From positions 1,062 through 65,061 of the forward strand of contig JAZROY010000009.1 in assembly GCA_045648925.1 (NCBI GenBank): a stretch of DNA of 64,000 bases, in the 5' to 3' direction. The notes below the pieces were generated by a model, which saw only the letters and a list, made by a program, of their open reading frames with translations, was not told the DNA's origin and did not search any database. Origin of the DNA: Candidatus Enterousia sp. (GTDB taxonomy: Bacteria; Pseudomonadota; Alphaproteobacteria; Rs-D84). The position numbers and the translations under genes were made by a program. This document shows, piece by piece, positions 1-64,000 of this stretch (position 1 is the first letter of the stretch; every line of letters begins with the position of its first letter).

Positions 1-291
1 CAGTGGTTTGCGTGCGTTTAATAATTCGCGGTATTTTTGTTCAAATTCACCCCACGCAAGTTTTTTATCTTTATAATTAGCCAAAAATTCTCCGCTTGGT
101 GCAAATTCTGGATGATATTCATAACGACCGCCAAGCACTGCCATCAAATTATCACCATTATAATACGGGACATAGGTGCTGGTCCGCCAAAGTCGAATAT
201 CCCACACACAACTTATGCGCGCCGCTGACAGCACTTCCAGAAAAACTTCTGGTCTTTTGCCACTAAAACCAATCGTAAATATCTTTGTCAT
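1..291 (-). CDS. DUF488 family protein, runs off the left edge (not in ORF track)
   Basis: Manual minus-strand translation from ATG at 291: MTKIFTIGFSGKRPEVFLEVLSAARISCVWDIRLWRTSTYVPYYNGDNL..., a close paralogue of 41875-42300. Confidence 0.85.
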   Translation of the reverse strand, partial: MTKIFTIGFSGKRPEVFLEVLSAARISCVWDIRLWRTSTYVPYYNGDNLMAVLGGRYEYHPEFAPSGEFLANYKDKKLAWGEFEQKYRELLNARKPL

Positions 292-490
292 ATCAGTATA
301 AAAATAGCCCATTTAGCATCAAATAGCAATGATTTTCCTGAATCAAAAATTTACGCGCCAGGCCAATTCTGCAATGTATAAAACTCTATTTTTTTAATGC
401 GATTTTGCTAAAAAAAGTTGTATTTCTGTTTATTTTGAATAAAATCAATCGCGGCTATAACAGAATACAGAAAACATACATGGAATAATT

Positions 491-1921
491 ATGCAAATTA
501 CACATATAAAATTCAAAAATCATCCGATATTATCAAATTTAGAATTAAATTTTTGTGATGACCAAGGCATTCCCTATGACACCATTGTCTTGGCTGGTGA
601 AAATGGTTGTGGCAAAACAACAATATTGAAATTTATAAGCAATCTATTCAAAAACATATCATCATTTTTGAGCCGAAATTTAGATTACGATTTTTCTATA
701 GATTTTTATTTATCAGAACAAGAACAAAAAGACATAAAAGATATTTTACATCGTGATGGTGTCCAAGTTAACAATACTGAATTATCTAATTTAATAAACA
801 TCACATACAATCATTCTTTTGATAAAATAAACGATAAACTTTCTTCAACTTTTCCTTCGCCATTTCGGTTTAATATAATCGCTGTGCATATCTATAAGTG
901 TTTGTATTCTGTATGTTTAGATACAGATGTAAACTTTCAGACAGAAAATATTAAATCCATAGGTGCAACAGAATTGGACAGAGATCTGGATAAAATAAGA
1001 AATACTCATCCCAAAATAATAGCGAACGATTTAAAACAATTACTTGTAGATATAGCATCACAAGACAATGAAGATCTTGGTACATGGGTCGATGAACATC
1101 CAAACATGGTGCCTCCTGCGGATATCAAAAAGCAACGAATTTCTAGATTTACTGACGCTTTTAACAGTGTATTTGATGATATAAAATTTGATAGAATCAA
1201 GACATTTAATGAAGCTAAACAAGTTGTATTTAACAAAAAAGGCAAAGAGATTTCCATAGACGAACTTAGTTCTGGCGAAAAACAAATTGTTTTCAGGGGT
1301 GGCTATATTCTTAGGGATATGGTTTCTATTAAAGGTGAAGTGGTGTTGATAGACGAACCAGAAATAAGCATGCATCCGAAATGGCAGAATAAAATATTAA
1401 ATTTTTACAAAAAACTTATTACTGATGAAACAGGCAAACAAACATCACAAATGTTTGTGGCAACACATTCTGAACATGTTATAAAAAATGCCTATAAAAG
1501 CAACGATCTGATTTTGGTTTTGTCTAATTCTGATACTGGTATAACAGCTACCCCAATTAAAAATTTACGAACATTCAACTTTAGTCCTACATATTCAGAA
1601 ATAAAATATTTTGCATTTAATATTCCATCAACAGAATTTCATGATGAACTGTATGGATATATAAAAGAAAAGAATAATCTTTCCCAAGAGATAAATGTAG
1701 AAAACTTTTTTGTTGAACATGGAATTCAAAAAACAAAAAAATGGGCACGTATGCAAAACGGTATTTTTGGCAATGCTGCCCCCGTTACACTGATGACATA
1801 TATACGCAATGTAATTCATCATCCCGAAGCGGCTAATGCTAATAACAACCCACTAGGCAAGTGTTCTTTTACGGATACAGAGCTTGAACAATCCATACAA
1901 CAAATGTTGCAATATATTTAA
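491..1921 (+). CDS. ABC/AAA-type ATPase with C-terminal HEPN-like motif (PrrC/RloC-like architecture)
   Basis: Walker A GENGCGKTT, signature LSSGEKQ, Walker B LIDEPE, H-loop ATHS; C-terminal RNVIHH fits Rx4H. Confidence 0.75.
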   Translation: MQITHIKFKNHPILSNLELNFCDDQGIPYDTIVLAGENGCGKTTILKFISNLFKNISSFLSRNLDYDFSIDFYLSEQEQKDIKDILHRDGVQVNNTELSNLINITYNHSFDKINDKLSSTFPSPFRFNIIAVHIYKCLYSVCLDTDVNFQTENIKSIGATELDRDLDKIRNTHPKIIANDLKQLLVDIASQDNEDLGTWVDEHPNMVPPADIKKQRISRFTDAFNSVFDDIKFDRIKTFNEAKQVVFNKKGKEISIDELSSGEKQIVFRGGYILRDMVSIKGEVVLIDEPEISMHPKWQNKILNFYKKLITDETGKQTSQMFVATHSEHVIKNAYKSNDLILVLSNSDTGITATPIKNLRTFNFSPTYSEIKYFAFNIPSTEFHDELYGYIKEKNNLSQEINVENFFVEHGIQKTKKWARMQNGIFGNAAPVTLMTYIRNVIHHPEAANANNNPLGKCSFTDTELEQSIQQMLQYI

Positions 1922-2083
1922 ATTTTTTAATTATGATATCATAAAGCAGTGCATAGAATATGCTAAAAACTTTCTATTTGTTGCTCTGTGTTTTTGATAA
2001 AAACACACTATGGTACACTGCTGGGTATGATTACATGGCAAAAATCGCAGAAATTTAAGTCCTATAAAATGTTTAAAAAGTCC

Positions 2084-2112
2084 TTGACTTGTGCGGATTT
2101 TAGGTATAATAT
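2084..2112 (+). promoter_or_regulatory. sigma70-type promoter of tRNA-Asn
   Basis: TTGACT 2084-2089 with TATAAT 2105-2110 (15-nt spacer) or TAATAT 2107-2112 (17-nt spacer), just upstream of the tRNA. Confidence 0.6.
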
Positions 2113-2124
2113 AGGGTCTGTTAT

Positions 2125-2200
2125 TCGGGCATAGTTCAGTCGGTAGAACAACGGACTGTTAATCCGTATGTCACTGGTTCGAGTCCAGTTGCCCGAGCCA
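2125..2200 (+). tRNA. tRNA-Asn(GTT)
   Basis: 76-nt cloverleaf: acceptor TCGGGCA/TGCCCGA, anticodon arm ACGGA-CTGTTAA-TCCGT, GGTTCGAGTCC T-arm, encoded CCA. Confidence 0.97.
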
Positions 2201-2202
2201 AG
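2151..2202 (+). repeat. attL of element A (3' part of tRNA-Asn)
   Basis: Identical to 22475-22526. Confidence 0.95.
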
Positions 2203-2208
2203 ATTTCC

Positions 2209-2238
2209 AAGGGTTTCAGACGAAACCCTTTTCTTTTT
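2209..2238 (+). terminator. Intrinsic terminator after tRNA-Asn
   Basis: AAGGGTTTC-agac-GAAACCCTT followed by T-rich tract. Confidence 0.75.
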
Positions 2239-2247
2239 GCAAATCTT

Positions 2248-2274
2248 TATTCTATGGATATTCTATGAACGGCA
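2248..2274 (+). repeat. Integrase arm-type sites, left arm of element A
   Basis: TATTCTATGgaTATTCTATGaacggca, nearly identical to 22329-22355. Confidence 0.75.
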
Positions 2275-2401
2275 GTATGTTGCATTAAACATCATTAAAC
2301 TTCTCTACCCCGCAATAATCCGCCACAAATATGACATATCACAAAATTTATCATTTTATGAAAAGCATTGATAAAAAGTCTTTTATACCTATATATACAA
2401 C

Positions 2402-3370
2402 ATGACAAAACAAAATCCATCTTCACAAATAAAACGACACAAAGACCATTTCGTGCCACAGGTTTATTTACGACGTTTTGTGGACAATCAGACAAATAAA
2501 TTGCATATTTATGACAGACAAAAAAATCTGTGGTTTGAGGCTCCTCCAAAACGCGTATGTTTTGAATTTGGTTGGGACAAATTGAATTCTGACGGTACAG
2601 ACACTTACTTGTACGACAATCTTAAAGTATTAGAACCTGCGTTAACCGCTTTTTTAACAGCTTTTGAAACAAACGCCATATCTAATAAAGACCGTTATTA
2701 CTTTTCAACCTGGTTGGCAATATTGTTCTCATTATCACCTAAAAAAACAAATTATGACACTGCGTTTTTACAAAAACTGGTTAAGGACGCAAATTTGCAA
2801 ATAAACGTTGATAAATACGAAACAAAACAAATGAACATGGAAAAAGTGAAAGAAATTGCTCTAACATTGTATACATACGACTGGCGTATAATATATAATT
2901 ACACAGACATGCCATTTATAACATGTGATTTTCCTGCACATCACTATTGCTTAAACGACAATTTTGACCCAGAGCACCAACCGTTTGGAATAGCACTTGA
3001 CCCAACACACTTTTTAAAAATAACACCTAAAATACCGCTCTTAATAGACCGTTCAAAAGATTATACAGAACACAAACCAGGCACATTAACTCGTGGATAC
3101 ATAAAACATGGCCGATATTTCCGAAAAACAGTATCAAGAATCAACGAACATGCTATTTTTAACGCAGAACGCTTTATAATATCCTCTTATATTGATAAAG
3201 GATTAATACAGTTTGTAAAAAACAGAAAAAACAAAACAACAAAACTTTACGCGACTGTTTTGAAAACCCCTAATGGCACAACGATTAAAACCAGGCTAAA
3301 AAATAATTTTGAAAACGTGCCTGTCATCATAACCAAAAAATTTGCAAAAAAGTTAGCTAAGACTTTGTAA
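2402..3370 (+). CDS. DUF4238 domain protein
   Basis: N-terminal HFVPQVYLRRF motif typical of DUF4238. Confidence 0.75.
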   Translation: MTKQNPSSQIKRHKDHFVPQVYLRRFVDNQTNKLHIYDRQKNLWFEAPPKRVCFEFGWDKLNSDGTDTYLYDNLKVLEPALTAFLTAFETNAISNKDRYYFSTWLAILFSLSPKKTNYDTAFLQKLVKDANLQINVDKYETKQMNMEKVKEIALTLYTYDWRIIYNYTDMPFITCDFPAHHYCLNDNFDPEHQPFGIALDPTHFLKITPKIPLLIDRSKDYTEHKPGTLTRGYIKHGRYFRKTVSRINEHAIFNAERFIISSYIDKGLIQFVKNRKNKTTKLYATVLKTPNGTTIKTRLKNNFENVPVIITKKFAKKLAKTL

Positions 3371-3470
3371 CACACTTTTTGACTTCTTCTAAACGTTTAA
3401 AATTTAACACAAATGATTGAAAACCTATGGATTTGTGCTATATCATACATAATAAAACAAAGGTTGAATC

Positions 3471-4205
3471 ATGAATCGCGACAATATAAGATTACCTGAA
3501 TTACGCTCTATATCATACACATTGCGGGACGCCTGTGAGCATTTAGCTTTTGGTCAAAAAACACTTAGGGAACAAGACCCAAAACCTGGCGAAATCGCAA
3601 TGCTGTGTGAGTTTTGGAAACGCACCAATCAATTTGATAGATATTTGTTAGAACCAGGGCATAACAGATATGACAAGGACGTACAAAGAGCTAGCAATGC
3701 GTTATATACCCTATTAAAAAATGGCACAATCATAGCAACATACAATGGACAAATCATACAACCAGAGACATGGCAAAACGAACTTAATCCTCTCGACATG
3801 TTAACCAATACCAATCCTTATCAAAATATAAAAATTGATGCAAAACAATTAGATATGGTGGCTCCCGTTAAACAATATACTGTTACACTCAAAAACAATG
3901 GGGGCCTTTATATTAATGACGGTGACACCGACACTAAAATATCTCAAACATACCCAGGTCACAAGAATTATGAATGGTTGAAGTTTTATTTTGAGCACCC
4001 AAAGTGTAAAATATCTAAACAAATTGTAATTAAACGTTTTAACAATACTGAATACAAATACGAAGAAGACGATAAAATTTCCCAGTGCGTATTCGCCGCA
4101 TTCAGCAAGAAAGCACCGTTAATGCATTGTTGTTTTCCTATTTGTGGTACAAAAGAGGTTTGTTGCACGCCCACATTTACAAGTACAGACATATTTATGT
4201 CTTGA
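3471..4205 (+). CDS. Hypothetical protein
   Basis: 244-aa ORF with no recognisable motif, followed by a terminator. Confidence 0.6.
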   Translation: MNRDNIRLPELRSISYTLRDACEHLAFGQKTLREQDPKPGEIAMLCEFWKRTNQFDRYLLEPGHNRYDKDVQRASNALYTLLKNGTIIATYNGQIIQPETWQNELNPLDMLTNTNPYQNIKIDAKQLDMVAPVKQYTVTLKNNGGLYINDGDTDTKISQTYPGHKNYEWLKFYFEHPKCKISKQIVIKRFNNTEYKYEEDDKISQCVFAAFSKKAPLMHCCFPICGTKEVCCTPTFTSTDIFMS

Positions 4206-4232
4206 TTAAGAATAATAACTATTAAACCACTC

Positions 4233-4258
4233 AGCGGTTGCATTTAAGCCGCTTTTTT
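4233..4258 (+). terminator. Intrinsic terminator
   Basis: AGCGGTT...AGCCGCT stem followed by T-run. Confidence 0.65.
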
Positions 4259-4362
4259 ATTGTAAAAAATAGCACTTTATTAACAAAAACTATTTTTCCC
4301 ACATAAACAAAATTCATCGCTATACTCCGAATGTAATCAAACAGAATCGAAAGGTATAAACG

Positions 4363-4572
4363 ATGATGGAAATAAATTTAAACAATCATTTAATGGACCA
4401 AAAAACCGCGGCATCCTATTTGGGTACCACTGTTGGTTCATTAAATGTGTGGCGAGCAACAGGGAAACATAAAATTCCATACGTTCGCTTTGGTCATTGC
4501 ATAAGATACAAAAAAGAAGATTTGGACGCTTGGATAGATGCACACACATTAAACAAGAATCCAACGGTATAA
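4363..4572 (+). CDS. Excisionase-like HTH (HTH_17/MerR-like) of element A
   Basis: LMDQKTAASYLG...LNVWR...IPYVRFGHCIRYKKEDLDAW winged-HTH pattern. Confidence 0.85.
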   Translation: MMEINLNNHLMDQKTAASYLGTTVGSLNVWRATGKHKIPYVRFGHCIRYKKEDLDAWIDAHTLNKNPTV

Positions 4573-4583
4573 AAAAATACCAA

Positions 4584-4988
4584 CGTTCTGTATTTTCGTC
4601 GTAAGAGAGCCTGGCGTTTAAAACCGGGTGAGCCGCTTACAGCCACTGGGTACAGAACGATAAAGCACTTACAGGGGATTTCGTGAGGTGCAGGCAGGTT
4701 TGTGAGCAAGGATGCCTCGAAAGGTTTATCAAGAAACCAAAAGCCTTGCAGTTGATTATTCGGCTTGAAGAAGCACACTGAAACGAAGTAAGCGTGAAAA
4801 CCGCTGAAGCGTGTTGATGACGAATAGACTTAGGTAGGCGTGAGCCGCAAAAAGACGCAAGTCCTGACACTATGCACGCCCTTGATGGAACCTATTGGCT
4901 GGAATTCAAAAATAGGGAACAAATCTTTTTTTGGGTTCCAGTCGGTAGGGGTTACTGTATCTCCTTCTGATAGAGTATGAGTAACCCC
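4584..4988 (+). ncRNA. Candidate large structured non-coding RNA / cis element
   Basis: No credible ORF; dense nested stems (4584-92/4651-59, 4948-56/4980-88, 4827-31/4859-63) and GNRA hairpins GGC-GTGA-GCC and GAC-GCAA-GTC; visibly more GC-rich than flanks. Confidence 0.55.
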
Positions 4989-5024
4989 GCAGAACAAACT
5001 TTAACAAAACAAAAAGGATTAAAA

Positions 5025-5348
5025 ATGGCAAATTACAATCCTGATACATCTGGTTTAATATCGTTGGCAGACAGACCGAACAACGAAAGAACAACGATAG
5101 CAACACAAGGTGGTATCGCTTCTGGAAAAAAACGAGCAGAAATAAAACGAATGTCTGAGATTGTTATGGGGCTTCGTCAAGAAAGCGAAGAAGACCCTGT
5201 TGCAAAATCTATAAAGTTTTTATTTTTTGATTTGACCAATCCTCTAACATCAATACCTGATACTGTAAAAGGGTTAAAATTTATAAAAGAACTCTGTGAA
5301 GAAGACCCCTCTAATCCGCCTTGCAATAAAACAGATGATGAATTGTGA
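5025..5348 (+). CDS. Phage terminase small subunit-like protein (KGG-type N-terminal motif)
   Basis: LISLADRPNNERTTIATQGGIASGKKRAEIKRMSE resembles the phage motif NLIP..ER...EIARKGGIASG..RR; AAGGA RBS before ATG 5025. Confidence 0.55.
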   Translation: MANYNPDTSGLISLADRPNNERTTIATQGGIASGKKRAEIKRMSEIVMGLRQESEEDPVAKSIKFLFFDLTNPLTSIPDTVKGLKFIKELCEEDPSNPPCNKTDDEL

Positions 5349-5387
5349 TAGTAAAACTTTTATCGCAATACGTTAATTATTACGTTT

Positions 5388-5915
5388 CTACACAGATAAT
5401 CGTGTTAACCGAACACCTTGATACATAAAATGGTCTGCACCACGAACAACGGGGGGCAAAAAATGTTTGTCCATATCTTTATAAAGTTTTAACGCCAATT
5501 GCGATAATGTATATTTTATACCATTATATTCAACTTCACATTTCCCGATAACTGTTACCTTGATATTAGGGTCGCCAACAAATGTTAAAATATCACCATC
5601 TTTAATACCTACTCTATACATACTAAATGGTGGTTTTGTTTTTTGCGGATTGAATGCATGTTTGGCCGCGACGGCCGACATTGTATATAATTCTGTTTCG
5701 CCAACACGATATTTTTCAAGCCACAACAATGTACCATCTGCATCACTTTCTGTATCAAAAACCTTTTTATAATATGGTTTTAATCCAAACACATTTTTAT
5801 AACCATTTACAGAAAAATCGTGCATTAACGCATCATAATTATCTGGTGTGGTTTTACCTAACTTAACAAGTCCACGAACAGAAGTCGTCATAATATACAG
5901 GATGCATTTTGCCAT
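5388..5915 (-). CDS. T5orf172/GIY-YIG-like nuclease with C-terminal RAMA-like domain (copy 1)
   Basis: LYIMTT...VKLGKT N-terminus; GIKDGDILTF...EYNG..TLSQLA...GADHFMYQG..L C-terminus. Confidence 0.7.
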   Translation of the reverse strand: MAKCILYIMTTSVRGLVKLGKTTPDNYDALMHDFSVNGYKNVFGLKPYYKKVFDTESDADGTLLWLEKYRVGETELYTMSAVAAKHAFNPQKTKPPFSMYRVGIKDGDILTFVGDPNIKVTVIGKCEVEYNGIKYTLSQLALKLYKDMDKHFLPPVVRGADHFMYQGVRLTRLSV

Positions 5916-5984
5916 TACTTAATCCTTTGTTTAAATATTATTTTTGACCAATTTTCGAAATCTTTAACATTTTTTAATGTGTAT

Positions 5985-6452
5985 TTAATCTAAACGTTTT
6001 TGTAATTTAATTTCCCAACATTTTGGCAAATTCAAATCATTTTTTTTAGTTGTAATACTAATAGATGAAATTTTATACTTCGCGGTTACATTCGTATAAC
6101 CTTTATGAAAAACAACTGTATCGTAATGCTTATTATAAAACCGTTTATTCCAATACTTAGAACATTCACGATATTCTGATGTCTTTTTGCCAGATACAAT
6201 TTTATCAAACCAACGGTGCTGTAAAACAAGATGTAATTCATTTATATTTTTATCAGAAACACACGCAAGAATTAATGCAATAATCCATGTTATACCAAAA
6301 AAAACACCAAGCCACGACAAAATAGTTATCGCGGTCAAATTGCTACCCCTAACACCCTTTCCCTTTGCAATACTTATCGGCACATTTATTATTGTGTAAA
6401 AAAGCCATAATAAAATAACTATTAATAAAACTTCCCAAAAACCACCTCGCAT
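5985..6452 (-). CDS. Superinfection-immunity (Imm)-like membrane domain fused to ASCH/PUA domain
   Basis: N-terminal two hydrophobic segments ...SNLTAITILSWLGVFFGITWIIALILA; C-terminal LHLVLQHRWFDKIVSGKKTSEYRE..YW..RF..YDTVVFHKGY. Confidence 0.6.
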   Translation of the reverse strand: MRGGFWEVLLIVILLWLFYTIINVPISIAKGKGVRGSNLTAITILSWLGVFFGITWIIALILACVSDKNINELHLVLQHRWFDKIVSGKKTSEYRECSKYWNKRFYNKHYDTVVFHKGYTNVTAKYKISSISITTKKNDLNLPKCWEIKLQKRLD

Positions 6453-6463
6453 CTCATCCTCCT

Positions 6464-7060
6464 TTATAATTTTGTTAATCTGGTCCCTTTATACAAGAAA
6501 TAATTAGCCCCCTGATATCTCTTACTAGGGTTTGCCTTACCCATGTCTTCATAAAATTTCAGTGCCAGCGGTGACAGTTTATATATAACACCATTATATT
6601 CCACTTCGCGTTCACCAACGACCTTGACCTTTATGCTGTGGTCATCAACAAATGTCAATATGTCACCTTTCTTAATTCCATGTTCATACATATTAAACAA
6701 CTGCCCCTTCTTTCTGGTGGCTGCAATTTGTTTTATTTGAACAGTCTTTGGCGTTCCATCTTTTGGAAATATTACATTACCAGAGAAAGCCAACAACAGC
6801 TGCTTTGCCTTATCTGGTTCCATGGAATACAATTCACTACTCCCAAGCCGTATAAACGTGAATAAATCCTTTAACAACCCTTCAGTTTCTTCATAATTTT
6901 CAATCTCTATTGCAAAATATGGTTTTAGCCCCGATACATTTGCATAACCATTTTGTGATAAATGACGCATCCGTTCTGGATAGTTTTTGGTGTTTGCGAT
7001 ACCGATTTTTATCACTCCAGACACAGACGTTGTCATAATATAAAGAACACCTTTTGCCAT
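6464..7060 (-). CDS. T5orf172/GIY-YIG-like nuclease with RAMA-like domain (copy 2)
   Basis: MAKGVLYIMTTSVSGVIKIG; paralogue of 5388-5915. Confidence 0.72.
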   Translation of the reverse strand: MAKGVLYIMTTSVSGVIKIGIANTKNYPERMRHLSQNGYANVSGLKPYFAIEIENYEETEGLLKDLFTFIRLGSSELYSMEPDKAKQLLLAFSGNVIFPKDGTPKTVQIKQIAATRKKGQLFNMYEHGIKKGDILTFVDDHSIKVKVVGEREVEYNGVIYKLSPLALKFYEDMGKANPSKRYQGANYFLYKGTRLTKL

Positions 7061-7089
7061 TGTTTGCTCCTTTATTTGTCAGTTGTGTT

Positions 7090-8016
7090 TTACAAATACT
7101 TTTTAAATGTTTTTTTCATTTTCAACATAGTATCAACCAACCAATTAAATTGTTCTGGCCATTGGTTTTTATCTTCAAAATCAGCCTTCCTTGCTGCGAT
7201 AATTCTGCTTCCTTTTTTATCAGGCAACTCTTTCCATTCAAATTTTAAACCTGTGTCTGCTTCTATCTCTTTTTTATGTTGCAGCAAAGAATCAAACAAA
7301 CTTTTATCATCATCAATGTACAATTCAACGTTTAATTCATTACGCTTCTGAATTCTTGAAACTGCTAAATGAGCCCCAGAAAAACCAATACTGAAATTTT
7401 TCCAGTGGTCAAAAGATGGTTTTCTGCGTCTAAAATTCTCTGCAAACACTTTGTTTTGAAACGCATAATCTTGAAAATCCACCCAAAAATCGTAACGTTT
7501 TTGTTCTGTTTCGTTGCTGGTATTATTTTTCTTCATTTCTTTGGACCAATCGTTTGGCTGTTCAACAACTTCAAATTTAACCGCTGGTTCTGATTGACCG
7601 ATTTTATACAACTTTATTTCGCAAAGAAAAAAATTAATACCTTTATCTGTGTGAGCATTAAGCCATTCGATTGCGGACCTGTGTTCTTCCCTTGCACGTT
7701 TTACAACCCATATAACAATATCAGCAGATTTACCAGATGCATATGTAATTAATTTTCCTAAATGTTCGTGATTGGTATCTTCTAACTGATTTTCAATAAT
7801 AATTTTACGGTCTGTACCAGTTTCATAGGCGTATATGTCTGCACGATAGCCACCAACTGGTGTTTCCGTTCCATTTACAGAAATATCTATGCCGACAGCA
7901 TCTGAAAGCAATGCAATGTTGTCATCACTTGCCAACCAAGGCGTAAAATCTAATGCTTCCTTTGGCCATATTTTTCTCAAATCACGAATTTCTTCCAATT
8001 TATTTAATTTCATCAT
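7090..8016 (-). CDS. DUF4268 protein with N-terminal PD-(D/E)XK (NucS-like) nuclease domain
   Basis: RADIYAYE...IIIENQLEDTNHEHLGKLITY catalytic-like pattern; DUF4268-like C-terminus. Confidence 0.8.
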   Translation of the reverse strand: MMKLNKLEEIRDLRKIWPKEALDFTPWLASDDNIALLSDAVGIDISVNGTETPVGGYRADIYAYETGTDRKIIIENQLEDTNHEHLGKLITYASGKSADIVIWVVKRAREEHRSAIEWLNAHTDKGINFFLCEIKLYKIGQSEPAVKFEVVEQPNDWSKEMKKNNTSNETEQKRYDFWVDFQDYAFQNKVFAENFRRRKPSFDHWKNFSIGFSGAHLAVSRIQKRNELNVELYIDDDKSLFDSLLQHKKEIEADTGLKFEWKELPDKKGSRIIAARKADFEDKNQWPEQFNWLVDTMLKMKKTFKKYL

Positions 8017-8031
8017 TGTTTTTTCCTTTGT

Positions 8032-8319
8032 TTATAAGTAATGCAAAATTACACTGATAACAATTGCAACGGCAGATGTCCATATCGCCAATTTTGCCAA
8101 AAATTTACTATCCTGGGCCACTTTCAAACTCTGTTGGGCAATTTCATTATTCTTCTTGGTTTCTTCAACAGCAGCTTGGGATAACTGCTTCATTTCGGCG
8201 TTATACTGCTGCAATTGGCTTTCCTTAACATCTTGAATATGCTGTTGACGCTCTTGTTCTTTCACATAATCAGCATAACCTTGTGCCGTATTAAATTGAG
8301 GCTTACCAGAACCAAACAT
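8032..8319 (-). CDS. Small coiled-coil protein with C-terminal transmembrane helix
   Basis: Q/E-rich helix then LAIWTSAVAIVISVILHYL. Confidence 0.55.
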   Translation of the reverse strand: MFGSGKPQFNTAQGYADYVKEQERQQHIQDVKESQLQQYNAEMKQLSQAAVEETKKNNEIAQQSLKVAQDSKFLAKLAIWTSAVAIVISVILHYL

Positions 8320-8368
8320 TTTTTACTTCTCCCAACTTCGACTATAAATCGTATTAAAACGATATTTT

Positions 8369-9097
8369 TTATTTATCCCAATTTTGATAACTTAAAATAA
8401 ACCTGTTCAAATCTGCTTTAGTTGATTGCCACTTGGGCAGATTGGCGTTCAGAATTTGTATAAACCTTTCGTTATGCGTTCTTTCTATTAGGTGTATCAG
8501 TTCATGAACAACAACATATTCTATACAAACAATCGGTTTTTTTGCTAATTCCAGGTTAAAAAGGATAGTCTTATTTTTATGATTACAAGTTCCCCACTTA
8601 GTTTTCATTTCTTTGATTTGCCAAGTTTTTGCTTGAACATTTAACTTCTTTTGCCATGCTTCCACCAATTCTGTAAGAACAGGTTTTAATTCCTGTCGCA
8701 ACCAATCATTAAATACTTCCGATTTCTTATCGGAACTTGTATCAGGTCTTGTTTGCAATATTATTTTTGTCTTGCCTTTTAAAAACACTTTGGGCGGTTC
8801 GTTTTTGTATATTAGTTCAAGTTTATATTTTCTACCCATAAAGTATACCGCTTCGCCAGATACATATTCTCTTTTTGTTTGTCGTTCCTGTGCTTTAAAA
8901 TTCTTTTGTTGTTGTTTTATCCACGGCAATTTAACTGCAAGCATAGACCTAATTGCATTTTCATTCATATCTAATGGTGCAGAAACTCTTACCCTGCCAT
9001 CAGGGGGCAAAACCGCCAAATGCAGGTGTTTGATTGGTTTGTAAACAACCAACGCTTCAATACTGCCCAGTTGTAAATATGAACTAGAATTCACCAT
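8369..9097 (-). CDS. M48/YgjP (DUF45) metallopeptidase-like protein associated with Type I R-M
   Basis: VVVHELIHL (HExxH), KWGTC; overlaps hsdR stop. Confidence 0.88.
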   Translation of the reverse strand: MVNSSSYLQLGSIEALVVYKPIKHLHLAVLPPDGRVRVSAPLDMNENAIRSMLAVKLPWIKQQQKNFKAQERQTKREYVSGEAVYFMGRKYKLELIYKNEPPKVFLKGKTKIILQTRPDTSSDKKSEVFNDWLRQELKPVLTELVEAWQKKLNVQAKTWQIKEMKTKWGTCNHKNKTILFNLELAKKPIVCIEYVVVHELIHLIERTHNERFIQILNANLPKWQSTKADLNRFILSYQNWDK

Positions 9098-12000
9098 TTT
9101 GAACCACTAACTCCAACAATTTTTCAAGTTGTTCGTCCGATATGTTGCTATTATCTGCCAAAAGCTTTTTTACCATTCTGCGTTTCATTGGGTTGCCCCG
9201 CCAATCCGCTGGTGCTTTACTTTTTATAGCATCATAAACATTCAACGCCAAGGCAACATCTTCATCAAAGAAATCATACAATGCTTTTTTCCCATTGGTG
9301 TCAATGCCATCTATTTTATCGTTAATCGGGTTTATAACTTTCTGTGCCAAATCAGATATTTGATTCAAATAATCACGATACGCTATGTCATTTTGTTTTC
9401 TTTTCTTTACCAATTCGGTCAACAGCACTGACATCTTTTCGTAATATTTTGGATTTGTCTGTTGTTTATCGCTGATGATTCTGCGTATATTATTTTCAAT
9501 TACAGAAGATGTCGACGACCTGGCGTTTTTCTGCGACGCATCCTTTTGTGCCTGTGTAATAAAATTCAGCAAACCATTATTATTAAAATTACTCAACACT
9601 TCGCTGTCTTTTGCTAACACATACTGGTCAAACAGATTTCGCATATCTTTATCGTATTTCTTCAAATCAATATAATCACCACTGGCCATCTTAATTTCCT
9701 GACTAATGGTTTTGTAGTGTTTTACCTTTTCTTTAATTTCTTCCGCTGCTTTCTTTGAATAACCTGCCGCATGCATTTCCCCTGCCAACGCTTCGTATTT
9801 GCGTCCCAGCGATGCCACCAGCTTATATAAGTTCTGCCGTTTATGCTCGTTTTCTCTCAAAGAATGAACATTTTCGGTATCCCCGCAGAAGTAGTAGATG
9901 TATTCAGGCAAATCTCTTGGTGCTGGAACAGGTTCGCAAAGTGCTTCCACTGCTTGTAATGCAGTTTCCAAATCTTCTTTACCTTGCTCTACTTTATCTT
10001 TTAACAAACCAACAACGTCATCGGCATCAAAGCCACCGAATGCATCGCCAGTATAATCACTAACTGATTTCTGCAGTTTCTTAAACAAATCACGATAATC
10101 AACGATATAGCCGTAATCCTTGTTCAAGACCGCACCTTCTTCAGAATCATTCTCGTCTTTATCATCTAACCTATTAACACGACATACCGCCTGAAACAAC
10201 CCATGGTCTTGCATATTTTTATCAATATACAAGTATGTGGCACTGGGTGCATCAAATCCAGTCAATAACTTATCCACAACTATCAGCAGTTGCATTTGCC
10301 CTGGGTATTTCTTGAATATCTTTTTAGTTTCCTTTTCAAAATCTTCGGCTGACTTACCGTTCAGCATTTGCTGATATATCTGATATTCTTGCGAAGTAGT
10401 ATCCAATGCATTGGGTTCATACGATGTAACAACCGCACACTTTGTCAGATAACCCCTGTCTTGGAATATTTTGTAATACTGACACGCCTCAAAAATACTG
10501 CTTGCAACCAACATGGCATTACCACGACCAGATTTCAATCTTGGTTTTGTTTCAAAGTCGGTTTCAATATCAATTACAATCTTTTCCATTCTGGTCTTAG
10601 AAGACATCAGGTTCTGCATTGTTCCCCATCTTTTCTTCAATTCCATTTTGGCAGTATCGGTCAATGTGGCTGTTTTACGGTCAAACCATTCATCAATTTT
10701 CTCTTGTGATGAAATATCTTGTTCAACGGCTCTTGCTTCATACCGCAAATCCAATACAACACCATCTCTAACCGCTTGGTCATACTTATAGGTGTGAATT
10801 GGTGTCCCCCAAACCTTAAAACTGTTCTTCTTATCAATTTTCAGTAACGGTGTGCCAGTAAATCCGATAAATACTGCTGAATCACCCAGCAGTTCATTCA
10901 TCGCATCGTGCAATTTACCACTGTGCGAACGGTGGCATTCATCCACAAATACATATATCTTGCCTTTTGGCGAAAAATTAGTTGGCAGGTTTTTGCGAAG
11001 TTCGCTGATATCAATATCATATGTTGGTTCACCACTGGTATTCGTTACACGACCAAATTTATGCACCAACGAACATAACAATCTTTTGTCTTTCGTATTC
11101 AATTCCGCAAACAACTGTCTGCTGTTCGGTGCTCTCCAGATTTCTTCATCAACCCCATTGAATACCAGTTCAATTTGTTCATCCAGTTCAGTTCGGTCTG
11201 TGATAATCAAAATCCTAGCATCATGATTGTGCTCCAATATCCACTTTGATAGCCACACCATTGTCAGCGATTTACCAGACCCCTGTGTGTGCCAAATTAT
11301 TCCACCCTTATCTTCTTGTATTCTCTGCTGTGCCGCCTTTACACCGAAATATTGATTGTGGCGACAAGTTTTCTTCACGCCTGCATCAAACACAATAAAT
11401 TCATGAATAATTTCTATTATGCGGTCTTTGTTGCATAATTCGGTTATCTGACGGTCAAGCTTGCATTTGGCAACCATATCAGACGGATTTTCCTCTCTCC
11501 ATTCCAACCAATATTTTTCTGGGGTTTCTGTGGTCGCATATCGCAACCCTTCGGTATCATTACCAGCCATCAACAACTGCATTGTTGTAAAGAATGGTTG
11601 AATATATTCTGGTCTTTGATTACCAATATTTTGTTGAATTCCTTCTGATACAGATACAACACTTCGTTTCAATTCAATGATACCAACAGCAATACCGTTG
11701 ATATACAGAACGATGTCTGGTCTTTTTTCTGCTTGGCCATATACAGTAACTTCTTCGGCGATTGCAAAATTATTTTTTGTTGGTTCATCCCAATCAATCA
11801 GATAAACGGTTTTTTCTTTGCTGTCGGCAGATTCTTTTACCTTTACGCCATAACGAAGCATGGAATAAACCGCCTTGTTCTTTTCAAAGAAATTATCACC
11901 GTGTGCGATGGCACTGTTCTTTACGAATTCTTTTATTGCCTTTTGAATCAGTGTATCGGAATATTTTCCTTTCAGGTACTGTTCCAGCAATTCCGTTTCA

Positions 12001-12122
12001 ATGTTGCTGTTGTTTTCCCTGTCCTGCCAATTTCCCAGATAGTCATATTTCAGCACATTATGAAATAATTCAACCACACGGTTCTGGGTTTTTCTTTCTA
12101 ATTGACCAACTTCTATAGACAT
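9084..12122 (-). CDS. hsdR: Type I restriction endonuclease subunit R
   Basis: RPDIVLYING..IIELK nuclease motif, HTQGSGKS, VDECHRS, FTGTP, LLTGFD, QAVCRVNR. Confidence 0.95.
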   Translation of the reverse strand: MSIEVGQLERKTQNRVVELFHNVLKYDYLGNWQDRENNSNIETELLEQYLKGKYSDTLIQKAIKEFVKNSAIAHGDNFFEKNKAVYSMLRYGVKVKESADSKEKTVYLIDWDEPTKNNFAIAEEVTVYGQAEKRPDIVLYINGIAVGIIELKRSVVSVSEGIQQNIGNQRPEYIQPFFTTMQLLMAGNDTEGLRYATTETPEKYWLEWREENPSDMVAKCKLDRQITELCNKDRIIEIIHEFIVFDAGVKKTCRHNQYFGVKAAQQRIQEDKGGIIWHTQGSGKSLTMVWLSKWILEHNHDARILIITDRTELDEQIELVFNGVDEEIWRAPNSRQLFAELNTKDKRLLCSLVHKFGRVTNTSGEPTYDIDISELRKNLPTNFSPKGKIYVFVDECHRSHSGKLHDAMNELLGDSAVFIGFTGTPLLKIDKKNSFKVWGTPIHTYKYDQAVRDGVVLDLRYEARAVEQDISSQEKIDEWFDRKTATLTDTAKMELKKRWGTMQNLMSSKTRMEKIVIDIETDFETKPRLKSGRGNAMLVASSIFEACQYYKIFQDRGYLTKCAVVTSYEPNALDTTSQEYQIYQQMLNGKSAEDFEKETKKIFKKYPGQMQLLIVVDKLLTGFDAPSATYLYIDKNMQDHGLFQAVCRVNRLDDKDENDSEEGAVLNKDYGYIVDYRDLFKKLQKSVSDYTGDAFGGFDADDVVGLLKDKVEQGKEDLETALQAVEALCEPVPAPRDLPEYIYYFCGDTENVHSLRENEHKRQNLYKLVASLGRKYEALAGEMHAAGYSKKAAEEIKEKVKHYKTISQEIKMASGDYIDLKKYDKDMRNLFDQYVLAKDSEVLSNFNNNGLLNFITQAQKDASQKNARSSTSSVIENNIRRIISDKQQTNPKYYEKMSVLLTELVKKRKQNDIAYRDYLNQISDLAQKVINPINDKIDGIDTNGKKALYDFFDEDVALALNVYDAIKSKAPADWRGNPMKRRMVKKLLADNSNISDEQLEKLLELVVQNGEF

Positions 12123-12125
12123 TTT

Positions 12126-13313
12126 TTACTCCTGTGGCTTTACCAAGCGAATTCTGCCAGATAACAATTCGCCTGCAACACCCGATTTAATCTGTTTATA
12201 TTTGTTTATTTTATCATTTATTGCAGAAATTTCATCATCCATATCCGCAAGAATATCTGTAATAGCTTTTTGTTCTGTAAAATCATCTGGTAATAATAAA
12301 GAAAATTTATTTAATGCTTTCTGCTGAATGTTCGGCAATCCAGAACCAACGCGTAAAGTCATTAGTTTGTTTTCATTATATTTTAATAATTGATATAAAA
12401 AACTTTTGTTTACACAACCACGACAAATTAACGTATAACAGTGCCCACCAGCCCAAAATTTTGTTTTTATAAAATTAACAAAACCACACGAATTTCCTCC
12501 TTCGCTTATTATTATAGTATCCGCAACATTGTTATATTCATTTGTAAAACCAGATTCCGTCATCCCCCCATTATAAACGGGATACCCAGCTTCTACCATA
12601 TTTAACCTGTTTAATTGGGTTCCTTTGGTTATGTCTGCAACCTCACCTAATTTTACCTTTTTCCAAGGTTTATTAAAACCTGGCATACGACGCTTACCAG
12701 TTAACAATTCCTGCATAACACCTGTTTTAATGGCGATTTTCTTGTCCCTGACACGTTCCAGTTCCGCAATCAAATCATCAACACCCGTCAAAACATCCGC
12801 TATTTTCTGCTGTTCTGGAATAGTAGAGGGGACAGGAACAATAAAGTTTTTTATATCACCATTTGTAATTTGATTTATAGTTGCTCCCAATGTGATTTTT
12901 ATTTGTTCCTGTATATAAAAGGATTGCCATAAAAACAACAGGAATTCTGGAGAACATTTATTTGCTCTTAAAACCGTCATAAATGCACCAAAAGCCATTC
13001 CATTTCCAACGACTTTTGCAGATTTTCCTATTAATCTGGCACTGCCATTTCTAACACAAACTAATACATCACCATCGTGTGCCATTGCCCGATTAGGAAT
13101 TTCCATTTTTACAAAAACATTATCATAAAAAGACAGACGTCCTTGATTTATGTTGGATGAGCGTAAAACCAAAGTTCCAGATTCAGAAACAGATTTAGGG
13201 CTATATGTTAACCCAGTATAATTATCACAAATATCTGATAAATTCGCAACACTCCAATCGCTGGGAATTTTTCCAATATCAGTATTTTTCCAAGATGTTG
13301 TTCTGTATGCCAC
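12126..13313 (-). CDS. hsdS: Type I restriction-modification specificity subunit S
   Basis: Two TRDs with conserved P...EQQKIADVL and EQKAITDIL...ELLSGRIRL repeats. Confidence 0.93.
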   Translation of the reverse strand: MAYRTTSWKNTDIGKIPSDWSVANLSDICDNYTGLTYSPKSVSESGTLVLRSSNINQGRLSFYDNVFVKMEIPNRAMAHDGDVLVCVRNGSARLIGKSAKVVGNGMAFGAFMTVLRANKCSPEFLLFLWQSFYIQEQIKITLGATINQITNGDIKNFIVPVPSTIPEQQKIADVLTGVDDLIAELERVRDKKIAIKTGVMQELLTGKRRMPGFNKPWKKVKLGEVADITKGTQLNRLNMVEAGYPVYNGGMTESGFTNEYNNVADTIIISEGGNSCGFVNFIKTKFWAGGHCYTLICRGCVNKSFLYQLLKYNENKLMTLRVGSGLPNIQQKALNKFSLLLPDDFTEQKAITDILADMDDEISAINDKINKYKQIKSGVAGELLSGRIRLVKPQE

Positions 13314-13315
13314 GT

Positions 13316-15781
13316 TTAAAATCCCATATCTTTCAAGTGTTGCTTCACTTTTTGTTCCAAATCATTGGCCTTTGATTCTATTTCTGACAGTGTTTCAGAA
13401 TATCTGTCTGCCAATTGTTGAACCGAACTGGTCAAATTGGTTTTCTGTTTTTCAATCAAATCGTCCAGGTTGAATTCAAGTGTTGCAGACCATTTAACAT
13501 CCACAACCAAATGTTTAATTTCATCCACCGTCAAATTGACATATTTTTCCATGATTTGTTTTTCAAGCGATGCTTCTATTTTTTTGATAGAATCTTTAAC
13601 TTGCTTTTCTTGGTCTAACAAATTTGAATATCTTGTTAAACACATCTTTTCTTCTTCATCAATCTTTTCTTTTAACCGTTCCTTTAACCTTTTGTTATCA
13701 ACAGTAATTTTAATCTCTTTATCATCTTTCGACGACTCGTCATCATCATCTGTTTGTTTCTTTTTTATCACTTCTGTTAACAAACCATTGTCGCCAGATT
13801 CTTCCTCTATCATCGATATTTTCTCTGATTGAATTTCAGATAATTTTTCCTTGAAACCAATCAATTTTTGATTATCGTCATCGAAATATTCTGTTATTAC
13901 CAGTTCTGTTGGTATCAATGCCCCTTCAAGCCCATACAGTCCATCGACATCTTTTGTGACAACGCTTTTATCTTTCTTTTTGGTTTCTTTCTGCAAACGA
14001 ACCAATGAACGCCCTGCATCTTGCCAACCATATGATTTAATCAAATAACAATCATCGGCCATCGTTTCATTCCAATAGTTCCGCAATATCCCATAAATAT
14101 CATATTTTTCTACCAGTGCCGATTTATCAAACTTTGCCAACACACTTGACCCCAGTTCTTGAATCAAATCCTTTGGGTTATCATCGTTGCACAAACCCTT
14201 TAGTTTACTGTCAACTGACAAAATCCAATTGTTGAACATATCATGTATATTCTGGCGGAAATTCGTGAATTCGCTGTTGTTTGCGATTGTTTCAGCGATA
14301 TCATTAGTTTTCATCTTTGAAAAACCAGCCCTGTCACCACTAAATAAATCAGACTTCAATGTTGGACACACCGACCAATACTGGTTTAATTCATTAATAT
14401 CGGCGTCAGATATTCCACCATTAAGATGTGCATCTATGTTCTGGATAATCTCATCGCTTTGTTTCGCAATGTATCTTGGGATATTCAGGTTGAACCCATT
14501 AGCGGCAATTTCATCATCGCTGACGAACCGCGAATAATGTGGAATTTCAATTTGGTTCAAGAAAGTATCAGTGATTTTACGAATATCTTGTTCCCGCAAT
14601 CTGTTCTTCGCCCCATCTTTGATATAATCTTTTGACGCATCAATAAAGAATATACCTTTGTGATTTTCCATATTTGGCTTATCTAATACGATAATGCATG
14701 CTGGAATACCTGTGCCATAGAATAGATTAGACGGTAAACCGATAATTCCTTTGATGAAACGAATGATATTTTTCCTAATGGTTTCTTCCGCTCCACCTCT
14801 AAATAACACACCATGTGGTAAAATAACAGCACCACGACCTTTACCAGGTTTTAAGGATTTCAATATGTGCAACAAGAAAGCATAATCGCCATTCTTTTCT
14901 GGTGGAATTCCGAAACCGTCGAACCGTTCATATTGGTCGTCTGAAGGATTAAAACCATCGGTCCATGTCTTATACGAAAAAGGTGGATTAGCAACGACAT
15001 AATCAAAGGTCTTTAAACTGCCATTCTGTTCCGCAAATAATGGAACTGCCAAAGTGCTTTGTCCACCTTTTATGTCAGCAGTTGGTCTGCCGTGCATCCA
15101 CATATTCAGAATCGCCAATGATTTAGTTGTATTATCCTTTTCCTGACCGTAAATGGTTATATTCGGTGCTTCATCTGAAATCTTTAACAACAGTGACCCA
15201 CTGCCACAAGTCGGGTCATATACGGTATCCTGCGGTGATGTTGATTCATTCGCTTTGATAACCTTTGCCATTATTCTGGACACTTCTGCTGGTGTATAAA
15301 AACTGCCTTTACTTTTACCAGATTCAACAGCAAAATTGCCAATAAGATATTCGTATGCATCGCCAAGTAAATCATCACCACTGGCATTATTATTAGAAAA
15401 ATCAAGTTCCGGGTTTTCAAATATAGCAATCAAATTGGTCAAACGGTCAACCATTTCCTTGCCTTTACCCAATTTATCTTCATCATTAAAACTTACTCTA
15501 TCAATAACGCCATTCAAAGCATTTTCCGTGGCCAACTTTGACAACACAATGTCAATACCTTCACCTATATTTGGCTTGCCTTTTAATGCCACCAAATCTT
15601 TGAAACTGCCCCCCTGTGGAATCTGAACAATGTCATCTTTACCATCATATTTGTCTGTCAAATACCGAACAAAAAGCAAAACAAGAATATAATCTTTATA
15701 TTCGCTTGCATCCATACCCCCACGGAGAGCATTACACGCTTCCCACAAATGCTTATATAATTGTGATTTCTTTATAGCCAT
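13316..15781 (-). CDS. hsdM: Type I restriction-modification methyltransferase subunit M
   Basis: YDPTCGSGSLL motif I, VANPPF motif IV, LPHGVLFRG. Confidence 0.95.
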   Translation of the reverse strand: MAIKKSQLYKHLWEACNALRGGMDASEYKDYILVLLFVRYLTDKYDGKDDIVQIPQGGSFKDLVALKGKPNIGEGIDIVLSKLATENALNGVIDRVSFNDEDKLGKGKEMVDRLTNLIAIFENPELDFSNNNASGDDLLGDAYEYLIGNFAVESGKSKGSFYTPAEVSRIMAKVIKANESTSPQDTVYDPTCGSGSLLLKISDEAPNITIYGQEKDNTTKSLAILNMWMHGRPTADIKGGQSTLAVPLFAEQNGSLKTFDYVVANPPFSYKTWTDGFNPSDDQYERFDGFGIPPEKNGDYAFLLHILKSLKPGKGRGAVILPHGVLFRGGAEETIRKNIIRFIKGIIGLPSNLFYGTGIPACIIVLDKPNMENHKGIFFIDASKDYIKDGAKNRLREQDIRKITDTFLNQIEIPHYSRFVSDDEIAANGFNLNIPRYIAKQSDEIIQNIDAHLNGGISDADINELNQYWSVCPTLKSDLFSGDRAGFSKMKTNDIAETIANNSEFTNFRQNIHDMFNNWILSVDSKLKGLCNDDNPKDLIQELGSSVLAKFDKSALVEKYDIYGILRNYWNETMADDCYLIKSYGWQDAGRSLVRLQKETKKKDKSVVTKDVDGLYGLEGALIPTELVITEYFDDDNQKLIGFKEKLSEIQSEKISMIEEESGDNGLLTEVIKKKQTDDDDESSKDDKEIKITVDNKRLKERLKEKIDEEEKMCLTRYSNLLDQEKQVKDSIKKIEASLEKQIMEKYVNLTVDEIKHLVVDVKWSATLEFNLDDLIEKQKTNLTSSVQQLADRYSETLSEIESKANDLEQKVKQHLKDMGF

Positions 15782-15887
15782 TTTATTACCTTTGACTTAA
15801 ATTATACCAGATTATAGTCATATTTGTAATTTTTTGGAAGTAAAAAACATACCGCCAACAACCAACAATTACTTTCATATGCAAATT

Positions 15888-16367
15888 CTAGAGATACTTG
15901 CAGCATTTTAGAAATTCTTCTACCTCTTTATCTACTAATATGGGTTTAGATTGACTTGCGTCTGTTGCATAACGTCCTGACGTGTTTGCTACAATAAGCC
16001 CATTCTCTTGAAACGTCATATCATCTTCGTAAAAAATATCATTATCTTCTGGCGAAAGACCTATATAATCTTGTATCTCTTTATCATCTTCCCAACCCGT
16101 TGGGGCCATCATCATTTTATCTAATTGTCTTTCTTCTTCAAAAATCGTGTTTTCATACCAATCATCATAATATGCTTTTTCAGTATAAATATCATCGTTT
16201 TTAGATATGGGACAATGTACAATTGGTTTTTCGAAGTCACGGTAAGCACTAATTACATCTTTTGAACCACACCTGGAACATACAAAATTGTTAATATCTT
16301 TATTAAAGTCTGTTTTTATGTTTCCTGTGTGATTACACGCTAAACATTTACAATAAAAAATACCCAT
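15888..16367 (-). CDS. Hypothetical zinc-ribbon protein with acidic C-terminus
   Basis: CLAC...CSRC motifs. Confidence 0.6.
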   Translation of the reverse strand: MGIFYCKCLACNHTGNIKTDFNKDINNFVCSRCGSKDVISAYRDFEKPIVHCPISKNDDIYTEKAYYDDWYENTIFEEERQLDKMMMAPTGWEDDKEIQDYIGLSPEDNDIFYEDDMTFQENGLIVANTSGRYATDASQSKPILVDKEVEEFLKCCKYL

Positions 16368-16382
16368 AGCCAGAACCTTTAT

Positions 16383-16946
16383 TTATCCCTTCCAAATAAT
16401 CCCTGCATCTAATGCATCTTCAAGAGCTTGTTTAAAGTTGTTTTTGGTTATTTTTAATTGTTCATTCGCCACTAACTTTTTCATTGGTGGGTATCCGGGG
16501 GTACTCATTATAGCTGCTATTTCACTGCTAAAATCACCTTTGGATACACCACTATGCGGTACTGGACCAAATAGGATTAAGCAATAATCTCTGTTGTATT
16601 GTATTCTGGACATGTTGTATTTTTTTGCTTCAGCATACGACAATACGAATTCCAAACGATTTTTATCAATTCCTAAATCTTTTGCGACCGGTATTAATAA
16701 TTCTTTTTTGACTTGGGAATCGCCAACAATCAAAATCTTACCATTTTTGTCCACTTTGTATCCATCATCTGAATGCAACAAATCACCCATGCCCCACTTT
16801 TCCAACGCTTCTTCTAATTCTCCGGCACGATTTAAATCGCACAAAATCCGGGTTAAGTCATTGTCAAATCTTTGACGCAAGGTTTCTTCCAACGCTAAAA
16901 GTTCGGCCGTATCTAATAACATATTAATCCTCATAATTATCATCAA
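16383..16946 (-). CDS. Conserved-looking hypothetical protein, overlaps upstream methylase
   Basis: 187-aa alpha/beta ORF (KILIVGDS...LILFGPVPHS); overlaps methylase stop. Confidence 0.65.
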   Translation of the reverse strand: MMIIMRINMLLDTAELLALEETLRQRFDNDLTRILCDLNRAGELEEALEKWGMGDLLHSDDGYKVDKNGKILIVGDSQVKKELLIPVAKDLGIDKNRLEFVLSYAEAKKYNMSRIQYNRDYCLILFGPVPHSGVSKGDFSSEIAAIMSTPGYPPMKKLVANEQLKITKNNFKQALEDALDAGIIWKG

Positions 16947-18834
16947 ATACAGAATTCAAACGATTTGTCGCATCCTCCAATTTCAGCTTACAGACTTTAT
17001 ACTCATCTACCCTGGATAAATATGCTTTTGCTATTCTGTTTTGTACACTTAATGGCGGAACGGGAATATCCAAATTTTCCAGTTCTTTACGACTTATGTT
17101 GATTATTGTCGCCTGATTAGACCTACTGTTCAACAACGCTTTACCTTGCTGACTTTCCAAAAATACTTTGACATAATATGGATTTATGCGATTTGTATCC
17201 AATTCAATCACATACATATTACCAGACGGGACAATCTGTTGAACCCGCCACGATTCAAATTGTGGTTTTGTAAAAACAGCTATCTTGTATGGCTGACCAC
17301 TTTTTGAAATAATCAAATCATTTTCTTTCAATATCATCTTTGAAAATGTATCCGATTGTATAGTTTTATTAGGTAAAAACACGTCTGATAAATCACCATC
17401 AATTAAACCATTTTGTATATTTGATAATGACAAACATGGCACAGGGAAAGGTGTATCCACTTTTTCTGGTGACATTTTTCCATCATTATAAGAAATTCCT
17501 CTCCTAATCGAGATGATAAAATCACCAAATTTTTTGCAATTTTTAAACTTTATGCTTGGCGTTATGTATCTATTATAGTTAAGAACATAATCATTCTCTC
17601 TTAATTCTGATAAAGAAACAGTTTTGCTATATTCTGTATCATGATTAAGTCCTTCTAATATTCTTTCCACATACCCAAGGACAGATATCATGTTGTAATC
17701 TGTTTTTTCGACCATTTTTACACTTTTATTACCGTGACTAAATACTATCATGGTTGTTGCAATATTCGTGTCTGAGAACAAGCCCCCAGGCAATGCAATA
17801 ACCGCTTCTACCAATCCTTTTTCAACAAATTCTTTGCGAATTGCCATGTCAGCAGTATTCCAAACCGAACCATTACACATTATTGCGACAGCCTTACCAT
17901 TTTTGGACAAATGATTACATATCCAATTATTGAACGCCCAATCGCTAGATTTTCCTTTAGCCTCCAAACCTTGTGGCAAATACTTCAATCCAAACGGATA
18001 ATTAGCAAATATTTTATCAAATTTATTTGTGTCACAAATTCCTTTATCATAATCATAATCCACATTGGTAAAATCTCCACCAATATTATGTACTCCCAAC
18101 AAATGTGCCCTTAACATAGCTATTTCACGTTCTCTATCAGATATTTCATAGCCATAATATTTACCACCAGAAAAAATATTTGCATATTTACTTTCTGTAT
18201 ATCTTGCTAATTTACCCTTGTCGAACATTTTTTTCATAAAATTCGCTGTCCCACAACCCAAATCCATGACCTTGTCACCATTTTGTATGTTTAATATTTT
18301 TAAGGCCACCTCCATCACCACATCCGGGGTTCTGGAACTTTCGAGCGAAAAAAATGCCGTCTCTGCAAAAAATCTTTCATCATGTTGTTTATATTTATCT
18401 ATAAACTTTGCAAACTGTTTCCATATTGCTTGGTCTAAATATTTAGTACATAAATCCGTTACAATCTTTTTTATGCCATCATCGCACGGATAAGCATACG
18501 TTTTTTCATCAGCTTCAATGAAGTCGTCACACGAATTTTTACACACTTCAAACAGACTTGGCTTTTTTGTTGAATTATCCTTTTTCATCATTTTATAGGC
18601 TATAAACAACAAATATGACACAAGAACACCAATGTATTTATACCGTTGTTTGTTTGTTTGTCGCACGTATTCTTCATACAATTCTGTTATACATGTATGT
18701 AATTCTGGCACATCCATCAACGCATCAAAATAATCAACATCAAACTTATCAGACTGATTATTTGCAGAGTTTACATTATGGTTTGTAAAATCTAAATCCT
18801 TTAGAATCGAATTTAAAAATATTTCTTTTGACAC
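16924..18834 (-). CDS. N6-adenine DNA methylase fused to a HsdS-like TRD (M-S fusion)
   Basis: MDLGCGTANF motif I, FANYPF motif IV variant, EAVIALPGGLF; C-terminal TRD ending IPVPPLSVQNRIA. Confidence 0.85.
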   Translation of the reverse strand: MSKEIFLNSILKDLDFTNHNVNSANNQSDKFDVDYFDALMDVPELHTCITELYEEYVRQTNKQRYKYIGVLVSYLLFIAYKMMKKDNSTKKPSLFEVCKNSCDDFIEADEKTYAYPCDDGIKKIVTDLCTKYLDQAIWKQFAKFIDKYKQHDERFFAETAFFSLESSRTPDVVMEVALKILNIQNGDKVMDLGCGTANFMKKMFDKGKLARYTESKYANIFSGGKYYGYEISDREREIAMLRAHLLGVHNIGGDFTNVDYDYDKGICDTNKFDKIFANYPFGLKYLPQGLEAKGKSSDWAFNNWICNHLSKNGKAVAIMCNGSVWNTADMAIRKEFVEKGLVEAVIALPGGLFSDTNIATTMIVFSHGNKSVKMVEKTDYNMISVLGYVERILEGLNHDTEYSKTVSLSELRENDYVLNYNRYITPSIKFKNCKKFGDFIISIRRGISYNDGKMSPEKVDTPFPVPCLSLSNIQNGLIDGDLSDVFLPNKTIQSDTFSKMILKENDLIISKSGQPYKIAVFTKPQFESWRVQQIVPSGNMYVIELDTNRINPYYVKVFLESQQGKALLNSRSNQATIINISRKELENLDIPVPPLSVQNRIAKAYLSRVDEYKVCKLKLEDATNRLNSVFDDNYED

Positions 18835-18981
18835 GTTTAATCCTTTTGGTTATTGATAACCAGAATATACAACATCAAAAACGATTCGTCAAGAAAAATC
18901 TTTGGTTATTTATAACCAAAAACAACAAAATGGCCTCAAATTTTCATTAGAGGCCTATTTATAACATGTTGTGTTTTATTG

Positions 18982-19440
18982 TTATTTTTTGTCTGTTTCT
19001 GTGTCTTCAAGCGGCATTAAGTCCCAGTCTTCACCATCGCAACTTGGTAGATGATTTGGCTTATCTATCGGGAACACCCTGCCACAATGTAAACATTGTA
19101 CCATACCGCGATAAAGAGTACTTTCATCAACGTCTTCAACCACAGGTTCTTCTACGGGATTAGCGTCAACCTCATCATCCTCTAACCTTTCTGATTCTAA
19201 AACAGCCCTTGTGTAAGCCAAACGTTCTTCTGGTTCATGTAATAAATCTGACCACTTATCTCTACCCAGAGCCTGTGCCAATAGATGCTGGGCCTTCATC
19301 AGTGTTGGTTGTTCATCAGCTTTTACCCCATATAACCGAAATAGTTCTCGAATATCGAAAACAAATAACCGCTGTTCACGATTTTTCCAGTCTTTATAGA
19401 GATTTTTTGCTTGTAATTTGAAATATTCAATATGTGTCAT
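18982..19440 (-). CDS. Hypothetical protein, N-terminal helical domain plus C-terminal Cys/His cluster
   Basis: FKLQAKNL...KAQHLLAQALG..W; CLHC...HLPSC; AAGGAG RBS. Confidence 0.65.
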   Translation of the reverse strand: MTHIEYFKLQAKNLYKDWKNREQRLFVFDIRELFRLYGVKADEQPTLMKAQHLLAQALGRDKWSDLLHEPEERLAYTRAVLESERLEDDEVDANPVEEPVVEDVDESTLYRGMVQCLHCGRVFPIDKPNHLPSCDGEDWDLMPLEDTETDKK

Positions 19441-19639
19441 AACATACTCCTTTAGTTTTGTTGCGGGATTATTATCTAGAAATTTGGCATCCGTAATCTG
19501 TAGTTTAGATAATAAAGCCCATTAAAGGGTTATGTTATCTTTGTTGGATGATAATATCTTCGCACGGACGAGCTAGCCTCCCAACAGGCATATTAGCAGT
19601 GTAACATAAGAACAACAAAAAATCAATACATTTTAACTC

Positions 19640-20356
19640 TTAATCTACGTATTGTTCCTGTGCCAGTTCCAGTAGCATTTTTCCGTTATCATATATTTCA
19701 TCTGAGGTCACCATATGAAGATACGAAGCAACGTACAAATCTAACAACCCCATATATACAGAGGATATTTCGCGACCTGTTGTCTTAACATATGACCTCG
19801 ATGCAGTAAAACACATATCTAAACGACCAAAACTGTCTTTTGTTACTGAATTTCTGCCTCCGGTATCTTTCGGAAAAAAGAAAAGTTTATTATATTGCAA
19901 ACACATTATACGCTTTCGCATTACTGGGGAGTATTTTGATATCTCCGTTACCCCCTTATCGAAGCCATACAACGGCAACAAAAACAATGATTGTTTGTTC
20001 AACGCGGGTACAGCATTATCATTTTCTGTTGGCTTTTCTATATTTTCATTTTCTACACTTAAAACCACACAAGGACGCATTTTTGCCTTATTTACCAACA
20101 ATTCCTCATTTATTCGTAGTCCAATATTGTACACCGGAAGTGTCGTTGCCTGTTGTCTAAAATGCTTATCATAATCCAACTTCTCTATAATGAAATTACC
20201 ACCATCATGCGTATCAATGTCAACACTGTTTCTTTCCACGCTCAACACAAATCTTGTCGAATCCATAAATAATACCGGTGTAAAAACAATACTTCCCTTT
20301 TTTATACCCGAAGTAACGGCATCATTATAAAAAGACTCCATTTCCCACCAGTTCAT
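19640..20356 (-). CDS. PemK/MazF-like toxin candidate
   Basis: KAKMRPCVVLS...LFLLPLYG matches the PemK K.RP.(V/L)VLS...VPL pattern; 4-nt overlap with upstream antitoxin. Confidence 0.6.
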   Translation of the reverse strand: MNWWEMESFYNDAVTSGIKKGSIVFTPVLFMDSTRFVLSVERNSVDIDTHDGGNFIIEKLDYDKHFRQQATTLPVYNIGLRINEELLVNKAKMRPCVVLSVENENIEKPTENDNAVPALNKQSLFLLPLYGFDKGVTEISKYSPVMRKRIMCLQYNKLFFFPKDTGGRNSVTKDSFGRLDMCFTASRSYVKTTGREISSVYMGLLDLYVASYLHMVTSDEIYDNGKMLLELAQEQYVD

Positions 20357-21051
20357 TTAAACTTCACCTTATACGGTCCCAACTCCGATAATTCTTCGTT
20401 AAAAAAAGCGTTATCAAATTCGTCCAACAACACATCATCAAACTTCGGAAACAATTTTTCGTTTCCAACAATTTTACGATTTGTTAAAATTTTTCTTACT
20501 TTATTAAATTTTGTTTTAGATATTGGCTTTAACTCAATTGACCCTTTTTCCATATCTTTGACAAGATTATCAAATTTTAAAACATCCCCAATATGCACAT
20601 TTTGCATCGGTTCTGTATCAAAATACACATAATCCAACAACTTGTATGTATCATCAGCAAAACGATTTAAATCTATATTAAATATCTTGTTCAAAACCTT
20701 TGGTGGTAAAATCCTCCAAACATCCTTACGAGAAACATTGAGATTTACCGGTTCGTATTGAATCAAGTCTGTTTCATAACGTGTTTCCGTTACTTTTTCT
20801 TTCACCAAACACAAATTAAGCAACTCGTCCACAAAAGCGTTTGCATCGTTAGAATATGGTCCAAACTTCCAAAAAATCCATTTAATATCTGTAAATTTAT
20901 GCCCAGTCTCCTGTGCCATATAAACATCCAACAAGTATAAATACTTCACCAGAGTGATTCTTCGCATCAAGAATCCCGCTTCAACAGCTTCCTTAACCAG
21001 AACCTGCAAAAATAGTAATAATATTTGTTTTTTTTCCATGGGCTGTAACAA
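20353..21051 (-). CDS. DUF4065 (Panacea/SocA) antitoxin
   Basis: LVKYLYLLD...G..FTDIKWIFWKFGPYS. Confidence 0.78.
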   Translation of the reverse strand: MLQPMEKKQILLLFLQVLVKEAVEAGFLMRRITLVKYLYLLDVYMAQETGHKFTDIKWIFWKFGPYSNDANAFVDELLNLCLVKEKVTETRYETDLIQYEPVNLNVSRKDVWRILPPKVLNKIFNIDLNRFADDTYKLLDYVYFDTEPMQNVHIGDVLKFDNLVKDMEKGSIELKPISKTKFNKVRKILTNRKIVGNEKLFPKFDDVLLDEFDNAFFNEELSELGPYKVKFK

Positions 21052-21128
21052 GCGTAGTATTATAAAAGCATTATTGCAACAAATTAATGTACATTTACAT
21101 ATTTACTTTCATAACTTCAGACGATACA

Positions 21129-22313
21129 TCAGGATATCTCTGAAGTAACAAATTCCAACATCTTGTCAGCACCACGTTGGATTGAATCACGGATTGGGTC
21201 CATAGTCAAACGTGAATACACTTTGGTTGCTGCACTGGTTTTGTCACCAAGAGCCTTACCAATGATGTGCAAACTAGCACCTGTGATGGCCTGATAACTA
21301 CCAAACGTGCGTCGCAGGTCGTGGAACCGAAAATCTTCTATGCCGGCCCTTTTTAATAACGCATACCACGGACGATGCAGGTCTTCCACGTGGCCGCTTT
21401 TACTGCCGATATCGCTTGGAAAAACCCAATCACTTATTGCGTGCTTTCGCATTTCGGTCAAAATCTCCTTTGCTTGCATTATCAATGGTATTTTTTGTGG
21501 GTCTCCATTCTTTGAATCCGGAAACAAAACATAACCAAGTTCCAAATCAACATTTGACCACCGCATTGACAACATATTCTGGCGACGTTGACCAATGAAC
21601 AATGACAATAAGACATAATTCTTAAATATCACATTTGGTTCTTCTGCCAATGCAGCAAACAACCGTTGGATTTCATCGGGCAACAAAAAACGTTCACGGG
21701 ATTTTTCCCGAAACATTTTAATACCGACAACAGGATTTCCACTGTGTTCAGGATATCCCCATTCAATGGCACGATTATACATATGCTTTAATAAACCAAT
21801 AGCCCGGTTAGCAGTGTATAAACTTATTCTATCTTTTAATTCAACGTGTAAACGTTCCACATCCACCTTGGTAACACTCATCATTTTACGGTTGTGCAAC
21901 GGTGCAAGATTGTTCCGGAACATCGTTTCATCTTTGGCCTGTGTCTTTGGACGGGTATGAACCACAACGTGTCTTGGATAATACACATCATAAAAAAACT
22001 GTCTCAGGGTCATATCCCGCAACGCCTCATTGCGTTCCTGGTTTGGGTCTATCCCTTGTTCAGCACGTTCCCGCAATGTATGAGCCTTTATTTTCGCTTC
22101 CGCCAATTTCATAATTTTTGCGGAACCAATTTTGGTCTTTACACCACGGCCACGAAAATACATTTGCATAAAGTATGTTTTTGCACCACCATATGATGCG
22201 ATAAGACACAACCCATCATTGGAATCTGTGTCATAATACACTTTTTGACCCTCGGCCGGCAAAGGCAGCCCGTCGATGGTTTTTTGCGTAAATTTTATGC
22301 GTTCTGTTTTCAT
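21129..22313 (-). CDS. int: Tyrosine integrase of element A (P4-like, arm-binding N-domain)
   Basis: Arm-binding N-terminus, IGQRRQN, RFHDLRRT, LGD (His replaced by Asp), TKVY; adjacent to att. Confidence 0.95.
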   Translation of the reverse strand: MKTERIKFTQKTIDGLPLPAEGQKVYYDTDSNDGLCLIASYGGAKTYFMQMYFRGRGVKTKIGSAKIMKLAEAKIKAHTLRERAEQGIDPNQERNEALRDMTLRQFFYDVYYPRHVVVHTRPKTQAKDETMFRNNLAPLHNRKMMSVTKVDVERLHVELKDRISLYTANRAIGLLKHMYNRAIEWGYPEHSGNPVVGIKMFREKSRERFLLPDEIQRLFAALAEEPNVIFKNYVLLSLFIGQRRQNMLSMRWSNVDLELGYVLFPDSKNGDPQKIPLIMQAKEILTEMRKHAISDWVFPSDIGSKSGHVEDLHRPWYALLKRAGIEDFRFHDLRRTFGSYQAITGASLHIIGKALGDKTSAATKVYSRLTMDPIRDSIQRGADKMLEFVTSEIS

Positions 22314-22328
22314 TTTTTACCTCATTTT

Positions 22329-22379
22329 TATTCTATGTATATTCTATGAGCGGCATTATATTCTATGTTTTATTCTATG
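22329..22379 (+). repeat. Four TATTCTATG arm-type repeats, right arm of element A
   Basis: Copies at 22329, 22340, 22359, 22371, directly upstream of int start. Confidence 0.78.
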
Positions 22380-22474
22380 ATTTTATTAAACTTAGTTTAA
22401 CACCACCATACCACGAATACCGCAGAAATCAAGCAAAAATTAAAAAATATTAAAATCCATTAAACAAACTAAAC

Positions 22475-22526
22475 ACGGACTGTTAATCCGTATGTCACTG
22501 GTTCGAGTCCAGTTGCCCGAGCCAAG
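22475..22526 (+). repeat. attR of element A / attL of element B (duplicate 3' two-thirds of tRNA-Asn)
   Basis: Exact 52-bp copy of 2151-2202; lacks D-arm and 5' acceptor strand. Confidence 0.95.
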
Positions 22527-22533
22527 GAATTCC

Positions 22534-22567
22534 GCCGCAAACCCCGCAGGTTTGCGGCATTTTCTTT
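22534..22567 (+). terminator. Intrinsic terminator after the duplicated tRNA 3' end
   Basis: GCCGCAAACC-ccgca-GGTTTGCGGC followed by ATTTTCTTT. Confidence 0.8.
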
Positions 22568-22810
22568 ACTTAACACTTCTATGTTTCACACACCACGGTA
22601 CATCAAAAATCATCATGAAACAACCTTCTGGCTACACAATAGCTACACAGAATACGCACTATTAAGATCAATCTTGATATCTATTTTGATATCTATATGA
22701 TATCATACCACAAAGCCGCAACACACCGGAAATCTAACATTTTTTGCACTTTTTACTGGACAAGTGGAAAAATTTACGGCTTACTACGACGGCATTAAAA
22801 AGGATCGTCT

Positions 22811-23272
22811 ATGAAATACAAACATTTTGATGATATTGCGCCTAACCATCGCACAGATTTTGTTATGCTATACTTTGCCGCATGTCGTTCTTTGCGCGAA
22901 TTGGAATCGGCCGTACGCCGCACGCAAGATGGTGCATTAACCAATCGCCAGGCGTGGTTACTCCGCCGGTTGATGTACAAATGTGTCCAAATGGCCGCAA
23001 GCCATAAATCCGACCAGCGCAAATTCGAAATTGCAACAATATCTGGAACTAAATCTGGCGCCAAGGCCCTTCTGGTTACATTACCCAGCGCAATAACCGA
23101 TGCGGATATTGGTCAAATGCTGGCCACGGCCATCCAAAACGATGCTAAGCGTATCTTCTTTATAACCCCTGTTCGGCCTAATATTGCCCAACAACGCTCG
23201 ATACAATGGATGAATGATCATACAGACATTAAAGTTATTGTTCTGATCCCATCGCAAAAAATAATCAATTAA
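22811..23272 (+). CDS. Hypothetical protein; C-half resembles the fold after the active site of the 7090-8016 nuclease
   Basis: IGQMLATA..NDAKRIFFI...SIQWMNDHTD aligns by eye with LGKLITYA...ADIVIWV...AIEWLNAHTD. Confidence 0.55.
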   Translation: MKYKHFDDIAPNHRTDFVMLYFAACRSLRELESAVRRTQDGALTNRQAWLLRRLMYKCVQMAASHKSDQRKFEIATISGTKSGAKALLVTLPSAITDADIGQMLATAIQNDAKRIFFITPVRPNIAQQRSIQWMNDHTDIKVIVLIPSQKIIN

Positions 23273-23277
23273 ATAGA

Positions 23278-23943
23278 TTACTCGCTTTCGCCCAACATGC
23301 GGTTTTTGCGTTCGGTCAAAATTTCGCCTTTGTATTTAAAGAAATCAGGTCCACGATATTGTTTCCAATTGGTCGCAAAATGTTCTTTCATGATCTTTCT
23401 AGCCAATTCAGACAACGAATAATCCGTACCGTTGAACGATACCTTCTTTTTATGCGTGGAATCGTTTACTGTGCATTTCAAAACCGTGCCATTTTTCAAT
23501 GTACGCGCGAATTCCAATGTCGCCCCAGGCTTGATACCAACCGCGGCAAAATCATATTGCTTTTTGCCTTTCTTATCTGATGTTGTTTGGATATCTTCAT
23601 CTTTCACCACACCATCTTCACCAAACATGGTATTGTCGGTTTTTATCTCTTCGCCTGTGAACCCTTTTGCAAGCACTTCTAACAAAGCCACCGCGTCTTC
23701 TGGGGCAACCCTAAAGAATTCACGATTTGATCTTACGCGGCTGCCGGCAAAGATTCTGTGTGCATAGGCCTCATTTTCTTCATAATTATCCACTTTTACG
23801 GCGAAATGGCATCTGAACGGCAATGGAACGCCTGTTTTATCAAGTTGCTTCATGCGTTGTTCAACCGTCTTATCTGTGCGCCCAATTTTAATGTAACCAG
23901 GCATCGCATCATTGGTCAAAATATAAATAATTCCACGCGCCAT
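23278..23943 (-). CDS. T5orf172/GIY-YIG-like nuclease with RAMA-like domain (copy 3)
   Basis: GIIYILTNDAMPGYIKIGRT, REFF motif; GIKPGATLEF...FNG..YSLSELA...GPDFFKYKG. Confidence 0.8.
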   Translation of the reverse strand: MARGIIYILTNDAMPGYIKIGRTDKTVEQRMKQLDKTGVPLPFRCHFAVKVDNYEENEAYAHRIFAGSRVRSNREFFRVAPEDAVALLEVLAKGFTGEEIKTDNTMFGEDGVVKDEDIQTTSDKKGKKQYDFAAVGIKPGATLEFARTLKNGTVLKCTVNDSTHKKKVSFNGTDYSLSELARKIMKEHFATNWKQYRGPDFFKYKGEILTERKNRMLGESE

Positions 23944-24041
23944 AATAAAAACTCCTATGTTATCATAAGAATTATAGCATAAATTTAACCCAAATACAAT
24001 TTTTCATAAATTACATATTATAAACAATGTGAATAACAGAG

Positions 24042-24968
24042 CTATCCCGCTTGTTCATTGGATATTTTTTCTTCTGCTACTGTCTTATCCTCTATTACCT
24101 GTTCTTCTGGCAAGACAGTATCATACTCATTATTTTCAAAAGGAATATCTACATCATATTCAAGTTTATAACCGTGTTCTCTTGCTAACAATCTAATAAA
24201 ACTATCCATATTAAAAAAGTAAAACCTCCGGTCAGTTTTCTTGTTAAACTCAACCAAAAGTTGTTTGTTAGGACGCCCCTTACCAGATTTATCCCACCAA
24301 TCAAATTTTTTTTCATTGGTTACAAATATAATATCTGTTTTATCCGCCTTAGCCTTGGCCAATAATTCAGACCATATAATAAAATCTCCAGATTTATTCT
24401 GTTTCTTTTGACTATCGGTAATTCCTGGAGGAATATCATATTTGAGTCTTTTCTCAAATTCATTTTCATAAAATTCGGAATTTTCTAATTCACGACCAAC
24501 ACAATCATCATAAAAAATTTCTTCTATTGTTTCTGAAATTTTATCAAAATCAACTTCTTGTGCTTTATAAGCTTCTCTCATAGCTTCCACAGCCTTTTGT
24601 AAAGCTGTTTTAGCAGTAATAACCCAATCACTTAAAAAATGTGTTTTATTTATATCTTGTTGTAATGCGTTTATGGTACTTGTAACCCCACCAAGTTTTG
24701 ACGAATAAATAGATTGAGCCCTTTGTATAACCTTATCTTTGTTTTTATAAAATTCTTCTGCTGTATGATACGGCACAAACAACCTGTTTTTGATTGTATC
24801 TTTTGTTAATAATCCTTTGATATCTTGTAAAATTTTTGGTGAATAACTATACAAACCCAATAAAGCATTTGTATCAAAAGCCAAAACCGCATGTTTTAAC
24901 ATACGTTTTATCTCTTCTATATCATACTCCTGATGAACATAAACCGCATTCTTCATATTATTGCCCAT
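24042..24968 (-). CDS. PIN-like domain protein (PIN_8/DUF4935 type)
   Basis: AFDTNALL, EEF, GDFIIWSEL, FVTNEKKFDWW acidic PIN pattern. Confidence 0.8.
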   Translation of the reverse strand: MGNNMKNAVYVHQEYDIEEIKRMLKHAVLAFDTNALLGLYSYSPKILQDIKGLLTKDTIKNRLFVPYHTAEEFYKNKDKVIQRAQSIYSSKLGGVTSTINALQQDINKTHFLSDWVITAKTALQKAVEAMREAYKAQEVDFDKISETIEEIFYDDCVGRELENSEFYENEFEKRLKYDIPPGITDSQKKQNKSGDFIIWSELLAKAKADKTDIIFVTNEKKFDWWDKSGKGRPNKQLLVEFNKKTDRRFYFFNMDSFIRLLAREHGYKLEYDVDIPFENNEYDTVLPEEQVIEDKTVAEEKISNEQAG

Positions 24969-25242
24969 AAGTTTCTAATATACGTTTTACCCACACATCG
25001 TCCGCTTTTGTATTTCTCCATGCTGCAGGCATTGCTAATCTAGAAACAAACAATCTATCATTTCTATCTATGCACAAAGCTAATCTATCACGGATAGCTG
25101 TTGCTGGTAATGCTGTTACAATTATCCAACAAGATTCTGTTATTTTACCCCAAGTACCATATGACTTTATCGTATTATACAACAATTCATAATTCTTACC
25201 AGGAGCCATTAAATCATAAGAGATAATATAACATTTATTCAT
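24958..25242 (-). CDS. Small Cas2/VapD-like ferredoxin-fold protein
   Basis: YIISYDL N-terminal strand, 94 aa; overlaps the PIN gene start. Confidence 0.65.
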   Translation of the reverse strand: MNKCYIISYDLMAPGKNYELLYNTIKSYGTWGKITESCWIIVTALPATAIRDRLALCIDRNDRLFVSRLAMPAAWRNTKADDVWVKRILETYGQ

Positions 25243-25313
25243 GCGTGACCTCTATCATCAATGACAGTATATTATAGTATTCTGAAAAATCAAACGGTAA
25301 AAATTTAATATGT

Positions 25314-25652
25314 TTACTTTCTTACTAAATTGGTCACAGAAGTATAATAAGCGTCTTCGCCACGGATGCGTCTGACAACGTAATCTACATCAAAGTACTG
25401 GTATGTGCCGTCTTTTTCATTGTATTTGGTTACAAGTTTAGCAGAACATGCACGACGTTGCGGTGTTACATTGGTGAATACTTCCATTTCCACAACTTCC
25501 TCAAACCCAACGATGTCTTTCTTGTAACTTTCTTTGGCTATATCTGTTAATAATTTTTTAACAGAACTATCCCAACATTCTGGTGCCGGTTCAGAACACC
25601 CCACCAGCGCAACCGCCAACAACGCAAACCCGAAAATACGTGATACTTTCAT
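25314..25652 (-). CDS. Lipoprotein
   Basis: Signal peptide with lipobox LVGC. Confidence 0.75.
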   Translation of the reverse strand: MKVSRIFGFALLAVALVGCSEPAPECWDSSVKKLLTDIAKESYKKDIVGFEEVVEMEVFTNVTPQRRACSAKLVTKYNEKDGTYQYFDVDYVVRRIRGEDAYYTSVTNLVRK

Positions 25653-25656
25653 TTCG

Positions 25657-28600
25657 TTATCCCTTTATTCCTTTTACAATATCCATAAGGTGTTCATATG
25701 TATCAACACGACCATATTTCACATCATCACCACTTATCGCCTTAAAATGTTTTTCGGCACATTTTTTCTTTGCCTCTTCAATCGGTTTAAGATTCAACGT
25801 TTCCATTGTTCCCTTGGTTTCAGCAACGAAATAAATATGTTTTACAGTGCCTTCTTTAAATGCAATGGCCCAGTCTGGGTTATACCTCCCCACAGGCGTA
25901 TTTATATAAAAACCACGTGGCAATTTAGCATAAACACACACGTCTTCCTGGCGTTCTAATTCTGCGGCCATCTTCTTTTCAATTTCAGAATCCGCATCGA
26001 CGTAGTTATATATATGATGATTTGGTGTTTCGACTGATTTATCTGCCAAAATTTGTTTACCAGGTTCAGTAAATATATCAATATCAAAACAATCGTCTAT
26101 CTTATTGTACGCCACGTGTTCGATGATGGTTGTTGCTTTTTCATTGTTTATCAAGCCGATCGCCTTGGTTATAAAATCTTGCGGGTTGGCTTTGAATTGC
26201 TCAAAAGTTTCTTTGCGTATCCCACACAATATGTTTGCAACACACTTTCTGGTCAATTGTGTACCTTCAGCTATTTTACCAATCAAGTCATACTTCAGAT
26301 CAACCTCGGCCGTTTTTACAACAGTTCTTCTGGCCGTTTGTTCGCCGTCTATAAATCCGTTTTCTGTAATTTCTTTGATTGAGCCACCGGTAACCATGAC
26401 CGTTACTGGCGTAATGTGTAAATTGTTATTCAAACTGTCAATTGCCTTCTGTTCCAATTCTTTGGACGCAAAATCAACCGTATATGCAGATTTTTTGTTG
26501 ATTCTGTTCCACAATTCTTGGAATTCTTGCTTTGCAAAGTTCTTTTTATTTATGGCGATATTGACGCGTGTTCTGTTACGATTTTCAATATCGATCGGCT
26601 TGTACACAGACTCCGCTATCCTGATGACTTCATCTGCTGGGAACCCTTCTGGCATAACCAGCGCACCGGTGGCTTTCGCGGTATAAAAATCTTGCGTTAA
26701 ATTGCCATTATCATCAATGTAATTTTTCCGAATGAAGTGATTGTAGATGCGTCTAGATTCTTCTTCGGTCACTGGATGCATTTCACCTGTTTCTAATCTA
26801 ATTGCCTGTTTGAACAACTGCGGGGTTATAATACGCGGACGATTCTTCAATTCTTCGTTATATTCAGATTGCAATCCTTTTGCAAAGGCTTCATAACTTT
26901 CAGATGCAACAACGGTCAAAACATTTATTTTGTGAATACCTTCACCCAAAACAGAATAATCCATACGATCGCCATTTTGGTTGACGCACAAACGCATACC
27001 GCGGCCCAATTCTTGACGTCTTGATACATCGTTGGTGCTTTGCTTCAATGTACAAATTTGGAACACATTCTGATTATCCCATCCTTCACGCAATGCAGAA
27101 TGCGAAAATATGAATCGAACCGGTTCTTCACGTGACAACAGGCGTTCTTTATCCTTCATAATCAAATCATATGCGGCAATATCACCCTCTTTGCTTGCTG
27201 ATGTTTCAGAACGACCGAGTTTACTGTCTTGGAATTTGCCTTTTTTATCAATAGAAAAATACCCAGCGTGCGATTTATGCGCGTTGGTTCCTTTTAAGAA
27301 TTCTTCGTATTCTGGATTTAACCCCAATTGTGACAACCGATCTTCTACCGCAGCAACATATTCTTGTTCAAACATCTGGGCATAAACACCACCTTGATCA
27401 TCAGTTGTACGGTATTTGGCAACTTCGTCAATAAAGAACAAAGATAACACTTTGATACCACGATCAAACAACCTTTCTTCCTGTTCCAGGTGTGCGTTGA
27501 TAGTTTCGCGAATTTGAATACGACGAATTTGTTCTTCGTTCATATTGCCGATCCCATCACCAACATGCAATACAGTGCCGTTGTTAAAATGCACAGAATC
27601 ATCGCGGGCATCAATATCTGTTATAACCCAACGATCTTTGTATTCTTCCAATTTATTAGATCTATCATATAAATTATCACCATACTCAAAGTTTAATGTT
27701 CTTTTTGTGATTTGGGTCGCATTTTGATAATCTATTTCCATGGTAACCGTTGGATTTTTATTTGGGAACACATTTATCTTTGATACATAAATATAACCAT
27801 TTGTTGCCGTATCACCCAAAACAGATATGCCACGAACAGCGATCTTTTTCACCAACTTTCTATTATATGCATCCAGCGCATCCAAACGATAAACCATATA
27901 GTGTGGATCGCGATGTGTTGCCGAATAACGCAATATAAACAATGGATTAAAACTTTGCATCATTCTTGTAACAACTGGACCACCCATCGATTGTGGTTCA
28001 TCCAAAATCAATATCGGATGCGTTGCTGCTAAAACATCGATAGGACGACGGGAACGGAACGTGTCTAATTTCATATAAATGCGGCGTGCATCTTCACCAC
28101 GTGATGCAAAAGCCTGCATATTTATAATCATTACATGGATGTTTGAATCCGTTGCAAAGCCTTCAATATCATTAGGATGTGCAGAATTATAAATAAAGAA
28201 TCGAATTGCCTTGCCGTATTGGTCTTTGAAATGTTCCGCGGTTGATTGAAATGATTTATAAACACCTTCACGAATTGCGACAGATGGGACAATTACAATA
28301 AATTTTGACCATCCGTACCGTTTGTTCAATTCATACATTGTTTTGGTATATGTGTAGGTTTTCCCTGTACCAGTTTCCATTTCCACAGACAAATTCAATA
28401 TCCCATTTATTGGATCTTCATTTGGCTTAATTCCGGCTTTGATTTGTTGTTTGTTAATATTTTCCAACAAAACATCGTTATTTATTGCCAGCGCAGGATT
28501 CGCATAAGCATCAAAATGAATCAAATCATTTGTATTATCATTGGATTGTCCAGGATCCAGAATGTATGATTGCGCACGTTGTTTCGGTTGTCCAACAAAC

Positions 28601-28668
28601 ACATCGCAAATGGCATTGGTTGCATCTGTCTGGAAATCTTGGCTTTTGTATTTTATCTTCATGACCAT
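25657..28668 (-). CDS. res: Type III restriction enzyme Res subunit
   Basis: METGTGKT, LDEPQ, LREGWD, QELGRGMR; C-terminal YNPDWAI...AETK nuclease. Confidence 0.95.
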   Translation of the reverse strand: MVMKIKYKSQDFQTDATNAICDVFVGQPKQRAQSYILDPGQSNDNTNDLIHFDAYANPALAINNDVLLENINKQQIKAGIKPNEDPINGILNLSVEMETGTGKTYTYTKTMYELNKRYGWSKFIVIVPSVAIREGVYKSFQSTAEHFKDQYGKAIRFFIYNSAHPNDIEGFATDSNIHVMIINMQAFASRGEDARRIYMKLDTFRSRRPIDVLAATHPILILDEPQSMGGPVVTRMMQSFNPLFILRYSATHRDPHYMVYRLDALDAYNRKLVKKIAVRGISVLGDTATNGYIYVSKINVFPNKNPTVTMEIDYQNATQITKRTLNFEYGDNLYDRSNKLEEYKDRWVITDIDARDDSVHFNNGTVLHVGDGIGNMNEEQIRRIQIRETINAHLEQEERLFDRGIKVLSLFFIDEVAKYRTTDDQGGVYAQMFEQEYVAAVEDRLSQLGLNPEYEEFLKGTNAHKSHAGYFSIDKKGKFQDSKLGRSETSASKEGDIAAYDLIMKDKERLLSREEPVRFIFSHSALREGWDNQNVFQICTLKQSTNDVSRRQELGRGMRLCVNQNGDRMDYSVLGEGIHKINVLTVVASESYEAFAKGLQSEYNEELKNRPRIITPQLFKQAIRLETGEMHPVTEEESRRIYNHFIRKNYIDDNGNLTQDFYTAKATGALVMPEGFPADEVIRIAESVYKPIDIENRNRTRVNIAINKKNFAKQEFQELWNRINKKSAYTVDFASKELEQKAIDSLNNNLHITPVTVMVTGGSIKEITENGFIDGEQTARRTVVKTAEVDLKYDLIGKIAEGTQLTRKCVANILCGIRKETFEQFKANPQDFITKAIGLINNEKATTIIEHVAYNKIDDCFDIDIFTEPGKQILADKSVETPNHHIYNYVDADSEIEKKMAAELERQEDVCVYAKLPRGFYINTPVGRYNPDWAIAFKEGTVKHIYFVAETKGTMETLNLKPIEEAKKKCAEKHFKAISGDDVKYGRVDTYEHLMDIVKGIKG

Positions 28669-28686
28669 TGTGCATCACCCCTTGGT

Positions 28687-30546
28687 TTACAATACTTTTA
28701 CACAATCATCACGACCGGTAATGTTTTTAAATATCTCAGACACGTTCACTCTATCTTTGGCATCGGCAAAAGAACTGTCGCGGAACACAGCAATTGTCGG
28801 TTTTAAATTGGCGATTTCATAAACCAACTTTTCTGATATTTCCGGTTCAAAACATGCGACCAAATAATCACCACCGTTCACAACATAGTATTTTTTGCCA
28901 TCGCAAATTTTAGTTTCTATCGGCATATCCAGTGGCAATCCGCAATCAACCATTACCCCAAACAACAAATCCATATCCGAACGATCGGATTTAATATTGT
29001 CAACGGCATCCAACAAAGTTTTTTGGGTTGTATCCGATGGTTTGTAATAAACATCTTTCATATTGGTTGAATCAATACGCAAAACACGGAATCCGATATC
29101 TATATCTTTATCTGGATTTTCTGATTTTATTTTTTCACCGGCACGACGGATGCGTTCCTTGCCGATTTCACAGATATTTAAATATTCTGAATCTTCACCA
29201 CACTTTTCGGGCAATTGAACCATGATAAATCTTCTTTTGCCTCCATCTTCTGCGTTTAACTGCATCACTGAATGAGCAGTTGTTGCGGACCCAGAAAAGA
29301 AATCCAAAACTATTGAATCTTTATCTGTTGCAAGTTGCAGCAAAATACCCAGCAAAGGGACAGGCTTCGGAAAATCAAATTCATTGATACCCAAGTCGCT
29401 TAAAATTGAAGTGCCTAAATTATTCACATATTTAGAATTCATTAAATCATTGGTGGTCATTATCAAATTAGGGTCTTTATCAACCAAAACATTTGTTCCA
29501 ACTTGGAATTCTTTGTCTATATAGTTTCTAACCCTCAAAGTTGAAGCCGTTTCCACAACTATTCCCAACTCAATGGCTTTTTGCATACGGTCTTTAGTCC
29601 ATAGCCAGCGTCTTCTGTTACCCCTTGAATCCACAGGTTTATAAATCTTTCCATTAAATTCAACATCGTAATCACCACCCGCAGAATATCCTTGGGTTGC
29701 ACTGGCCAATATCGGACTCGTATCTCCTTCTATGTAAGAACCTTTATCATCATGCTTCAGATTGGTTAAATCTCTCTGAATAACACGATGAAAATCATAT
29801 TGTTTATTCTTTGCATAAACCACGATATAATCATTCGTTTTAGAAATATATTTTTCCTGAGCTGGTCTTTGTGCAGATGTCAAACGAGGTACTAAAGCCA
29901 CAAAGTTTTTTTCCCCGAAAACCTCATCCAAGATATTCTTCAAATTAACAACTTCATGGTCATCAATTGATATAAAGATTACCCCATCATCAGACAAAAA
30001 ATCACGGGCCAACTTTAAACGCGGGTACATCATACTGCACCAATCGGAATGGAACCGACCGTTGGTTTCGGTGTTCACGAACAAACGATTACCCTCGGTA
30101 TCACATGCCCCCTTTTTCTCAAGATATTCTTCACAACCAACCGCAAATTCATCACAATACACAAAATCATTGCCTGTATTGTATGGTGGATCGATGTAAA
30201 TCATTTTTACTTTGCCCAGATATGATTCCTGTAACAATTTCAGCGCATCCAGGTTGTCACCTTCGATATACAAATTCTTGGTTGTATCCCAATTCTTGGA
30301 ATCTTCCACAACCGGACGCAGGGTTTTACGAATTGGACGGTTGGCCTCTGCCTTGGCCGCGTTTTTACCAACCCACGTAAATTCATATTTCTCAATTGTA
30401 TCAGATGCTACATCATCCCTGAGAGCCGCCTTTAACTCTTCAAAGTCAATTTTACCCTCTCTGGTCACCGCACCAGGGCAAAATTCTTTGATCTTTTCCA
30501 CTGCAACAGATAATGGATTCTGTTCCATTTTTAATTTTTCAGTCAT
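28687..30546 (-). CDS. mod: Type III DNA methyltransferase Mod
   Basis: YIDPPYNTG, FPKP, LDFFSGSATT. Confidence 0.95.
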   Translation of the reverse strand: MTEKLKMEQNPLSVAVEKIKEFCPGAVTREGKIDFEELKAALRDDVASDTIEKYEFTWVGKNAAKAEANRPIRKTLRPVVEDSKNWDTTKNLYIEGDNLDALKLLQESYLGKVKMIYIDPPYNTGNDFVYCDEFAVGCEEYLEKKGACDTEGNRLFVNTETNGRFHSDWCSMMYPRLKLARDFLSDDGVIFISIDDHEVVNLKNILDEVFGEKNFVALVPRLTSAQRPAQEKYISKTNDYIVVYAKNKQYDFHRVIQRDLTNLKHDDKGSYIEGDTSPILASATQGYSAGGDYDVEFNGKIYKPVDSRGNRRRWLWTKDRMQKAIELGIVVETASTLRVRNYIDKEFQVGTNVLVDKDPNLIMTTNDLMNSKYVNNLGTSILSDLGINEFDFPKPVPLLGILLQLATDKDSIVLDFFSGSATTAHSVMQLNAEDGGKRRFIMVQLPEKCGEDSEYLNICEIGKERIRRAGEKIKSENPDKDIDIGFRVLRIDSTNMKDVYYKPSDTTQKTLLDAVDNIKSDRSDMDLLFGVMVDCGLPLDMPIETKICDGKKYYVVNGGDYLVACFEPEISEKLVYEIANLKPTIAVFRDSSFADAKDRVNVSEIFKNITGRDDCVKVL

Positions 30547-32024
30547 TATTTCCGTCCTTTACTTGTAACATATTTTTGATTTGGATGATTAGGGACCGCA
30601 GGATGTAACCACTGTATAAGTCCGCGTTGTATCAATGGTTTCAGTATATTTTTCACAACATATTGCCTATCACGCAAGTTCAAAACCGACATGATCTCTT
30701 GTGCAGATTTCGGTTCCGTACAAAAATCCAAAATAATTTGAACTTGTGGAGTAACTTGTGGAGTAGCTTGTGGGGTAACTTGTGGAGTAACTTGATCACC
30801 AACTTGATTACTTGAGCCCCCAAGTTTGGCTTCATCTATTTGATTATTCTTAAAAAATGGTATCGGCAAGGTTACTCTGAAGGTTGGCAAGTCCTGGATA
30901 ATCGGATCATTTCCAGCATAAATGCGTGCATAATGGAATAATTTTGTAAATCCAGAACCTAATTCTTCAACAAGCCCTAACTCTCTAAAAAATCTTGCAA
31001 TATTCGGGTTTTTGGGGTGTGACGTCATGTTTTTCACAGTAATAAACCCATTTATGTATGGCTTATTACTGTTTTCTGTATAAATTTTGTCTTCCTCTAT
31101 AATGATCCTTGTAGGCTCCGCCCCAGAATATTCCTTGTGCACAATCGCATTAGCGATAATTTCACGAAAGATAATCGTTCTTAGGTCTATTCTTTCATCT
31201 TTTTCAAGATAAAATGGTGATGGCAAATGTTTTTCTATAAATGCCATCGCTTTATCATAAGTTTCGATAAGATTTGTCGATAAAACCTCGCGATCATCAT
31301 ACCTGTCTTTGTTTACGACACGTTTCACCAAATCAACTTTGTATGCAGGCACTGCCGAATGAATTGTTTCATCTTTACCAAACAGTAAAATACAAGCCAA
31401 AGTGAAACCGGTATCGCCCGTGTTCAAATCTTTCTGGTACAGACCCATATTTTGCAAAATTTGCATATTATCCATTGTCAACCAAGGATGACTGCCATTA
31501 CTACGTATTCTAACAATATTACGGACACGTTCAAACAAGTCTGCACGCAAATCATCCATTGTAACGGCAGCAAATATCTTATTTTCTGAATACGATGAAC
31601 TTTTTTGATTATATAACTGATGTACTAAATTCTGATTATCGGTAATATTCATATCGGCATCATGATTACGAACATAAATATAGCTTTTATGCCGATGTAC
31701 TTGCGAAGATTCTGGCACAAAAACATGTAACACTGTTTTTTTATCGATCGGATATGGCTCTAATTGAGAATAGCAAGGAGGGTTTATAACCTGACTATTA
31801 TTGATAGCCGTAGAAAAAGCTTGTTGCATATTGAATACACAATCAGGATCCACACCAATAATTTCACCATTATCTTTGACCCCCAACAAAATATCGCCCC
31901 CCTTAGTATTTAAAAAAGCACATACCGTTTCGTACACATTATTAGGAATATTGTTTGTTGCCAATTTAAATTCTGTTGTCAAACCTTCACCGCCTGCGAT
32001 AATAGATTTTATTTTATCTGTCAT
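30546..32024 (-). CDS. AlbA_2 (Schlafen-like) + HATPase-like + C-terminal HTH protein
   Basis: GEGLTTEFK...ETVCAFLNTKGGDILLGV; REIIANAIVHKEY; NPNIARFF...VEELGSGF; HPNQKY end. Confidence 0.85.
   Translation of the reverse strand: MTDKIKSIIAGGEGLTTEFKLATNNIPNNVYETVCAFLNTKGGDILLGVKDNGEIIGVDPDCVFNMQQAFSTAINNSQVINPPCYSQLEPYPIDKKTVLHVFVPESSQVHRHKSYIYVRNHDADMNITDNQNLVHQLYNQKSSSYSENKIFAAVTMDDLRADLFERVRNIVRIRSNGSHPWLTMDNMQILQNMGLYQKDLNTGDTGFTLACILLFGKDETIHSAVPAYKVDLVKRVVNKDRYDDREVLSTNLIETYDKAMAFIEKHLPSPFYLEKDERIDLRTIIFREIIANAIVHKEYSGAEPTRIIIEEDKIYTENSNKPYINGFITVKNMTSHPKNPNIARFFRELGLVEELGSGFTKLFHYARIYAGNDPIIQDLPTFRVTLPIPFFKNNQIDEAKLGGSSNQVGDQVTPQVTPQATPQVTPQVQIILDFCTEPKSAQEIMSVLNLRDRQYVVKNILKPLIQRGLIQWLHPAVPNHPNQKYVTSKGRK
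30742..30801 (-). repeat. In-frame 12-bp tandem repeat (QVTP linker)
   Basis: ACTTGTGGAGTA-like units x4 plus one degenerate unit. Confidence 0.85.
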
Positions 32025-32677
32025 GACAGCTCCTTTACTTTCGCTTCTATTTTACGAATTTGATCTTTTATTTCAAACTTTTTATTTAATTGCACCGTTG
32101 TGCGTAATTTTTGTTCCAAATCAGATATTTGTTTTTCTAATTTTGTGCGTTCTATATCACGATCAACCGCATTTTGCAGACCGATACCATCGGTTTTTAC
32201 GCGACCGCCAGATATTTGTTCTATGAAGCCATTGTATATTTTATCCAACGTGGTGCCATGCAATTCAAGATTCAGCCCATCCAACCAATCAGTTGTCCAC
32301 CGTTTGTCTATTGTGCTTGAATCTTTAGAATTTATCGTTTTATGGGCGATACTGGCACACTGTTTATCACCATATTCCAAAATAAATAGAACATATCCAG
32401 CGCAAATTGTTTTATCCAGTGCATCCAATAATTTTTCGTTTATCTTTTTATGCTTTAATTTGATTTTCAAAACCAGTATTTCTGGGAATTCGGTTCCAGC
32501 ATCAACATTCAAAGTGTCGCGCGCCAATCTATTTGATATCGTTATTTTTTCAACATCATCAACCAAAGCCTGTTTCAATGCCCCAGTCAGTGTATTCTGG
32601 GCATAAAAGCGTTCTTTTGCTAAAAATTTACCGATTTCGGTCGTTTTTGGCCAATTCATTTCACCACCACAAAGCAA
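32021..32677 (-). CDS. DUF4391 protein
   Basis: WP..T...K.L.KE.FY start and QLNKKFEI end; usual position between helicase and mod. Confidence 0.85.
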   Translation of the reverse strand: MLCGGEMNWPKTTEIGKFLAKERFYAQNTLTGALKQALVDDVEKITISNRLARDTLNVDAGTEFPEILVLKIKLKHKKINEKLLDALDKTICAGYVLFILEYGDKQCASIAHKTINSKDSSTIDKRWTTDWLDGLNLELHGTTLDKIYNGFIEQISGGRVKTDGIGLQNAVDRDIERTKLEKQISDLEQKLRTTVQLNKKFEIKDQIRKIEAKVKELS

Positions 32678-35600
32678 ATAAGTTCAAAGTCATCCAATCC
32701 CTGAATATTGTTTACCCCCAATGTAGATCCACCGTAGGTGAATATACTGTTCACATCTGATTCTTCTTTGACATTTATAATCGTCTGGATAGATTTGTTC
32801 AACATGTCGGAATAATGTTTCATATCAAAACCGTCTTTGGTTTCGGTGTTAAAGCTTTTGCATAGGACTTTATTCGGCGATATTTGTCCTTTGCATAACC
32901 GTCCCATGATATCCAACATCTTTTTGGCACTTAAATGATCACAAACCACTTCACCACTTTCAGCTAAATACACCATATAGAACGGATGTAATCTGTTTTG
33001 TTTGTCTATCTTTTCTCCGTTATTGACATTACGCAGTACGAATATCACCCCAGACGGCATATCAGATGTTGCGGCAACAACGGCGTGCATACCCTTGGCC
33101 GCATGTTCAATTTCAGGATGCGATTTATGATAATCGACAACTTCTAATCTGAATTCATTCAGACCCAAATCCATGATATTCACACCAGTATTCATGTCTT
33201 CCAGATCTGGTGTTTCTGTTTTGATTTTTTCCAGTTGGGCTTTTCTGTATTGTAAATCCTGATCTTTACCAATGACGTTTATACCGGTACTGGTAATAGC
33301 AACCCCTGTCATACGATTTTGGACACGGTTAGTCAAATCGATGTATTTATCCAATTCGCGTTCTGGCCAGAAATTGACCATCTGGATTTTATCGTTTTGA
33401 CTACCGATACGGTCAATACGACCGAAACGCTGTACAATACGAACTGGATTCCAGTGAATGTCAAAATTCACCATATAATCACAGTCCTGCAAATTTTGCC
33501 CTTCACTGATGCAGTCTGTACCGATTAAAATATCGATATCTTCGGACGGCATATTGTTCAATACATCACGATCCTTGGATACTGGTGAAAACATTGTTAA
33601 CAATTCATTAAAATCAAATTTACCCTTGTCGCCATTGCGTTTAATTGTGGAATCACTGGTATTCGCATCACCGGTCACCACGCCCGTATTCAAACCAAAT
33701 TCTTTGGACACATATTTTGATATATTGTCGTACAAATATTGTGCGGTATCGGCCCATGCGGTAAATATCAAAACTTTTTTGTTATTCGCATTTAATGGAT
33801 GTTCAATTTTATTTTTGATAATAGATTTAAGTTCGTTTAACTTATTGTCTAACTCTGGGGTCATGTGACTGAATAATTCTATGATATCATTAAAGATCGC
33901 CTGATCATTTTGTAATTCACGCAACCAAGATTCATAATCCATATCGTTGAAATCAATGCTATATTCACCATAGGTTGTATCAATTTGGTCATCTTCATCA
34001 TCGATATCGAATATATCCAGTTTGAATCCTTTGGCAGTATGGGATTTTTTAAACTTTTCTATCGCAGATACCGCATTATTGATTTTATCTGCTATAGATT
34101 TTGCGGTTTCGTTAAAAGAGAACCACGAGCTTTCCAAACGTTTCATCAAATTGATTGCCATCAATTTACGGGTTCCCATTTCACGGCCAGTAAGTGAAAT
34201 ACCTTTCCCTGCTTTTTTACCGTATTTGGATTCATATTTTGGTAATTTACTTGGGAATATGAATTTTGATGGCGAATAAACACTAAGATACAAATGTTCT
34301 AATTTTCCAAACAAATCCGCATAATTTATTCCCAAACTGTCATCCAAAGTGATTGCCGGGTACCTGTTATCTGGTTCAAGGCGGGTTGGGAATTTTCCAA
34401 TTTCGGAAGTATCATAGCTTTTTTCAATATGCTTACGGCTTCTGGCAATTGTTACGGAATCCAAAACCTCGAAAAAATCTTGATCCAATCTATTCAATAA
34501 TTCTTCTGTTGTACGTTTTTCTTCTGGCAATTTGCTCCAATCGTTAAAGGCACGTTGGGCGTTGTTAAAGATGACGCTTAAACTTTTCTTGGTATTCAGT
34601 TTTTCGTTTATCTCGTCTTCTATACCTTCGTATGCCAATTCCAATTGATATTTCAAATCAACAAAACGATTATTTACCGGCGTTGCAGACAGCATCAACA
34701 CTTTTGTTTTTACGCCAGGTTTAAGAACTTTCTCCATCAATTGATTATAACGATTATATGATTCTATACCATCTTCATCGACAGTTGTTTTACCACCGTT
34801 TCTGAAATTATGACTTTCGTCAATTACCAACAGATCATAAGCACCCCAATTGATTTTTGATAAATCTATATTGCCAGACATACCGTGATCACGCGACAAA
34901 TCGGTATGATATAACACATCATAACGCAATCTGTCCTTGGCCACAGGATTATTCAAATAATTTTCTTTAAATGTTGCCCAGTTGTCTTGCAACTTTTTGG
35001 GGCACAAAACCAATACACTCTTATTACGGCATTCATAGTATTTTATAACCGCCAGCGCAGTAAATGTTTTACCAAGACCAACTGAATCCGCCAAAATACA
35101 TCCATTATATTTTTCCAATTTGTGGATTATATCCCTGGCTGCATCTTTTTGAAACGCAAACAACTTATTCCATATCTGGCTTTGTTTAAATCCTGTTGCT
35201 TCATTCGGCAGAACATCATCAGAAATATCGTTCAAAAATTCTTTGAAAATGTTATATAAAGTCACCATATAGATGTATTCTGGTGCATTTTCTGCATAAA
35301 TTGTTTCAATATGTTCCAGAATTCGCTGTTTTACATCTTCCATTTGTTCTGGATCATTCCAAATTTCATTGAACAGATTCAAATATTGCTTGCTGTTTTC
35401 ATTTTCCAAGCGGTTGACATACATCGCCAACGCATTGCCCTTTTCTGTGCCCAAATCTGTCGTTGTAAAACCGTTCATTCCGATGTAGGTATATTTGTCC
35501 CCAATGTTTATAAAAGGCTGTATAAAACGGTTTGTTTTGTTGGATTTAAATTGCACTTTGGCTCGGATCCAATCTGCACATTCTTTAGATATTGCTTTTT

Positions 35601-35949
35601 GTGTCATTTGGTTACGTAACCGCAATTCAAAATCAGTACCATACAAACTTTGTTCGCGTTCTTGACGGGGAATGTAAAATTCGCGTTGTTCTTTATGATT
35701 GTTTTCACTTAAAAATGTCGGCGATGTAAATATAAAACGCAATTCATCTATATTTTCCAACTGTTTCTTCAAATCTTGATATGCATAAATAGAAAAACAT
35801 GCCGCAGCAATTGATAGTTTGGAATGCTTTTTTATTTCGGTTTTCAGATCATCCGCTAACCTGTTGTTTATATTATCAAATAATTGTATTTTATTATTGA
35901 ACAAAGCCATATACGAACCCTTTTGGGGTATAGTAGGACAAATGTTCAA
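32656..35949 (-). CDS. SNF2-family helicase with degenerate N-terminal PLD-like domain
   Basis: LADSVGLGKT, IDESHNFRN, LSATP, SEGQNLQ, QRFGRIDR; no intact HxK in the N-domain. Confidence 0.9.
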   Translation of the reverse strand: MNICPTIPQKGSYMALFNNKIQLFDNINNRLADDLKTEIKKHSKLSIAAACFSIYAYQDLKKQLENIDELRFIFTSPTFLSENNHKEQREFYIPRQEREQSLYGTDFELRLRNQMTQKAISKECADWIRAKVQFKSNKTNRFIQPFINIGDKYTYIGMNGFTTTDLGTEKGNALAMYVNRLENENSKQYLNLFNEIWNDPEQMEDVKQRILEHIETIYAENAPEYIYMVTLYNIFKEFLNDISDDVLPNEATGFKQSQIWNKLFAFQKDAARDIIHKLEKYNGCILADSVGLGKTFTALAVIKYYECRNKSVLVLCPKKLQDNWATFKENYLNNPVAKDRLRYDVLYHTDLSRDHGMSGNIDLSKINWGAYDLLVIDESHNFRNGGKTTVDEDGIESYNRYNQLMEKVLKPGVKTKVLMLSATPVNNRFVDLKYQLELAYEGIEDEINEKLNTKKSLSVIFNNAQRAFNDWSKLPEEKRTTEELLNRLDQDFFEVLDSVTIARSRKHIEKSYDTSEIGKFPTRLEPDNRYPAITLDDSLGINYADLFGKLEHLYLSVYSPSKFIFPSKLPKYESKYGKKAGKGISLTGREMGTRKLMAINLMKRLESSWFSFNETAKSIADKINNAVSAIEKFKKSHTAKGFKLDIFDIDDEDDQIDTTYGEYSIDFNDMDYESWLRELQNDQAIFNDIIELFSHMTPELDNKLNELKSIIKNKIEHPLNANNKKVLIFTAWADTAQYLYDNISKYVSKEFGLNTGVVTGDANTSDSTIKRNGDKGKFDFNELLTMFSPVSKDRDVLNNMPSEDIDILIGTDCISEGQNLQDCDYMVNFDIHWNPVRIVQRFGRIDRIGSQNDKIQMVNFWPERELDKYIDLTNRVQNRMTGVAITSTGINVIGKDQDLQYRKAQLEKIKTETPDLEDMNTGVNIMDLGLNEFRLEVVDYHKSHPEIEHAAKGMHAVVAATSDMPSGVIFVLRNVNNGEKIDKQNRLHPFYMVYLAESGEVVCDHLSAKKMLDIMGRLCKGQISPNKVLCKSFNTETKDGFDMKHYSDMLNKSIQTIINVKEESDVNSIFTYGGSTLGVNNIQGLDDFELICFVVVK

Positions 35950-35967
35950 AAAAATCTACAAATAATC

Positions 35968-37467
35968 CTATTTTTTTAATAATTGTGGATTTTGGGCTAA
36001 ATTTGTATAAATTTTAGCTCTTTCCGCATCTTTATCATCAGAACCATGCTCTTTTTGCAATTTTTCGGCATCTTGTTTTTGCTTGTCTAATTCCGGCAAT
36101 AAATTTGCTAATTTTGGTTGGATTTGTTCATAATAAAAATTATTATTAAGAAAATCTTTTTTTATAAGGTCAGATATGATATCGTGACAATATTGAATTG
36201 CACTGTAAAGCTCTTCATATGTTTTTGGTGTTTCGCCAGCTTTGTTTATTAGGGCATGAAAGTTTTCTGGCTTTGACAGCAAAATGCTACTGTTTATATT
36301 TTGTAGAGTTTCATATACAATATATTTGTTGAATACAGTATATTTTGGGTTTTGTTGATTGTTCTTGTAAATATCATTTTCACCATATTGAATATCCGTT
36401 TGTTCTGCCCACTTTGTTGCTTTTTGTTTATGCAAGCGGTTGCACAAGGTGTAAGCGAGCAATCTACATCTGATTGGTTCGTTGTAATTATTGCAGAAAA
36501 ATTTGGCTTTTTTGATAATTTCTACTGTTTCTCGATATGAAAAACCGCATTTTTTAGCATATTCTGCAATCCATTTCTGCAATTCGATTATGCTGTTAAA
36601 ACCGTTCCTGTCGTAAACCAGATTTTTTGCAAACTCTTTCGGCGTTATGTTATCTGAACAGATTTTTTCATAATTCAAATTTGGAATATCAATGATTTCA
36701 TTGAAAAACTTTTGCAAATAATCTTCTTTATTGCCAAGTTTTTGACGTGCTTCGCTGGAAATTTGATAGAACGCATCCACACAAATTCGCAATCTGTTTT
36801 GGTTTATCGGCATAACAACAATCAGACCTTCTATATCGAAGAAATGCTTTACCGCTTCTAATGTTTTAATTGCAAAATCTGGTCTGCATCTGTCCAGATC
36901 ATCAACGATAAATATCAATTTGTCATGCGGCAATAATTTTATATATTCTGCCAGTTGTGATTTTGCTTTTTGTAAAACATCGACTGGTAATTCTAAATTC
37001 TTCAAATTATCGATAAACTTATCCAGATTGGTTGTTGCACCAACTGCTACACCTTTTACTTGAACACCAACGTTAAGTTCTGTAGCACGTGCCCATGAAG
37101 ACAGCAAATGCCGTATAGACTGGAAAGTTTTTGGTTTTATAACTTTTTGTTCTTGTTTTACCAACAATGCGATTTGCTCAACAAAAATACTCAATGGATC
37201 GTTTTTATAATCATTTTCCCAAGCACTAAAATACAACGTTCTTATTTTCTTGTGCATCTGCACTGCGAAGCGTGTTGAAAAATGCGTTTTACCTGTTCCG
37301 TATCCTCCATCCAAACCGATCACATATGGTGTATCAACATCTTGTAAAAAGTTTTGTAAATCATTTGCAAAATCGACTATCTCTGGCGCAGTATCGTCCC
37401 ATAAGTGTTTGCTCTTCTTCTGCAAATCCTTAGGTGATAATTTAAAAATATTCGCAACATCTTTCAT
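35968..37467 (-). CDS. KAP-family P-loop NTPase
   Basis: GLDGGYGTGKT, FIVDDLDRCRP, YLQKFF. Confidence 0.88.
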   Translation of the reverse strand: MKDVANIFKLSPKDLQKKSKHLWDDTAPEIVDFANDLQNFLQDVDTPYVIGLDGGYGTGKTHFSTRFAVQMHKKIRTLYFSAWENDYKNDPLSIFVEQIALLVKQEQKVIKPKTFQSIRHLLSSWARATELNVGVQVKGVAVGATTNLDKFIDNLKNLELPVDVLQKAKSQLAEYIKLLPHDKLIFIVDDLDRCRPDFAIKTLEAVKHFFDIEGLIVVMPINQNRLRICVDAFYQISSEARQKLGNKEDYLQKFFNEIIDIPNLNYEKICSDNITPKEFAKNLVYDRNGFNSIIELQKWIAEYAKKCGFSYRETVEIIKKAKFFCNNYNEPIRCRLLAYTLCNRLHKQKATKWAEQTDIQYGENDIYKNNQQNPKYTVFNKYIVYETLQNINSSILLSKPENFHALINKAGETPKTYEELYSAIQYCHDIISDLIKKDFLNNNFYYEQIQPKLANLLPELDKQKQDAEKLQKEHGSDDKDAERAKIYTNLAQNPQLLKK

Positions 37468-37559
37468 GGCTTTTTCTCCAAAATTTTTATCTTTCTATTC
37501 ACACCATGCATGAAAAAATTTCATTTGTAAAGGCCTTATTTTCTGCGGATTTTAGCGTT

Positions 37560-37821
37560 GATACATGATGATACACCATGATACATTTAACCCCAAAAAT
37601 GAGAAATTTTTGTATTTAAACATCTATCGAAACATTTAAATGCGCTTTGATACAAATTGATATAAATTGGCACACACGACCACTTTTCAAGCAAATTACT
37701 TCTGAAATTCCCCCAAAAATGAAAAAATGCCAAAATGTGTCCGCACCAGGTCCGCACCCTAGGTCCGCACTTAACATATTGAAAATACGATTCTTTTTTC
37801 TGCAGGGTGCGGACCGCGGAC
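37560..37821. repeat. Iteron/arm-like repeat cluster
   Basis: GATACA(T/C) x3 at 10-bp period (37560, 37570, 37580); GTCCGCAC x3 (37739, 37750, 37763) and inverted GTGCGGAC at 37807. Confidence 0.75.
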
Positions 37822-38314
37822 CGTTTTTTTAGTTCTGTGTGTAGCGAGGTGGTGCGCTCGCCGTTACCCTCGATAAAAAACATCTGTCACAGAACCTATT
37901 TTATTTTTTACCGCGTATTTCCGCCATTTTTTTCAATTGTGGCTTAAGGCTGAGGAACATCCACGATCATGACATTTGCCAAGAAAAACATCTTGATATT
38001 TCATGATATACCCCTATTGATTGAAATATTTATAAACACTTTTAAAAACATTATTGACATTTCGATACTTGTACGTAATTTCTCAACAAGTTTTCAACAA
38101 TTTTTTTTGCATTTCTTCTTTCTCTTCCTTTTAATTTTATTTTTATTTATATATATTTCTTCTTTCTCTTCTTCTACTGATGATTTCTATCGTGATTTCT
38201 GGTGTGAAATTTGTTCTGATTTCAATATTGATTTCAGGTGTTTTTTTAAGAATAAAAAAGTGCTGTCGATGCGATTAAACCATCGCAAAATATCAAAAAT
38301 ATGTTTTCAAAATA

Positions 38315-39511
38315 CTATCCGCATATTGCGTTCGCAACGTTATTTATTGCGCGATAAGTGCTACTATCCATGATGTGCGTGTACCCTTCGGTAGTGGTTA
38401 TACGGGAATGCCCGGCCGCTTCTTTCATAGCCGCCATATTTTCGCCTATATTCGCCCCCATACTGATGAAAGAATGCCGCAGATCGTGTATTCGCATGTG
38501 CGGAAGTTTTGCGTATTCCAATGCCCATTCAAACGGTTTACGGATGTTATTTATCGGGCGACGGGTATTACCAACGCCAGGGAATACATATTTGCTGCCC
38601 AACGCCTTGGCTTCATCCAGCGCAGCCTGCAAATATGGTATAACCGCATCGCATAACTTCACATCCCTTGCACCGGTCTTACTGTCTTTCAAGTGTATCA
38701 CTTTGTGCATCAGGACGACTTCATCTACTTCTAGTCCCGTTATTTCTGATGCGCGACATCCGGTCAGCATTAACACCCGCAGCGCGTTGAATAACCGCGG
38801 ATGCATTCTGGACGCTTTTGGCCCGACATCCAGCGCATGCGATAATGCACGATATCCTTCTTGATCAAGTATCTGTGGTTTATATACCTTGTTTGCACCT
38901 TTGCGAACATATTTGCATGGATTAGTATTACGATCCACGTATTTATACATTTCGCACCAGTCCCAGAAATTTGAAAATAACGACAATGCTTTATTTGCGG
39001 TTGAAAACGATATCTTTTTCACCCATTTGGCATAGGCGTCCATTACATTTTTTTCTTCTATTTGGCGCATGTATAATTTATCAAACATGGGCCCCAGGTA
39101 TAATCGATATTCGCCCCAATTGGAATCTTGCGTTCGTGGTTTCTTGTAAACCTTGGCATATTTTTCCATGTATTGGGGAAATAGATCTTCGAATTTTTCG
39201 CCAAGATCTTCCTGTTGTTCTGTTTTTTCGCGACGCGGGTCTTGACCATTGGCAATTTGACGCCGCAAATTCCATGCCATTTCACGAATGTCTTTAATTG
39301 AATAATCGTTATATCGCCCGATATAAAGATTGCATTTCTTGTTATCGATTTTACATCCCAAGAAAAATCTGATTGCGCGCGTTGATGCGGAATACCGCAG
39401 AAACAATCCGGGGATTGTTCCATCGCTTACCTGTAAATTTACATCAGAACGCAACAAATGTATCCAAGTATCGCGAAACGGCTTCGTATAGCATTTCCAT
39501 TGCTTTTCCAT
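38315..39511 (-). CDS. int: Tyrosine integrase of element B
   Basis: TGCRASE, RIHDLRHS, AGHS, EGYTH; start moved to ATG 39511 with AAAGGAG RBS. Confidence 0.93.
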   Translation of the reverse strand: MEKQWKCYTKPFRDTWIHLLRSDVNLQVSDGTIPGLFLRYSASTRAIRFFLGCKIDNKKCNLYIGRYNDYSIKDIREMAWNLRRQIANGQDPRREKTEQQEDLGEKFEDLFPQYMEKYAKVYKKPRTQDSNWGEYRLYLGPMFDKLYMRQIEEKNVMDAYAKWVKKISFSTANKALSLFSNFWDWCEMYKYVDRNTNPCKYVRKGANKVYKPQILDQEGYRALSHALDVGPKASRMHPRLFNALRVLMLTGCRASEITGLEVDEVVLMHKVIHLKDSKTGARDVKLCDAVIPYLQAALDEAKALGSKYVFPGVGNTRRPINNIRKPFEWALEYAKLPHMRIHDLRHSFISMGANIGENMAAMKEAAGHSRITTTEGYTHIMDSSTYRAINNVANAICG

Positions 39512-39576
39512 ATGTGTAACTCCTTTGGTTGCGACTACACAGTGCAACACACAAATAAAATAGCAAGTAAAAACAA

Positions 39577-39831
39577 CTATTTTTTGCCGATTCTTTGTTG
39601 TTCCAACCATTGATTCACATCGGATTTGCGATATCGCACCATTTTGCCGATTTTAAAGTATTCCGGTCCAGTACCCAGCGCACGATATTGACTTAATGCC
39701 GAAATGGATGATTCAAGATATTGAGCCAACTGTCTTGGCGTCATAAGTTTATCTTTTTCTCCGTTTTCGTTTATAAAATAACAACTTGTATCTCTCTCCA
39801 TCCCCCAATTTTTTTTGAACTCTTGTTCCAT
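39577..39831 (-). CDS. Excisionase-like HTH of element B
   Basis: LMTPRQLAQYL...GPEYFKIGKMVRYRKSDVNQWL. Confidence 0.88.
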   Translation of the reverse strand: MEQEFKKNWGMERDTSCYFINENGEKDKLMTPRQLAQYLESSISALSQYRALGTGPEYFKIGKMVRYRKSDVNQWLEQQRIGKK

Positions 39832-39990
39832 GTTTTTCTCCTTTGGGTTTTGATGGTTTTTGTCCGGTTTAAAAATGTCTCAAGATATCGTCAAATATCG
39901 CAACATTTTTTAATATCCGTACATATAACTTATAGCACATTAAAAAACAAAAATCTTCTAAAAACCGCAGAAAATTGCACTTTTTTGACG

Positions 39991-40040
39991 ATCTAAAAGC
40001 AATCAAAAACTAGTCAAAACTATCAAAAACAATCAAAAGC
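39991..40040 (+). repeat. Five phased 10-bp A-tract units
   Basis: atctaaaagc aatcaaaaac tagtcaaaac tatcaaaaac aatcaaaagc. Confidence 0.75.
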
Positions 40041-40187
40041 AATAATAAATACAACAATATTAAATTATATGATTTTTTGTTCATCGGCGTCACTCGGTCA
40101 AAAAACGACCGTTTTTACCAGATGTAATTTTGATAGAAAAAGCATATATTTTTTTATTAAAAACTACTGTTGCTTATCCATATTATA

Positions 40188-40216
40188 TTGATTTTTTTGT
40201 TGTTTTGTGGTATAAT
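40188..40216 (+). promoter_or_regulatory. sigma70 promoter with extended -10 upstream of the toxin gene
   Basis: TTGATT-17 nt-TATAAT with TG at 40208-40209. Confidence 0.65.
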
Positions 40217-40336
40217 ACTCTTAACTTCAAAGGCACATTTTGTGCCGTTTTTTATTGCCTGCAATATCACCCACAAAATTTTGCAATTTTGCGGGGCCCG
40301 ATGTGCGGGCTTTTTTATTTAACAAAGGAGTTTTAT

Positions 40337-41407
40337 ATGGATACAAATTGGAACGGTGCATATTGGGACGAAAACGGAGTTTTACATATTGATGTTTATG
40401 CAAATCCACCGCAAATAGAACCAGAAATAAAAACAGATGAAACCGATGATGAGGTTGATGAATATTCAGAAGATGATTTTGATGAAGAATATGATGAAGA
40501 TGAAGTAGAACATACTTATGCTACCATAGATTGCGGTGGTGATTGCGGCGGATGTGTGGCTTTGATTGTTGACGACGAAGTCGTGTCTGGACCACCGTTT
40601 CACCCCAACTGTCGTTGTGTGTTAAGTATGGAAGATATAGAAAATGCACACTATCATGATTCTCATTTGCATCAAGATGTTGCAAGCGATAGAAGTGTGG
40701 ATACTCGCGATATCAAATGGTTAAAAAGGGCTTTGTTCAAACTTGGCTACTATACCCCTGATTCCAGAGCTGGAGAATCTGATAAAAAACTAAATCAATA
40801 TCCAAATCAGAGATTATTTGAAGCGATAGAAAATTTTAGAAAAGAAAATAAAATTAAAGAAAATGGTGCCGTAAAACCAGGTCATTGGACCGAAGTAAAA
40901 ATAAAAGAAGAATTAAAACAACAACAAGAACCTTATAGATATAAGGGTAATACTTTTGAAACAAAAATAGATGTTAAAGATGGTCAATACGCCGTATTTG
41001 ACGGACAAAAATTAACAGTTTATGATGGTGATAATACAATTTTATTCTGGAATGCGGTATCCGGAAAAGATGGATTTCAAACCCCCGAATATCAAGATCA
41101 AAAAAACAAAGGGCCAATACCAAAAGGTACATATGTTGCCCGACAAAATGAATTACAATATCGTTCTGATTATAATGTTATAAAACGATACACTTCTTGG
41201 CCGGGTGGCGAATCTAGTTGGGGCAATTCGCGAGTATGGTTAGAACCATCCAAAGAAACAAATACTTTTGGAAGAGACGGTTTTTCTATTCATGGCGGTG
41301 CGACACCTGGCTCTGCTGGTTGTATAGATTTAACATCAGGCATGGACGGTTTTACTGATTGGTTCAAAAACAATGGACATGATTTGATTATCAATGTAGA
41401 ATATTAA
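40337..41407 (+). CDS. Polymorphic-toxin-like protein: MuF motif + PG-binding-like + Tlde1/DUF2778-like domain
   Basis: CGGC...PPFHPNCRC; DIKWLKRALFKLGYY; KGPIPKGTY...GRDGFSIHGG...SAGCIDL; start ATG 40337 with AAGGAG RBS. Confidence 0.75.
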   Translation: MDTNWNGAYWDENGVLHIDVYANPPQIEPEIKTDETDDEVDEYSEDDFDEEYDEDEVEHTYATIDCGGDCGGCVALIVDDEVVSGPPFHPNCRCVLSMEDIENAHYHDSHLHQDVASDRSVDTRDIKWLKRALFKLGYYTPDSRAGESDKKLNQYPNQRLFEAIENFRKENKIKENGAVKPGHWTEVKIKEELKQQQEPYRYKGNTFETKIDVKDGQYAVFDGQKLTVYDGDNTILFWNAVSGKDGFQTPEYQDQKNKGPIPKGTYVARQNELQYRSDYNVIKRYTSWPGGESSWGNSRVWLEPSKETNTFGRDGFSIHGGATPGSAGCIDLTSGMDGFTDWFKNNGHDLIINVEY

Positions 41408-41409
41408 CC

Positions 41410-41751
41410 ATGAAACAAAAAATGTACCTTTTTATGTATATAATTGCCGGATTTTTATTCGGCACTTTATATACCTTTTTGTGTGATTTAGCTTACTTTA
41501 GTAGGATTGCAAAATATGAAAGCATTTGGATAAACACATATTCCCATATGAATGGGAATCAACAACAGGTTTGGATGGCAAATAATGATATTTTTTGCAT
41601 ATTTATAGTACTTGGACTATTGATGTGGATTGGTTATGTTCTTGCACCTATTTATAGGGAAAAGGTATTTTTTATTCCTTTATTGGGCGTGCCAGTATTT
41701 TTTATAATTCAATTTATATTGTGTTCGGTTTTAAGAATAATTTGTTTATAG
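41410..41751 (+). CDS. Small membrane protein, candidate immunity protein
   Basis: Three hydrophobic segments; starts 2 nt after toxin stop. Confidence 0.6.
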   Translation: MKQKMYLFMYIIAGFLFGTLYTFLCDLAYFSRIAKYESIWINTYSHMNGNQQQVWMANNDIFCIFIVLGLLMWIGYVLAPIYREKVFFIPLLGVPVFFIIQFILCSVLRIICL

Positions 41752-41874
41752 CACCACGATTCCTTGCTTTTACAACGGAAGTTATGTGGTTGTTACCTGT
41801 TTGCCATTGAACATTTTTTACACACAAGATAAATCATTGCTATTTAATGCTTAATGGGCTATTTTTGTATTGAT

Positions 41875-42300
41875 ATGACAAAGATATTCACGATTGGTTT
41901 CAGTGGTAAAACCCCAGAAGCATTTCTGGATGTGTTGAATGCGGCACGCATAAGTTGTGTTTGGGATATCCGCCAATGGCGGACCAGCACCTATGTCCCA
42001 TATTATAACGGTGATAATTTAGCAAAAGTTTTGAGCAATCGCTATGAATATCATCCAGAATTTGCGCCAACTTCTGATATTTTAGTGGCGTATAAAGATA
42101 AAAAAATTACATGGGCAGAATACGAAAAAATGTATCGCGAATTATTGCAAAAACGCAATCCGTTGCAAAAGTGCGATATATCAAAACTTGATAGGATATG
42201 TTTGTTGTGTACAGAAAAATCTGCAATACAATGTCATCGCAGATTAGCCGCCGAATATATTACAGCACAATTACCAGATATTGAAATTGTGCATTTATAA
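41875..42300 (+). CDS. DUF488 family protein
   Basis: IFTIGFSGK...WDIR...CLLCTEKS...CHRRL. Confidence 0.85.
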   Translation: MTKIFTIGFSGKTPEAFLDVLNAARISCVWDIRQWRTSTYVPYYNGDNLAKVLSNRYEYHPEFAPTSDILVAYKDKKITWAEYEKMYRELLQKRNPLQKCDISKLDRICLLCTEKSAIQCHRRLAAEYITAQLPDIEIVHL

Positions 42301-42349
42301 AAAAAATTCCGTGCACCAATTTTTAGGGGGCGCTTTTTTGTTTGCTTTG

Positions 42350-42438
42350 GATACATCTAGCTACACGACGACACAATTTTTTTCCTACACATTGGCTACA
42401 CAATAAAAATTTGCTACACGGTGGATACACGGCTACAC
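42350..42438 (+). repeat. G(C/A)TACA(C/T) arm-type repeat array, right arm of element B
   Basis: At least 6 copies including 42360, 42395, 42413, 42424, 42432; same motif at 22631 and 22642. Confidence 0.78.
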
Positions 42439-42509
42439 AATCCGCAACTCCACGATTTCCGCGTCACACACGATGTTCATAAAAAGTTTTTCTGAATTTT
42501 TGGGACCTG

Positions 42510-42529
42510 CTGTTAATCCGTATGTCACT
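42510..42529 (+). repeat. att core at right end of element B
   Basis: 20-bp identity to tRNA-Asn 2156-2175, spanning the anticodon loop. Confidence 0.85.
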
Positions 42530-42645
42530 TTCCTTGGTGGGTCACATATGTAAAATACGCCGGATTTCTGCGGAAAAATTGCATAAATGTTGATTGTTTA
42601 GACAAATCAAAAAATGATTGTTTTTACAAAAATTTACTCAAAAAT

Positions 42646-42666
42646 ACGGATCAATCCGTATGTCAC
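42646..42666 (+). repeat. Degenerate att core (remnant)
   Basis: ACGGA-tc-AATCCGTATGTCAC (14-bp match at 42653-42666, anticodon loop altered); GCTACAC arm at 42780. Confidence 0.65.
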
Positions 42667-42912
42667 GACAAACAAACTCTTAAAAAACGCAGAAAATCGA
42701 CACAATCGTCCGTGTGTCTGGTAATTTTTTCGTATATTTGTGCTTAATCACCACCAAAAAACAAAAAATCTACATATTTGCTACACAGTGGCTATACGAA
42801 GTAAAACCTGGTTTTATTTCATGACTTTTATTTACATAATCTTCATATGGAAACCTTGATTTTGTGAATTTATGCGGTAGTATCAATGTGTCAACATAAC
42901 TGGAGAGTAAAA

Positions 42913-43320
42913 ATGGCGGAATTTAAAGTTGCCCTGAAGGCAATTATACACAAAGATGGCAAAATTTTGGTTTTAAAACGCAGTTGCGAAGAAGATGTAT
43001 TTGCGGAACTGTGGGATATTCCCGGTGGCAAAATTGAATATGGTGAAAAAACCACAGATGGTATAAAACGCGAAGTTTTTGAAGAAACCGGATTAGATGT
43101 AGAAATAGAATTCAGACCTTGGTCTTTGTGGTCCTTTATGATGCCGGCCAAAGAAAGGCAGACCGTTGGTATCACTTTGTTGGCAAAATATCTGGGAGGA
43201 GAAGTAAAGTTGTCGAATGAACACACCGATTATAAATGGATAGATCCGTCAGAATTTGCAGATTTGCCCGCAGACCCCAGTTTAAAAAATGAGATTGCAA
43301 AATACGCAGAACAAAAATAA
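42913..43320 (+). CDS. NUDIX hydrolase
   Basis: Nudix box GGKIEYGEKTTDGIKREVFEETGL. Confidence 0.92.
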   Translation: MAEFKVALKAIIHKDGKILVLKRSCEEDVFAELWDIPGGKIEYGEKTTDGIKREVFEETGLDVEIEFRPWSLWSFMMPAKERQTVGITLLAKYLGGEVKLSNEHTDYKWIDPSEFADLPADPSLKNEIAKYAEQK

Positions 43321-43490
43321 TTTTATTATCTTGACAACCCCGGCACCAATCAGCCACAGAACAGCCGAAGAAAATCTGGGGTTGGATATTTATCTACTAT
43401 TTTACAAAGTAAGGGTTATGATGTAAAAATTCTTGATGTTTGGTTGCCAAGAAAATTATCAAAATCAATATCGGCCCGGAAATTATAATA
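43289..43490 (+). pseudogene. Frameshifted N-terminal fragment of a B12-binding (class B) radical SAM-like gene
   Basis: MRLQ...TPAPISHRTAEENLGL / frameshift / GYLSTILQSKGYDVKILDVWL, then stop. Confidence 0.65.
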
Positions 43491-43650
43491 ATTTACTTTC
43501 TGTTCACGATAATCAACTTCTAAAAGTTTGTTCCATACACCATTTATATATGGACCACATTGGATTATGTTTTTATTTTTATTGCAAAGATGAAAAATAG
43601 TTTTAAAATGTCACTGGCAACTTTTGTGTTTAGTATTAAGGAGTTTATCT

Positions 43651-45381
43651 ATGAAATATCTCATAACCAGTGCTTTACCGTATGTAAATGGAACAAAGCA
43701 TCTTGGAAATCTTGTCGGTTCTTTATTGCCTTCGGATGTGTACGCACGGTATCTGAGATCTAAAGGCGAAGATGTATTATATATTTGTGCAACCGATGAA
43801 CATGGTAGTCCAACTGAAGTTGCTGCAAAAAAAGAAGGGATAACACCCCAAGAATTGTGCGATAGGCAATTCACAATTCAACAAGAAATGAACAAATTTT
43901 ATAATTTGTCTTTTGATTATTTTGGACGCAGTTCTTCTAAAAACAACATCAAATTAACACAATATATTGCCAAAAAACTTGAAGAAAACGGCTTTATAGA
44001 AGAAAGAACTATTAAACAATTCTTTTCTGTTGATGATAATATGTTTCTTGCAGACCGCTTCATCATTGGCAAATGCCCTTTTTGTGGTTATGATAGTGCA
44101 CGTGGCGACCAATGTGAATCATGTACTAAGGTTTTAGATCCAACAGATTTGATAGACCCAAAATCTGCTATCTCTGGAAGCTCTAACCTTGAATTACGTG
44201 AAACGAAACATTTATTTTTGCTACAGTCTAAACTTGAGCAAGATTTACAAAAATGGATAGAAACACAAGATTCTTGGCCAAAGTTGGTTAAAAGCATCGC
44301 CCAAAAATGGCTTAAAGAAGGTTTGCAAGACCGCTGTATTACACGTGATTTATCGTGGGGGGTACCAGTAGATAAACCTGGGTATGAAAATAAAGTATTC
44401 TATGTTTGGTTTGATGCCCCTATTGCTTATATCTCTGCAACAAAAGATTGGTCGGATCAAGATCCAAAAAATCGTAACTATATGGACTGGTGGGCAGCAG
44501 ACAGCGATACTAGATACACTCAATTTATGGGTAAAGACAATATACCATTTCATACTATAACATTTCCAGCCACTATCATAGGTGCAGGGAACGAATTCAA
44601 ACAACCCAATTATATCAAAGGGGTTAATTGGTTGAATTATTATGATGGAAAATTTTCAACAAGTTTAAAACGTGGCATATTCATGAACCAAGCGATGGAG
44701 TTGTATCCTGCTGATTATTGGCGTTATGCACTGATGGCGAACATTCCAGAAAGCGACGATAGTAATTTTACATGGGAAGCTTTTGCCAAAGCAGTGAATA
44801 GTGAATTAGCCGATGCATACGGCAATTTTATACAACGCGTATTTGTGATGAATAATAAACATTTTGGAGATGTGATTCCGAGTGGTGGTATAGAAACAGA
44901 TATCGAAAAACGGTATTCTGCCAATATAGAAAAATTGATAAAAGAATATGACACAAATATGAAAGCATTAGAGTTTAGAAAATCAATTCAAACATTGTAT
45001 ACGATATTTTCTACTGCAAATGCTTATTTTACTGAAAAAGAGCCTTGGAAACGTGCGAAAGAAAACGATATGGCTGATGTTGCACTTACACTACGTTATT
45101 CATTTAATTTGGCTAGAATTTGCGCGATTTTATCTTCGCCTATAATACCAGAAACATCTAGAAAAATTTTTGATGCATTAAATATTTCAGATGATATGTG
45201 TCGGTTCCCAGATGGCGACATTTCAACAGAATTAACGAGATTAAAGCCAGAACATCCTGTGTCTCATCCAGGAATTCTGTTTCAAAAAATTTTGCCGGAA
45301 CAGATAGAATCACTAAAACAAAAATTTGGGGATGGAACAGATAAAACAGGTGCACGTCACGGAAAAGAATTACATATTTAA
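43651..45381 (+). CDS. metG: Methionine--tRNA ligase (MetRS2-like)
   Basis: ALPYVNGTKHLGN, zinc knuckle CPFC...GDQCESC, WFDAPIAY, GKDNIPFH, KFSTS; AAGGAG RBS. Confidence 0.95.
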   Translation: MKYLITSALPYVNGTKHLGNLVGSLLPSDVYARYLRSKGEDVLYICATDEHGSPTEVAAKKEGITPQELCDRQFTIQQEMNKFYNLSFDYFGRSSSKNNIKLTQYIAKKLEENGFIEERTIKQFFSVDDNMFLADRFIIGKCPFCGYDSARGDQCESCTKVLDPTDLIDPKSAISGSSNLELRETKHLFLLQSKLEQDLQKWIETQDSWPKLVKSIAQKWLKEGLQDRCITRDLSWGVPVDKPGYENKVFYVWFDAPIAYISATKDWSDQDPKNRNYMDWWAADSDTRYTQFMGKDNIPFHTITFPATIIGAGNEFKQPNYIKGVNWLNYYDGKFSTSLKRGIFMNQAMELYPADYWRYALMANIPESDDSNFTWEAFAKAVNSELADAYGNFIQRVFVMNNKHFGDVIPSGGIETDIEKRYSANIEKLIKEYDTNMKALEFRKSIQTLYTIFSTANAYFTEKEPWKRAKENDMADVALTLRYSFNLARICAILSSPIIPETSRKIFDALNISDDMCRFPDGDISTELTRLKPEHPVSHPGILFQKILPEQIESLKQKFGDGTDKTGARHGKELHI

Positions 45382-45400
45382 AACGACTCGAGATTTTGTA

Positions 45401-45778
45401 ATGTTGTCAAAAAAACAAGATATTGCACCGGATATTCCATACCAGTTCACCATGAGTGTTCGACACAAATATTTTGAAATGATAAAATCTGGACAAAAAG
45501 ATATTGAATTACGCGCATACGATGAAAAACGCAAAAAGATGAAGGCGGGTGATAGATTCTTGTTATACGATGCAGAAAATGAAAGAGAATCTATTATCTG
45601 TGAAATATTAAATATGCACGTTGCACCAGATTTTGAATCTTTGTTTAAAAATCTGGATATCAAACGTTCCGGTTTTCGCGATATAGATGAATTGATGGAT
45701 GTAATTACTAAATTTGTATCACGCGCGGAATTACAGCGTGAACAAGTTGTTGGTATTGAAATAAAACGGGTTAGATAA
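45401..45778 (+). CDS. ASCH domain protein
   Basis: MSVRHKYFEMIKSGQKDIELRAYDEKRKKMKAGD; likely start 45401. Confidence 0.85.
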   Translation: MLSKKQDIAPDIPYQFTMSVRHKYFEMIKSGQKDIELRAYDEKRKKMKAGDRFLLYDAENERESIICEILNMHVAPDFESLFKNLDIKRSGFRDIDELMDVITKFVSRAELQREQVVGIEIKRVR

Positions 45779-45857
45779 TAATTTTGTTAATCCGTAAAAT
45801 TATCTGCATATTTGGAACATATTTAAAAATCGGTATTTTGCCGTCCAGCGCAAATTT

Positions 45858-46478
45858 TTATACAAACTTGTGAACGTCTTTTTCCAAGAGTCTTTTCTTA
45901 TGAACAGTTTGGGTTCGTTTATTGATATAACTAAAACGTGGGCAGTTTTCATCGTGGTCGTTTATAATGCCACATGCCTGCAGGTGTGAATATATTGTGA
46001 TTGACCCCAGATATTTGAATCCACGATGTTTCAAATCACGACTTATTTTGTCTGACAGACCATTGCTGACAGGGATATATCCCATGTTATGTTTATCGTA
46101 CAAAATGGTTTTATTATCAGAAAATGCCCATATGTAATTACAAAAAGAACCAAATTCTTTCCTTATTTGCTGAAAGCATTTTGCGTTGCTGATAATCGCA
46201 TTTATCTTTCGGGGCGATTTTATCATCCCCGTTGTGTTCATAATGCGGTTAATGTCGGTATCATCATATAATGCGATTTTATCATAATTGAAATTATCAA
46301 AGCATTTTCTGAAAATATCCCGTTTATTTATCATCAAATCCCAGCTAAGTCCGCACTGCATAACTTCCATCATCAAATATTCAAATTGTTTTCTGTCATC
46401 GTGTATTGGCACGCCCCATTCGTTATCATGGTATTTCTGGTTCAATAAAGATGTATGTTCCCAATTACAATACGACAT
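45858..46478 (-). CDS. tag: DNA-3-methyladenine glycosylase I
   Basis: YHDNEWG, EVMQCGLSW, GIINDH..C. Confidence 0.93.
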   Translation of the reverse strand: MSYCNWEHTSLLNQKYHDNEWGVPIHDDRKQFEYLMMEVMQCGLSWDLMINKRDIFRKCFDNFNYDKIALYDDTDINRIMNTTGMIKSPRKINAIISNAKCFQQIRKEFGSFCNYIWAFSDNKTILYDKHNMGYIPVSNGLSDKISRDLKHRGFKYLGSITIYSHLQACGIINDHDENCPRFSYINKRTQTVHKKRLLEKDVHKFV

Positions 46479-46833
46479 GTTTTTTCTCGGTCAGTTCAAA
46501 CGATACTTTTATCAATTGTTTTATATTCTTTTGTGGCACTGTGCCATCCAGAACAACCGAAATCCAATTTGCCTTGCTCATATGATATGCCGGCAGGATG
46601 CCCGGAATATCACGCAAAAAACCGATATCATCGGTTGAACATTTTACATTTATAACATCTATATTTTCATCACCAGATAATTTCAAAACCCGTCGCGGCA
46701 CAGTCATTATAATTGCAAACCATTTTCGATTATCATTGTGGCGAAAAACACAACAAGTTGGATACCGTTTCCAAAGGTATTCTGGTTTCGCGTGATATGT
46801 TTTTAACATAAAATCAATGATATCTTGTTTCAT
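46465..46833 (-). CDS. MmcQ/YjbR family protein
   Basis: KWFAI, INVKC, PAYHMSKANWISV. Confidence 0.88.
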   Translation of the reverse strand: MKQDIIDFMLKTYHAKPEYLWKRYPTCCVFRHNDNRKWFAIIMTVPRRVLKLSGDENIDVINVKCSTDDIGFLRDIPGILPAYHMSKANWISVVLDGTVPQKNIKQLIKVSFELTEKKHVVL

Positions 46834-46885
46834 TATTCTTATTATTTGCTTATATGATTATACATAATATCATAATTTATTGTAT

Positions 46886-47818
46886 TTATTTATCAACACC
46901 ATATCCTGTTTGTCCTGTGCCACCAGGTAAAAGTACCTGTTGTGTTACAGCGTCCCACAAACAATTTGTTGGTGCAATATATCCACAAATATTTGTTCCC
47001 TGGGCCACGGGTTGATATTCATGCAACAGATTACCATTTTTATCCCAAACCTTGATTGAATATAACCAGATGTCACCACTATTAGAACTTACGGTCTTCC
47101 AATCATTTTTTAAAATCTTTATTGTGTTGTTTGTCGTATTACAGTTGTAAGAGTTCATCTGACCTAACTTTCCATTATTACTGACAACATCATGATATAT
47201 TAACTTTTTTGTTGGTCCAGATTTATGGTTTTTTATTATCCATGCGTGTTTATCAGTCATTGATAGTGAACTGCCACGGAAATATGTGCCATAAGTAGAG
47301 GTTCCGATTCTAAAATATATATCACCATAACTATCGACCGTGACATCATAAAAACATGTTGAACCAGATGTTCCATATAACCGGGCATTTTCACCGTTAA
47401 CTATTTTTGCGGTTATTTCTACTTCATTAGTGTTATCGGGACCAAAACCAGTATCAAAATACTGATTTCCATCAGAAATCAAATATGCATTCGTATCTGT
47501 TTGTGTCCATGTGCAACTGATTGACAATTGTTCCGGTGCCGGTGGTGTCGCAGGCATAATATATTGACCCGATGGACATTCACCATCACAAACAGTATAT
47601 GTCGTTCCACCAAATTCAACATGCAAAGAATCTGAAGCCCAGGTAGTTGTCAACGGCGCACACCAATATTCATTACCGTATTGAACATTTAATTTATGTG
47701 TCGAAGTACACGATTGTAAAAGATTGATTGATTTATTACCAAAACACAAAACCCGACCATATACAACAGTTGCCCATTGCATCAAAAACAACAGCAAAAA
47801 TGCCTTAAAAAACTTCAT
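46886..47818 (-). CDS. Secreted Cys-containing protein with beta-sandwich-like C-terminal region
   Basis: Signal peptide, Cys-rich N-module, YFDTG motif. Confidence 0.65.
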   Translation of the reverse strand: MKFFKAFLLLFLMQWATVVYGRVLCFGNKSINLLQSCTSTHKLNVQYGNEYWCAPLTTTWASDSLHVEFGGTTYTVCDGECPSGQYIMPATPPAPEQLSISCTWTQTDTNAYLISDGNQYFDTGFGPDNTNEVEITAKIVNGENARLYGTSGSTCFYDVTVDSYGDIYFRIGTSTYGTYFRGSSLSMTDKHAWIIKNHKSGPTKKLIYHDVVSNNGKLGQMNSYNCNTTNNTIKILKNDWKTVSSNSGDIWLYSIKVWDKNGNLLHEYQPVAQGTNICGYIAPTNCLWDAVTQQVLLPGGTGQTGYGVDK

Positions 47819-47934
47819 TTCTAATGATTTTGTATCCTTAATCTCCTTTGAATTATTTAAATGATATTAAAATCGTATTTTTTAATCAATAAAAAAACCG
47901 CCTGTTGGCGGTGTATTATGTATAAATAAAAAAA

Positions 47935-48174
47935 TTATTTTTTGCGTTTCTTTGGGATTACTTTTTTGGCTTCATAATGTTCATCAACATATTTTAATAT
48001 TTTTCTGGTATTTTTTCTAAGTGTTGCCTGCATATCTGCACAATGCCCGTTCATTTCATTCATTATAAACATAACCATTTCTTTGGCTGATTTTTGTTTT
48101 TTCCAAACACATTTACCAAACAGATAATATCTTTTGTAAAATGGATCTTCTTTTTTTGTGAACATGTCCCCCAC
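47935..48174 (-). CDS. Small basic hypothetical protein
   Basis: 79-aa ORF followed by the hairpin ACCGCC-tgtt-GGCGGT. Confidence 0.5.
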   Translation of the reverse strand: MGDMFTKKEDPFYKRYYLFGKCVWKKQKSAKEMVMFIMNEMNGHCADMQATLRKNTRKILKYVDEHYEAKKVIPKKRKK

Positions 48175-48278
48175 CCTTTTTATAGTTCTTTATTTTCATA
48201 TTGCTGCACAGCGATTTAACACCCCTGTACCTAGGTATATTATACTAAAAAATTCACATTATTGCAACAAAGAATCTT

Positions 48279-50054
48279 TTATTTATCTTGAATCAATACG
48301 GCCTTGATTCTTCGGACCCCGGCAGAACTAGATTCTTCTTTTAATATTTTGAATCTGCCCAATTCGCCAGTATTAGCGGCATGTGGTCCACCACAAATTT
48401 CATTTGACCACTTGCCCATCTTGTAAACTTTTACCACTTCGCCATATTTATCACCAAAAACACCAATCGCACCAGACGCACGTGCTTCATCCAATGGCAT
48501 TTCTGTACATTCCACAGGAACAGCCGCCGCAATTGCATCGTTCACTATTTTTTCTACTTCTGCCAATTCCGCAGGTTCAATGCGTCTGTTAAAAGACACA
48601 TCAAAACGCAAACGTTCTGGTGTGATATTTGAACCCTTTTGCATAACAGAATCGCCCAAAATACGACGCAACGCAGCCAACATCAAATGCGCTGCAGTAT
48701 GCAACCGTCTTGTTTCGATTGAATCGTCTGAAAGTCCACCTTTGAATTTTTGTTCTGCACCAGCACGAGATTTTTCTTGGTGTTCCGCATAAAGTTTATG
48801 GAAACCATCGGCATCCACAGATACACCATATTCAGTTGCCAGTTCCTGGGTGAATTCAAGCGGAAAACCAAAAGTATCATATAATCTGAACGCATCCGCC
48901 GCAGCAAGTTGATTATTTGCCACATTTTCAAGATACTTTTTCGCGATTTTCATACCAGATTCAAGTGTACGCGAAAATATTTCTTCTTCACGATTTAATG
49001 AGTTTATAACAAATTCTTGATTGCGTTCTAATTCTGGGTATATGTCTTTGTATTTTTCAATAACAACTTTTGCTATCTTTGCCATCGCATTTGCCGGTGC
49101 GTTCATTTGCGCCAAATAGCGATAAGCACGACGAATTAAACGACGCAAGATATAACCCTGGTCCACGTTTGATGGTGCAATTCCACGATCGTCCCCCAAT
49201 ATAAATGTAGACGCACGCAGATGGTCTGCAATTATACGATATGCCTTGTAATTGTTTGGTTCATATTTTGTGTTTGTCAATTCACTTATTTCATCAATAA
49301 TAGGTTTAAATAATTCAGTATCATAAACACTTGATACACCGTTCACAAAACAAAAAGCGCGTTCAAATCCCAATCCTGTATCAACATTATGCCGACCCAA
49401 CGGGACATAATTGCCGTCTTTGTCTTTGTTAAATTGCATAAATACATTATTCCAGATTTCAACATATTTACCACAACCGCATGCAGGACCACAATTTGGA
49501 CCACAATCTGGTTTATCATGAATATAAAATATTTCTGTATCTGGTCCACAAGGTCCAGTAGTTCCCGCAGGTCCCCACCAGTTTTCCTTTTTGCCATAAA
49601 AGAATATGCGTTCTTTTGGATATCCCAAATCTTGCCATATCTTGGCAGATTCTGTATCCCGTGGTGCAGATTCATCACCAGCAAAACAAGTCACCGCTAT
49701 TTTTTCTTGGGGAATTTTTAAAACCTGGGTCAAAAATTCGTGAGAAAAACCAATAGATTCTTTTTTAAAATAATCATTCAACGACCAATTACCCAACATT
49801 TCAAAAAAAGTCAAATGCGTAGCATCACCAACCGATTCAATATCACCGGTACGCAAACATTTTTGACAGCTAACCAAACGTTGTCCCAGCGGATGGGATT
49901 CCCCCATTAAATAAGGAACCAATGGATGCATTCCCGCAGTAGTGAACAAAACAGATGGGTCGTTTTCTGGTATCAACGATGCCGATGGAATTTCTTTGTG
50001 ACCACGTTTTACGAAAAAATCTATATATAATCTACGCAATTCATTAGCTGTCAT
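48279..50054 (-). CDS. alaS: Alanine--tRNA ligase, short form lacking C-Ala domain
   Basis: LFTTAGM, FFEMLGN, EIWNNVF, DTGLGFER, HTAAH, CGGPH; ends after the editing domain. Confidence 0.95.
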   Translation of the reverse strand: MTANELRRLYIDFFVKRGHKEIPSASLIPENDPSVLFTTAGMHPLVPYLMGESHPLGQRLVSCQKCLRTGDIESVGDATHLTFFEMLGNWSLNDYFKKESIGFSHEFLTQVLKIPQEKIAVTCFAGDESAPRDTESAKIWQDLGYPKERIFFYGKKENWWGPAGTTGPCGPDTEIFYIHDKPDCGPNCGPACGCGKYVEIWNNVFMQFNKDKDGNYVPLGRHNVDTGLGFERAFCFVNGVSSVYDTELFKPIIDEISELTNTKYEPNNYKAYRIIADHLRASTFILGDDRGIAPSNVDQGYILRRLIRRAYRYLAQMNAPANAMAKIAKVVIEKYKDIYPELERNQEFVINSLNREEEIFSRTLESGMKIAKKYLENVANNQLAAADAFRLYDTFGFPLEFTQELATEYGVSVDADGFHKLYAEHQEKSRAGAEQKFKGGLSDDSIETRRLHTAAHLMLAALRRILGDSVMQKGSNITPERLRFDVSFNRRIEPAELAEVEKIVNDAIAAAVPVECTEMPLDEARASGAIGVFGDKYGEVVKVYKMGKWSNEICGGPHAANTGELGRFKILKEESSSAGVRRIKAVLIQDK

Positions 50055-50316
50055 TTGTTCACCTTTTGGAATAAATTGTTTATATAAAAATCACTTGTCA
50101 ACTTTAATCTCTCTTTTATTCAAAGTCAATTGTAAACTCTTAATCATCCAAATTTATTATTAACCAAACAAACAAGAAACAAACAACACAAAAAACGAAT
50201 ATTTTTGTAATTTTCTAGGTTTGTATTCTCATAACGGTTGTATTTATTGATTTTATTCTATTATAATGATAATATACCCAAAGGAATTGGGAACAAAACA
50301 AACAGAGAGAAACACA

Positions 50317-50562
50317 ATGAATCATTATCAAATCTGGCGCGCGATTGAATTATTTGCAAAAGAACATGGTTTATCTTGTTCTGGTCTTGCCAAACGAAGC
50401 GGTTTGGATCCGACAACTTTTAACAAAAGCAAAAGATTTTCCAAATACGAACAACCAAGGTGGCCTTCGACCAACAGCATTGCAAAAATAATTGATGCAA
50501 CCGGTTCAACACCCCAAGATTTTTTCAAATATATAAATAACGAAGGAAACGAAAAACACTAA
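50317..50562 (+). CDS. XRE-type HTH transcriptional regulator
   Basis: IWRAIE.FA...GL..SGLAKRSGLDPTTFNKSKR...PRWPST. Confidence 0.82.
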   Translation: MNHYQIWRAIELFAKEHGLSCSGLAKRSGLDPTTFNKSKRFSKYEQPRWPSTNSIAKIIDATGSTPQDFFKYINNEGNEKH

Positions 50563-50611
50563 AAAAACAATTATTTTTCCTTGTAAACACAGGCCTATTG
50601 TTGTAGGATAA

Positions 50612-51193
50612 ATGATGAACTTAGCAAAAGGATTTATCATGATAATAGCAATAATAGTGTTGATTTGTGTGATTTTGTTCTTTATTTTAACTTATAATTC
50701 CTTGGTTTCTGGTCGTCAAAATGTTAAAGAGGCATGGTCGACCGTAAACACCCAATTGAAACGCAGATATGATTTAATTCCTAATCTTGTAGAAGTTGTC
50801 AAAGGATACGCAAAACATGAACGCGAAACATTATCTGCTGTGGTGGCTGCACGTTCTGCTGCAATGTCTGCAAAAGGTGTCGATGGCAAAAACGCGGAAG
50901 AAGGCGCATTATCTGGTGCATTAAAATCTTTGTTCGCATTGTCAGAAAGTTATCCTGAATTAAAAGCAAATACAAACTTTTTGGAATTACAGCAAGAATT
51001 ATCAGATACAGAAACAAAAATTCAAGCAGCAAGACAATTTTATAACACCGTTGTGCAAAGTATGAATATCAAGGTTAAATCTTTCCCTTCGAATATTGTT
51101 GCGGCGATATTTCATTTTAATGAAGAAAAATATTTTGAACTGGATGAAACAGAACGCGAAGCAGTCAAGCATGCACCAAATGTAAAATTCTAG
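50612..51193 (+). CDS. lemA: LemA family protein
   Basis: YNSLV...LKRRYDLIPNLV, YPELKAN..F, FYN, FPSN. Confidence 0.95.
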   Translation: MMNLAKGFIMIIAIIVLICVILFFILTYNSLVSGRQNVKEAWSTVNTQLKRRYDLIPNLVEVVKGYAKHERETLSAVVAARSAAMSAKGVDGKNAEEGALSGALKSLFALSESYPELKANTNFLELQQELSDTETKIQAARQFYNTVVQSMNIKVKSFPSNIVAAIFHFNEEKYFELDETEREAVKHAPNVKF

Positions 51194-51203
51194 GGTTTGA
51201 TTT

Positions 51204-52145
51204 ATGGTTCAAGATGTTTATCAACACATAAAACGCAATAATATAAAAACTGTGTTATTGGTTTTACTGTTTCCTGTTGTGTTGGGAATGATTGTGTTTT
51301 TATTATCTTGTGCTTTTATGTCTGTTGACGAAGCATTGAATTTGATATACACCGCATTTCCCGTGATTATTGCCGTATGTTTTATATGGACGATTATTTC
51401 TTATTCTTGTGGCAGTAATATGATGCTGGGGTTTGCTGGCGCACACGAATTGAACGAAAAAGATACCGAAAACAAAAAAGTTTTTAAATGTGTTGAAAAT
51501 GTCGCCTTGGCCACAGGTCTGCCGACACCACGTGTATATGTTATAGATGACACAAGTTTAAATGCTTTTGCAACGGGGACATCACCAGATAATGCATCTA
51601 TTGCTTTAACCAGTGGTATTATAAACAAATTAACCTCTTTGGAACTGGAAGCAGTGATTGCACACGAAATGGGACATATAAAAAATCGTGATATTCGATT
51701 AGATGTTATCATTATTACTTGTCTTGGGGCATTGACATTATTGGCTGATTTTATCGCGCGTTCTTTCTCGTATTCCAATAACACACAACATAATGACAAC
51801 AAAGAACAAAACAATATGCAACTTGTGCTATTAGTGTTGTGGTTATCGTTACTTGTTTTTAATTTATTACTTGCGCCAATTATTTATTTTGCACTGTCAC
51901 GAACACGCGAATATGCCGCAGATGCCGCATCTGCACACATTACAAGAAATCCAAGTGCTTTGATTTCTGCATTAAAAAAAATCAGCGTTGACCCACGTGT
52001 TGAATCACTGGATAAATGTGAATTGATGGGAAATGTTTGTATTGCAAACCCATTGGATAAAAAGCGTATGTTTGCAGGAATTGGGGAAACACATCCTTCC
52101 ATAGAAAACCGCATAAAAAGATTAAAATCTATGCGTGGTTTTTAA
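51204..52145 (+). CDS. htpX: HtpX-like M48 zinc metalloprotease
   Basis: NAFATG, AHEMGH, REYAADA, THP. Confidence 0.9.
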   Translation: MVQDVYQHIKRNNIKTVLLVLLFPVVLGMIVFLLSCAFMSVDEALNLIYTAFPVIIAVCFIWTIISYSCGSNMMLGFAGAHELNEKDTENKKVFKCVENVALATGLPTPRVYVIDDTSLNAFATGTSPDNASIALTSGIINKLTSLELEAVIAHEMGHIKNRDIRLDVIIITCLGALTLLADFIARSFSYSNNTQHNDNKEQNNMQLVLLVLWLSLLVFNLLLAPIIYFALSRTREYAADAASAHITRNPSALISALKKISVDPRVESLDKCELMGNVCIANPLDKKRMFAGIGETHPSIENRIKRLKSMRGF

Positions 52146-52156
52146 GACATCAATTT

Positions 52157-53374
52157 TTATTCGTATCTTAAACTGTCTATTGGGTTTAATTTTGCCGCCT
52201 TAATCGCAGGCATCACACCCGATGCCAATCCTACAACAACCGCAACTGATATAGATACCACAACCGGCCAAATTGAAAAAGGGACATTATAATGTAAAAT
52301 AAAACGACCAACCCCTTGGGATAATCCGACACCTAGAATTAAACCGAACATAGAACCAATAAATGATATCAATATTGATTCTGATAAAAATTGTGTGACA
52401 ATTGTGCTTTCTTGGGCACCAATCGCCTTGCGAATGCCAATTTCGCGGGTGCGTTCTGCCACCGATACCAACATCATATTCATAATACCGATAGAGCCAA
52501 CCAACAATGATACAGCCGCAATCGCAACCAATAACAAGGTTAAATAACCACTTACCGTTTCCATCGTCTCCATAACTTGTTTCATATCTGTAATTTGAAA
52601 ATCATCATCTGCGCCATCTTTTAATTTATGACGTTGACGCAAAAGTGTTGTGATTTGTTCTGTCGCTATATTATTATCTGAATCTTGATACAATTTCAGA
52701 GAAATTATATTGACTGAATTTGGGAATCTGGAACCAGAAATTCTTTTTTTCAAAGTAGTTATTGGAACGATTATCATATCGTCTTGGGACATCATACCAG
52801 AATCCCCCTTTGCCTTGGTCACACCAATAACAGTTAATGGAGTATTGCGAACACGAATAATTTCACCAACTGGATTTTTTGGCATGCCCAATTCTTCGGC
52901 TGTATCAGGTCCAATTACCGCATATGTTGCCGCACTGCGCACCGCAGACATATCAATAAATGTCCCGTATTCTATTTCAATATTTTGAACGGTTGCGTAT
53001 CCTGGATAAACGCCAACCATTGATGTAGACCAATTTTTATTTCCATATACAACCTGGGCAGAACTGTTTTCCACTGGCGATACAGCCGCTACATCTGGCA
53101 ATTGTGAAAGATATTGAACATCATCCATTGTCAATGTCATGCGATTACCGCTGCGCACACCAGCACTTTGTGCGGCACCTGCGCGTATCATTATCGTATT
53201 TGTCCCAAGCGATGAAAACTGGTCAGTTATTGATTGTTGAACTGTTTCCCCAACCGCCACCATTATAACCACAGCCATAATACCAATAACAATACCCAAA
53301 ACCGTTAAAAAAGAACGCATTTTGTTTCCACTGATGGACAACCAAGATTCATGTGCAATATCGTAAAATGTCAT
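52157..53374 (-). CDS. MacB-type ABC permease
   Basis: RSFLTVLGIVIG, GIMNMMLVSVAERTREIGIRKAIGA. Confidence 0.93.
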   Translation of the reverse strand: MTFYDIAHESWLSISGNKMRSFLTVLGIVIGIMAVVIMVAVGETVQQSITDQFSSLGTNTIMIRAGAAQSAGVRSGNRMTLTMDDVQYLSQLPDVAAVSPVENSSAQVVYGNKNWSTSMVGVYPGYATVQNIEIEYGTFIDMSAVRSAATYAVIGPDTAEELGMPKNPVGEIIRVRNTPLTVIGVTKAKGDSGMMSQDDMIIVPITTLKKRISGSRFPNSVNIISLKLYQDSDNNIATEQITTLLRQRHKLKDGADDDFQITDMKQVMETMETVSGYLTLLLVAIAAVSLLVGSIGIMNMMLVSVAERTREIGIRKAIGAQESTIVTQFLSESILISFIGSMFGLILGVGLSQGVGRFILHYNVPFSIWPVVVSISVAVVVGLASGVMPAIKAAKLNPIDSLRYE

Positions 53375-54126
53375 TTTTTGCGCGCCTTTTGTTCTGATTT
53401 TAATAATACAGATTCGTTTTTCGGAATCGGTCCATCATAGGTTATGCACCCATCATAAATATGTATTACGCGATTTGCATAACTTGCAATTTCAAATTCG
53501 TGGGTAATCATAACAATGGTTATTCCCATTTCTTTGTTTAACTTTTTAAAGAACTTTAAAATTTCATTTCCCATTTTGGAATCAAGCGCCCCTGTTGGTT
53601 CGTCTGCCAAAATCAATTTAGGATTTCCAGCCAATGCACGCGCAATAGCAACCCTTTGCTTCATACCACCGGATAATTGTGTCGGTAAATATGTTTCGAA
53701 ATTTTCCAAATTCACCAGTTGTAACATTTCGCGTGCGCGTTCAAGCCGTTCTTCCATGGGAAGTCCACGATACATTAACGGCAACATAACATTGTCCAAA
53801 ATGTTTCTTTTTGGTAATAAATTAAAATTTTGAAAAACAAAACCGATATATTCATTTCTTATTTTTGCCAATTCATCAGGCAATAAAGTTGTAATATCCT
53901 TGCCATATAATTCATAAATACCACTGGTTGCGGAATCCAATGCGCCGATTATATTCATACAAGTTGATTTTCCAGAACCCGATGGTCCCATAATTGCAAC
54001 AAATTCCCCAGGATTGATTGTGAAAGATATATCAAATAAAACCTGCTGCTCACCGCCAATTTCCAGCGGGAAACTTTTACAGATTTTTTTCATTGATATT
54101 ATTGGTGTTTGTTTCATTGTGTTCAC
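53371..54126 (-). CDS. ABC transporter ATP-binding protein (MacB/LolD type)
   Basis: GPSGSGKST, LSGGMKQR, ADEPTG. Confidence 0.95.
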   Translation of the reverse strand: MNTMKQTPIISMKKICKSFPLEIGGEQQVLFDISFTINPGEFVAIMGPSGSGKSTCMNIIGALDSATSGIYELYGKDITTLLPDELAKIRNEYIGFVFQNFNLLPKRNILDNVMLPLMYRGLPMEERLERAREMLQLVNLENFETYLPTQLSGGMKQRVAIARALAGNPKLILADEPTGALDSKMGNEILKFFKKLNKEMGITIVMITHEFEIASYANRVIHIYDGCITYDGPIPKNESVLLKSEQKARKK

Positions 54127-54128
54127 CC

Positions 54129-55304
54129 CTAGCGCGGACCGCCACCAGGACCGCCCATCATGCCGCCACCACGACTATTTTTTGTTTTTGTTTTTGATTT
54201 TTGTCCCATGTATCCAATAACAATCTTGTCCCCCGCCATTATTTCATCAGAAATAATTTGTGTTTCGGTTGCGGTGGCCAGACCCTTTTTATACGAAACC
54301 AAAATTATTTTACCTTCGCGCATAATCGCCAAATGATTTTGTGGTGTTATTGATTCATCGTTGATTTCAACAATACCTTCAAAACTGCGGATTAAGAAAG
54401 CAGAATTTTGTGCTTTCCATGTATCTTTGGCAGAATTAACCGTAATTGTCACAAACGCAGTCATACCCGGCATCAATTTTAAATCACTATTATCAACATC
54501 AATAACCACAGTGTAAACGACAACATTAGATGTTGTTGTTGGCGAAAGTCGAACCTGACGCACAGAACCTTCAAATGTTAAACCCGAATACGCATCAACA
54601 GTAAAAGTGACTGATTGACCCTGCTTTATTACACCGATATCTGCCTCTGACACAGAAGTTTCTATTTGCATTTTTGTTAAATCTTCTGCGATATAAAATA
54701 AATCTGGGGTTTGAAAAGACGCAGCAACTGTTTGACCTTTGTCCACCTTGCGCGAAATCACAGTTCCATCCACAGGCGAAGTAATTGTTGCATATCCTAA
54801 ATTGGTTACCGCTTTGTCATATTGAGATTGGGCGCGAACAACAGATGCCTGGGCCTGTTCATATTGAGTTTGCGATTGTTCCATTGTTGAACGCGCGATA
54901 AAATCACTTTCGAATAAATATTTATTGCGTTCGTATTCATTTTTTGCGTAATCGCGTTGTGAAATCGCGGAATCTAATGATGCCTTGGCTTCATCAACAG
55001 ATGCCTGTAAAACAGAAGGTTCAATGGTTAATAATTTATCGCCTTTTTTAACGGTTGAATTATAATCGACAAATATTTCTTCGATTGTACCAGAAACCTG
55101 GGAACCAACACTGACCGTATTCACTGGCATAATTTCACCAGTAGCCGTTACGGTTTGTGCAATATCGCCACGCGTTATATCCATTGTGACAAAGTTTTTC
55201 TTTTCAACTTTTTTTCCCACCACAAACATCGCCACAATCATCGCAATCAAGGCAATTAAAAATAGCGTCCACCATTTATGTCGTAAAAACCAATTTCTTT
55301 TCAT
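54129..55304 (-). CDS. macA: MacA-like periplasmic adaptor
   Basis: VGSQVSG, SPVDGTVI, GQTVAASFQTP. Confidence 0.88.
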   Translation of the reverse strand: MKRNWFLRHKWWTLFLIALIAMIVAMFVVGKKVEKKNFVTMDITRGDIAQTVTATGEIMPVNTVSVGSQVSGTIEEIFVDYNSTVKKGDKLLTIEPSVLQASVDEAKASLDSAISQRDYAKNEYERNKYLFESDFIARSTMEQSQTQYEQAQASVVRAQSQYDKAVTNLGYATITSPVDGTVISRKVDKGQTVAASFQTPDLFYIAEDLTKMQIETSVSEADIGVIKQGQSVTFTVDAYSGLTFEGSVRQVRLSPTTTSNVVVYTVVIDVDNSDLKLMPGMTAFVTITVNSAKDTWKAQNSAFLIRSFEGIVEINDESITPQNHLAIMREGKIILVSYKKGLATATETQIISDEIMAGDKIVIGYMGQKSKTKTKNSRGGGMMGGPGGGPR

Positions 55305-56636
55305 TTATTCTCCCTCCAATTCTGATTTAATATCGCCAATTGCCAGTGCAACAGCCGCGCGTTTTACAAACAAATCATATTTAGCCGCATTATTTTGCTT
55401 TTGCGCATTTATCAATTCAGATTGTGCGGTCTGCCAATCAAGCATTGTACTGCGCCCTACTTTGTACATTCCAGAAGTAACACGTTCATTTTCCGTTGCA
55501 GATTTCAATAAACTTTCTGTTTGGGTTAACACAGTTTGGGCGGTTTTATAATTTTGATATGCAGTAAACACATCCATCATCGCCGAATTTTTTGTTTGCT
55601 GTTCGTTATATTTCGCACGATCATAATCAGATTCAGCTGCGCGTAACCCATACATATTTGCAAACCCAGCAAACAAAGGCATTGAAACACTGATACCAAT
55701 TGAACCGTTGATTCTGTCTGATTCTGGTGAAAAAACACCAGACAAAGAATCATCGTTCCATCTGGCGCTTGCAGATGCAGAAATTGACGGTAAATTTTTC
55801 AAAAACGCAGAATTTCTTTTGTGCCACGCCGCATCTTTGTTTGCCGATGCCTTTAATAAATCAGGTCTTTTTTCTTGTGCAATTTTTATCAAATCATCTA
55901 TACTTTTGTTTTCAGCAGCACTACCGAAATTAGACGGCATATCTGCAATAGTTATATCCTGGTTCGCAGGGAAAGATAACTTTGTTAGTAATGTCCCCTT
56001 TACAATTTCACGATTGTTTTTCGCGCGTTCCAATGACAATTGTGACGATGCCAATGTAGTATCTGCCTTGTAAACATCCGCCTTGGCCACAGCACCCGCT
56101 TTGAACTTTTTATCGGCGGTATCTTTTGCGGTCTGGGCAACCCGTAATGCAGATTCCGCAGATTCCACATCTGCATCTGCATTTAATAATTCATAATAAG
56201 CCCCGATTAATCCATACACAAAATTTTGTATACTTTCATCATAATCAAATCCCGCCGCACGGTATGCAGCAATCATTTGATTCATATCTGCCGTTCTTTT
56301 GCCAAAATCAAAAATTAAATAAGACGCAGAAATCGAAGCGCCATATCCCCAATCACCCCACTCTTTATTAGCATACCCTTTGTCCGCAGAAAGTCCCGCC
56401 CTTACACTTGGCAAATAATTCGCATAACCCGCGTTTTTGTTAAAATGGCTGGACCGCAAAGAAGCGTATGCCGCAGCGGTTTGTGGATTGCGACAAAGCC
56501 CCAGATTGATAACATCTTGTAATGTTTGGACACCACTTGGAACACTTCGCATTGTCGCACAGTCGTCAGCCCCAAAAGCAACAATAGGCATCAAAGCAAC
56601 AAAAATACATATTTTTTTCATTTGTCCCCCATACAT
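55305..56636 (-). CDS. tolC: TolC-family outer membrane efflux protein
   Basis: Signal peptide, OEP repeats, first gene of the efflux operon. Confidence 0.85.
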   Translation of the reverse strand: MYGGQMKKICIFVALMPIVAFGADDCATMRSVPSGVQTLQDVINLGLCRNPQTAAAYASLRSSHFNKNAGYANYLPSVRAGLSADKGYANKEWGDWGYGASISASYLIFDFGKRTADMNQMIAAYRAAGFDYDESIQNFVYGLIGAYYELLNADADVESAESALRVAQTAKDTADKKFKAGAVAKADVYKADTTLASSQLSLERAKNNREIVKGTLLTKLSFPANQDITIADMPSNFGSAAENKSIDDLIKIAQEKRPDLLKASANKDAAWHKRNSAFLKNLPSISASASARWNDDSLSGVFSPESDRINGSIGISVSMPLFAGFANMYGLRAAESDYDRAKYNEQQTKNSAMMDVFTAYQNYKTAQTVLTQTESLLKSATENERVTSGMYKVGRSTMLDWQTAQSELINAQKQNNAAKYDLFVKRAAVALAIGDIKSELEGE

Positions 56637-56692
56637 TATTCATTACGATGAATATTATCCTAGCAAATACAAAACAAAATTAAAAGCATTTT

Positions 56693-57292
56693 TTATCGCG
56701 CGCGAATACATTTAAAAAATTTAGCCATTATGTCATCATGTTCTTTTGGTAAAACATTTTCTGGATACATCATTCTTTTTACGACCCATTTATCAGAATC
56801 AAAAAAAACATGAGTGTTTATCGGGAATCTAATATATTTATCCGGATTCTGCGCAATATTTTCGGATAATTTATCATCATAAATTTTTGTTATATACATT
56901 ATATCTATTAAATCATTATTTAATGCATATTCGTAAATCTTGGCGCCCCCACATATGAAAACATACGGAAACATCTTGCAAGATTTAATAGCGTTTTCTA
57001 ATGAATCTATATACAACACATTATTATACAATCGATTTTTGTATGCAGAACTGCACACTATATTCAATCGATTTGGCAGTGGCGTAACAGGTAAATTCAT
57101 AAAAGTTGTTTTGCCAAATATACAAGGGTGTGGTGTCGTTAAATTCTTAAAATGATATAAATCTTGACGCGAATACCACGGCATAACACCATTTTGCCCG
57201 ATTACATCATCTGGACCAACAGCCACAATTCCACATATGGTTGATTTTTTATTCACTATTCCTTTCCTTTCTGAATTTTTATTATGCAACAT
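56693..57292 (-). CDS. folA: Dihydrofolate reductase
   Basis: IG.NG.MPW...DL.HFK, GKTT, LPNRLNIV, ICGGAKIY. Confidence 0.9.
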   Translation of the reverse strand: MLHNKNSERKGIVNKKSTICGIVAVGPDDVIGQNGVMPWYSRQDLYHFKNLTTPHPCIFGKTTFMNLPVTPLPNRLNIVCSSAYKNRLYNNVLYIDSLENAIKSCKMFPYVFICGGAKIYEYALNNDLIDIMYITKIYDDKLSENIAQNPDKYIRFPINTHVFFDSDKWVVKRMMYPENVLPKEHDDIMAKFFKCIRAR

Positions 57293-57529
57293 TTTTTAAT
57301 GATTTGTCCATAAAAACCTAGGGATTCATACTGATGGTATTATTGGCATTTTTTTCCGATAATACTCATGTGGATTTGGGCATTAATATCAACAACAACA
57401 TTTTGTTTTCCAATTCAAACCATGATTTGATGTCTGAATCCACAATTATTTGTAAAAAAATGTAAAAATTTCTTGATTTTTGGTTTTTTATGTGGCAAAA
57501 TTGCCCCCGATGCACATAAAAAGTGCGAT

Positions 57530-57605
57530 GGAGGCATAGCTCAGTTGGTAGAGCAACTGACTTTTAATCAGTGGGTCCAGGGTTCGAGTCCCTGTGCCTC
57601 CACCA
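57530..57605 (+). tRNA. tRNA-Lys(TTT)
   Basis: 76-nt cloverleaf: GGAGGCA/TGCCTCC, ACTGA-CTTTTAA-TCAGT, encoded CCA. Confidence 0.97.
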
Positions 57606-57963
57606 GAAATAAAAACGCCCTTTTGGGCGTGTTTTATTTTTGTGGCACGGGACGAGAACCCGACCAGAGTTGCGAAGCAACGAAGGGTTCGAAAACAAGT
57701 AGATTTTACAAGCGAAGCGAAGTGAAATCGTCACGGTTTGCGCACAGGCATTTATGCCGAGCGACTATGAGTAAGCGAAAACGAATATAATGAAGTTTGA
57801 GCGCTAACGAATGCCGCACAGGCATTTGTGCCGAGCGAAAATAAGTAGATTTCACAAACGCAGTGTAGTGAAATCGTCACGTTTTGCGCGCAGGGCTTTG
57901 CCCGAGCGAGTCCCTGTGCCTCCACCAGAAATAAAAACGCCCTTTTGGGCGTGTTTTATTTTT
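57585..57963 (+). mobile_element. tRNA-linked miniature repeat element (322-bp unit bounded by 57-bp direct repeats)
   Basis: 57585-57641 = 57907-57963 (tRNA 3' end plus terminator); internal ~68-bp imperfect repeats at 57697 and 57843. Confidence 0.75.
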
Positions 57964-57984
57964 TAATTATATTTAAATCTGAGT

Positions 57985-59208
57985 TCACATTTTCTTAAAC
58001 ACAATTGATGTATTTATCCCGCCAAAGGCGAAATTATTGTTCATAACATATTCTGTTCGAATATTGCGCCCCTGCCCCATTATATAATCAAGTTTTCCAC
58101 ATTCTGGATCTGGGGTTTCCAGATTCAAAGTCGGTGCAAACCAACCATTATTCATCATTTGAATTGACCAAATTGATTCCAATGCGCCACACGCCCCAAG
58201 GGTATGACCAACATAACTTTTTTGTGTACTGCACGGTGTATTATTTCCAAACACAAATTCCGTAGCCAAAGATTCAGCCATATCCCCGTGCTTTGTCCCG
58301 GTTCCATGCATATTTACATAACCAATTGATTCTGGTTTTAAACCCGCACAATCTAACGACAACTGCATACACCGTGCCATTGTATCTTTGTTCGGTTGTG
58401 TTATATGCGTTCCATCTGTATTTGTTCCAAAACCAATAATTTCCGCATATATTTTTGCACCGCGCTTTACTGCATGTTCATATTCTTCCAAAATCAAAGT
58501 TGCCGCACCTTCGCCAATAACCAGTCCATCACGATTAACATCAAATGGGGACGGAGTTTTTTCTGGTGTATCATTTTTGACACTGGTCGCGTATAGTGTG
58601 TCAAACACGGCAACCTGGGTCATATCTAATTCTTCTGCGCCACCAGCAATCATTATATCTTGAGCGCCTGATTTTATTGATTCATATGCATAACCTATTG
58701 ATAAACTGCCCGAAGTGCATGCTGTTCCGCTTGGTATCAACCGCCCCGTAGTTTTGAAATAAAGCGATATATTGACCGCGGTCGTTTGTGGCATGATTTT
58801 GATGTACGAAGACGAATTTATTGGTCCAACCTCATGCGTTTTTATCATCGAATAAAAATCAAGCACTGGTCCCGCAGAACCAAATGAAGAACCATATGCT
58901 ACACCCGTTCTGCCCGAAGTTATAATTTCATCATTCAACAACCCGGCATCAATCAAAGCCATTTCTGATGCCCGAACCGCCATTATTGATACAGGCCCCA
59001 TCGTACGTAATACCTTGCGATTGTAATGTTCAGGTATAACAAAATTTTTCACAGGTGCAACAATATGCGCATTAAGTCCACGAATTTCTTTTAATTCTTT
59101 CTTTTCTTCGACTGCATTTATATATGTGTGCAAACGGTTATAAGCACTGTCCAAATCATTGCCCAGCGCACTGATGATGCCCATTCCTGTGACAACAACC
59201 CTTTTCAT
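57985..59208 (-). CDS. fabF: Beta-ketoacyl-ACP synthase (aryl-polyene ApeR-like)
   Basis: TACTSG, HGTGT, SYVGHTLG, NNFAFGG. Confidence 0.9.
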   Translation of the reverse strand: MKRVVVTGMGIISALGNDLDSAYNRLHTYINAVEEKKELKEIRGLNAHIVAPVKNFVIPEHYNRKVLRTMGPVSIMAVRASEMALIDAGLLNDEIITSGRTGVAYGSSFGSAGPVLDFYSMIKTHEVGPINSSSYIKIMPQTTAVNISLYFKTTGRLIPSGTACTSGSLSIGYAYESIKSGAQDIMIAGGAEELDMTQVAVFDTLYATSVKNDTPEKTPSPFDVNRDGLVIGEGAATLILEEYEHAVKRGAKIYAEIIGFGTNTDGTHITQPNKDTMARCMQLSLDCAGLKPESIGYVNMHGTGTKHGDMAESLATEFVFGNNTPCSTQKSYVGHTLGACGALESIWSIQMMNNGWFAPTLNLETPDPECGKLDYIMGQGRNIRTEYVMNNNFAFGGINTSIVFKKM

Positions 59209-59939
59209 TAAATCAATCCCCCATTTACGGATATAACTTGACGCGTGATATATGATGCATCATCGCTTAATAAATATGCAACCAAAGACGCAATTTCATT
59301 TGGCTTTCCCATACGGCGCATTGGTATCATTTTTTGAATTTCTTCGATTGGTAATTCAGATGTCATGTCTGTTTCAATTACACCGGGTGCAATTGCGTTC
59401 ACAGTTATATCGCGTTTTGCCAATTCTAAAGCCAAAGATTTTATCGCACCAATTATGCCAGCTTTGGATGCTGCATAATTAACCTGACCACGATTACCCA
59501 TAACACCAGAAACAGATGACAACGCAATAATACGACCTGGTTTACGAGCTGCAACCATAGGCATAACACAAGGATGTAATACATTATAAAGCCCGTCCAG
59601 ATTTGTATGTAATACTTTATCCCATACATCACCATTCATTGCTGGGAACGGGGTATCAGCAGCGATACCTGCATTACATATAACACCATAATATGCGCCA
59701 TATTCATTTATATCATTTATCAAAACCTGTTCTGTATTTTCACGATTAGATATATCAAACGATATCAAACGCGCATTTGCCCCCAAAGATTCAACCTCTT
59801 TTAAAACTTGTTCTGCAGCTGCTTTGTTTGAATTATAATGTAAAACCAAATCATACCCAAGCGGCGCAAGATAAAGCGCAATGGCGCGCCCTATGCCACG
59901 CGAAGCACCTGTAATTAAAACTGTCTTATTCATTTCCAT
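59208..59939 (-). CDS. fabG: 3-oxoacyl-ACP reductase (ApeQ-like)
   Basis: GASRGIG, NYAASK, APGVIET. Confidence 0.93.
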   Translation of the reverse strand: MEMNKTVLITGASRGIGRAIALYLAPLGYDLVLHYNSNKAAAEQVLKEVESLGANARLISFDISNRENTEQVLINDINEYGAYYGVICNAGIAADTPFPAMNGDVWDKVLHTNLDGLYNVLHPCVMPMVAARKPGRIIALSSVSGVMGNRGQVNYAASKAGIIGAIKSLALELAKRDITVNAIAPGVIETDMTSELPIEEIQKMIPMRRMGKPNEIASLVAYLLSDDASYITRQVISVNGGLI

Positions 59940-60393
59940 ACTCCATAAAGTTGTTTATATCATCTGGTCTGAATGCGTTCAAGTTTCCATCTGCAACAAC
60001 ATTGTTATTTGAATCATATATCTTACATTCAAATGATGCAATATTGTTATCACAAAACAAAGATTGAACATGAACATAATAACTTTCGCCCACATTAAAC
60101 TTTGGAATCATAAAATGTAAATCACGCGACCCCATAATGAACCCAGCAACCGCCTTGGTTTCGCCGGTAACATGTATATCTTGGGCGCCAATATAGCATG
60201 CAATTGATTGTGCCATATATTCCAGTGCAGCACAAGATGGAACACCGTTTATATTCTTTTGAAAAAGCAAATCTGTATCTTTGATATCTATGCGCGTAAC
60301 CATTTTTTGATTATCAAAATCAACATCTTCTATCGCGGTTATAAATGCCATAGGTGCTTTTTGTGGTAATAAATCAATCGGATTCCAATTCAT
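59926..60393 (-). CDS. Hotdog-fold dehydratase (ApeP-like)
   Basis: LLPQKAPM, LEYMAQSIA. Confidence 0.85.
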   Translation of the reverse strand: MNWNPIDLLPQKAPMAFITAIEDVDFDNQKMVTRIDIKDTDLLFQKNINGVPSCAALEYMAQSIACYIGAQDIHVTGETKAVAGFIMGSRDLHFMIPKFNVGESYYVHVQSLFCDNNIASFECKIYDSNNNVVADGNLNAFRPDDINNFMEYGNE

Positions 60394-60394
60394 T

Positions 60395-61549
60395 TTATTT
60401 TCCCATAATTATACTGGCATTACTGCCCCCAAAAGCAAACGCATTACATAAAATGCGATTTATTTCTTTATTTTCATTTTTGCCTGATAAGTGAATTTTC
60501 GCACAATCAGACGCAAACACACCGTCAAACACATGCGGTATCACAAAATTGTGTTTAAGCATCAACCAAGACAACCCCATACTTATTGCCCCAGCCGCAC
60601 CCAATGTATGTCCAGTTAATGGTTTTGTTGATGCACACAAAACATTTTCACCAAATACATTATTTATCGCCAAAGATTCCATTGCATCGTTTGCTGTTGT
60701 TCCTGTGCCATGCATATTTATGAAATCTATGTCGCTTGGTTTTAATTGCGCATCTGCCAAAGCCTTTTCCATAGAAGATATTGCACCCGAACCAGTTGGT
60801 TCAGGACTGGTTAAATGATATGCGTCAGAACTTTCACCAATACCCAAAAGTTTTATACCATTATCACCCTTTTCCATAATAAACAAAGCAGCCCCTTCGC
60901 CCAGGTTTATTCCATTTCTGTTTTCTGAAAAAGGATTTGTGTGTATTTTGCTTAATGCGCCCAAAGCATTAAAACCATTTAATGCAAAATCGCAACGCGC
61001 ATCAACCCCACCAACCAACAGTGCATCACAAATACCATTTTCAATCAACTGACGCGCAGATTGAAAAACCTTTAAACTGGACGAACATGCTGTCGATACA
61101 GTAAAAGCGGGCCCACAAAAACCAGTTTTGGCGCAAATATATTCAACAGGTGTCCCAAGTTCTAAATCTTGTATCACATCTTTTGGTAAATCTGTATTAT
61201 TTTGAAATGCGGTTTCGATAAGTTTTTGCGCCTCGTGCACACCTGTATTAGAAGAACCAACTATAATTCCAACACGATTTTTTGCATAGGTTTTCTTTAA
61301 TAATTCAATATCATCGGCAATTTGATTTATTGCGCAATCTATTAAATCATACATGCGAAGTTCTTGATTTCTTTGGACAGGCGCATATCCAAAAGGAACA
61401 ATTTCACCATCAACAAAGACCTTTTCTGCAAACATACCTTGGGTATTACCAATTCGTGCATTTTTCATGATATCATCATGATTTGCGCCCAGCGCGCACA
61501 CAAAACCAAGATTTTTTAACACGTATTCCATTTCAAATCCAACTTGCAA
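60395..61549 (-). CDS. Beta-ketoacyl synthase (ApeO-like)
   Basis: STACSSS, HGTGT..ND, STKPLTGHTLG, AFAFGG. Confidence 0.9.
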   Translation of the reverse strand: MQVGFEMEYVLKNLGFVCALGANHDDIMKNARIGNTQGMFAEKVFVDGEIVPFGYAPVQRNQELRMYDLIDCAINQIADDIELLKKTYAKNRVGIIVGSSNTGVHEAQKLIETAFQNNTDLPKDVIQDLELGTPVEYICAKTGFCGPAFTVSTACSSSLKVFQSARQLIENGICDALLVGGVDARCDFALNGFNALGALSKIHTNPFSENRNGINLGEGAALFIMEKGDNGIKLLGIGESSDAYHLTSPEPTGSGAISSMEKALADAQLKPSDIDFINMHGTGTTANDAMESLAINNVFGENVLCASTKPLTGHTLGAAGAISMGLSWLMLKHNFVIPHVFDGVFASDCAKIHLSGKNENKEINRILCNAFAFGGSNASIIMGK

Positions 61550-61608
61550 AACAGGAATTTTTTTTTATAATGACCTTAGTATTCTATAAAAAAATCGATT
61601 TTTCAAGT

Positions 61609-62238
61609 ATGAACAACACTTTGTATATTGATAAATTTGTATTCTGGACGGAAAATGAAGCAGAAAAGATTCCGGATGTTTCGTTTATTCCTGCTATGTT
61701 GCGGCGCAGAATGAATACAGTTGAAAAAATAGCGGTGGCATTGGCACAGAAAATCGCCCCCGAATACAATGATTATAGAATTGTTTTTGCATCTCGCTTT
61801 GGGGAATGGGAACAAACAATTAAACTTATTCATCAATTTTATACCGACAAAGAAATGTCCCCTGCGGGATTCAGTAATTCCGTTCACAATGCATCAATGG
61901 GACAATTATCTTTGCTGACAAACAATAAAAATTCTTATACATCGATTGCGGCTGGTGAAAGGACAATTGAAAATGCCTTGTTGGATGCAATCACTTCTGA
62001 TAAACCTGTATTATTCGTTTATGCCGAAGAAAAAAATCCAGATGAATATGAAAAAATATTGGATACACCCGTTTGTTCTCACGGATGTGCAATATATCTG
62101 GATAAAAGCGGAACAAATGCGTATGAATTAAATACAAATGATAAAGATTTGCCATCTTTGTCTTTTAGGCAACTGCACGATTATCTGGAAAACGGGAAAG
62201 ATATTGAAACATCCAATTGGAAATTATCAAAGAAATAA
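61609..62238 (+). CDS. Ketosynthase chain-length factor (ApeC-like)
   Basis: IPAMLRRRM, VFASRFGE, SPAGFSNSVHNA. Confidence 0.88.
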   Translation: MNNTLYIDKFVFWTENEAEKIPDVSFIPAMLRRRMNTVEKIAVALAQKIAPEYNDYRIVFASRFGEWEQTIKLIHQFYTDKEMSPAGFSNSVHNASMGQLSLLTNNKNSYTSIAAGERTIENALLDAITSDKPVLFVYAEEKNPDEYEKILDTPVCSHGCAIYLDKSGTNAYELNTNDKDLPSLSFRQLHDYLENGKDIETSNWKLSKK

Positions 62239-62987
62239 TGAAAAGATTTTTTCGTTCTTTTTTAAGTGGTTTTTGCTTTGCCATATTTGGAATTGGCGGG
62301 ATTTTGGTTGGTGCAACAATTGTCCCATTGCTTTTAATATTCTGTTCAAAAACCAAACAAAAAGAAATTTTATCTGGCACAGTTCATCGTTTATGGAAGG
62401 TTTTTGTTAAATTGATGTGCCTTTTGAAACTGATAGATGTTAAAATAAAAAACGAAAAAGAAATGAAAAAACTGCGTGGCAATATAGTTGTCGCGAATCA
62501 TCCATCATTAATAGATGTTGTGATATTGGTGTCCATAATACCACACTCTATATGCGTAGTAAAAGGCAGTTTATTTAAAAATTTCTTTATAAAATCTTTA
62601 ATTCGCCGGGTTTATCTTTCAAATAGTATGGTCCCAGAAGATTTTCTGAATCAAGCAACCAAAGATTTAGATGCCGGTTATAACATAATAATTTTTCCCG
62701 AAGGAACAAGGACTTTGACAAACAAAACTGTTCATTTTCATCGTGGCTTTGCATACTTACAAATGTTTTCAAAACACAACATTCAACCAATTCACATAGA
62801 AAACAAACCACATATATTGGGCAAAGGTTCAAAATGGTGGGATGTTGGCAATACAACATCTGTTTATACTCTGAAAATGTTGCCTGCGATTATTTTTGAT
62901 GAAAATCTTGACCCCAAAGAAAGACAAAACGCAATTTCAATCACAGAAACAACAAAAAAATCTTTATTTAGGACACAGATTGCTTGA
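62238..62987 (+). CDS. Lysophospholipid acyltransferase (ApeD-like)
   Basis: NHPSLID, FPEGTR. Confidence 0.9.
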   Translation: MKRFFRSFLSGFCFAIFGIGGILVGATIVPLLLIFCSKTKQKEILSGTVHRLWKVFVKLMCLLKLIDVKIKNEKEMKKLRGNIVVANHPSLIDVVILVSIIPHSICVVKGSLFKNFFIKSLIRRVYLSNSMVPEDFLNQATKDLDAGYNIIIFPEGTRTLTNKTVHFHRGFAYLQMFSKHNIQPIHIENKPHILGKGSKWWDVGNTTSVYTLKMLPAIIFDENLDPKERQNAISITETTKKSLFRTQIA

Positions 62988-63040
62988 CAATCTTTGTTTG
63001 TTTTCCTAGTATTTGTCAATAGTTCATATAAGGGTAAAAA

Positions 63041-63316
63041 ATGAAAAAAGAAATTCTTGAACAAGAAATCAAAGAACTGATTATATCTGCTTTGGATTTA
63101 GAGGATATCACCGTTTCCGATATTGATTCTAGCGCCCCTTTGTTCAACGATGGTTTGGGGCTTGATTCCATTGACGCGTTGGAATTGGGTATGGCATTAA
63201 AAAAGAAGTATGGTGTTAATTTCAAATCAGACAAAGAAGAAAACAAACAATATTTTAAATCTGTGGAAAGTTTGGCAAAATATATCGCAGAATCTAAAAA
63301 CATTACATTGGAGTAA
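63041..63316 (+). CDS. Acyl carrier protein 1 (ApeE-like)
   Basis: GLGLDSIDALEL. Confidence 0.92.
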   Translation: MKKEILEQEIKELIISALDLEDITVSDIDSSAPLFNDGLGLDSIDALELGMALKKKYGVNFKSDKEENKQYFKSVESLAKYIAESKNITLE

Positions 63317-63320
63317 TCAA

Positions 63321-63575
63321 ATGCATACAAAAGAAGAAATTTTTAACACAATTAAAGATATTTTGGTCAAAGATTTCGGCTGTGAAGAAGCCAAAGTTAA
63401 AACGGAATCTAATCTGGTCGAAGATTTAGACCTGGACAGTATCGATGCGGTTGATTTAATCGTTAAATTACAAAGCAAAATCAACCAAAAGGTTAATCCA
63501 GAAGATTTCAGACAAATCCGCACCATAGGGGATATTGTTGATGCCGCTGAAAAAATTGTTAACAATAATCACTAA
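63321..63575 (+). CDS. Acyl carrier protein 2 (ApeF-like)
   Basis: DLDLDSIDAVDL; start ATG 63321. Confidence 0.92.
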   Translation: MHTKEEIFNTIKDILVKDFGCEEAKVKTESNLVEDLDLDSIDAVDLIVKLQSKINQKVNPEDFRQIRTIGDIVDAAEKIVNNNH

Positions 63576-64000
63576 GATATTTTTTGGTGCATTTGTTGTT
63601 GCTTATCCTTTTATGATTTTTTATGCATTACAACAAAATATCGCAATCCGATTTTTGGGTCTTGTTTTGTTGATGGTGGTAATATTTTCCTTTATAAATA
63701 CAAAAAATAAATATTTGTTTGTGTTGGGACTTGTGCTATGCTTTGCAATAATATTTTTTAATCAAGAAATATTCCTTAAACTTTATCCTGTGTTAATGAA
63801 TGCATCTGTCTGTGCAATTTTTGCGTTATCTTTGCGAAAAACACCGCTTATAACCCAATTCGCACAAAAAATGTGTAATAAACCATTAAACAACAACCAA
63901 ATAACATATACAAAACACGCGACAATTGCATGGGCTGTATTCATGTTTATCAACACATTAATTTCTTTTGTTACAGTATTTTTATCGACAGAAATCTGGA
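63541..64000 (+). CDS. COG4648-type membrane protein (ApeG-like), runs off the right edge (not in ORF track)
   Basis: Manual translation ...AYPF...FLKLYPVLMNAS...SL...P.I...YTKHATIAWAVFMFIN. Confidence 0.85.
   Translation, partial: MPLKKLLTIITKIFFGAFVVAYPFMIFYALQQNIAIRFLGLVLLMVVIFSFINTKNKYLFVLGLVLCFAIIFFNQEIFLKLYPVLMNASVCAIFALSLRKTPLITQFAQKMCNKPLNNNQITYTKHATIAWAVFMFINTLISFVTVFLSTEIW

Follow-up and report, generated by a model that had tools for sequence, protein, structure and literature searches.

A large structured RNA downstream of alpA in tRNA-linked defence islands of gut Alphaproteobacteria, and an unrelated RNA in the same slot of sister islands

A defence island and its relatives

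The stretch of DNA analysed here (the window, 64,000 nucleotides) contains a 20.3-kb island that begins at a tRNA-Asn gene, ends with a P4-type integrase gene and is bounded by a perfect 52-bp direct repeat, the copy at 2151-2202 being 100% identical to that at 22475-22526 (Table 1). The cargo of the island includes type I restriction-modification genes and a further N6_Mtase/Methylase_S fusion protein, a Panacea-domain (SocA-like) antitoxin, and T5orf172, DUF4268 and ASCH genes, and the scan of the island's ORFs recognised no gene for a capsid, a terminase, a relaxase or replication. Rather than the prophage that an earlier note, made from the letters of the window, had taken as its context, the element is an integrative defence island without a capsid; the same note's view that the region belongs to a tRNA-linked mobile element agrees with the tRNA-Asn end, the 52-bp repeats and the P4-type integrase. 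A third att copy for a second island was not found.

Between the tRNA gene and the cargo lie a 244-aa gene, an alpA/vis-like gene, a long gap and a 107-aa gene. The slot upstream of alpA is filled by three unrelated protein families across sister loci; a terminator scan places a terminator-like hairpin at 4233-4253, 3' of the 244-aa gene and before alpA, and comparison of the upstream regions reveals a promoter-like sequence before alpA in several loci. The ORF downstream of the gap had been listed as 123 aa from 4977, but because all 23 database homologues align from MANYNPDTSGL, we place its true start at the ATG at 5025, which gives a protein of 107 aa (hereafter the MANYNP protein) and a gap of 4573-5024. 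With 81 clusters at E<=1e-3 among 1.84 billion representatives, the MANYNP family is a small one, and the sole database match of the window's protein is phrog_2412, of "unknown function". Pfam returned nothing for this protein at E<=1 and no TerS or informative family for any member, a PDB profile search gave nothing below E 0.05, and the AlphaFold2 model is helical with a pLDDT of 65, its best BFVD match standing at E 1.3, with no significant fold match. The label "TerS-like" that the gene had been given is accordingly dropped, there being no Pfam, PDB or fold match to carry it, and a tie of the RNA to packaging is not supported either.

Table 1. Positions, in the window, of the island's landmarks and of the parts of the class A RNA.
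Feature	Position	Strand	Basis or remark
tRNA-Asn(GTT), integration target; 3' part 2151-2202 is the left att copy	2125-2200	+	ARAGORN, Rfam
244-aa gene, hypervariable slot upstream of alpA	3471-4205	+	no Pfam or PHROG match
alpA/vis-like HTH_17 gene, 69 aa	4363-4572	+	PF12728 E 2.7e-08; phrog_66 excisionase/regulator
Class A structured RNA, conserved block of ~390 nt	4584-4972	+	alignment, RNAalifold and curated structure, G-U bias, no Rfam match
5' domain: closing helix 4585-4595/4648-4658 around 4602-4605/4636-4639 and hairpin 4609-4614/4624-4629	4585-4658	+	2, 3 and 1 compensatory pairs respectively; three invariant U-G pairs
Hairpin 4665-4670/4686-4691	4665-4691	+	one compensatory pair, remainder invariant
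H-type pseudoknot: 4692-4696/4713-4717 crossing 4706-4711/4744-4749; hairpin 4723-4727/4734-4738 in the third loop	4692-4749	+	1, 3 and 3 compensatory pairs; all cells paired
Helix 4774-4779/4808-4813 with inner hairpin 4791-4794/4802-4805	4774-4813	+	weaker: 83% and 96% paired, one compensatory pair each
Invariant single-stranded block UGAUGACGAAUAGAC	4815-4829	+	same in all members
Helix 4837-4842/4875-4880 around GNRA-capped hairpin 4854-4863	4837-4880	+	two compensatory pairs, GGCGUG/CACGCC to GGCACG/CGUGCC
Long 3' hairpin 4891-4903/4937-4949 with 4885-4888/4951-4954, variable AU-rich tip	4885-4954	+	17 pairs, 3 compensatory, 99% paired
A-rich, variable spacer that includes the ribosome-binding site of the MANYNP gene	4973-5024	+	sequence and length not conserved
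107-aa "MANYNPDTSGL...GGIASGKKR" family gene	5025-5348	+	start fixed by 23 homologues
P4-type tyrosine integrase, far end of island	21129-22313	-	PF00589, PF13356 (Arm-DNA-bind_3 and Phage_integrase)
Right att copy, island boundary	22475-22526	+	52-bp repeat

Related loci were found with the downstream protein as anchor, on contigs from public assemblies and in species-representative genomes; in the latter, an alignment-based scan found loci and a single-protein query found none. The family has a common layout of tRNA gene, variable gene, alpA, RNA, small MANYNP protein, defence cargo and P4-type integrase. Every alpA locus has a variable gene of ~250-290 aa, then alpA, a gap of 450-510 nt and the MANYNP gene, and where the contig is long enough a tRNA-Asn or tRNA-Thr gene stands ~100 nt upstream of the variable gene. 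The order alpA, RNA, MANYNP gene holds in 17 of the 17 loci that have alpA, near tRNA-Asn or tRNA-Thr, although the constancy of the MANYNP neighbour is partly an effect of ascertainment, because the loci were found through that protein. Smaller relatives reduce to a few genes: in one (L005), ~6 kb accommodates the variable gene, alpA, the RNA and the MANYNP gene together with the integrase and a few small cargo genes, so that the RNA belongs to the constant core and takes up ~6-10% of the minimal element. The named host genomes are metagenome-assembled gut genomes of Alphaproteobacteria, several of them labelled Candidatus Enterousia, and the DNA runs that hold the window's sequence come from bovine, sheep and other gut metagenomes. 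The family is one of small islands that use tRNA genes as integration sites and are carried by Candidatus Enterousia-like Alphaproteobacteria of the gut and rumen.

The class A RNA and its fold

The gap between alpA and the MANYNP gene has a GC content of 44%, against 33-35% in its flanks and ~35% in the window overall. Most of it is taken up by a conserved block, here called class A, which starts 12 nt past the alpA stop in the window and 10-25 nt past it across loci, and from whose end to the next start codon an A-rich, unconserved spacer runs for 50-90 nt. The nucleotide identity of the class A block between distant loci is 80-82%, higher than that of alpA (62-67%) or of the downstream ORF (55-65%). 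No reading frame is conserved in the gap; several single-base indels between homologues break every frame, which excludes a conserved ORF and agrees with the earlier note's statement that the region holds none that is plausible. The predicted fold of the plus strand has an energy of -135.6 kcal/mol and a z score of -3.96 against dinucleotide shuffles, compared with a z score of -2.07 for the minus strand.

A covariation analysis of the kind that the earlier note had proposed, on homologues gathered between alpA and the downstream gene, speaks clearly for an RNA. It draws on 7-8 distinct sequences per class. With an alignment of 7 distinct homologues and an exhaustive stem search, we curated a class A model of 89 pairs in 15 helices, one pseudoknot included, in which 98.4% of the cells are paired and compensatory double changes fall at 21 of the 89 pairs; slid controls, with the 3' partners moved by 1-3 columns, have 0-3 such pairs, and none of 500 column shuffles was as good. 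Independently, RNAalifold on 8 class A sequences gave 100 pairs, 22 of them with compensatory changes. As predicted from these alignments, the fold of class A is one of at least 15 helices and an H-type pseudoknot. The best-supported helices are the three of the 5' domain (4585-4595/4648-4658, 4602-4605/4636-4639 and 4609-4614/4624-4629), the hairpin 4665-4670/4686-4691, the pseudoknot with the hairpin 4723-4727/4734-4738, and the helices 4837-4842/4875-4880 and 4891-4903/4937-4949. The segments UUUUCGUC and UGAUGACGAAUAGAC are invariant and single-stranded in this model; within the second, GACGAA (4819-4824) is complementary over 6 bp to an equally invariant UUCGUC (4595-4600), with which it could pair, a pairing that lies beyond the reach of covariation because both strands are invariant.

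G-U pairs number 119 and A-C combinations 5, so that the folded strand must be the plus strand, the minus strand being unable to form the structure; G-U makes up ~19% of the paired cells, and many of these pairs are invariant. The loop of the hairpin 4854-4863 is of the GNRA type in all members (GCAA, GAAA or GUAA), and the argument that G-U pairs and GNRA loops indicate RNA is thereby upheld. Class A thus combines compensatory changes above controls, a strand-specific G-U excess and the lack of a conserved ORF, as is generally expected of a structured non-coding RNA. A decayed protein gene, or ordinary intergenic DNA with stems by chance, could appeal to the short ORFs of 46-94 aa that can be drawn on both strands of the gap, but it is already refuted by the single-base indels in every frame, by a conservation above that of the flanking genes and by the 21 compensatory pairs against 0-3 in controls.

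The stems that the earlier note had drawn from one sequence fared unequally in the alignment. Covariation bears out CGTTCTGTA/TACAGAACG, GTAAG/CTTAC, CCTGG/CCGGG, GCACTT/AGGTGC, AGGCA/TGCCT, GGTTT/AAACC and AGCG/CGCT, and likewise the pairing of GGCGTG at 4837 with CACGCC at 4875, whereas GACTT/AAGTC, TGGAACC/GGTTCCA and GGGGTTACT/AGTAACCCC are broken in relatives and so specific to the window. AAGCC/GGCTT is compatible with the alignment, shows no covariation and overlaps the strand 4744-4749 of a strongly covarying helix; in TATTCG 4757/CGAATA 4821 the outer pair fails in three of the seven sequences and the remainder is invariant. Two GNRA hairpins had been proposed, of which the one at 4854-4863 is kept in all members and the other, at 4837-46, is one strand of the GGCGTG/CACGCC helix. 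The loose group I-like arrangement of P3, P7 and P8 has to be given up, since the Rfam search with the group I models included gave no match to Intron_gpI (RF00028) even at E<=10, and the block has no exons and sits between two complete genes.

At gathering thresholds, Rfam 15 finds two tRNAs in the whole window and nothing else, and at E<=10 over 4200-5400 it gives no meaningful match, group I introns, ROOL, GOLLD and C4/CI included; searches of the window and of five loci, at the gathering thresholds and at E<=10, returned no relevant match. A RAGATH-7 hit of 15.7 bits, far below its threshold of 111.8, is noise. Blastn of the block against phage and plasmid collections gave no match. Four DNA patterns were run against the viral contigs of IMG/VR, of which three found nothing and the fourth gave two 18-mer matches that are due to chance, so that no copy of either RNA class was seen there; where viral contigs encode relatives of AlpA, no gap follows the gene. 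A pattern scan of JGI metagenomes yielded one near-identical copy with a pattern so strict that it would miss the GGCACG variants. We conclude that 4584-4972 of the plus strand is almost certainly a real and new structured RNA without a counterpart in Rfam; much as the earlier note had proposed, it is large, lies next to an xis/alpA-like gene and is carried by a mobile element linked to a tRNA gene.

A second, unrelated RNA class in the same slot

Blastn of the gaps against one another separates the loci into two groups without mutual similarity: class A (the window, the near-identical L028, L002, L005, L018, L019, L020, L021 and part of L031) and class B (L001, L006, L008, L009, L010, L015, L016, L017, L022, L029 and L030). 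Within either class, distant members are 76-82% identical. The class B RNA, of ~450 nt, occupies in sister islands the slot that class A occupies in the window. Its model has 102 pairs, with 97.9% of the cells paired and 33 compensatory pairs against 2-6 in slid controls, and G-U outnumbers A-C by 91 to 1. Four long-range pseudoknots are predicted, with 3-5 compensatory pairs each, three of them involving hairpin loops; judged by its modelled fold, class B is at least as ornate as class A and has no recognisable architecture in common with it.

Homology between the two classes was sought by blastn, by nhmmer and with a covariance model of the 5' half of class A, all without a significant match. 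The nhmmer profile of each class recovers all members of its own class and none of the other, and finds no second RNA copy in the window. Run on the class B loci with filters off, the covariance model gave nothing significant, its best score being 10.9 bits (E 0.06) at a single locus.

The relationships of the flanking genes do not track the RNA class. The most similar flanks are those of the window (class A) and L001 (class B), with AlpA 81%, the upstream protein 50% and the downstream protein 93% identical, and pairings of the upstream gene also cross the classes, L005 (A) going with L006 (B) and L002 (A) with L008 (B). Within a constant island core, therefore, class A is replaceable by an unrelated RNA. 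The earlier note was right about a new RNA in this slot and, reading from one sequence, could not see that sister elements hold a second, unrelated class. Elsewhere the MANYNP gene adjoins a serine recombinase, with neither alpA nor an RNA, and in L022 the N-terminal domain of the protein is fused to a helicase-like C-terminus; because the protein is not specific to one class, a private RNA-protein pair is unlikely.

Expression and possible roles

To our knowledge, few large RNAs of bacteria have folds that are intricate and pseudoknotted. Most of those with a known role are ribozymes or the cores of essential ribonucleoproteins, and the orphan large RNAs OLE, ROOL, GOLLD and raiA are under active study. 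The present data add two new classes of large RNA with strong covariation support in a very small and defined genetic context, and since this context amounts to no more than a few genes, with a tRNA gene on one side and an integrase on the other, their function should be approachable by ordinary genetics. That two unrelated large RNAs exchange within otherwise near-identical modules is unusual, and suggests that in defence-gene islands of uncultured gut bacteria a type-specific function is carried by RNA rather than protein.

Public transcription data weakly indicate transcription of these RNAs and read-through from alpA. In a pig-gut metatranscriptome (X27), a 244-nt contig lies wholly inside a class A relative, and in two independent gut metatranscriptomes (X40, X41), contigs of ~150 nt join the last 25-57 nt of an alpA gene to the 5' portion of a class B relative; these contigs are of low depth, come from relatives, carry no strand information and may include DNA. 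The window's own sequence gave nothing in three rumen metatranscriptomes. Three further runs deposited as "RNA-Seq" (X26, X35, X36) show long contigs with even depth over the flanks, as DNA would, and were left out. A scan of 4573-5024 detected no intrinsic terminator in or after the RNA, and there is no room for a promoter of its own; for these reasons class A is most likely part of an alpA-orf107 transcript, and we consider co-transcription with alpA probable.

The nearest precedent for such an arrangement is satellite phage P4, in which vis/ORF88 is followed by the CI RNA with its targets, and then by epsilon and the alpha operon. In the P4 sequence, vis (8764-9030) precedes a leader of ~590 nt that holds the C4/CI (C4 at 8420-8507) and isrK RNAs. 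The islands resemble P4 in having a structured non-coding stretch of several hundred nucleotides directly 3' of an AlpA/Vis-type HTH gene and before small genes, in their integration at a tRNA gene, P4-type integrase and defence cargo, and in that the RNA types vary between related elements; the position characteristic of the C4 family, directly 3' of a vis/alpA-type gene, is also that of class A (alpA stop at 4572, RNA start at 4584). The RNAs themselves differ. Models of C4 (RF01695), isrK (RF01394) and c4-a1b1 (RF03163) find no match at E<=10 in 4200-5400 of the window, whereas on the P4 sequence, used as a positive control, they score 74.9, 60.8 and 44.1 bits. No CI-like repeated target sequences were identified; the long-range covarying pairings, of 5-8 bp, suit intramolecular pseudoknots, and a terminator is lacking. 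Unlike the P4 RNAs, class A has a much larger, pseudoknotted fold without a terminator, is not followed by a primase-helicase operon and belongs to alphaproteobacterial hosts.

With this precedent in view, our tentative best explanation as a whole, and one which we hold with somewhat less than even confidence, is that of an operon-embedded structured RNA with a type-specific function after AlpA induction, comparable to the vis-CI leader of P4. Class A would be made within the transcript from alpA to orf107 once the alpA promoter fires, and would act as a folded RNA domain itself rather than as a riboswitch-type leader, setting type specificity (immunity, incompatibility or self-recognition) in a step that follows AlpA induction; processing of the transcript, action as a discrete RNA and the specificity function are all parts of the scheme that we infer. 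A type-specific role is favoured because near-identical modules carry either class A or the unrelated class B, and the swapping of unrelated types is what would be seen of immunity or incompatibility determinants. Taken by itself, a specificity or immunity role is possible and no more than that in our estimate. The folds of class A and especially class B are far more complex than that of any known immunity RNA.

About equally likely, and likewise a possibility to be held with reserve, is an RNA that stands alone as a catalyst or scaffold, be it a ribozyme, the core of a ribonucleoprotein, or an ornate RNA that assembles with itself in the manner of ROOL and GOLLD. The position after alpA would then merely ensure expression on induction, and classes A and B would be unrelated solutions or serve different functions. 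Folds as complex as these would suit a ribozyme or the scaffold of a ribonucleoprotein at least as well as an immunity RNA, the RNAs being large, with one pseudoknot in class A and four covarying ones in class B; invariant single-stranded blocks, a conservation above that of the neighbouring genes and the lack of an expression platform point the same way. Against this, no known ribozyme or ornate RNA model matches, no catalytic motif is recognisable, and a swap of non-homologous RNAs is more easily explained by specificity than by conserved catalysis. ROOL (RF03087) and GOLLD (RF01998) are alike in being large, intricate RNAs from mobile or prophage contexts near tRNA genes, and a rumen or gut origin in a tRNA-linked mobile element is a further common trait (PMC12286853), ROOL having first been found in rumen metagenomes (PMC12286853). 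Their covariance models, however, give no match at the gathering threshold or at E<=10, and class A is shorter (~390 nt, against ~580 and ~800 nt) and lies within the alpA operon of an integrative island, not in a prophage.

A broader reading, which we think unlikely, would make classes A and B two of a wider set of interchangeable large RNAs that replace proteins in primase-less minimal integrative elements. Such RNAs could, for example, serve the excised circle as a folded pre-primer or specify its origin, or they could work as enzymes on the nucleic acid of the element itself, and the RNA class would decide which elements are compatible within a cell. PICMI and P4-like minimal satellites are comparable in being small islands with an integrase and with alpA as an induction switch, where the genes after alpA form an early regulon (PMC10803314); the present islands differ from them in having a large RNA and the small MANYNP protein after alpA in place of a primase, and no helper phage is known for them.

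It is rather improbable that class A is a classical cis-regulatory leader of the MANYNP gene, whether an attenuator, a riboswitch or an antitermination target. Such a role would suit its place between two co-directional genes, with neither a promoter nor a terminator to itself; proteins of the AlpA family can act in processive antitermination (PMC7969949, PMC9371919), and long structured leaders occur in mobile-element operons, as in the 456-nt leader of pLS20 (PMC13401043). What class A lacks is a riboswitch-type expression platform, that is, a terminator or a conserved helix sequestering the ribosome-binding site: the scan for intrinsic terminators was negative both for the RNA and for the stretch that follows it, duplex scans of 14 loci gave no consistent partner for the ribosome-binding region (the best partner varies by locus), and the spacer to the gene is variable. 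Because of this, and because the same gene (its protein 93% identical) is served by two unrelated RNAs and elsewhere by none, a cis leader is disfavoured, and class A does not appear to be a classical riboswitch-type leader.

A minority reading, speculative but attractive and in our judgement improbable, is that of a transcript-primed replication origin, with class A as a pre-primer like ColE1 RNA II that would replace the primase of P4 and PICMI, and with classes A and B as incompatibility types. ColE1 RNA II is likewise a folded RNA of several hundred nucleotides, on which a small mobile replicon relies for its central non-protein function and by which incompatibility types are defined. P4 and PICMI have primase genes after alpA/vis (PMC10803314), no replication gene is found among the scanned ORFs of the window's island or listed for L005, an A-rich spacer lies 3' of the RNA, and interchangeable classes would suit incompatibility groups. 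Yet class A has no sequence or model similarity to RNA II, Rfam gives no RNAI match, and no antisense RNA I unit was found, nor a promoter or terminator on the antisense strand that could serve a copy-control RNA.

Finally, the block might be structured not as RNA but as single-stranded DNA, in the manner of a single-strand origin or an oriT-like site for transfer, being orientation-specific, rich in stems and part of a mobile element; a single-stranded DNA reading has been proposed for the STAXI motif (PMC2864571). With ~19% of the paired cells G-U, many of them invariant, a conserved GNRA loop, several covarying pseudoknots, no relaxase or Rep gene, and the sequence seen in metatranscriptome contigs of relatives, a single-stranded DNA element is, like a decayed gene, effectively excluded.

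A second structured RNA and a variable gene slot around alpA

In sister elements, the slot between alpA and the gene for MANYNP (a small protein encoded downstream of the RNA) holds a second structured RNA of ~450 nt, here termed class B, which is unrelated to the class A RNA of the window and has no match in Rfam. Compensatory changes at 33 of its pairs support the structure, and its four pseudoknots covary. The slot directly upstream of alpA is variable: across otherwise similar elements its occupants, ~250 aa long, belong to three or more unrelated protein families, none with a Pfam match, and a terminator-like hairpin follows each. Short contigs from three true metatranscriptomes (pig gut, gut and bovine gut) match relatives of the class A and class B RNAs, and two of these contigs extend upstream, into the 3' end of alpA.

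One island and an apparent second one in the window

The first island (20.3 kb) is bounded by a perfect 52-bp direct repeat (2151-2202 and 22475-22526) that corresponds to the 3' part of tRNA-Asn, with the alpA-RNA module on the tRNA side and the integrase at the opposite end. Two of its segments (5471-5627 and 6541-6697) are diverged paralogs with 70% identity. The stretch at 22527-39700 looks like another island, placed in tandem with the first and carrying genes for a type III-like restriction-modification system, PIN_8, Schlafen/AlbA, an SNF2 helicase and a KAP NTPase; it lacks the alpA-RNA module, and a third att copy was sought for it but not found. Just past the second integrase, a 425-aa protein (40130-41407) has a C-terminal domain of the Tlde1/YkuD L,D-transpeptidase type, and is possibly a toxin.

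MANYNP in other settings

The MANYNP protein is also found without alpA or the RNA, either adjoining a serine recombinase or following a 92-aa ORF; in locus L022 its N-domain is joined to a UvrD_C_2/PIF1-like C-terminus.

Features in the window and in homologous loci (L numbers, own coordinates) fetched via the MANYNP protein
Feature	Location	Remark
Class B RNA	L001 1313-1803; L006 2496-3000; L008 1025-1517; L015 2994-3440; L022 2993-3456; L030 594-1063	
Gene-slot examples upstream of alpA	window 3471-4205; L002 1-741; L005 198-989	
RNA-relative stretches matched by metatranscriptome contigs	L019 3147-3381; L015 2996-3128	
175-aa ORF	window 5388-5915	holds one paralogous segment; no Pfam match
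T5orf172 gene	window 6464-7060	holds the other paralogous segment
Second T5orf172 gene	window 23278-23943	within apparent second island
P4-type integrase of apparent second island	window 38315-39610 (-)	
MANYNP genes in other settings	L003 940-1311; L011 1490-1894; L022 3501-4493	L022, fusion

Follow-up and report, generated by a model that had tools for sequence, protein, structure and literature searches.

The window, by which we mean the whole 64-kb stretch of DNA analysed here, contains an integrated island bounded by perfect 52-nt direct repeats, with an att-to-att spacing of 20,324 bp. The left repeat lies inside a tRNA-Asn(GTT) gene and the right one is the displaced 3' part of that tRNA; only two copies of this tRNA-Asn 3' repeat occur within the window. 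Reading the + strand from attL, the island begins with a DUF4238 gene, followed by a gene for a 244-aa protein, an AlpA/Xis-type HTH_17 gene, a structured gap and the TerS-like ORF that is the subject of this report. A tyrosine integrase gene occupies the far end. The main features of the locus are the following:

2125..2200, + strand: tRNA-Asn(GTT), the integration target (ARAGORN and Rfam)
2151..2202, + strand: attL, 52-nt perfect repeat, inside tRNA-Asn
3471..4205, + strand: 244-aa protein with no assigned function, upstream of alpA, conserved only in the closest relatives
4363..4572, + strand: AlpA/Xis-type HTH_17 protein, putative excision activator (Pfam HTH_17, 2.7e-8; phrog_66 excisionase; TIGR01764)
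4584..4988, + strand: region without genes that folds strongly, flanked by alpA and the TerS-like gene, candidate large structured RNA
5014..5018, + strand: Shine-Dalgarno-like AAGGA, 6 nt before the ATG at 5025 (read from sequence)
5025..5348, + strand: TerS-like gene, 107 aa (ORF and conserved start)
5109..5135, + strand: codons of the GGIASGKKR motif, residues 29-37, inside the predicted helix 19-53
5388..21051, - strand: variable defence cargo (Pfam; hsdR, hsdS and hsdM from sequence motifs only)
21129..22313, - strand: tyrosine integrase, Arm-DNA-bind_3 and Phage_integrase (Pfam), at the far end of the island
22475..22526, + strand: attR, 52-nt perfect repeat, displaced 3' part of the tRNA

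The first-pass annotation had described the 107-aa ORF as an orphan TerS-like gene that directly follows a structured region and is unaccompanied by TerL, portal or capsid genes. The position after a structured region is borne out by the stretch 4584-4988, which is gene-free and folds more stably than shuffled sequence (fold z = -3.94); no Rfam family matched the region upstream of the TerS-like gene. The same stretch is a possible location of a pac site, and scans for repeats and hairpins across 4200-5450 returned nothing above chance. The orphan status also holds for the island, since terminase, portal and capsid domains were found in none of the 17 island ORFs scanned (the domain scan set aside the hsdRSM genes and two small ORFs). 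Neither the immediate surroundings of the TerS-like ORF nor the rest of the island and of the 64-kb window contain a terL, and the absence of an adjacent terL is as expected of a satellite-borne terS. Among the same 17 ORFs we detected no primase, replicase or relaxase domain, and the island contains no recognisable origin. The 244-aa protein encoded upstream of alpA is 50% identical to its counterpart beside the TerS-like gene of a related locus (L005), and it matched nothing in Pfam, PHROG or NCBIfam, nor any phage or plasmid.

On the 3' side, the TerS-like ORF is followed by a T5orf172-like gene on the opposite strand (5388-5915). The cargo as a whole comprises two T5orf172 genes, an ASCH gene, a DUF4268 gene, a type I R-M hsdRSM operon, an M-S fusion methylase and a Panacea antitoxin module. 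Overlapping the 3' end of hsdR by 14 nt is a 242-aa ORF (8369-9097, - strand) that contains HELIHL, an HExxH motif, and presumably resembles the metal-dependent hydrolase that often accompanies type I R-M operons. The T5orf172-ASCH-T5orf172 cassette (5388-5915, 6464-7060) shares 99% protein identity with a cassette in a metagenome island (L002:2957-4639), despite the TerS-like protein of that island being only 68% identical to the source ORF, a discrepancy that points to recent exchange of cargo between islands.

The 107-aa protein and its family

A search of 5.8 billion proteins recovered only 23 homologues of the 107-aa ORF, all of them unnamed metagenome proteins of 93-141 aa. Every one of these (23/23) shares the Met-Ala-Asn start, which fixes the start codon at 5025 and rules out the upstream ATG at 4977. 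In the resulting 24-sequence family alignment, conservation is high over the first ~58 residues and the C-terminus is variable; the invariant columns are G29, G30, S33, G34, K36 and R37, and the signature NL.sL..R...E...IA..GGIASG..RR is found family-wide. Pairwise dN/dS values of 0.07 (against L005) and 0.21 (against L002) indicate that the ORF is a real gene under purifying selection. It is the only copy of the family in the source genome, which measures 0.88 Mb in 11 contigs. An acidic C-terminal tail (..DDEL, ..GDDEI, ..TDDL) was considered as a candidate TerL-docking peptide and rejected: the tails are mostly acidic, but they are not conserved.

Pfam and NCBIfam scans of the 107-aa ORF gave no match. 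In PHROGs it matched phrog_2412, a family labelled 'unknown function', with an E value of 5.8e-5 and residues 9-55 aligned to profile positions 5-54 of 150. A tblastn search of 50,697 phage records produced a sole match (E 0.1), to a protein annotated as hypothetical in Streptococcus phage Javan174. This Javan174 protein belongs in full to phrog_2412 (E 4.8e-50), and its relatives are present in 75 phage records. Profile-to-profile comparison strengthened the connection. Aligned by hhalign to 8 Streptococcus-phage members, the 24-sequence family scored 94.9% (E 4.6e-8) over the N-terminal 53 columns, and against 15 phage-type relatives it scored 98.3% (E 1.4e-14) over 82 columns, covering residues 7-94 of 107. 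As the latter alignment extends beyond the shared motif, it makes the ORF a family member over nearly its whole length, and by these profile matches the ORF is a short, divergent member of phrog_2412.

The wider family is small. When 1.84 billion cluster representatives were searched exhaustively with a profile, only 81 proteins were recovered at E<=1e-3, of which 71 were aligned together with the query ORF. In this 72-sequence alignment, phrog_2412 was matched by 64 sequences (best 5.5e-26) and DUF5681 by 10. NCBIfam returned nothing for the phage-type relatives, PDB sequence searches with three family profiles found neither a TerS nor any other relative, and nothing useful was found in the literature on DUF5681 or on the MM1 small terminase.

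A confident AlphaFold2 model based on the 72-sequence alignment (pLDDT 91.5) predicts an elongated, all-helical protein of TerS size, with an N-terminal arm and helices at residues 19-53, 58-70 and 77-91. The first-pass annotation had singled out GGIASGKKR as a KGG-like helix motif. Its helical placement agrees with the model, in which residues 29-37 fall within the 35-residue helix 19-53, but the likeness to KGG is only a loose one: Pfam KGG (PF10685) gave no match to the 107-aa ORF at E<=1, and matched 7/72 wider-family members and the Streptococcus phage homologue weakly, at E about 1e-4. Foldseek searches of PDB (with models of pLDDT 65 and 91.5) and of BFVD (with the 91.5 model) yielded no significant match, an elongated oligomer protomer being a poor query; the small terminases of NV1, PaP3 and E217 were among the top PDB matches, all at E>1. 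We regard the predicted structure as compatible with TerS and as nothing more.

The genomic position of the family in phages is far more informative for its function. We scanned IMG/VR with the phage-type alignment, obtaining 262 matches, and kept 80 loci. Many of these are near-duplicates, and the downstream large ORFs that were clustered (mostly TerLs, some portals) form ~16 clusters at 70% identity. The 80 loci were distributed as follows:

57/80: family gene directly adjoins a TerL homologue (-28 to +41 nt)
18/80: family gene in the same reading frame as TerL (fusion)
3/80: family gene 0.45-1.8 kb from a TerL homologue
2/80: no recognised TerL

In 75/80 viral-contig loci, then, the family member is either directly upstream of terL or fused to it in frame. 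The 18 fusions comprise at least three sequence types, and Pfam confirmed three independent ones, all on IMG/VR gut viral contigs:

L057:3480-5039: TerS-like::TerL fusion, 519 aa
L088:3486-5057: TerS-like::TerL fusion
L071:3492-5015: TerS-like::TerL fusion

The first of these consists of a TerS-like part (~residues 5-103), Terminase_3 (137-334) and Terminase_3C (368-509). The other two have the same build, so that all three join a TerS-like part of ~100-115 aa to a complete Terminase_3/Terminase_3C protein, and in each the fusion is followed by a portal gene.

Streptococcus phages present the same arrangement. In Javan174, EJ-1, MM1, Javan488, Javan377 and phiNIH1.1 the family gene is directly upstream of terL, which is followed by a portal or minor capsid gene, and in Javan174 it overlaps the terL start. 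In Javan394 the family match overlaps the terL annotation, as judged from feature overlap. Adjacency to terL was thus found in 7/7 Streptococcus phages examined, and the family gene is annotated as a terminase in 0/7. Three examples, each 5' of terL and annotated hypothetical, are:

L010:1977-2432: MM1 ORF30
L008:2468-2929: EJ-1 ORF38
L013:1956-2438: phiNIH1.1 p27

By its position just 5' of terL, this gene is the small terminase of MM1, EJ-1 and phiNIH1.1. Javan248 and Javan103, two predicted satellite prophages (10-13 kb) whose records are titled 'Streptococcus satellite phage', have the family gene but no terL, and the satellite records Javan106, Javan109 and Javan342 also match the family.

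On one viral contig (L100:3143-3917) two different TerS-type genes stand in tandem. The first encodes a Terminase_2-like protein of 122 aa (..LDATKAAMYAGIPEKSA..) and overlaps the gene for a phrog_2412-like protein of 138 aa; a 962-aa ORF occupies the terL place after the pair.

Adjacency at this scale, together with natural fusions, identifies the family, by position, as a small terminase. Synteny and fusions provide strong genomic evidence that phrog_2412-type proteins are the TerS partners of Terminase_3/6N-type TerLs, and their kinship with the source ORF makes it very probable that the latter is a TerS-family protein.

Islands and prophages in Candidatus Enterousia

The family was found in 25/301 genomes of the order, a patchy distribution that fits a mobile gene. 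We extracted 20 loci from related genomes (sheep and other gut samples), and these fell into two contexts, one prophage-like and the other island-like. In the prophage-like context, represented by four loci, the family gene overlaps terL in 4/4. Terminase_3/6N was confirmed for the overlapping terL in two of them (L049, terL at 10290-11753, and L051). In L050 the overlapping gene (8403-9779) has a weak Terminase_3 match (E 1.9e-4, just under the Pfam cut-off) and is followed by a T7-type portal, and in L052 the 481-aa neighbour (10447-11892) has homologues that are named terminase and carry PF03237.

The TerS-like identity proposed in the first-pass annotation is therefore upheld by near-full-length homology to proteins that are encoded directly 5' of terL or form one polypeptide with TerL, prophages of the same genus included. 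The checks suggested for it included the neighbourhood of homologues and the fold. With TerS structures appearing at E>1 only, Foldseek offered no significant match; the homologues, however, do adjoin terL, and since it would take both a family never adjacent to terL and an unrelated fold to overturn the call, the TerS assignment stands. The alignment of the TerS-like protein with prophage copies from the same genus is confined to the N-terminal ~40-50 residues.

In the island context, alpA is followed by a gap of 0.45-0.6 kb, the TerS-like gene, unrelated defence cargo, and finally an integrase or serine recombinase. The order alpA, gap, TerS-like gene, variable cargo and integrase recurs in about 20 related loci, and in the 13 related loci with a strong AlpA match the AlpA homologue lies 0.45-0.6 kb upstream of the TerS-like gene. 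These related islands span ~6-20 kb, and their far-end integrases are 49-90% identical to that of the source island. Their cargo is completely different among relatives that have the same core: in three metagenome contigs it consists of type ISP R-M with a PIF1 helicase, of a DNA methylase with Z1 and AIPR, and of GmrSD, respectively. The invariant position beside alpA indicates that the TerS-like gene belongs to the mobility core of the islands and not to the cargo. In the family tree, island capture is represented by at least three supported clades, a lower bound given a backbone without resolution. No island-type copies were present in IMG/VR.

The gap slot itself is not always filled by the folding stretch. 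In three loci (L047:10462-10854, L048:10501-10893, L053:9389-9793) a Phage_rep_O/HTH_36 protein of 130-134 aa is encoded there, downstream of alpA and upstream of the TerS-like gene; L054 has a DUF3631 protein in the same place.

Proposed packaging of the island and its relation to known satellites

SaPIs are a familiar example of satellites with an orphan terS: SaPI-type PICIs encode their own TerS, which redirects the TerL of a helper phage to their own pac site. By analogy, we consider redirection of a helper TerL by the island's TerS-like protein, as the first-pass annotation had also proposed, to be the best explanation of the locus, with moderate confidence, and the island probably travels in helper phage capsids. 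In such a scheme, a helper phage with a Terminase_3/6N-type TerL would infect or be induced; AlpA and the integrase would excise the island; and the TerS-like protein would bind island DNA at a putative pac site, perhaps in or beside its own gene, and pass it to the helper TerL for headful packaging into helper capsids. Every step of this sequence, namely DNA binding, ring formation, contact with the helper TerL, excision and packaging, is inferred. In favour of redirection are a real, selected gene, homology to proteins in the TerS slot, a fixed place in the core, and an island without TerL, portal or capsid. Against it, the C-terminus that would be expected to dock onto TerL is not visibly common to the same-genus prophages, the candidate helpers. 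Headful packaging also normally needs concatemers, and the lack of a recognisable replication gene in the island counts against this reading. The source genome (11 contigs) contains no Terminase_3 TerL, and neither an excised circle nor an empty-site joint was seen in the public data, which consist of low-depth metagenome contigs only; a look for virome and RNA runs found none. The lack of island-type copies in IMG/VR and of a conspicuous pac-like repeat also counts against redirection.

The gene could also serve defence. The TerS-like protein might co-assemble or compete with the same-family TerS of an infecting phage, poisoning or misdirecting its packaging, so that the population would be protected whether or not the island itself were transferred; we judge this proposal unlikely. 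SaPIs and PICIs also interfere with helper packaging, via Ppi and Rpp, and the rest of the island consists of defence genes. The protein further combines the N-terminal helical region of a phage TerS with a shorter, divergent C-terminus, as a dominant-negative subunit might. The gene is located, however, in the invariant core beside alpA and outside the swappable cargo, and interference and self-packaging are not mutually exclusive.

A further reading, to which we likewise assign a low probability, is that the DNA-binding module of a former TerS has been exapted as a nucleic-acid-binding regulator of the island's life cycle and takes no part in packaging. It might, for instance, act together with the large RNA encoded upstream or, by analogy with P4 epsilon, as an antirepressor. 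This would suit the basic, KGG-like motif, the constant company of alpA and a large structured RNA, and the restriction of homology with same-genus phage copies to the N-terminus. Yet the three loci in which a Rep_O/HTH_36 protein replaces the RNA (L047, L048 and L053) keep the gene, which is thus not tied to the RNA, and homology to phage TerS spans residues 7-94, more than a binding motif.

The source genome also holds particle genes of its own, outside the window:

C6:24055-35609 (L056:3055-14606): T7-type head gene cluster

This cluster encodes a scaffold protein, a Phage_capsid_2 capsid, a T7 tail-fibre N-terminal domain and a Head-tail_con portal, and the genome's only terminase-like and portal matches sit on this contig. 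Its TerL is split into a Terminase_6N ORF (C6:29578-30213) and an RNaseH-domain ORF (C6:33437-34360), with three reverse-strand genes, including one for a DnaB-like helicase, lying between the two. Of 121 genomes of the genus, 114 have the capsid gene, nearly always as a single copy and intact in all but a few; its identity is 79-99% except in three fragmentary or interrupted copies. Such conservation suggests that the C6-type head cluster may be a domesticated GTA-like particle system. We therefore also weighed a speculative and very unlikely alternative in which the island TerS feeds these genus-wide resident T7-like particle genes rather than an infecting phage, the island being a passenger of the domesticated particle. 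The presence of the cluster in the source genome, the near-universal single-copy capsid gene and the lack of a same-family TerS in the C6 cluster or elsewhere in the genome outside the island would accord with it. Set against these is the TerL split with its three intervening reverse-strand genes; the family pairs with several TerL types, but a pairing with the C6 TerL is conjectural, as is the production of particles. We hold it very improbable that the Enterousia islands (6-20 kb) form a distinct class of replication-less 'minimal hitchers', composed of Int, AlpA, a large structured RNA and a new-family TerS, which use the resident T7-like capsid, portal and terminase set and would thus be selfish, targeted passengers of a domesticated GTA-like particle.

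That the ORF is a decaying prophage terS remnant without present function is disfavoured and has hardly any probability in our view: its length of 107 aa as compared with ~115-160 aa in phage versions and its orphan state would agree with decay, but dN/dS of 0.07-0.21, the conservation of the start and of the invariant motif across 24 sequences, and a syntenic position fixed in many islands all speak against it.

Helper TerL redirection, the preferred reading, invites comparison with SaPI1 and SaPIbov1. Like the source island, these are integrative islands with int and an excision regulator, carry an orphan terS (TerS-S) without terL, portal or capsid, and have as the presumed job of that gene the redirection of a helper TerL to island DNA. 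The proteins nevertheless belong to different families, SaPI TerS being Terminase_2-like and the source ORF having no Pfam family. The source island also differs in having neither a pri-rep module nor capsid-remodelling genes, in its larger size (20.3 kb) with mostly defence cargo, and in its host, an alphaproteobacterium with a 0.88-Mb genome. Of the features by which PICIs and SaPI-type elements are recognised, the island has an integrase with att sites, AlpA, and a terS-like gene without structural genes; a primase or replicase of its own and an origin were not found (17 ORFs scanned). As the replication module that defines PICIs is missing, 'SaPI-type PICI' is an analogy and not a statement of membership. 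The rep-type proteins in the gap slot of L047, L048, L053 and L054 recall the PICI order int, alpA, rep, terS.

Closer in sequence are the phrog_2412 proteins of Streptococcus phages and satellites (MM1 ORF30, EJ-1 ORF38, Javan174_0037), which share the N-terminal signature and the helical core, and the predicted satellite prophages Javan248 and 103 resemble the source island in carrying the family gene without terL. These proteins differ from the source ORF in their length of 144-160 aa, a longer, non-aligning C-terminal half, their Firmicutes hosts and their annotation as hypothetical.

Two groups of marine or Vibrionaceae elements were also compared. In the PICMIs of Vibrionaceae the defining genes are int, alpA and one for a primase, and terS is lacking (PMC10803314). 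They resemble the source island as minimal islands around int and alpA with defence cargo and without capsid-remodelling genes, but the source island has a terS-like gene and no primase. We rejected PICMI membership, given that the primase is mandatory for that group (PMC10803314), that none was found in the source island and that PICMIs are without terS. The marine VEIMEs are likewise integrative elements with AlpA, and in some of them a TerS homologue is encoded whose closest resemblance is to the TerS of phages that occur alongside (PMC9618062). They come from another habitat and lineage and were recovered from virions, whereas the source island, here as in the comparison with SaPIs, is known from genes alone. 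The source island is thus neither a canonical PICI nor a PICMI.

The use of an orphan satellite terS is an established trick, and its novelty here lies in the host, a reduced-genome gut alphaproteobacterium, and in the stripped-down form, a core of Int, AlpA, a large RNA and TerS that carries defence cargo of up to 15 kb. Also new is the recognition of the family as TerS. It gives a function to a PHROGs family labelled 'unknown function' and absent from Pfam and NCBIfam, synteny and fusions pointing to phrog_2412-type proteins as the TerS of many phages from the gut and from Streptococcus, MM1 and EJ-1 among them. The compactness and conservation of the core formed by alpA, the large RNA and terS make it a tractable experimental unit. 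Candidatus Enterousia is a genus of uncultured gut alphaproteobacteria whose genomes measure ~0.9 Mb, and the findings suggest a way in which its defence islands that lack a conjugation or replication module could move: they may hitch-hike by means of their own TerS. The case is thus relevant to the spread of 'orphan' genomic islands, a matter of current interest.

Follow-up and report, generated by a model that had tools for sequence, protein, structure and literature searches.

A polymorphic family of putative cell-wall toxins with a MuF remnant in Enterousia, and its leader at a chromosomal T7-like particle cluster

The window, that is, the whole 64-kb stretch of Candidatus Enterousia DNA that was analysed, carries a candidate toxin gene, P0001, followed by a candidate immunity gene, P0002. 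At its N-terminus, P0001 opens with a conserved 25-aa motif and a variable acidic linker; it continues with a zinc knuckle (CxxC...PFHPNCRC) and a PG_binding_1 bundle, and ends in a Tlde1-type domain with an L,D-transpeptidase fold. Its ribosome-binding site (AAGGAG) lies at 40325-30. A TTG codon at 40130 was dropped as an alternative start, because translation from there would run across the leader, and the ATG is the start in all homologues. The features of the locus and its surroundings are as follows.

22475..22526, + strand: 52-bp exact repeat of the 3' part of tRNA-Asn, shared by island A, as its right end, and island B, as its left end
22527-42529: island B, a tRNA-Asn integrase island of ~20 kb with mostly defence cargo
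38315..39831, − strand: tyrosine integrase (38315-39610) and HTH_17 excisionase (39577-39831) of island B, assigned by Pfam, divergent from P0001
40188..40216, + strand: promoter from a consensus scan, TTGATT, a 17-nt spacer and a TG-extended TATAAT, kept in 24 aligned leaders of different gene families
40232..40252, + strand: leader hairpin 1 (GGCACA...TGTGCC) with a T-run, intrinsic-terminator-like
40257..40320, + strand: leader hairpin 2 with a T-run, in its long form, a closing stem GCCTGCA/TGCGGGC round a nested insert of ~40 nt
40311..40330, + strand: conserved leader end with the ribosome-binding site, TTTTTTATTTAACAAAGGAG
40337-41407, + strand: candidate toxin gene P0001, 356 aa, ATG start
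40337..40411, + strand: N-motif, residues 1-25 (M..xW.GA.WNENGELV.DIYA.PP), conserved, with low model confidence
40412..40510, + strand: acidic disordered linker, residues 26-58, with pLDDT <50 and alignment gaps
40511..40627, + strand: Cys/His knuckle, residues 59-97, probable remnant of the C-terminal end of MuF, from invariant residues and hhalign
40694..40921, + strand: PG_binding_1-type three-helix domain, residues 120-195, from Pfam, phmmer and AlphaFold
40934..41407, + strand: Tlde1-type L,D-transpeptidase-fold domain, residues 200-356 and stop, PF10908 and PF03734 above cut-offs
41291-41293, + strand: codon of H319, the His of the catalytic domain
41321-41323, + strand: codon of C329, the Cys of the catalytic domain
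41410..41751, + strand: candidate immunity gene P0002, three transmembrane spans, with a homologue following the Tlde1-type toxins in the other lineages examined
41854..42300, + strand: DUF488 gene (Pfam), always after the pair in this species (L011, L012, L013)
42360..42438, + strand: four GCTACAC repeats, probable arm-type sites of the island B integrase
42510..42529, + strand: right att core of island B, 20 bp that exactly repeat the anticodon-arm region of tRNA-Asn (blastn-short against tRNA-Asn at 2125-2200)

The original prediction had described an acidic N-terminus, only the terminal part of a MuF signature, PG-binding-like helices, a C-terminus with the HGG...SAGC motifs of the L,D-transpeptidase fold, the absence of a signal peptide, and a tightly linked gene with three transmembrane spans. 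All of these features were found where it had placed them. P0002 encodes 113 aa and begins 2 nt past the stop codon of P0001, and a scan of P0001 over its full length returned neither a signal peptide nor any hydrophobic segment. Metatranscriptome contigs with 99-100% identity span parts of both genes; they are weak evidence of transcription, and may include DNA.

The front half of P0001 is a carrier with several parts. In the N-motif, W5, W10, G14, E15, L16, V17, and P25 vary little or not at all among 34 aligned homologues. The linker that follows has 20 D/E residues and a single K/R across residues 26-58, varies in length, and is missing from some of the aligned homologues. The knuckle residues C66, C70, C73, H89, C92, and C94 are invariant in the same alignment, and PFHPNCRC occupies residues 87-94. 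For the Pfam family Phage_Mu_F, the match of P0001 is confined to profile positions 91-111 of 112; its E-value of 0.17 is not significant by itself, and its 13.1 bits fail the family cut-off of 29.6. PF04233 is above threshold in relatives that share both the Tlde1 end and the leader, and sister proteins pass it with 31.9 bits (P0116) and 39.9 bits (a 201-aa protein). When the P0001 family was compared by hhalign with relatives that have a bona fide MuF domain, the CxxC...HPNCxC knuckles were aligned over 26 columns (probability 80%, E 1.4e-5). These comparisons support the view that, of a MuF domain, P0001 keeps no more than the terminal ~30 residues. For the next domain, Pfam PG_binding_1 was below threshold on P0001 itself (E 0.12). 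An exhaustive phmmer search matched ~100 proteins, mainly across residues ~110-197, and PF01471 was above threshold in nine of the ten matches checked. The AlphaFold model places three helices within residues 123-195.

The back half is predicted to be the enzyme. The Pfam families Tlde1_dom (PF10908, residues 240-344) and YkuD (PF03734) scored 39.2 and 28.9 bits, against cut-offs of 30.1 and 23.4, respectively. A profile of the P0001 family matched Tlde1a (7UMA) with an E-value of 8.4e-5, and the alignment paired the catalytic His and Cys of the two. In a fold search with the AlphaFold model, in which the catalytic domain has a pLDDT of ~90 except for a low-confidence loop at ~275-290, the Tlde1a structures 7UMA, 7UO8, and 7UO3 came out on top, followed by Bd1075 and YkuD; the viral fold matches include a phage endolysin. 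The HGG motif corresponds to residues 319-321 and SAGC to residues 326-329, and both H319 and C329 are invariant across the 34 homologues. Together, these results support P0001 being a wall-targeting enzyme of the Tlde1 type, as judged from sequence and model. L,D-transpeptidases have SHGC, with a His ahead of Gly-Cys, and so has Tlde1a. In P0001 this position is taken by Ala, and in its relatives by N, I, Q, or E. Therefore, the activity of P0001 may differ from that of Tlde1a.

As judged from its sequence relatives, P0001 belongs to a small polymorphic family, which is confined to gut Alphaproteobacteria of the Rs-D84/Enterousia group. Residues 1-195 form the constant part, with up to 89-94% identity to proteins whose C-terminal domain is GH24 or GH108, while the C-termini are exchanged between Tlde1, GH24, GH108, and SAA-like domains. 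At the DNA level, the similarity to a GH24 sister gene stops at 40918, which places the swap junction around residue 194. The downstream partner changes along with the enzyme, a pairing judged from one to three examined loci per type. Tlde1 types are followed by a membrane protein of ~102-113 aa homologous to P0002, GH24 types by a lipoprotein of 111 aa, and the GH108 type adjoins a signal-peptide protein of 124 aa. All three partner types are thus envelope-exposed, and encoded by ORFs of 102-124 aa. In one relative (L007), in which the P0002 homologue has only 26% identity and two clear hydrophobic spans, the main pair is followed by extra membrane-protein genes and by a lysozyme-plus-lipoprotein pair. 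Among the C-termini identified there was no nuclease or other cytoplasmic toxin; save for the SAA-like type, all are wall enzymes. Such a payload fits an endolysin-like or virion-lysin role as well.

P0002 has hydrophobic spans at residues 5-27, 59-81, and 86-113, and the loop between the first two (28-58) is predicted to face the periplasm. It matched no family in Pfam, NCBIfam, or PHROGs, and a homologue search returned just four close relatives. Because of this, its likely role in immunity rests on its position, its co-variation with the enzyme, and its predicted topology. The original prediction of an adjacent immunity gene agrees with a cognate downstream partner whose class tracks the enzyme type, although polytopic membrane proteins are not the usual immunity partners of peptidoglycan enzymes. 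For P0001 and P0002 together, the sequence data make a toxin-immunity function likely.

The leader in front of P0001 gives a clue about how the pair might be controlled. In hairpin 1 the stem sequences vary among relatives, with the pairing preserved. Hairpin 2 folds as RNA with −35 kcal/mol (z = −3.4), a scan called a terminator-like site in it at 40293-40313, and both short and long forms of it occur among the aligned leaders. The 20-mer at the leader end, TTTTTTATTTAACAAAGGAG, occurs once in the window, and is found upstream of other MuF, lysozyme, and related genes in Enterousia MAGs; the leader is conserved over at least six gene families. At its gathering thresholds, Rfam returned only the two tRNAs; the leader thus belongs to no curated RNA family. 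RNAalifold on the MAFFT alignment of the leaders gave no hairpins, with the stems out of register, and was replaced by a per-sequence hairpin count and single-sequence folding. Two terminator-like hairpins were counted in 35 of the 42 toxin-type leaders and in 39 of the 43 particle leaders.

The particle leaders belong to a T7-like cluster, known from the loci of related genomes, which in L094 comprises genes for scaffold, capsid, tail tube, nozzle, and TerL-N. A leader HMM was built solely from toxin, MuF, and lysozyme-type leaders, without the particle loci. It nevertheless had a match where the cluster begins in L094, and further matches in 47 of 80 capsid loci that had been fetched independently (best E 8e-9). 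These 47 matches were full-length, on the same strand as the capsid gene, and always ~2 kb upstream of it. The proximity of toxin and cluster was set aside as evidence, as it was seen in L014 and L094, but not in L099 and L100. The leader matches support a co-regulation of the toxin with the particle cluster, at the level of sequence; the likeness is one of shared control architecture, not of shared timing. The chromosomal T7-like particle may, moreover, be a more specific candidate vehicle than a helper phage. We know of no use of MuF proteins by T7-type phages.

The explanation that we favour, with somewhat better than even confidence, is that P0001 and P0002 are an effector-immunity pair of a lineage-specific polymorphic family of cell-wall toxins, with a shared leader and delivery by particles. 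Transcription would start at the strong extended −10 promoter and would then have to pass two tandem intrinsic terminators. Because of these terminators, antitermination is probably needed for expression, and the common leader would have toxin and particle expressed together. By homology, the enzyme half would be a Cys/His L,D-carboxypeptidase or D-amino-acid-exchanging transpeptidase of the Tlde1 type, which trims or modifies the tetrapeptide stems of peptidoglycan. As these stems are the substrate, P0001 must act in a periplasm, where the conserved loop of P0002 would neutralise it in immune cells. The delivery step itself, the weakest part of this explanation, in which P0001 would be packed into particles through the MuF remnant, released into the periplasm of a recipient, and harm non-immune cells, is possible but doubtful. 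For MuF polymorphic toxins in general, the route to the target has, to our knowledge, yet to be demonstrated.

The pair lies on a mobile island, which raises the question of whose weapon it might be. Two tandem islands, A and B, measure about 20.3 and 20.0 kb between their att repeats, and the pair sits in island B, between the excisionase gene and the arm and att sites. The heptamer GCTACAC, with 10 copies in the window against 2.8 expected, clusters at both ends of island B (42360-42438 and 22631-22648). A degenerate att site between the excisionase gene and P0001 (~39912) was considered, but the alignment gave no support for it; therefore, P0001 is inside island B, and not on a separate att-flanked segment. 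The cargo of island B consists of restriction-modification and other defence genes. Neither island has a capsid, portal, terminase, or tail family by Pfam or PHROGs, no replication or packaging gene was recognised in island B, and there were no phage structural genes within 10 kb of the toxin in the window or in the related loci L001-L016. A tblastn search of phage records gave two weak matches, the better of which (MT836786) is apparently no phage but a piece of bacterial DNA that carries DnaE and housekeeping genes.

The original prediction had taken the toxin for a weapon or entry aid of a capsid-less element, loaded into helper-phage heads by a minimal MuF tag. The capsid-less element stands, as an att-bounded integrase island, and the position of the pair within it, the missing capsid genes, and the tandem arrangement of two islands of almost equal size count in favour of a satellite. 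The weapon of that element is not supported, as the link between toxin and island is not conserved. An identical toxin (L012) has a different left flank, with HigBA and a type I restriction-modification system beside it and no integrase within 10 kb. In L014, the equivalent island has the GH24 sister gene immediately beyond its att site, and a Fic gene and a 152-aa gene inside in the place of the toxin. In other lineages the locus is found among housekeeping genes (frr/uppS/bamA, rpoZ/miaB, or ahpC). This makes the helper-phage reading weak, and the defence cargo of island B without recognised replication or packaging genes, as well as a leader that ties the toxin to a chromosomal particle cluster and not to an incoming phage, also speak against it. 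We regard it as very improbable. Under the favoured explanation, the toxin cassette would here have been captured as cargo of the tRNA-Asn island and thereby become mobile, with the island outside the mechanism.

Two other readings concern the function and the export of P0001. It could be an endolysin-like lysis or autolysis enzyme, co-expressed with the particle to open the wall of the producer, with P0002 as a holin- or antiholin-like protein that gives or times access. An N-terminal PG_binding_1 domain with a C-terminal enzyme is the typical layout of modular Gram-negative endolysins, and the phage endolysin among the fold matches, the wall enzymes at all identified C-termini except the SAA-like one, the leader common to toxin and particle cluster, and the small P0002 with three transmembrane spans, like class I holins, would fit as well. 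Yet the partner class changes with the enzyme (three-span, lipoprotein, or signal-peptide protein), which suits inhibitors and not holins, and the extra genes past the main pair in L007 resemble toxin/immunity arrays. Furthermore, the particle cluster already carries its own Hydrolase_2-like gene and a gene for a 78-aa membrane protein at its start, a strain-level swap of the enzyme behind a conserved carrier is a hallmark of polymorphic toxins, and the MuF knuckle would be left without an obvious use. A lysis role is therefore unlikely in our view. Alternatively, P0001 could be a T6SS or T4SS substrate, or a bacteriocin released by lysis, with the N-terminal strand motif as an uptake signal. 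Tlde1 is indeed a family of T6SS effectors (PMC9638812). The strong and unexplained conservation of residues 1-25 would fit too. The X-Tfe wall toxins of Xanthomonas are exported by a T4SS. However, neither the window nor the 10 kb around any of the relatives contains a T6SS or T4SS gene, Pfam and NCBIfam gave P0001 no match to a T6SS adaptor, PAAR, or MIX family, and T4SS signals are normally C-terminal, while the constant part of P0001 is N-terminal. The published Enterousia genomes have only 0.75-1.0 Mb (PMC12306168), and both the MuF ancestry and the particle leader point elsewhere, which makes such export quite unlikely.

As an effector-immunity pair, P0001 and P0002 can be placed next to known systems. 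The MuF polymorphic toxins of temperate phages have an exchangeable C-terminal toxin, a small downstream ORF, and a predicted delivery by the phage head (Zhang et al. 2012, PMC3482391; Jamet et al. 2017, PMC5576092). P0001 resembles them in its swappable C-terminal domain behind a MuF-type module, the presumed immunity ORF of <150 aa downstream, and the lack of a signal peptide. In contrast to them, it retains only the zinc knuckle, the last ~30 residues of MuF, its gene is outside a head-morphogenesis module or prophage, with no portal or terminase neighbour, and its candidate vehicle is the chromosomal T7-like particle cluster. The C-termini of its family are peptidoglycan enzymes and an SAA-like type, whereas those reported for MuF toxins are nucleases, peptidases, ARTs, and RelA-like domains. 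The hosts differ as well, with Alphaproteobacteria here and mainly Firmicutes for the published MuF toxins.

With Tlde1/Tldi1 of Salmonella (Tlde1a, 7UMA; PMC9638812), the pair has in common PF10908 and an altered L,D-transpeptidase fold (by model for P0001), a conserved His and Cys at equal spacing, an adjoining immunity gene, and the expected action on tetrapeptide stems in the periplasm. It differs in the 200-residue carrier half in front of the enzyme and in SAGC instead of SHGC, and neither the window nor the 10 kb on either side of the relatives contains a T6SS family (VgrG, Hcp, PAAR, or adaptor). Tldi1 is soluble and periplasmic, whereas P0002 is an unrelated membrane protein.

Modular Gram-negative endolysins and virion-associated lysins combine PG_binding_1 with a catalytic domain, and wall enzymes of the T7 gp16 type are ejected. 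Like these, P0001 has an N-terminal PG-binding bundle, a swappable wall enzyme, cytoplasmic synthesis, and a presumed co-regulation with particle genes. Unlike endolysins, it has an enzyme-specific envelope partner, the MuF knuckle, and the N-motif, and its gene is apart from the particle genes. Gene transfer agents of the RcGTA type are particles owned by the host, with accessory loci that are dispersed but co-regulated. Relatives of this genome likewise encode a phage-like particle cluster, with possible accessory genes elsewhere in the chromosome under common control, but this particle is T7-like and the common control would be a promoter followed by a tandem-terminator leader. As far as we know, a polymorphic toxin has not been described as an accessory gene of any gene transfer agent.

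We can thus speculate, with slightly less confidence than in the delivery step, that wall enzymes with a MuF knuckle are protein cargo of a domesticated T7-like particle, which would act as a kin-discriminating "killer" gene transfer agent. One antitermination switch would then control toxin and particle; immune kin would survive or accept the transfer, and the walls of non-kin would be damaged. The tRNA-Asn island would, in addition, move the toxin cassette between strains here.

The family offers a stripped-down test case for MuF toxins, with a 30-residue remnant, a payload of wall enzymes (and the SAA-like type), clear immunity partners, and a control region shared with a particle. If the link is true, domesticated phage particles could deliver proteins that discriminate between kin and non-kin. 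It would also help to explain how gut bacteria whose genomes are <1 Mb, and in which no contact-dependent weapon has been recognised, manage to compete. With the tandem-terminator leader there is, in addition, a new means of listing the genes co-expressed with the particle. Even the conservative reading would add something, with a Tlde1-type effector outside of a T6SS context and a candidate immunity protein that is embedded in the membrane.

The candidate toxin P0001 is encoded by an intact 356-aa gene (window 40337-41407, + strand), with an AAGGAG ribosome-binding site 6 nt 5' of its ATG. Because all homologues in the alignment begin at this same ATG, a longer TTG-initiated frame was rejected as the start of the gene. 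The partner and candidate immunity gene, P0002 (113 aa, 41410-41751, + strand), starts 2 nt past the P0001 stop codon and encodes three hydrophobic spans, as the original prediction had described. By the positive-inside rule, its conserved loop (residues 28-58) is predicted to lie on the periplasmic side. Along P0001, a signal peptide and a hydrophobic segment were looked for and neither was found, in agreement with the signal-peptide part of that prediction. Metatranscriptome contigs with 99-100% identity, spanning parts of both genes, weakly suggest that the pair is transcribed in vivo.

Parts of P0001, with the source of each assignment in brackets
Residues 1-25: strongly conserved motif with W5, W10, G14-E15-L16-V17 and P25 (homologue alignment)
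Residues 26-58: acidic linker with 20 D/E against 1 K/R, probably disordered by prediction (alignment, structure model, composition)
Residues 59-97: invariant C66, C70, C73, H89, C92 and C94, PFHPNCRC included (alignment)
Residues 120-195: three-helix bundle (AlphaFold model)
Residues 200-356: Tlde1 (PF10908) and YkuD (PF03734) domain (Pfam)

The predicted acidic N-terminal stretch is thus found in the linker, which varies in length and is missing from several homologues. The Pfam Phage_Mu_F profile matches P0001 over its final 20 positions only (E 0.17), which alone proves nothing. Two sister proteins that share the Tlde1 end do exceed the MuF cut-off of 29.6 bits, namely P0116 (31.9 bits) and a 201-aa protein (39.9 bits). 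When mini-MuF and full-MuF N-termini were compared profile to profile, exactly the CxxC...HPNCxC knuckle aligned (26 columns, probability 80%, E 1.4e-5), bearing out the earlier claim that only the terminal MuF signature is left. Given the sisters and the knuckle alignment, "mini-MuF" is a fair name for a protein in which about 30 MuF residues survive and the remainder is unrelated.

With E 0.12, the PG_binding_1 match of P0001 misses the Pfam threshold. When 1.84 billion representatives were searched exhaustively with phmmer, about 100 proteins matched mainly over the peptidoglycan-binding part, and nine of ten that were checked carry PF01471 above threshold. The AlphaFold model, confident in the peptidoglycan-binding and Tlde1 parts only, likewise supports the expected peptidoglycan-binding-like helices, as a bundle of three. 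The L,D-transpeptidase fold assigned to the C-terminus stands as well: Tlde1 and YkuD both score above their Pfam thresholds, the model of this domain has a pLDDT of ~90 except in one loop, and its best structural match is Tlde1a, followed by Bdellovibrio Bd1075 and YkuD. The family profile also matches Salmonella Tlde1a (7UMA, E 8.4e-5), with the His and Cys aligned; these residues, H319 and C329 in P0001, are invariant in homologues. The residue preceding Gly-Cys is Ala in P0001 and His in Tlde1a (PMC9638812).

Over its first ~195 residues, P0001 is up to 89-94% identical to proteins ending in a GH24 muramidase or GH108 hydrolase, and DNA similarity to the GH24 sister gene ends at 40918, at residue ~194. 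Distant family members end in a serum-amyloid-A-like domain, and other relatives have a recognisable MuF domain ahead of Tlde1, GH24 or GH108. The mini-MuF N-terminus occurs in only about a dozen clusters at 50% identity, whose named sources are all Alphaproteobacteria or Candidatus Enterousia MAGs from animal guts. Variants at the frr-adjacent site differ between strains. The neighbouring gene follows the enzyme: a ~102-113-aa membrane protein homologous to P0002 after Tlde1-type toxins (L001, L007, L015), a 111-aa lipoprotein after the GH24-type toxin (L014), a related lipoprotein after the stand-alone GH24 gene of L007, and a convergent 124-aa signal-peptide protein beside the GH108-type toxin (L096). 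Because the C-terminus swaps and, in the loci examined, the partner tracks the enzyme, we read this pattern of envelope-exposed partners as the signature of a polymorphic toxin-immunity system and not of a lysis cassette. Between its toxin-immunity pair and its GH24-plus-lipoprotein pair, L007 has two extra genes for small polytopic membrane proteins (11490-12429), which may be orphan immunity genes.

The pair lies in the second of two tandem islands (window 2125-42666), each with its own integrase and delimited by tRNA-Asn repeats.

Attachment features in the window
2125-2200: tRNA-Asn
22475-22526: exact 52-bp repeat of the tRNA-Asn 3' part
42510-42529: exact 20-bp repeat of the same part
42653-42666: exact 14-bp repeat of the same part, a third att remnant

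From att to att the islands measure 20,324 and 20,030 bp, ~40.4 kb together. In island A, TATTCTATG repeats adjoin the integrase, and a SocA/Panacea protein is encoded along with a type I RM system. In island B (22527-42529), the arm-type repeat GCTACAC clusters at 22631-22648 and 42360-42438. The genes of island B include T5orf172, PIN, a helicase-methylase-endonuclease system with DUF4391, Schlafen-like, KAP NTPase, int and xis genes; after int/xis come the toxin, its partner, a DUF488 gene and the arm/att sites. Capsid, portal, terminase and tail families were found in neither island, so that the element is indeed capsid-less in the window. The toxin's membership in such an element, as originally proposed, is not conserved. 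In L012, an identical toxin is flanked on the left by HigBA and a type I RM system and has an att remnant upstream; the equivalent island of L014 (Fic, 152-aa gene, arm/att) ends just before a GH24 sister toxin; and in other lineages the locus sits among housekeeping genes, with no integrase or phage gene within 10 kb. The toxin cassette is independent of island B, which picked it up. The 14-bp att remnant belongs to a ~280-bp remnant region kept in L012 and L014. The DUF488 gene (N3a subclade, 41854-42300), which has matches to phage families without an assigned function (phrog_2450), follows the pair in every copy of this species (L011-L013) and is absent there in other lineages.

Upstream of the toxin is a leader closed by a conserved RBS block and present once in the 64-kb window.

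Leader of the toxin gene
40188-40216: extended -10 promoter
40232-40252: terminator-like hairpin 1 with T-run
ending at 40320: terminator-like hairpin 2, composite, with T-run

This architecture is kept in relatives though stem sequences differ, and when one genome per species was scanned, the 20-nt leader end turned up at 77 loci. The 39 loci examined come from MAGs of Enterousia and related Alphaproteobacteria; there, the full leader stands before mini-MuF and full-MuF toxins and a MuF-GH108 protein. It also precedes stand-alone GH108 and GH24 genes, the 201-aa protein with a bona fide C-terminal MuF domain, and an uncharacterised 216-aa family. The 201-aa family (L017, L021, L046, L079, L081, L082, L092) combines an NNPGNL-containing N-terminal domain with the C-terminal MuF (PF04233, 39.9 bits) and is a candidate for the true minor head protein of the particle. 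The other, cytoplasmic family (~190-216 aa, MKxSNIIxSDITCMKEKFCIAGFD...; L019, L062, L063, L090) has no Pfam match, adjoins the toxin locus in L001 (11471-12040, - strand), and is joined to the leader on one metatranscriptome contig. A ~40-nt insert (ATATCACCCACAAAATTTTGCAATTTTGCGGGG) in the loop of hairpin 2 (window 40257-40296; also L019, L055, L056, L063, L071, L083, L090) comes and goes whatever gene family follows, and the leader therefore seems to recombine as a module. In L047 (~7480-7540) and L052 (~5270-5330), (CA)n tracts lie 5' of genes for Cys-rich secreted proteins.

The same leader precedes a T7-like particle cluster, seen directly on the extended L014 contig (L094) between birA and dnaB. 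There, birA is followed by a Hydrolase_2-like gene, one for a 78-aa membrane protein and a T7-type scaffold gene (PF05396), then a Lys/Ala-rich 105-aa protein, the capsid gene (PF19821), tail tube and nozzle-like genes, a TerL N-terminal fragment and dnaB. An nhmmer model built solely from 24 toxin-type leaders matches the first intergenic region of this cluster at full length (E 0.003). From 289 metagenome stretches encoding a capsid relative, 80 loci at least 80% identical were kept; the model matches 47 of the 80 (best E 8e-9 in 571 kb), and many of the 80 loci are too short to reach the leader site. All 47 matches are nearly full-length, share the strand of the capsid gene and precede it by ~2 kb, with no other full-length match in these loci. 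Two tandem terminator-like hairpins occur in 39/43 distinct particle leaders and 35/42 toxin-type leaders. That toxin-type genes and the particle cluster of related genomes have a common leader is solid; from this we infer that their expression is turned on jointly, with antitermination as the probable mechanism. The 105-aa protein (L094, 12634-12951) consists almost wholly of AKKPAAKK-type repeats, is opposite in charge to the toxin's acidic linker, and as a basic protein might sit inside the head or condense DNA. Pig-gut relatives (L099/L100, 9209-14612) have, beside ackA, a bAvd-like gene (PF22296) together with genes for an Mtd_N-domain protein (PF18454) and a protein of 810 aa; this group may point to a diversity-generating retroelement or a receptor-binding cassette of the phage-fibre type.

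For P0001 the analysis demonstrates the domain identities, the conserved catalytic residues, the polymorphic C-terminus, a partner that co-varies with the enzyme in the loci examined, the leader shared with other genes and the position in island B; all functional statements on the pair are predictions. By analogy with Tlde1a (PMC9638812), the enzyme would trim or exchange the terminal D-Ala of tetrapeptide stems, and would act in a periplasm because these stems are its target; the periplasmic loop of P0002 would block it, as family knowledge suggests. MuF ancestry and the shared leader allow a further, rather doubtful step, in which the carrier half (the residues before the swappable enzyme) takes the enzyme into particle heads for release in the recipient's periplasm.

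In the main rival explanation, P0001 would act like an endolysin to release particles, which would suit both the combination of peptidoglycan binding with an enzyme and the co-regulation with the particle. However, it does not account for the enzyme-specific lipoprotein and secreted partners or the extra partner genes of L007, and the particle cluster already has lysis-type genes.

MuF toxins in the literature are prophage-encoded, beside portal and terminase genes, with mainly nucleases, peptidases, ARTs or RelA-like domains as payloads (PMC3482391, PMC5576092), and proof of their delivery is still awaited (PMC12226406). Tlde1, in turn, is a known T6SS effector (PMC9638812). The published descriptions of Enterousia that were consulted give genomes of 0.75-1.0 Mb (PMC12306168), and do not mention toxins, phages or secretion systems. 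Judged against these systems by its sequences, the P0001 family therefore appears to be a new form of MuF toxin: in contrast to published ones it is phage-detached, retains only the MuF knuckle, carries wall-enzyme payloads with membrane or lipoprotein candidate immunity proteins, and is linked by the shared leader to a domesticated particle of related genomes.
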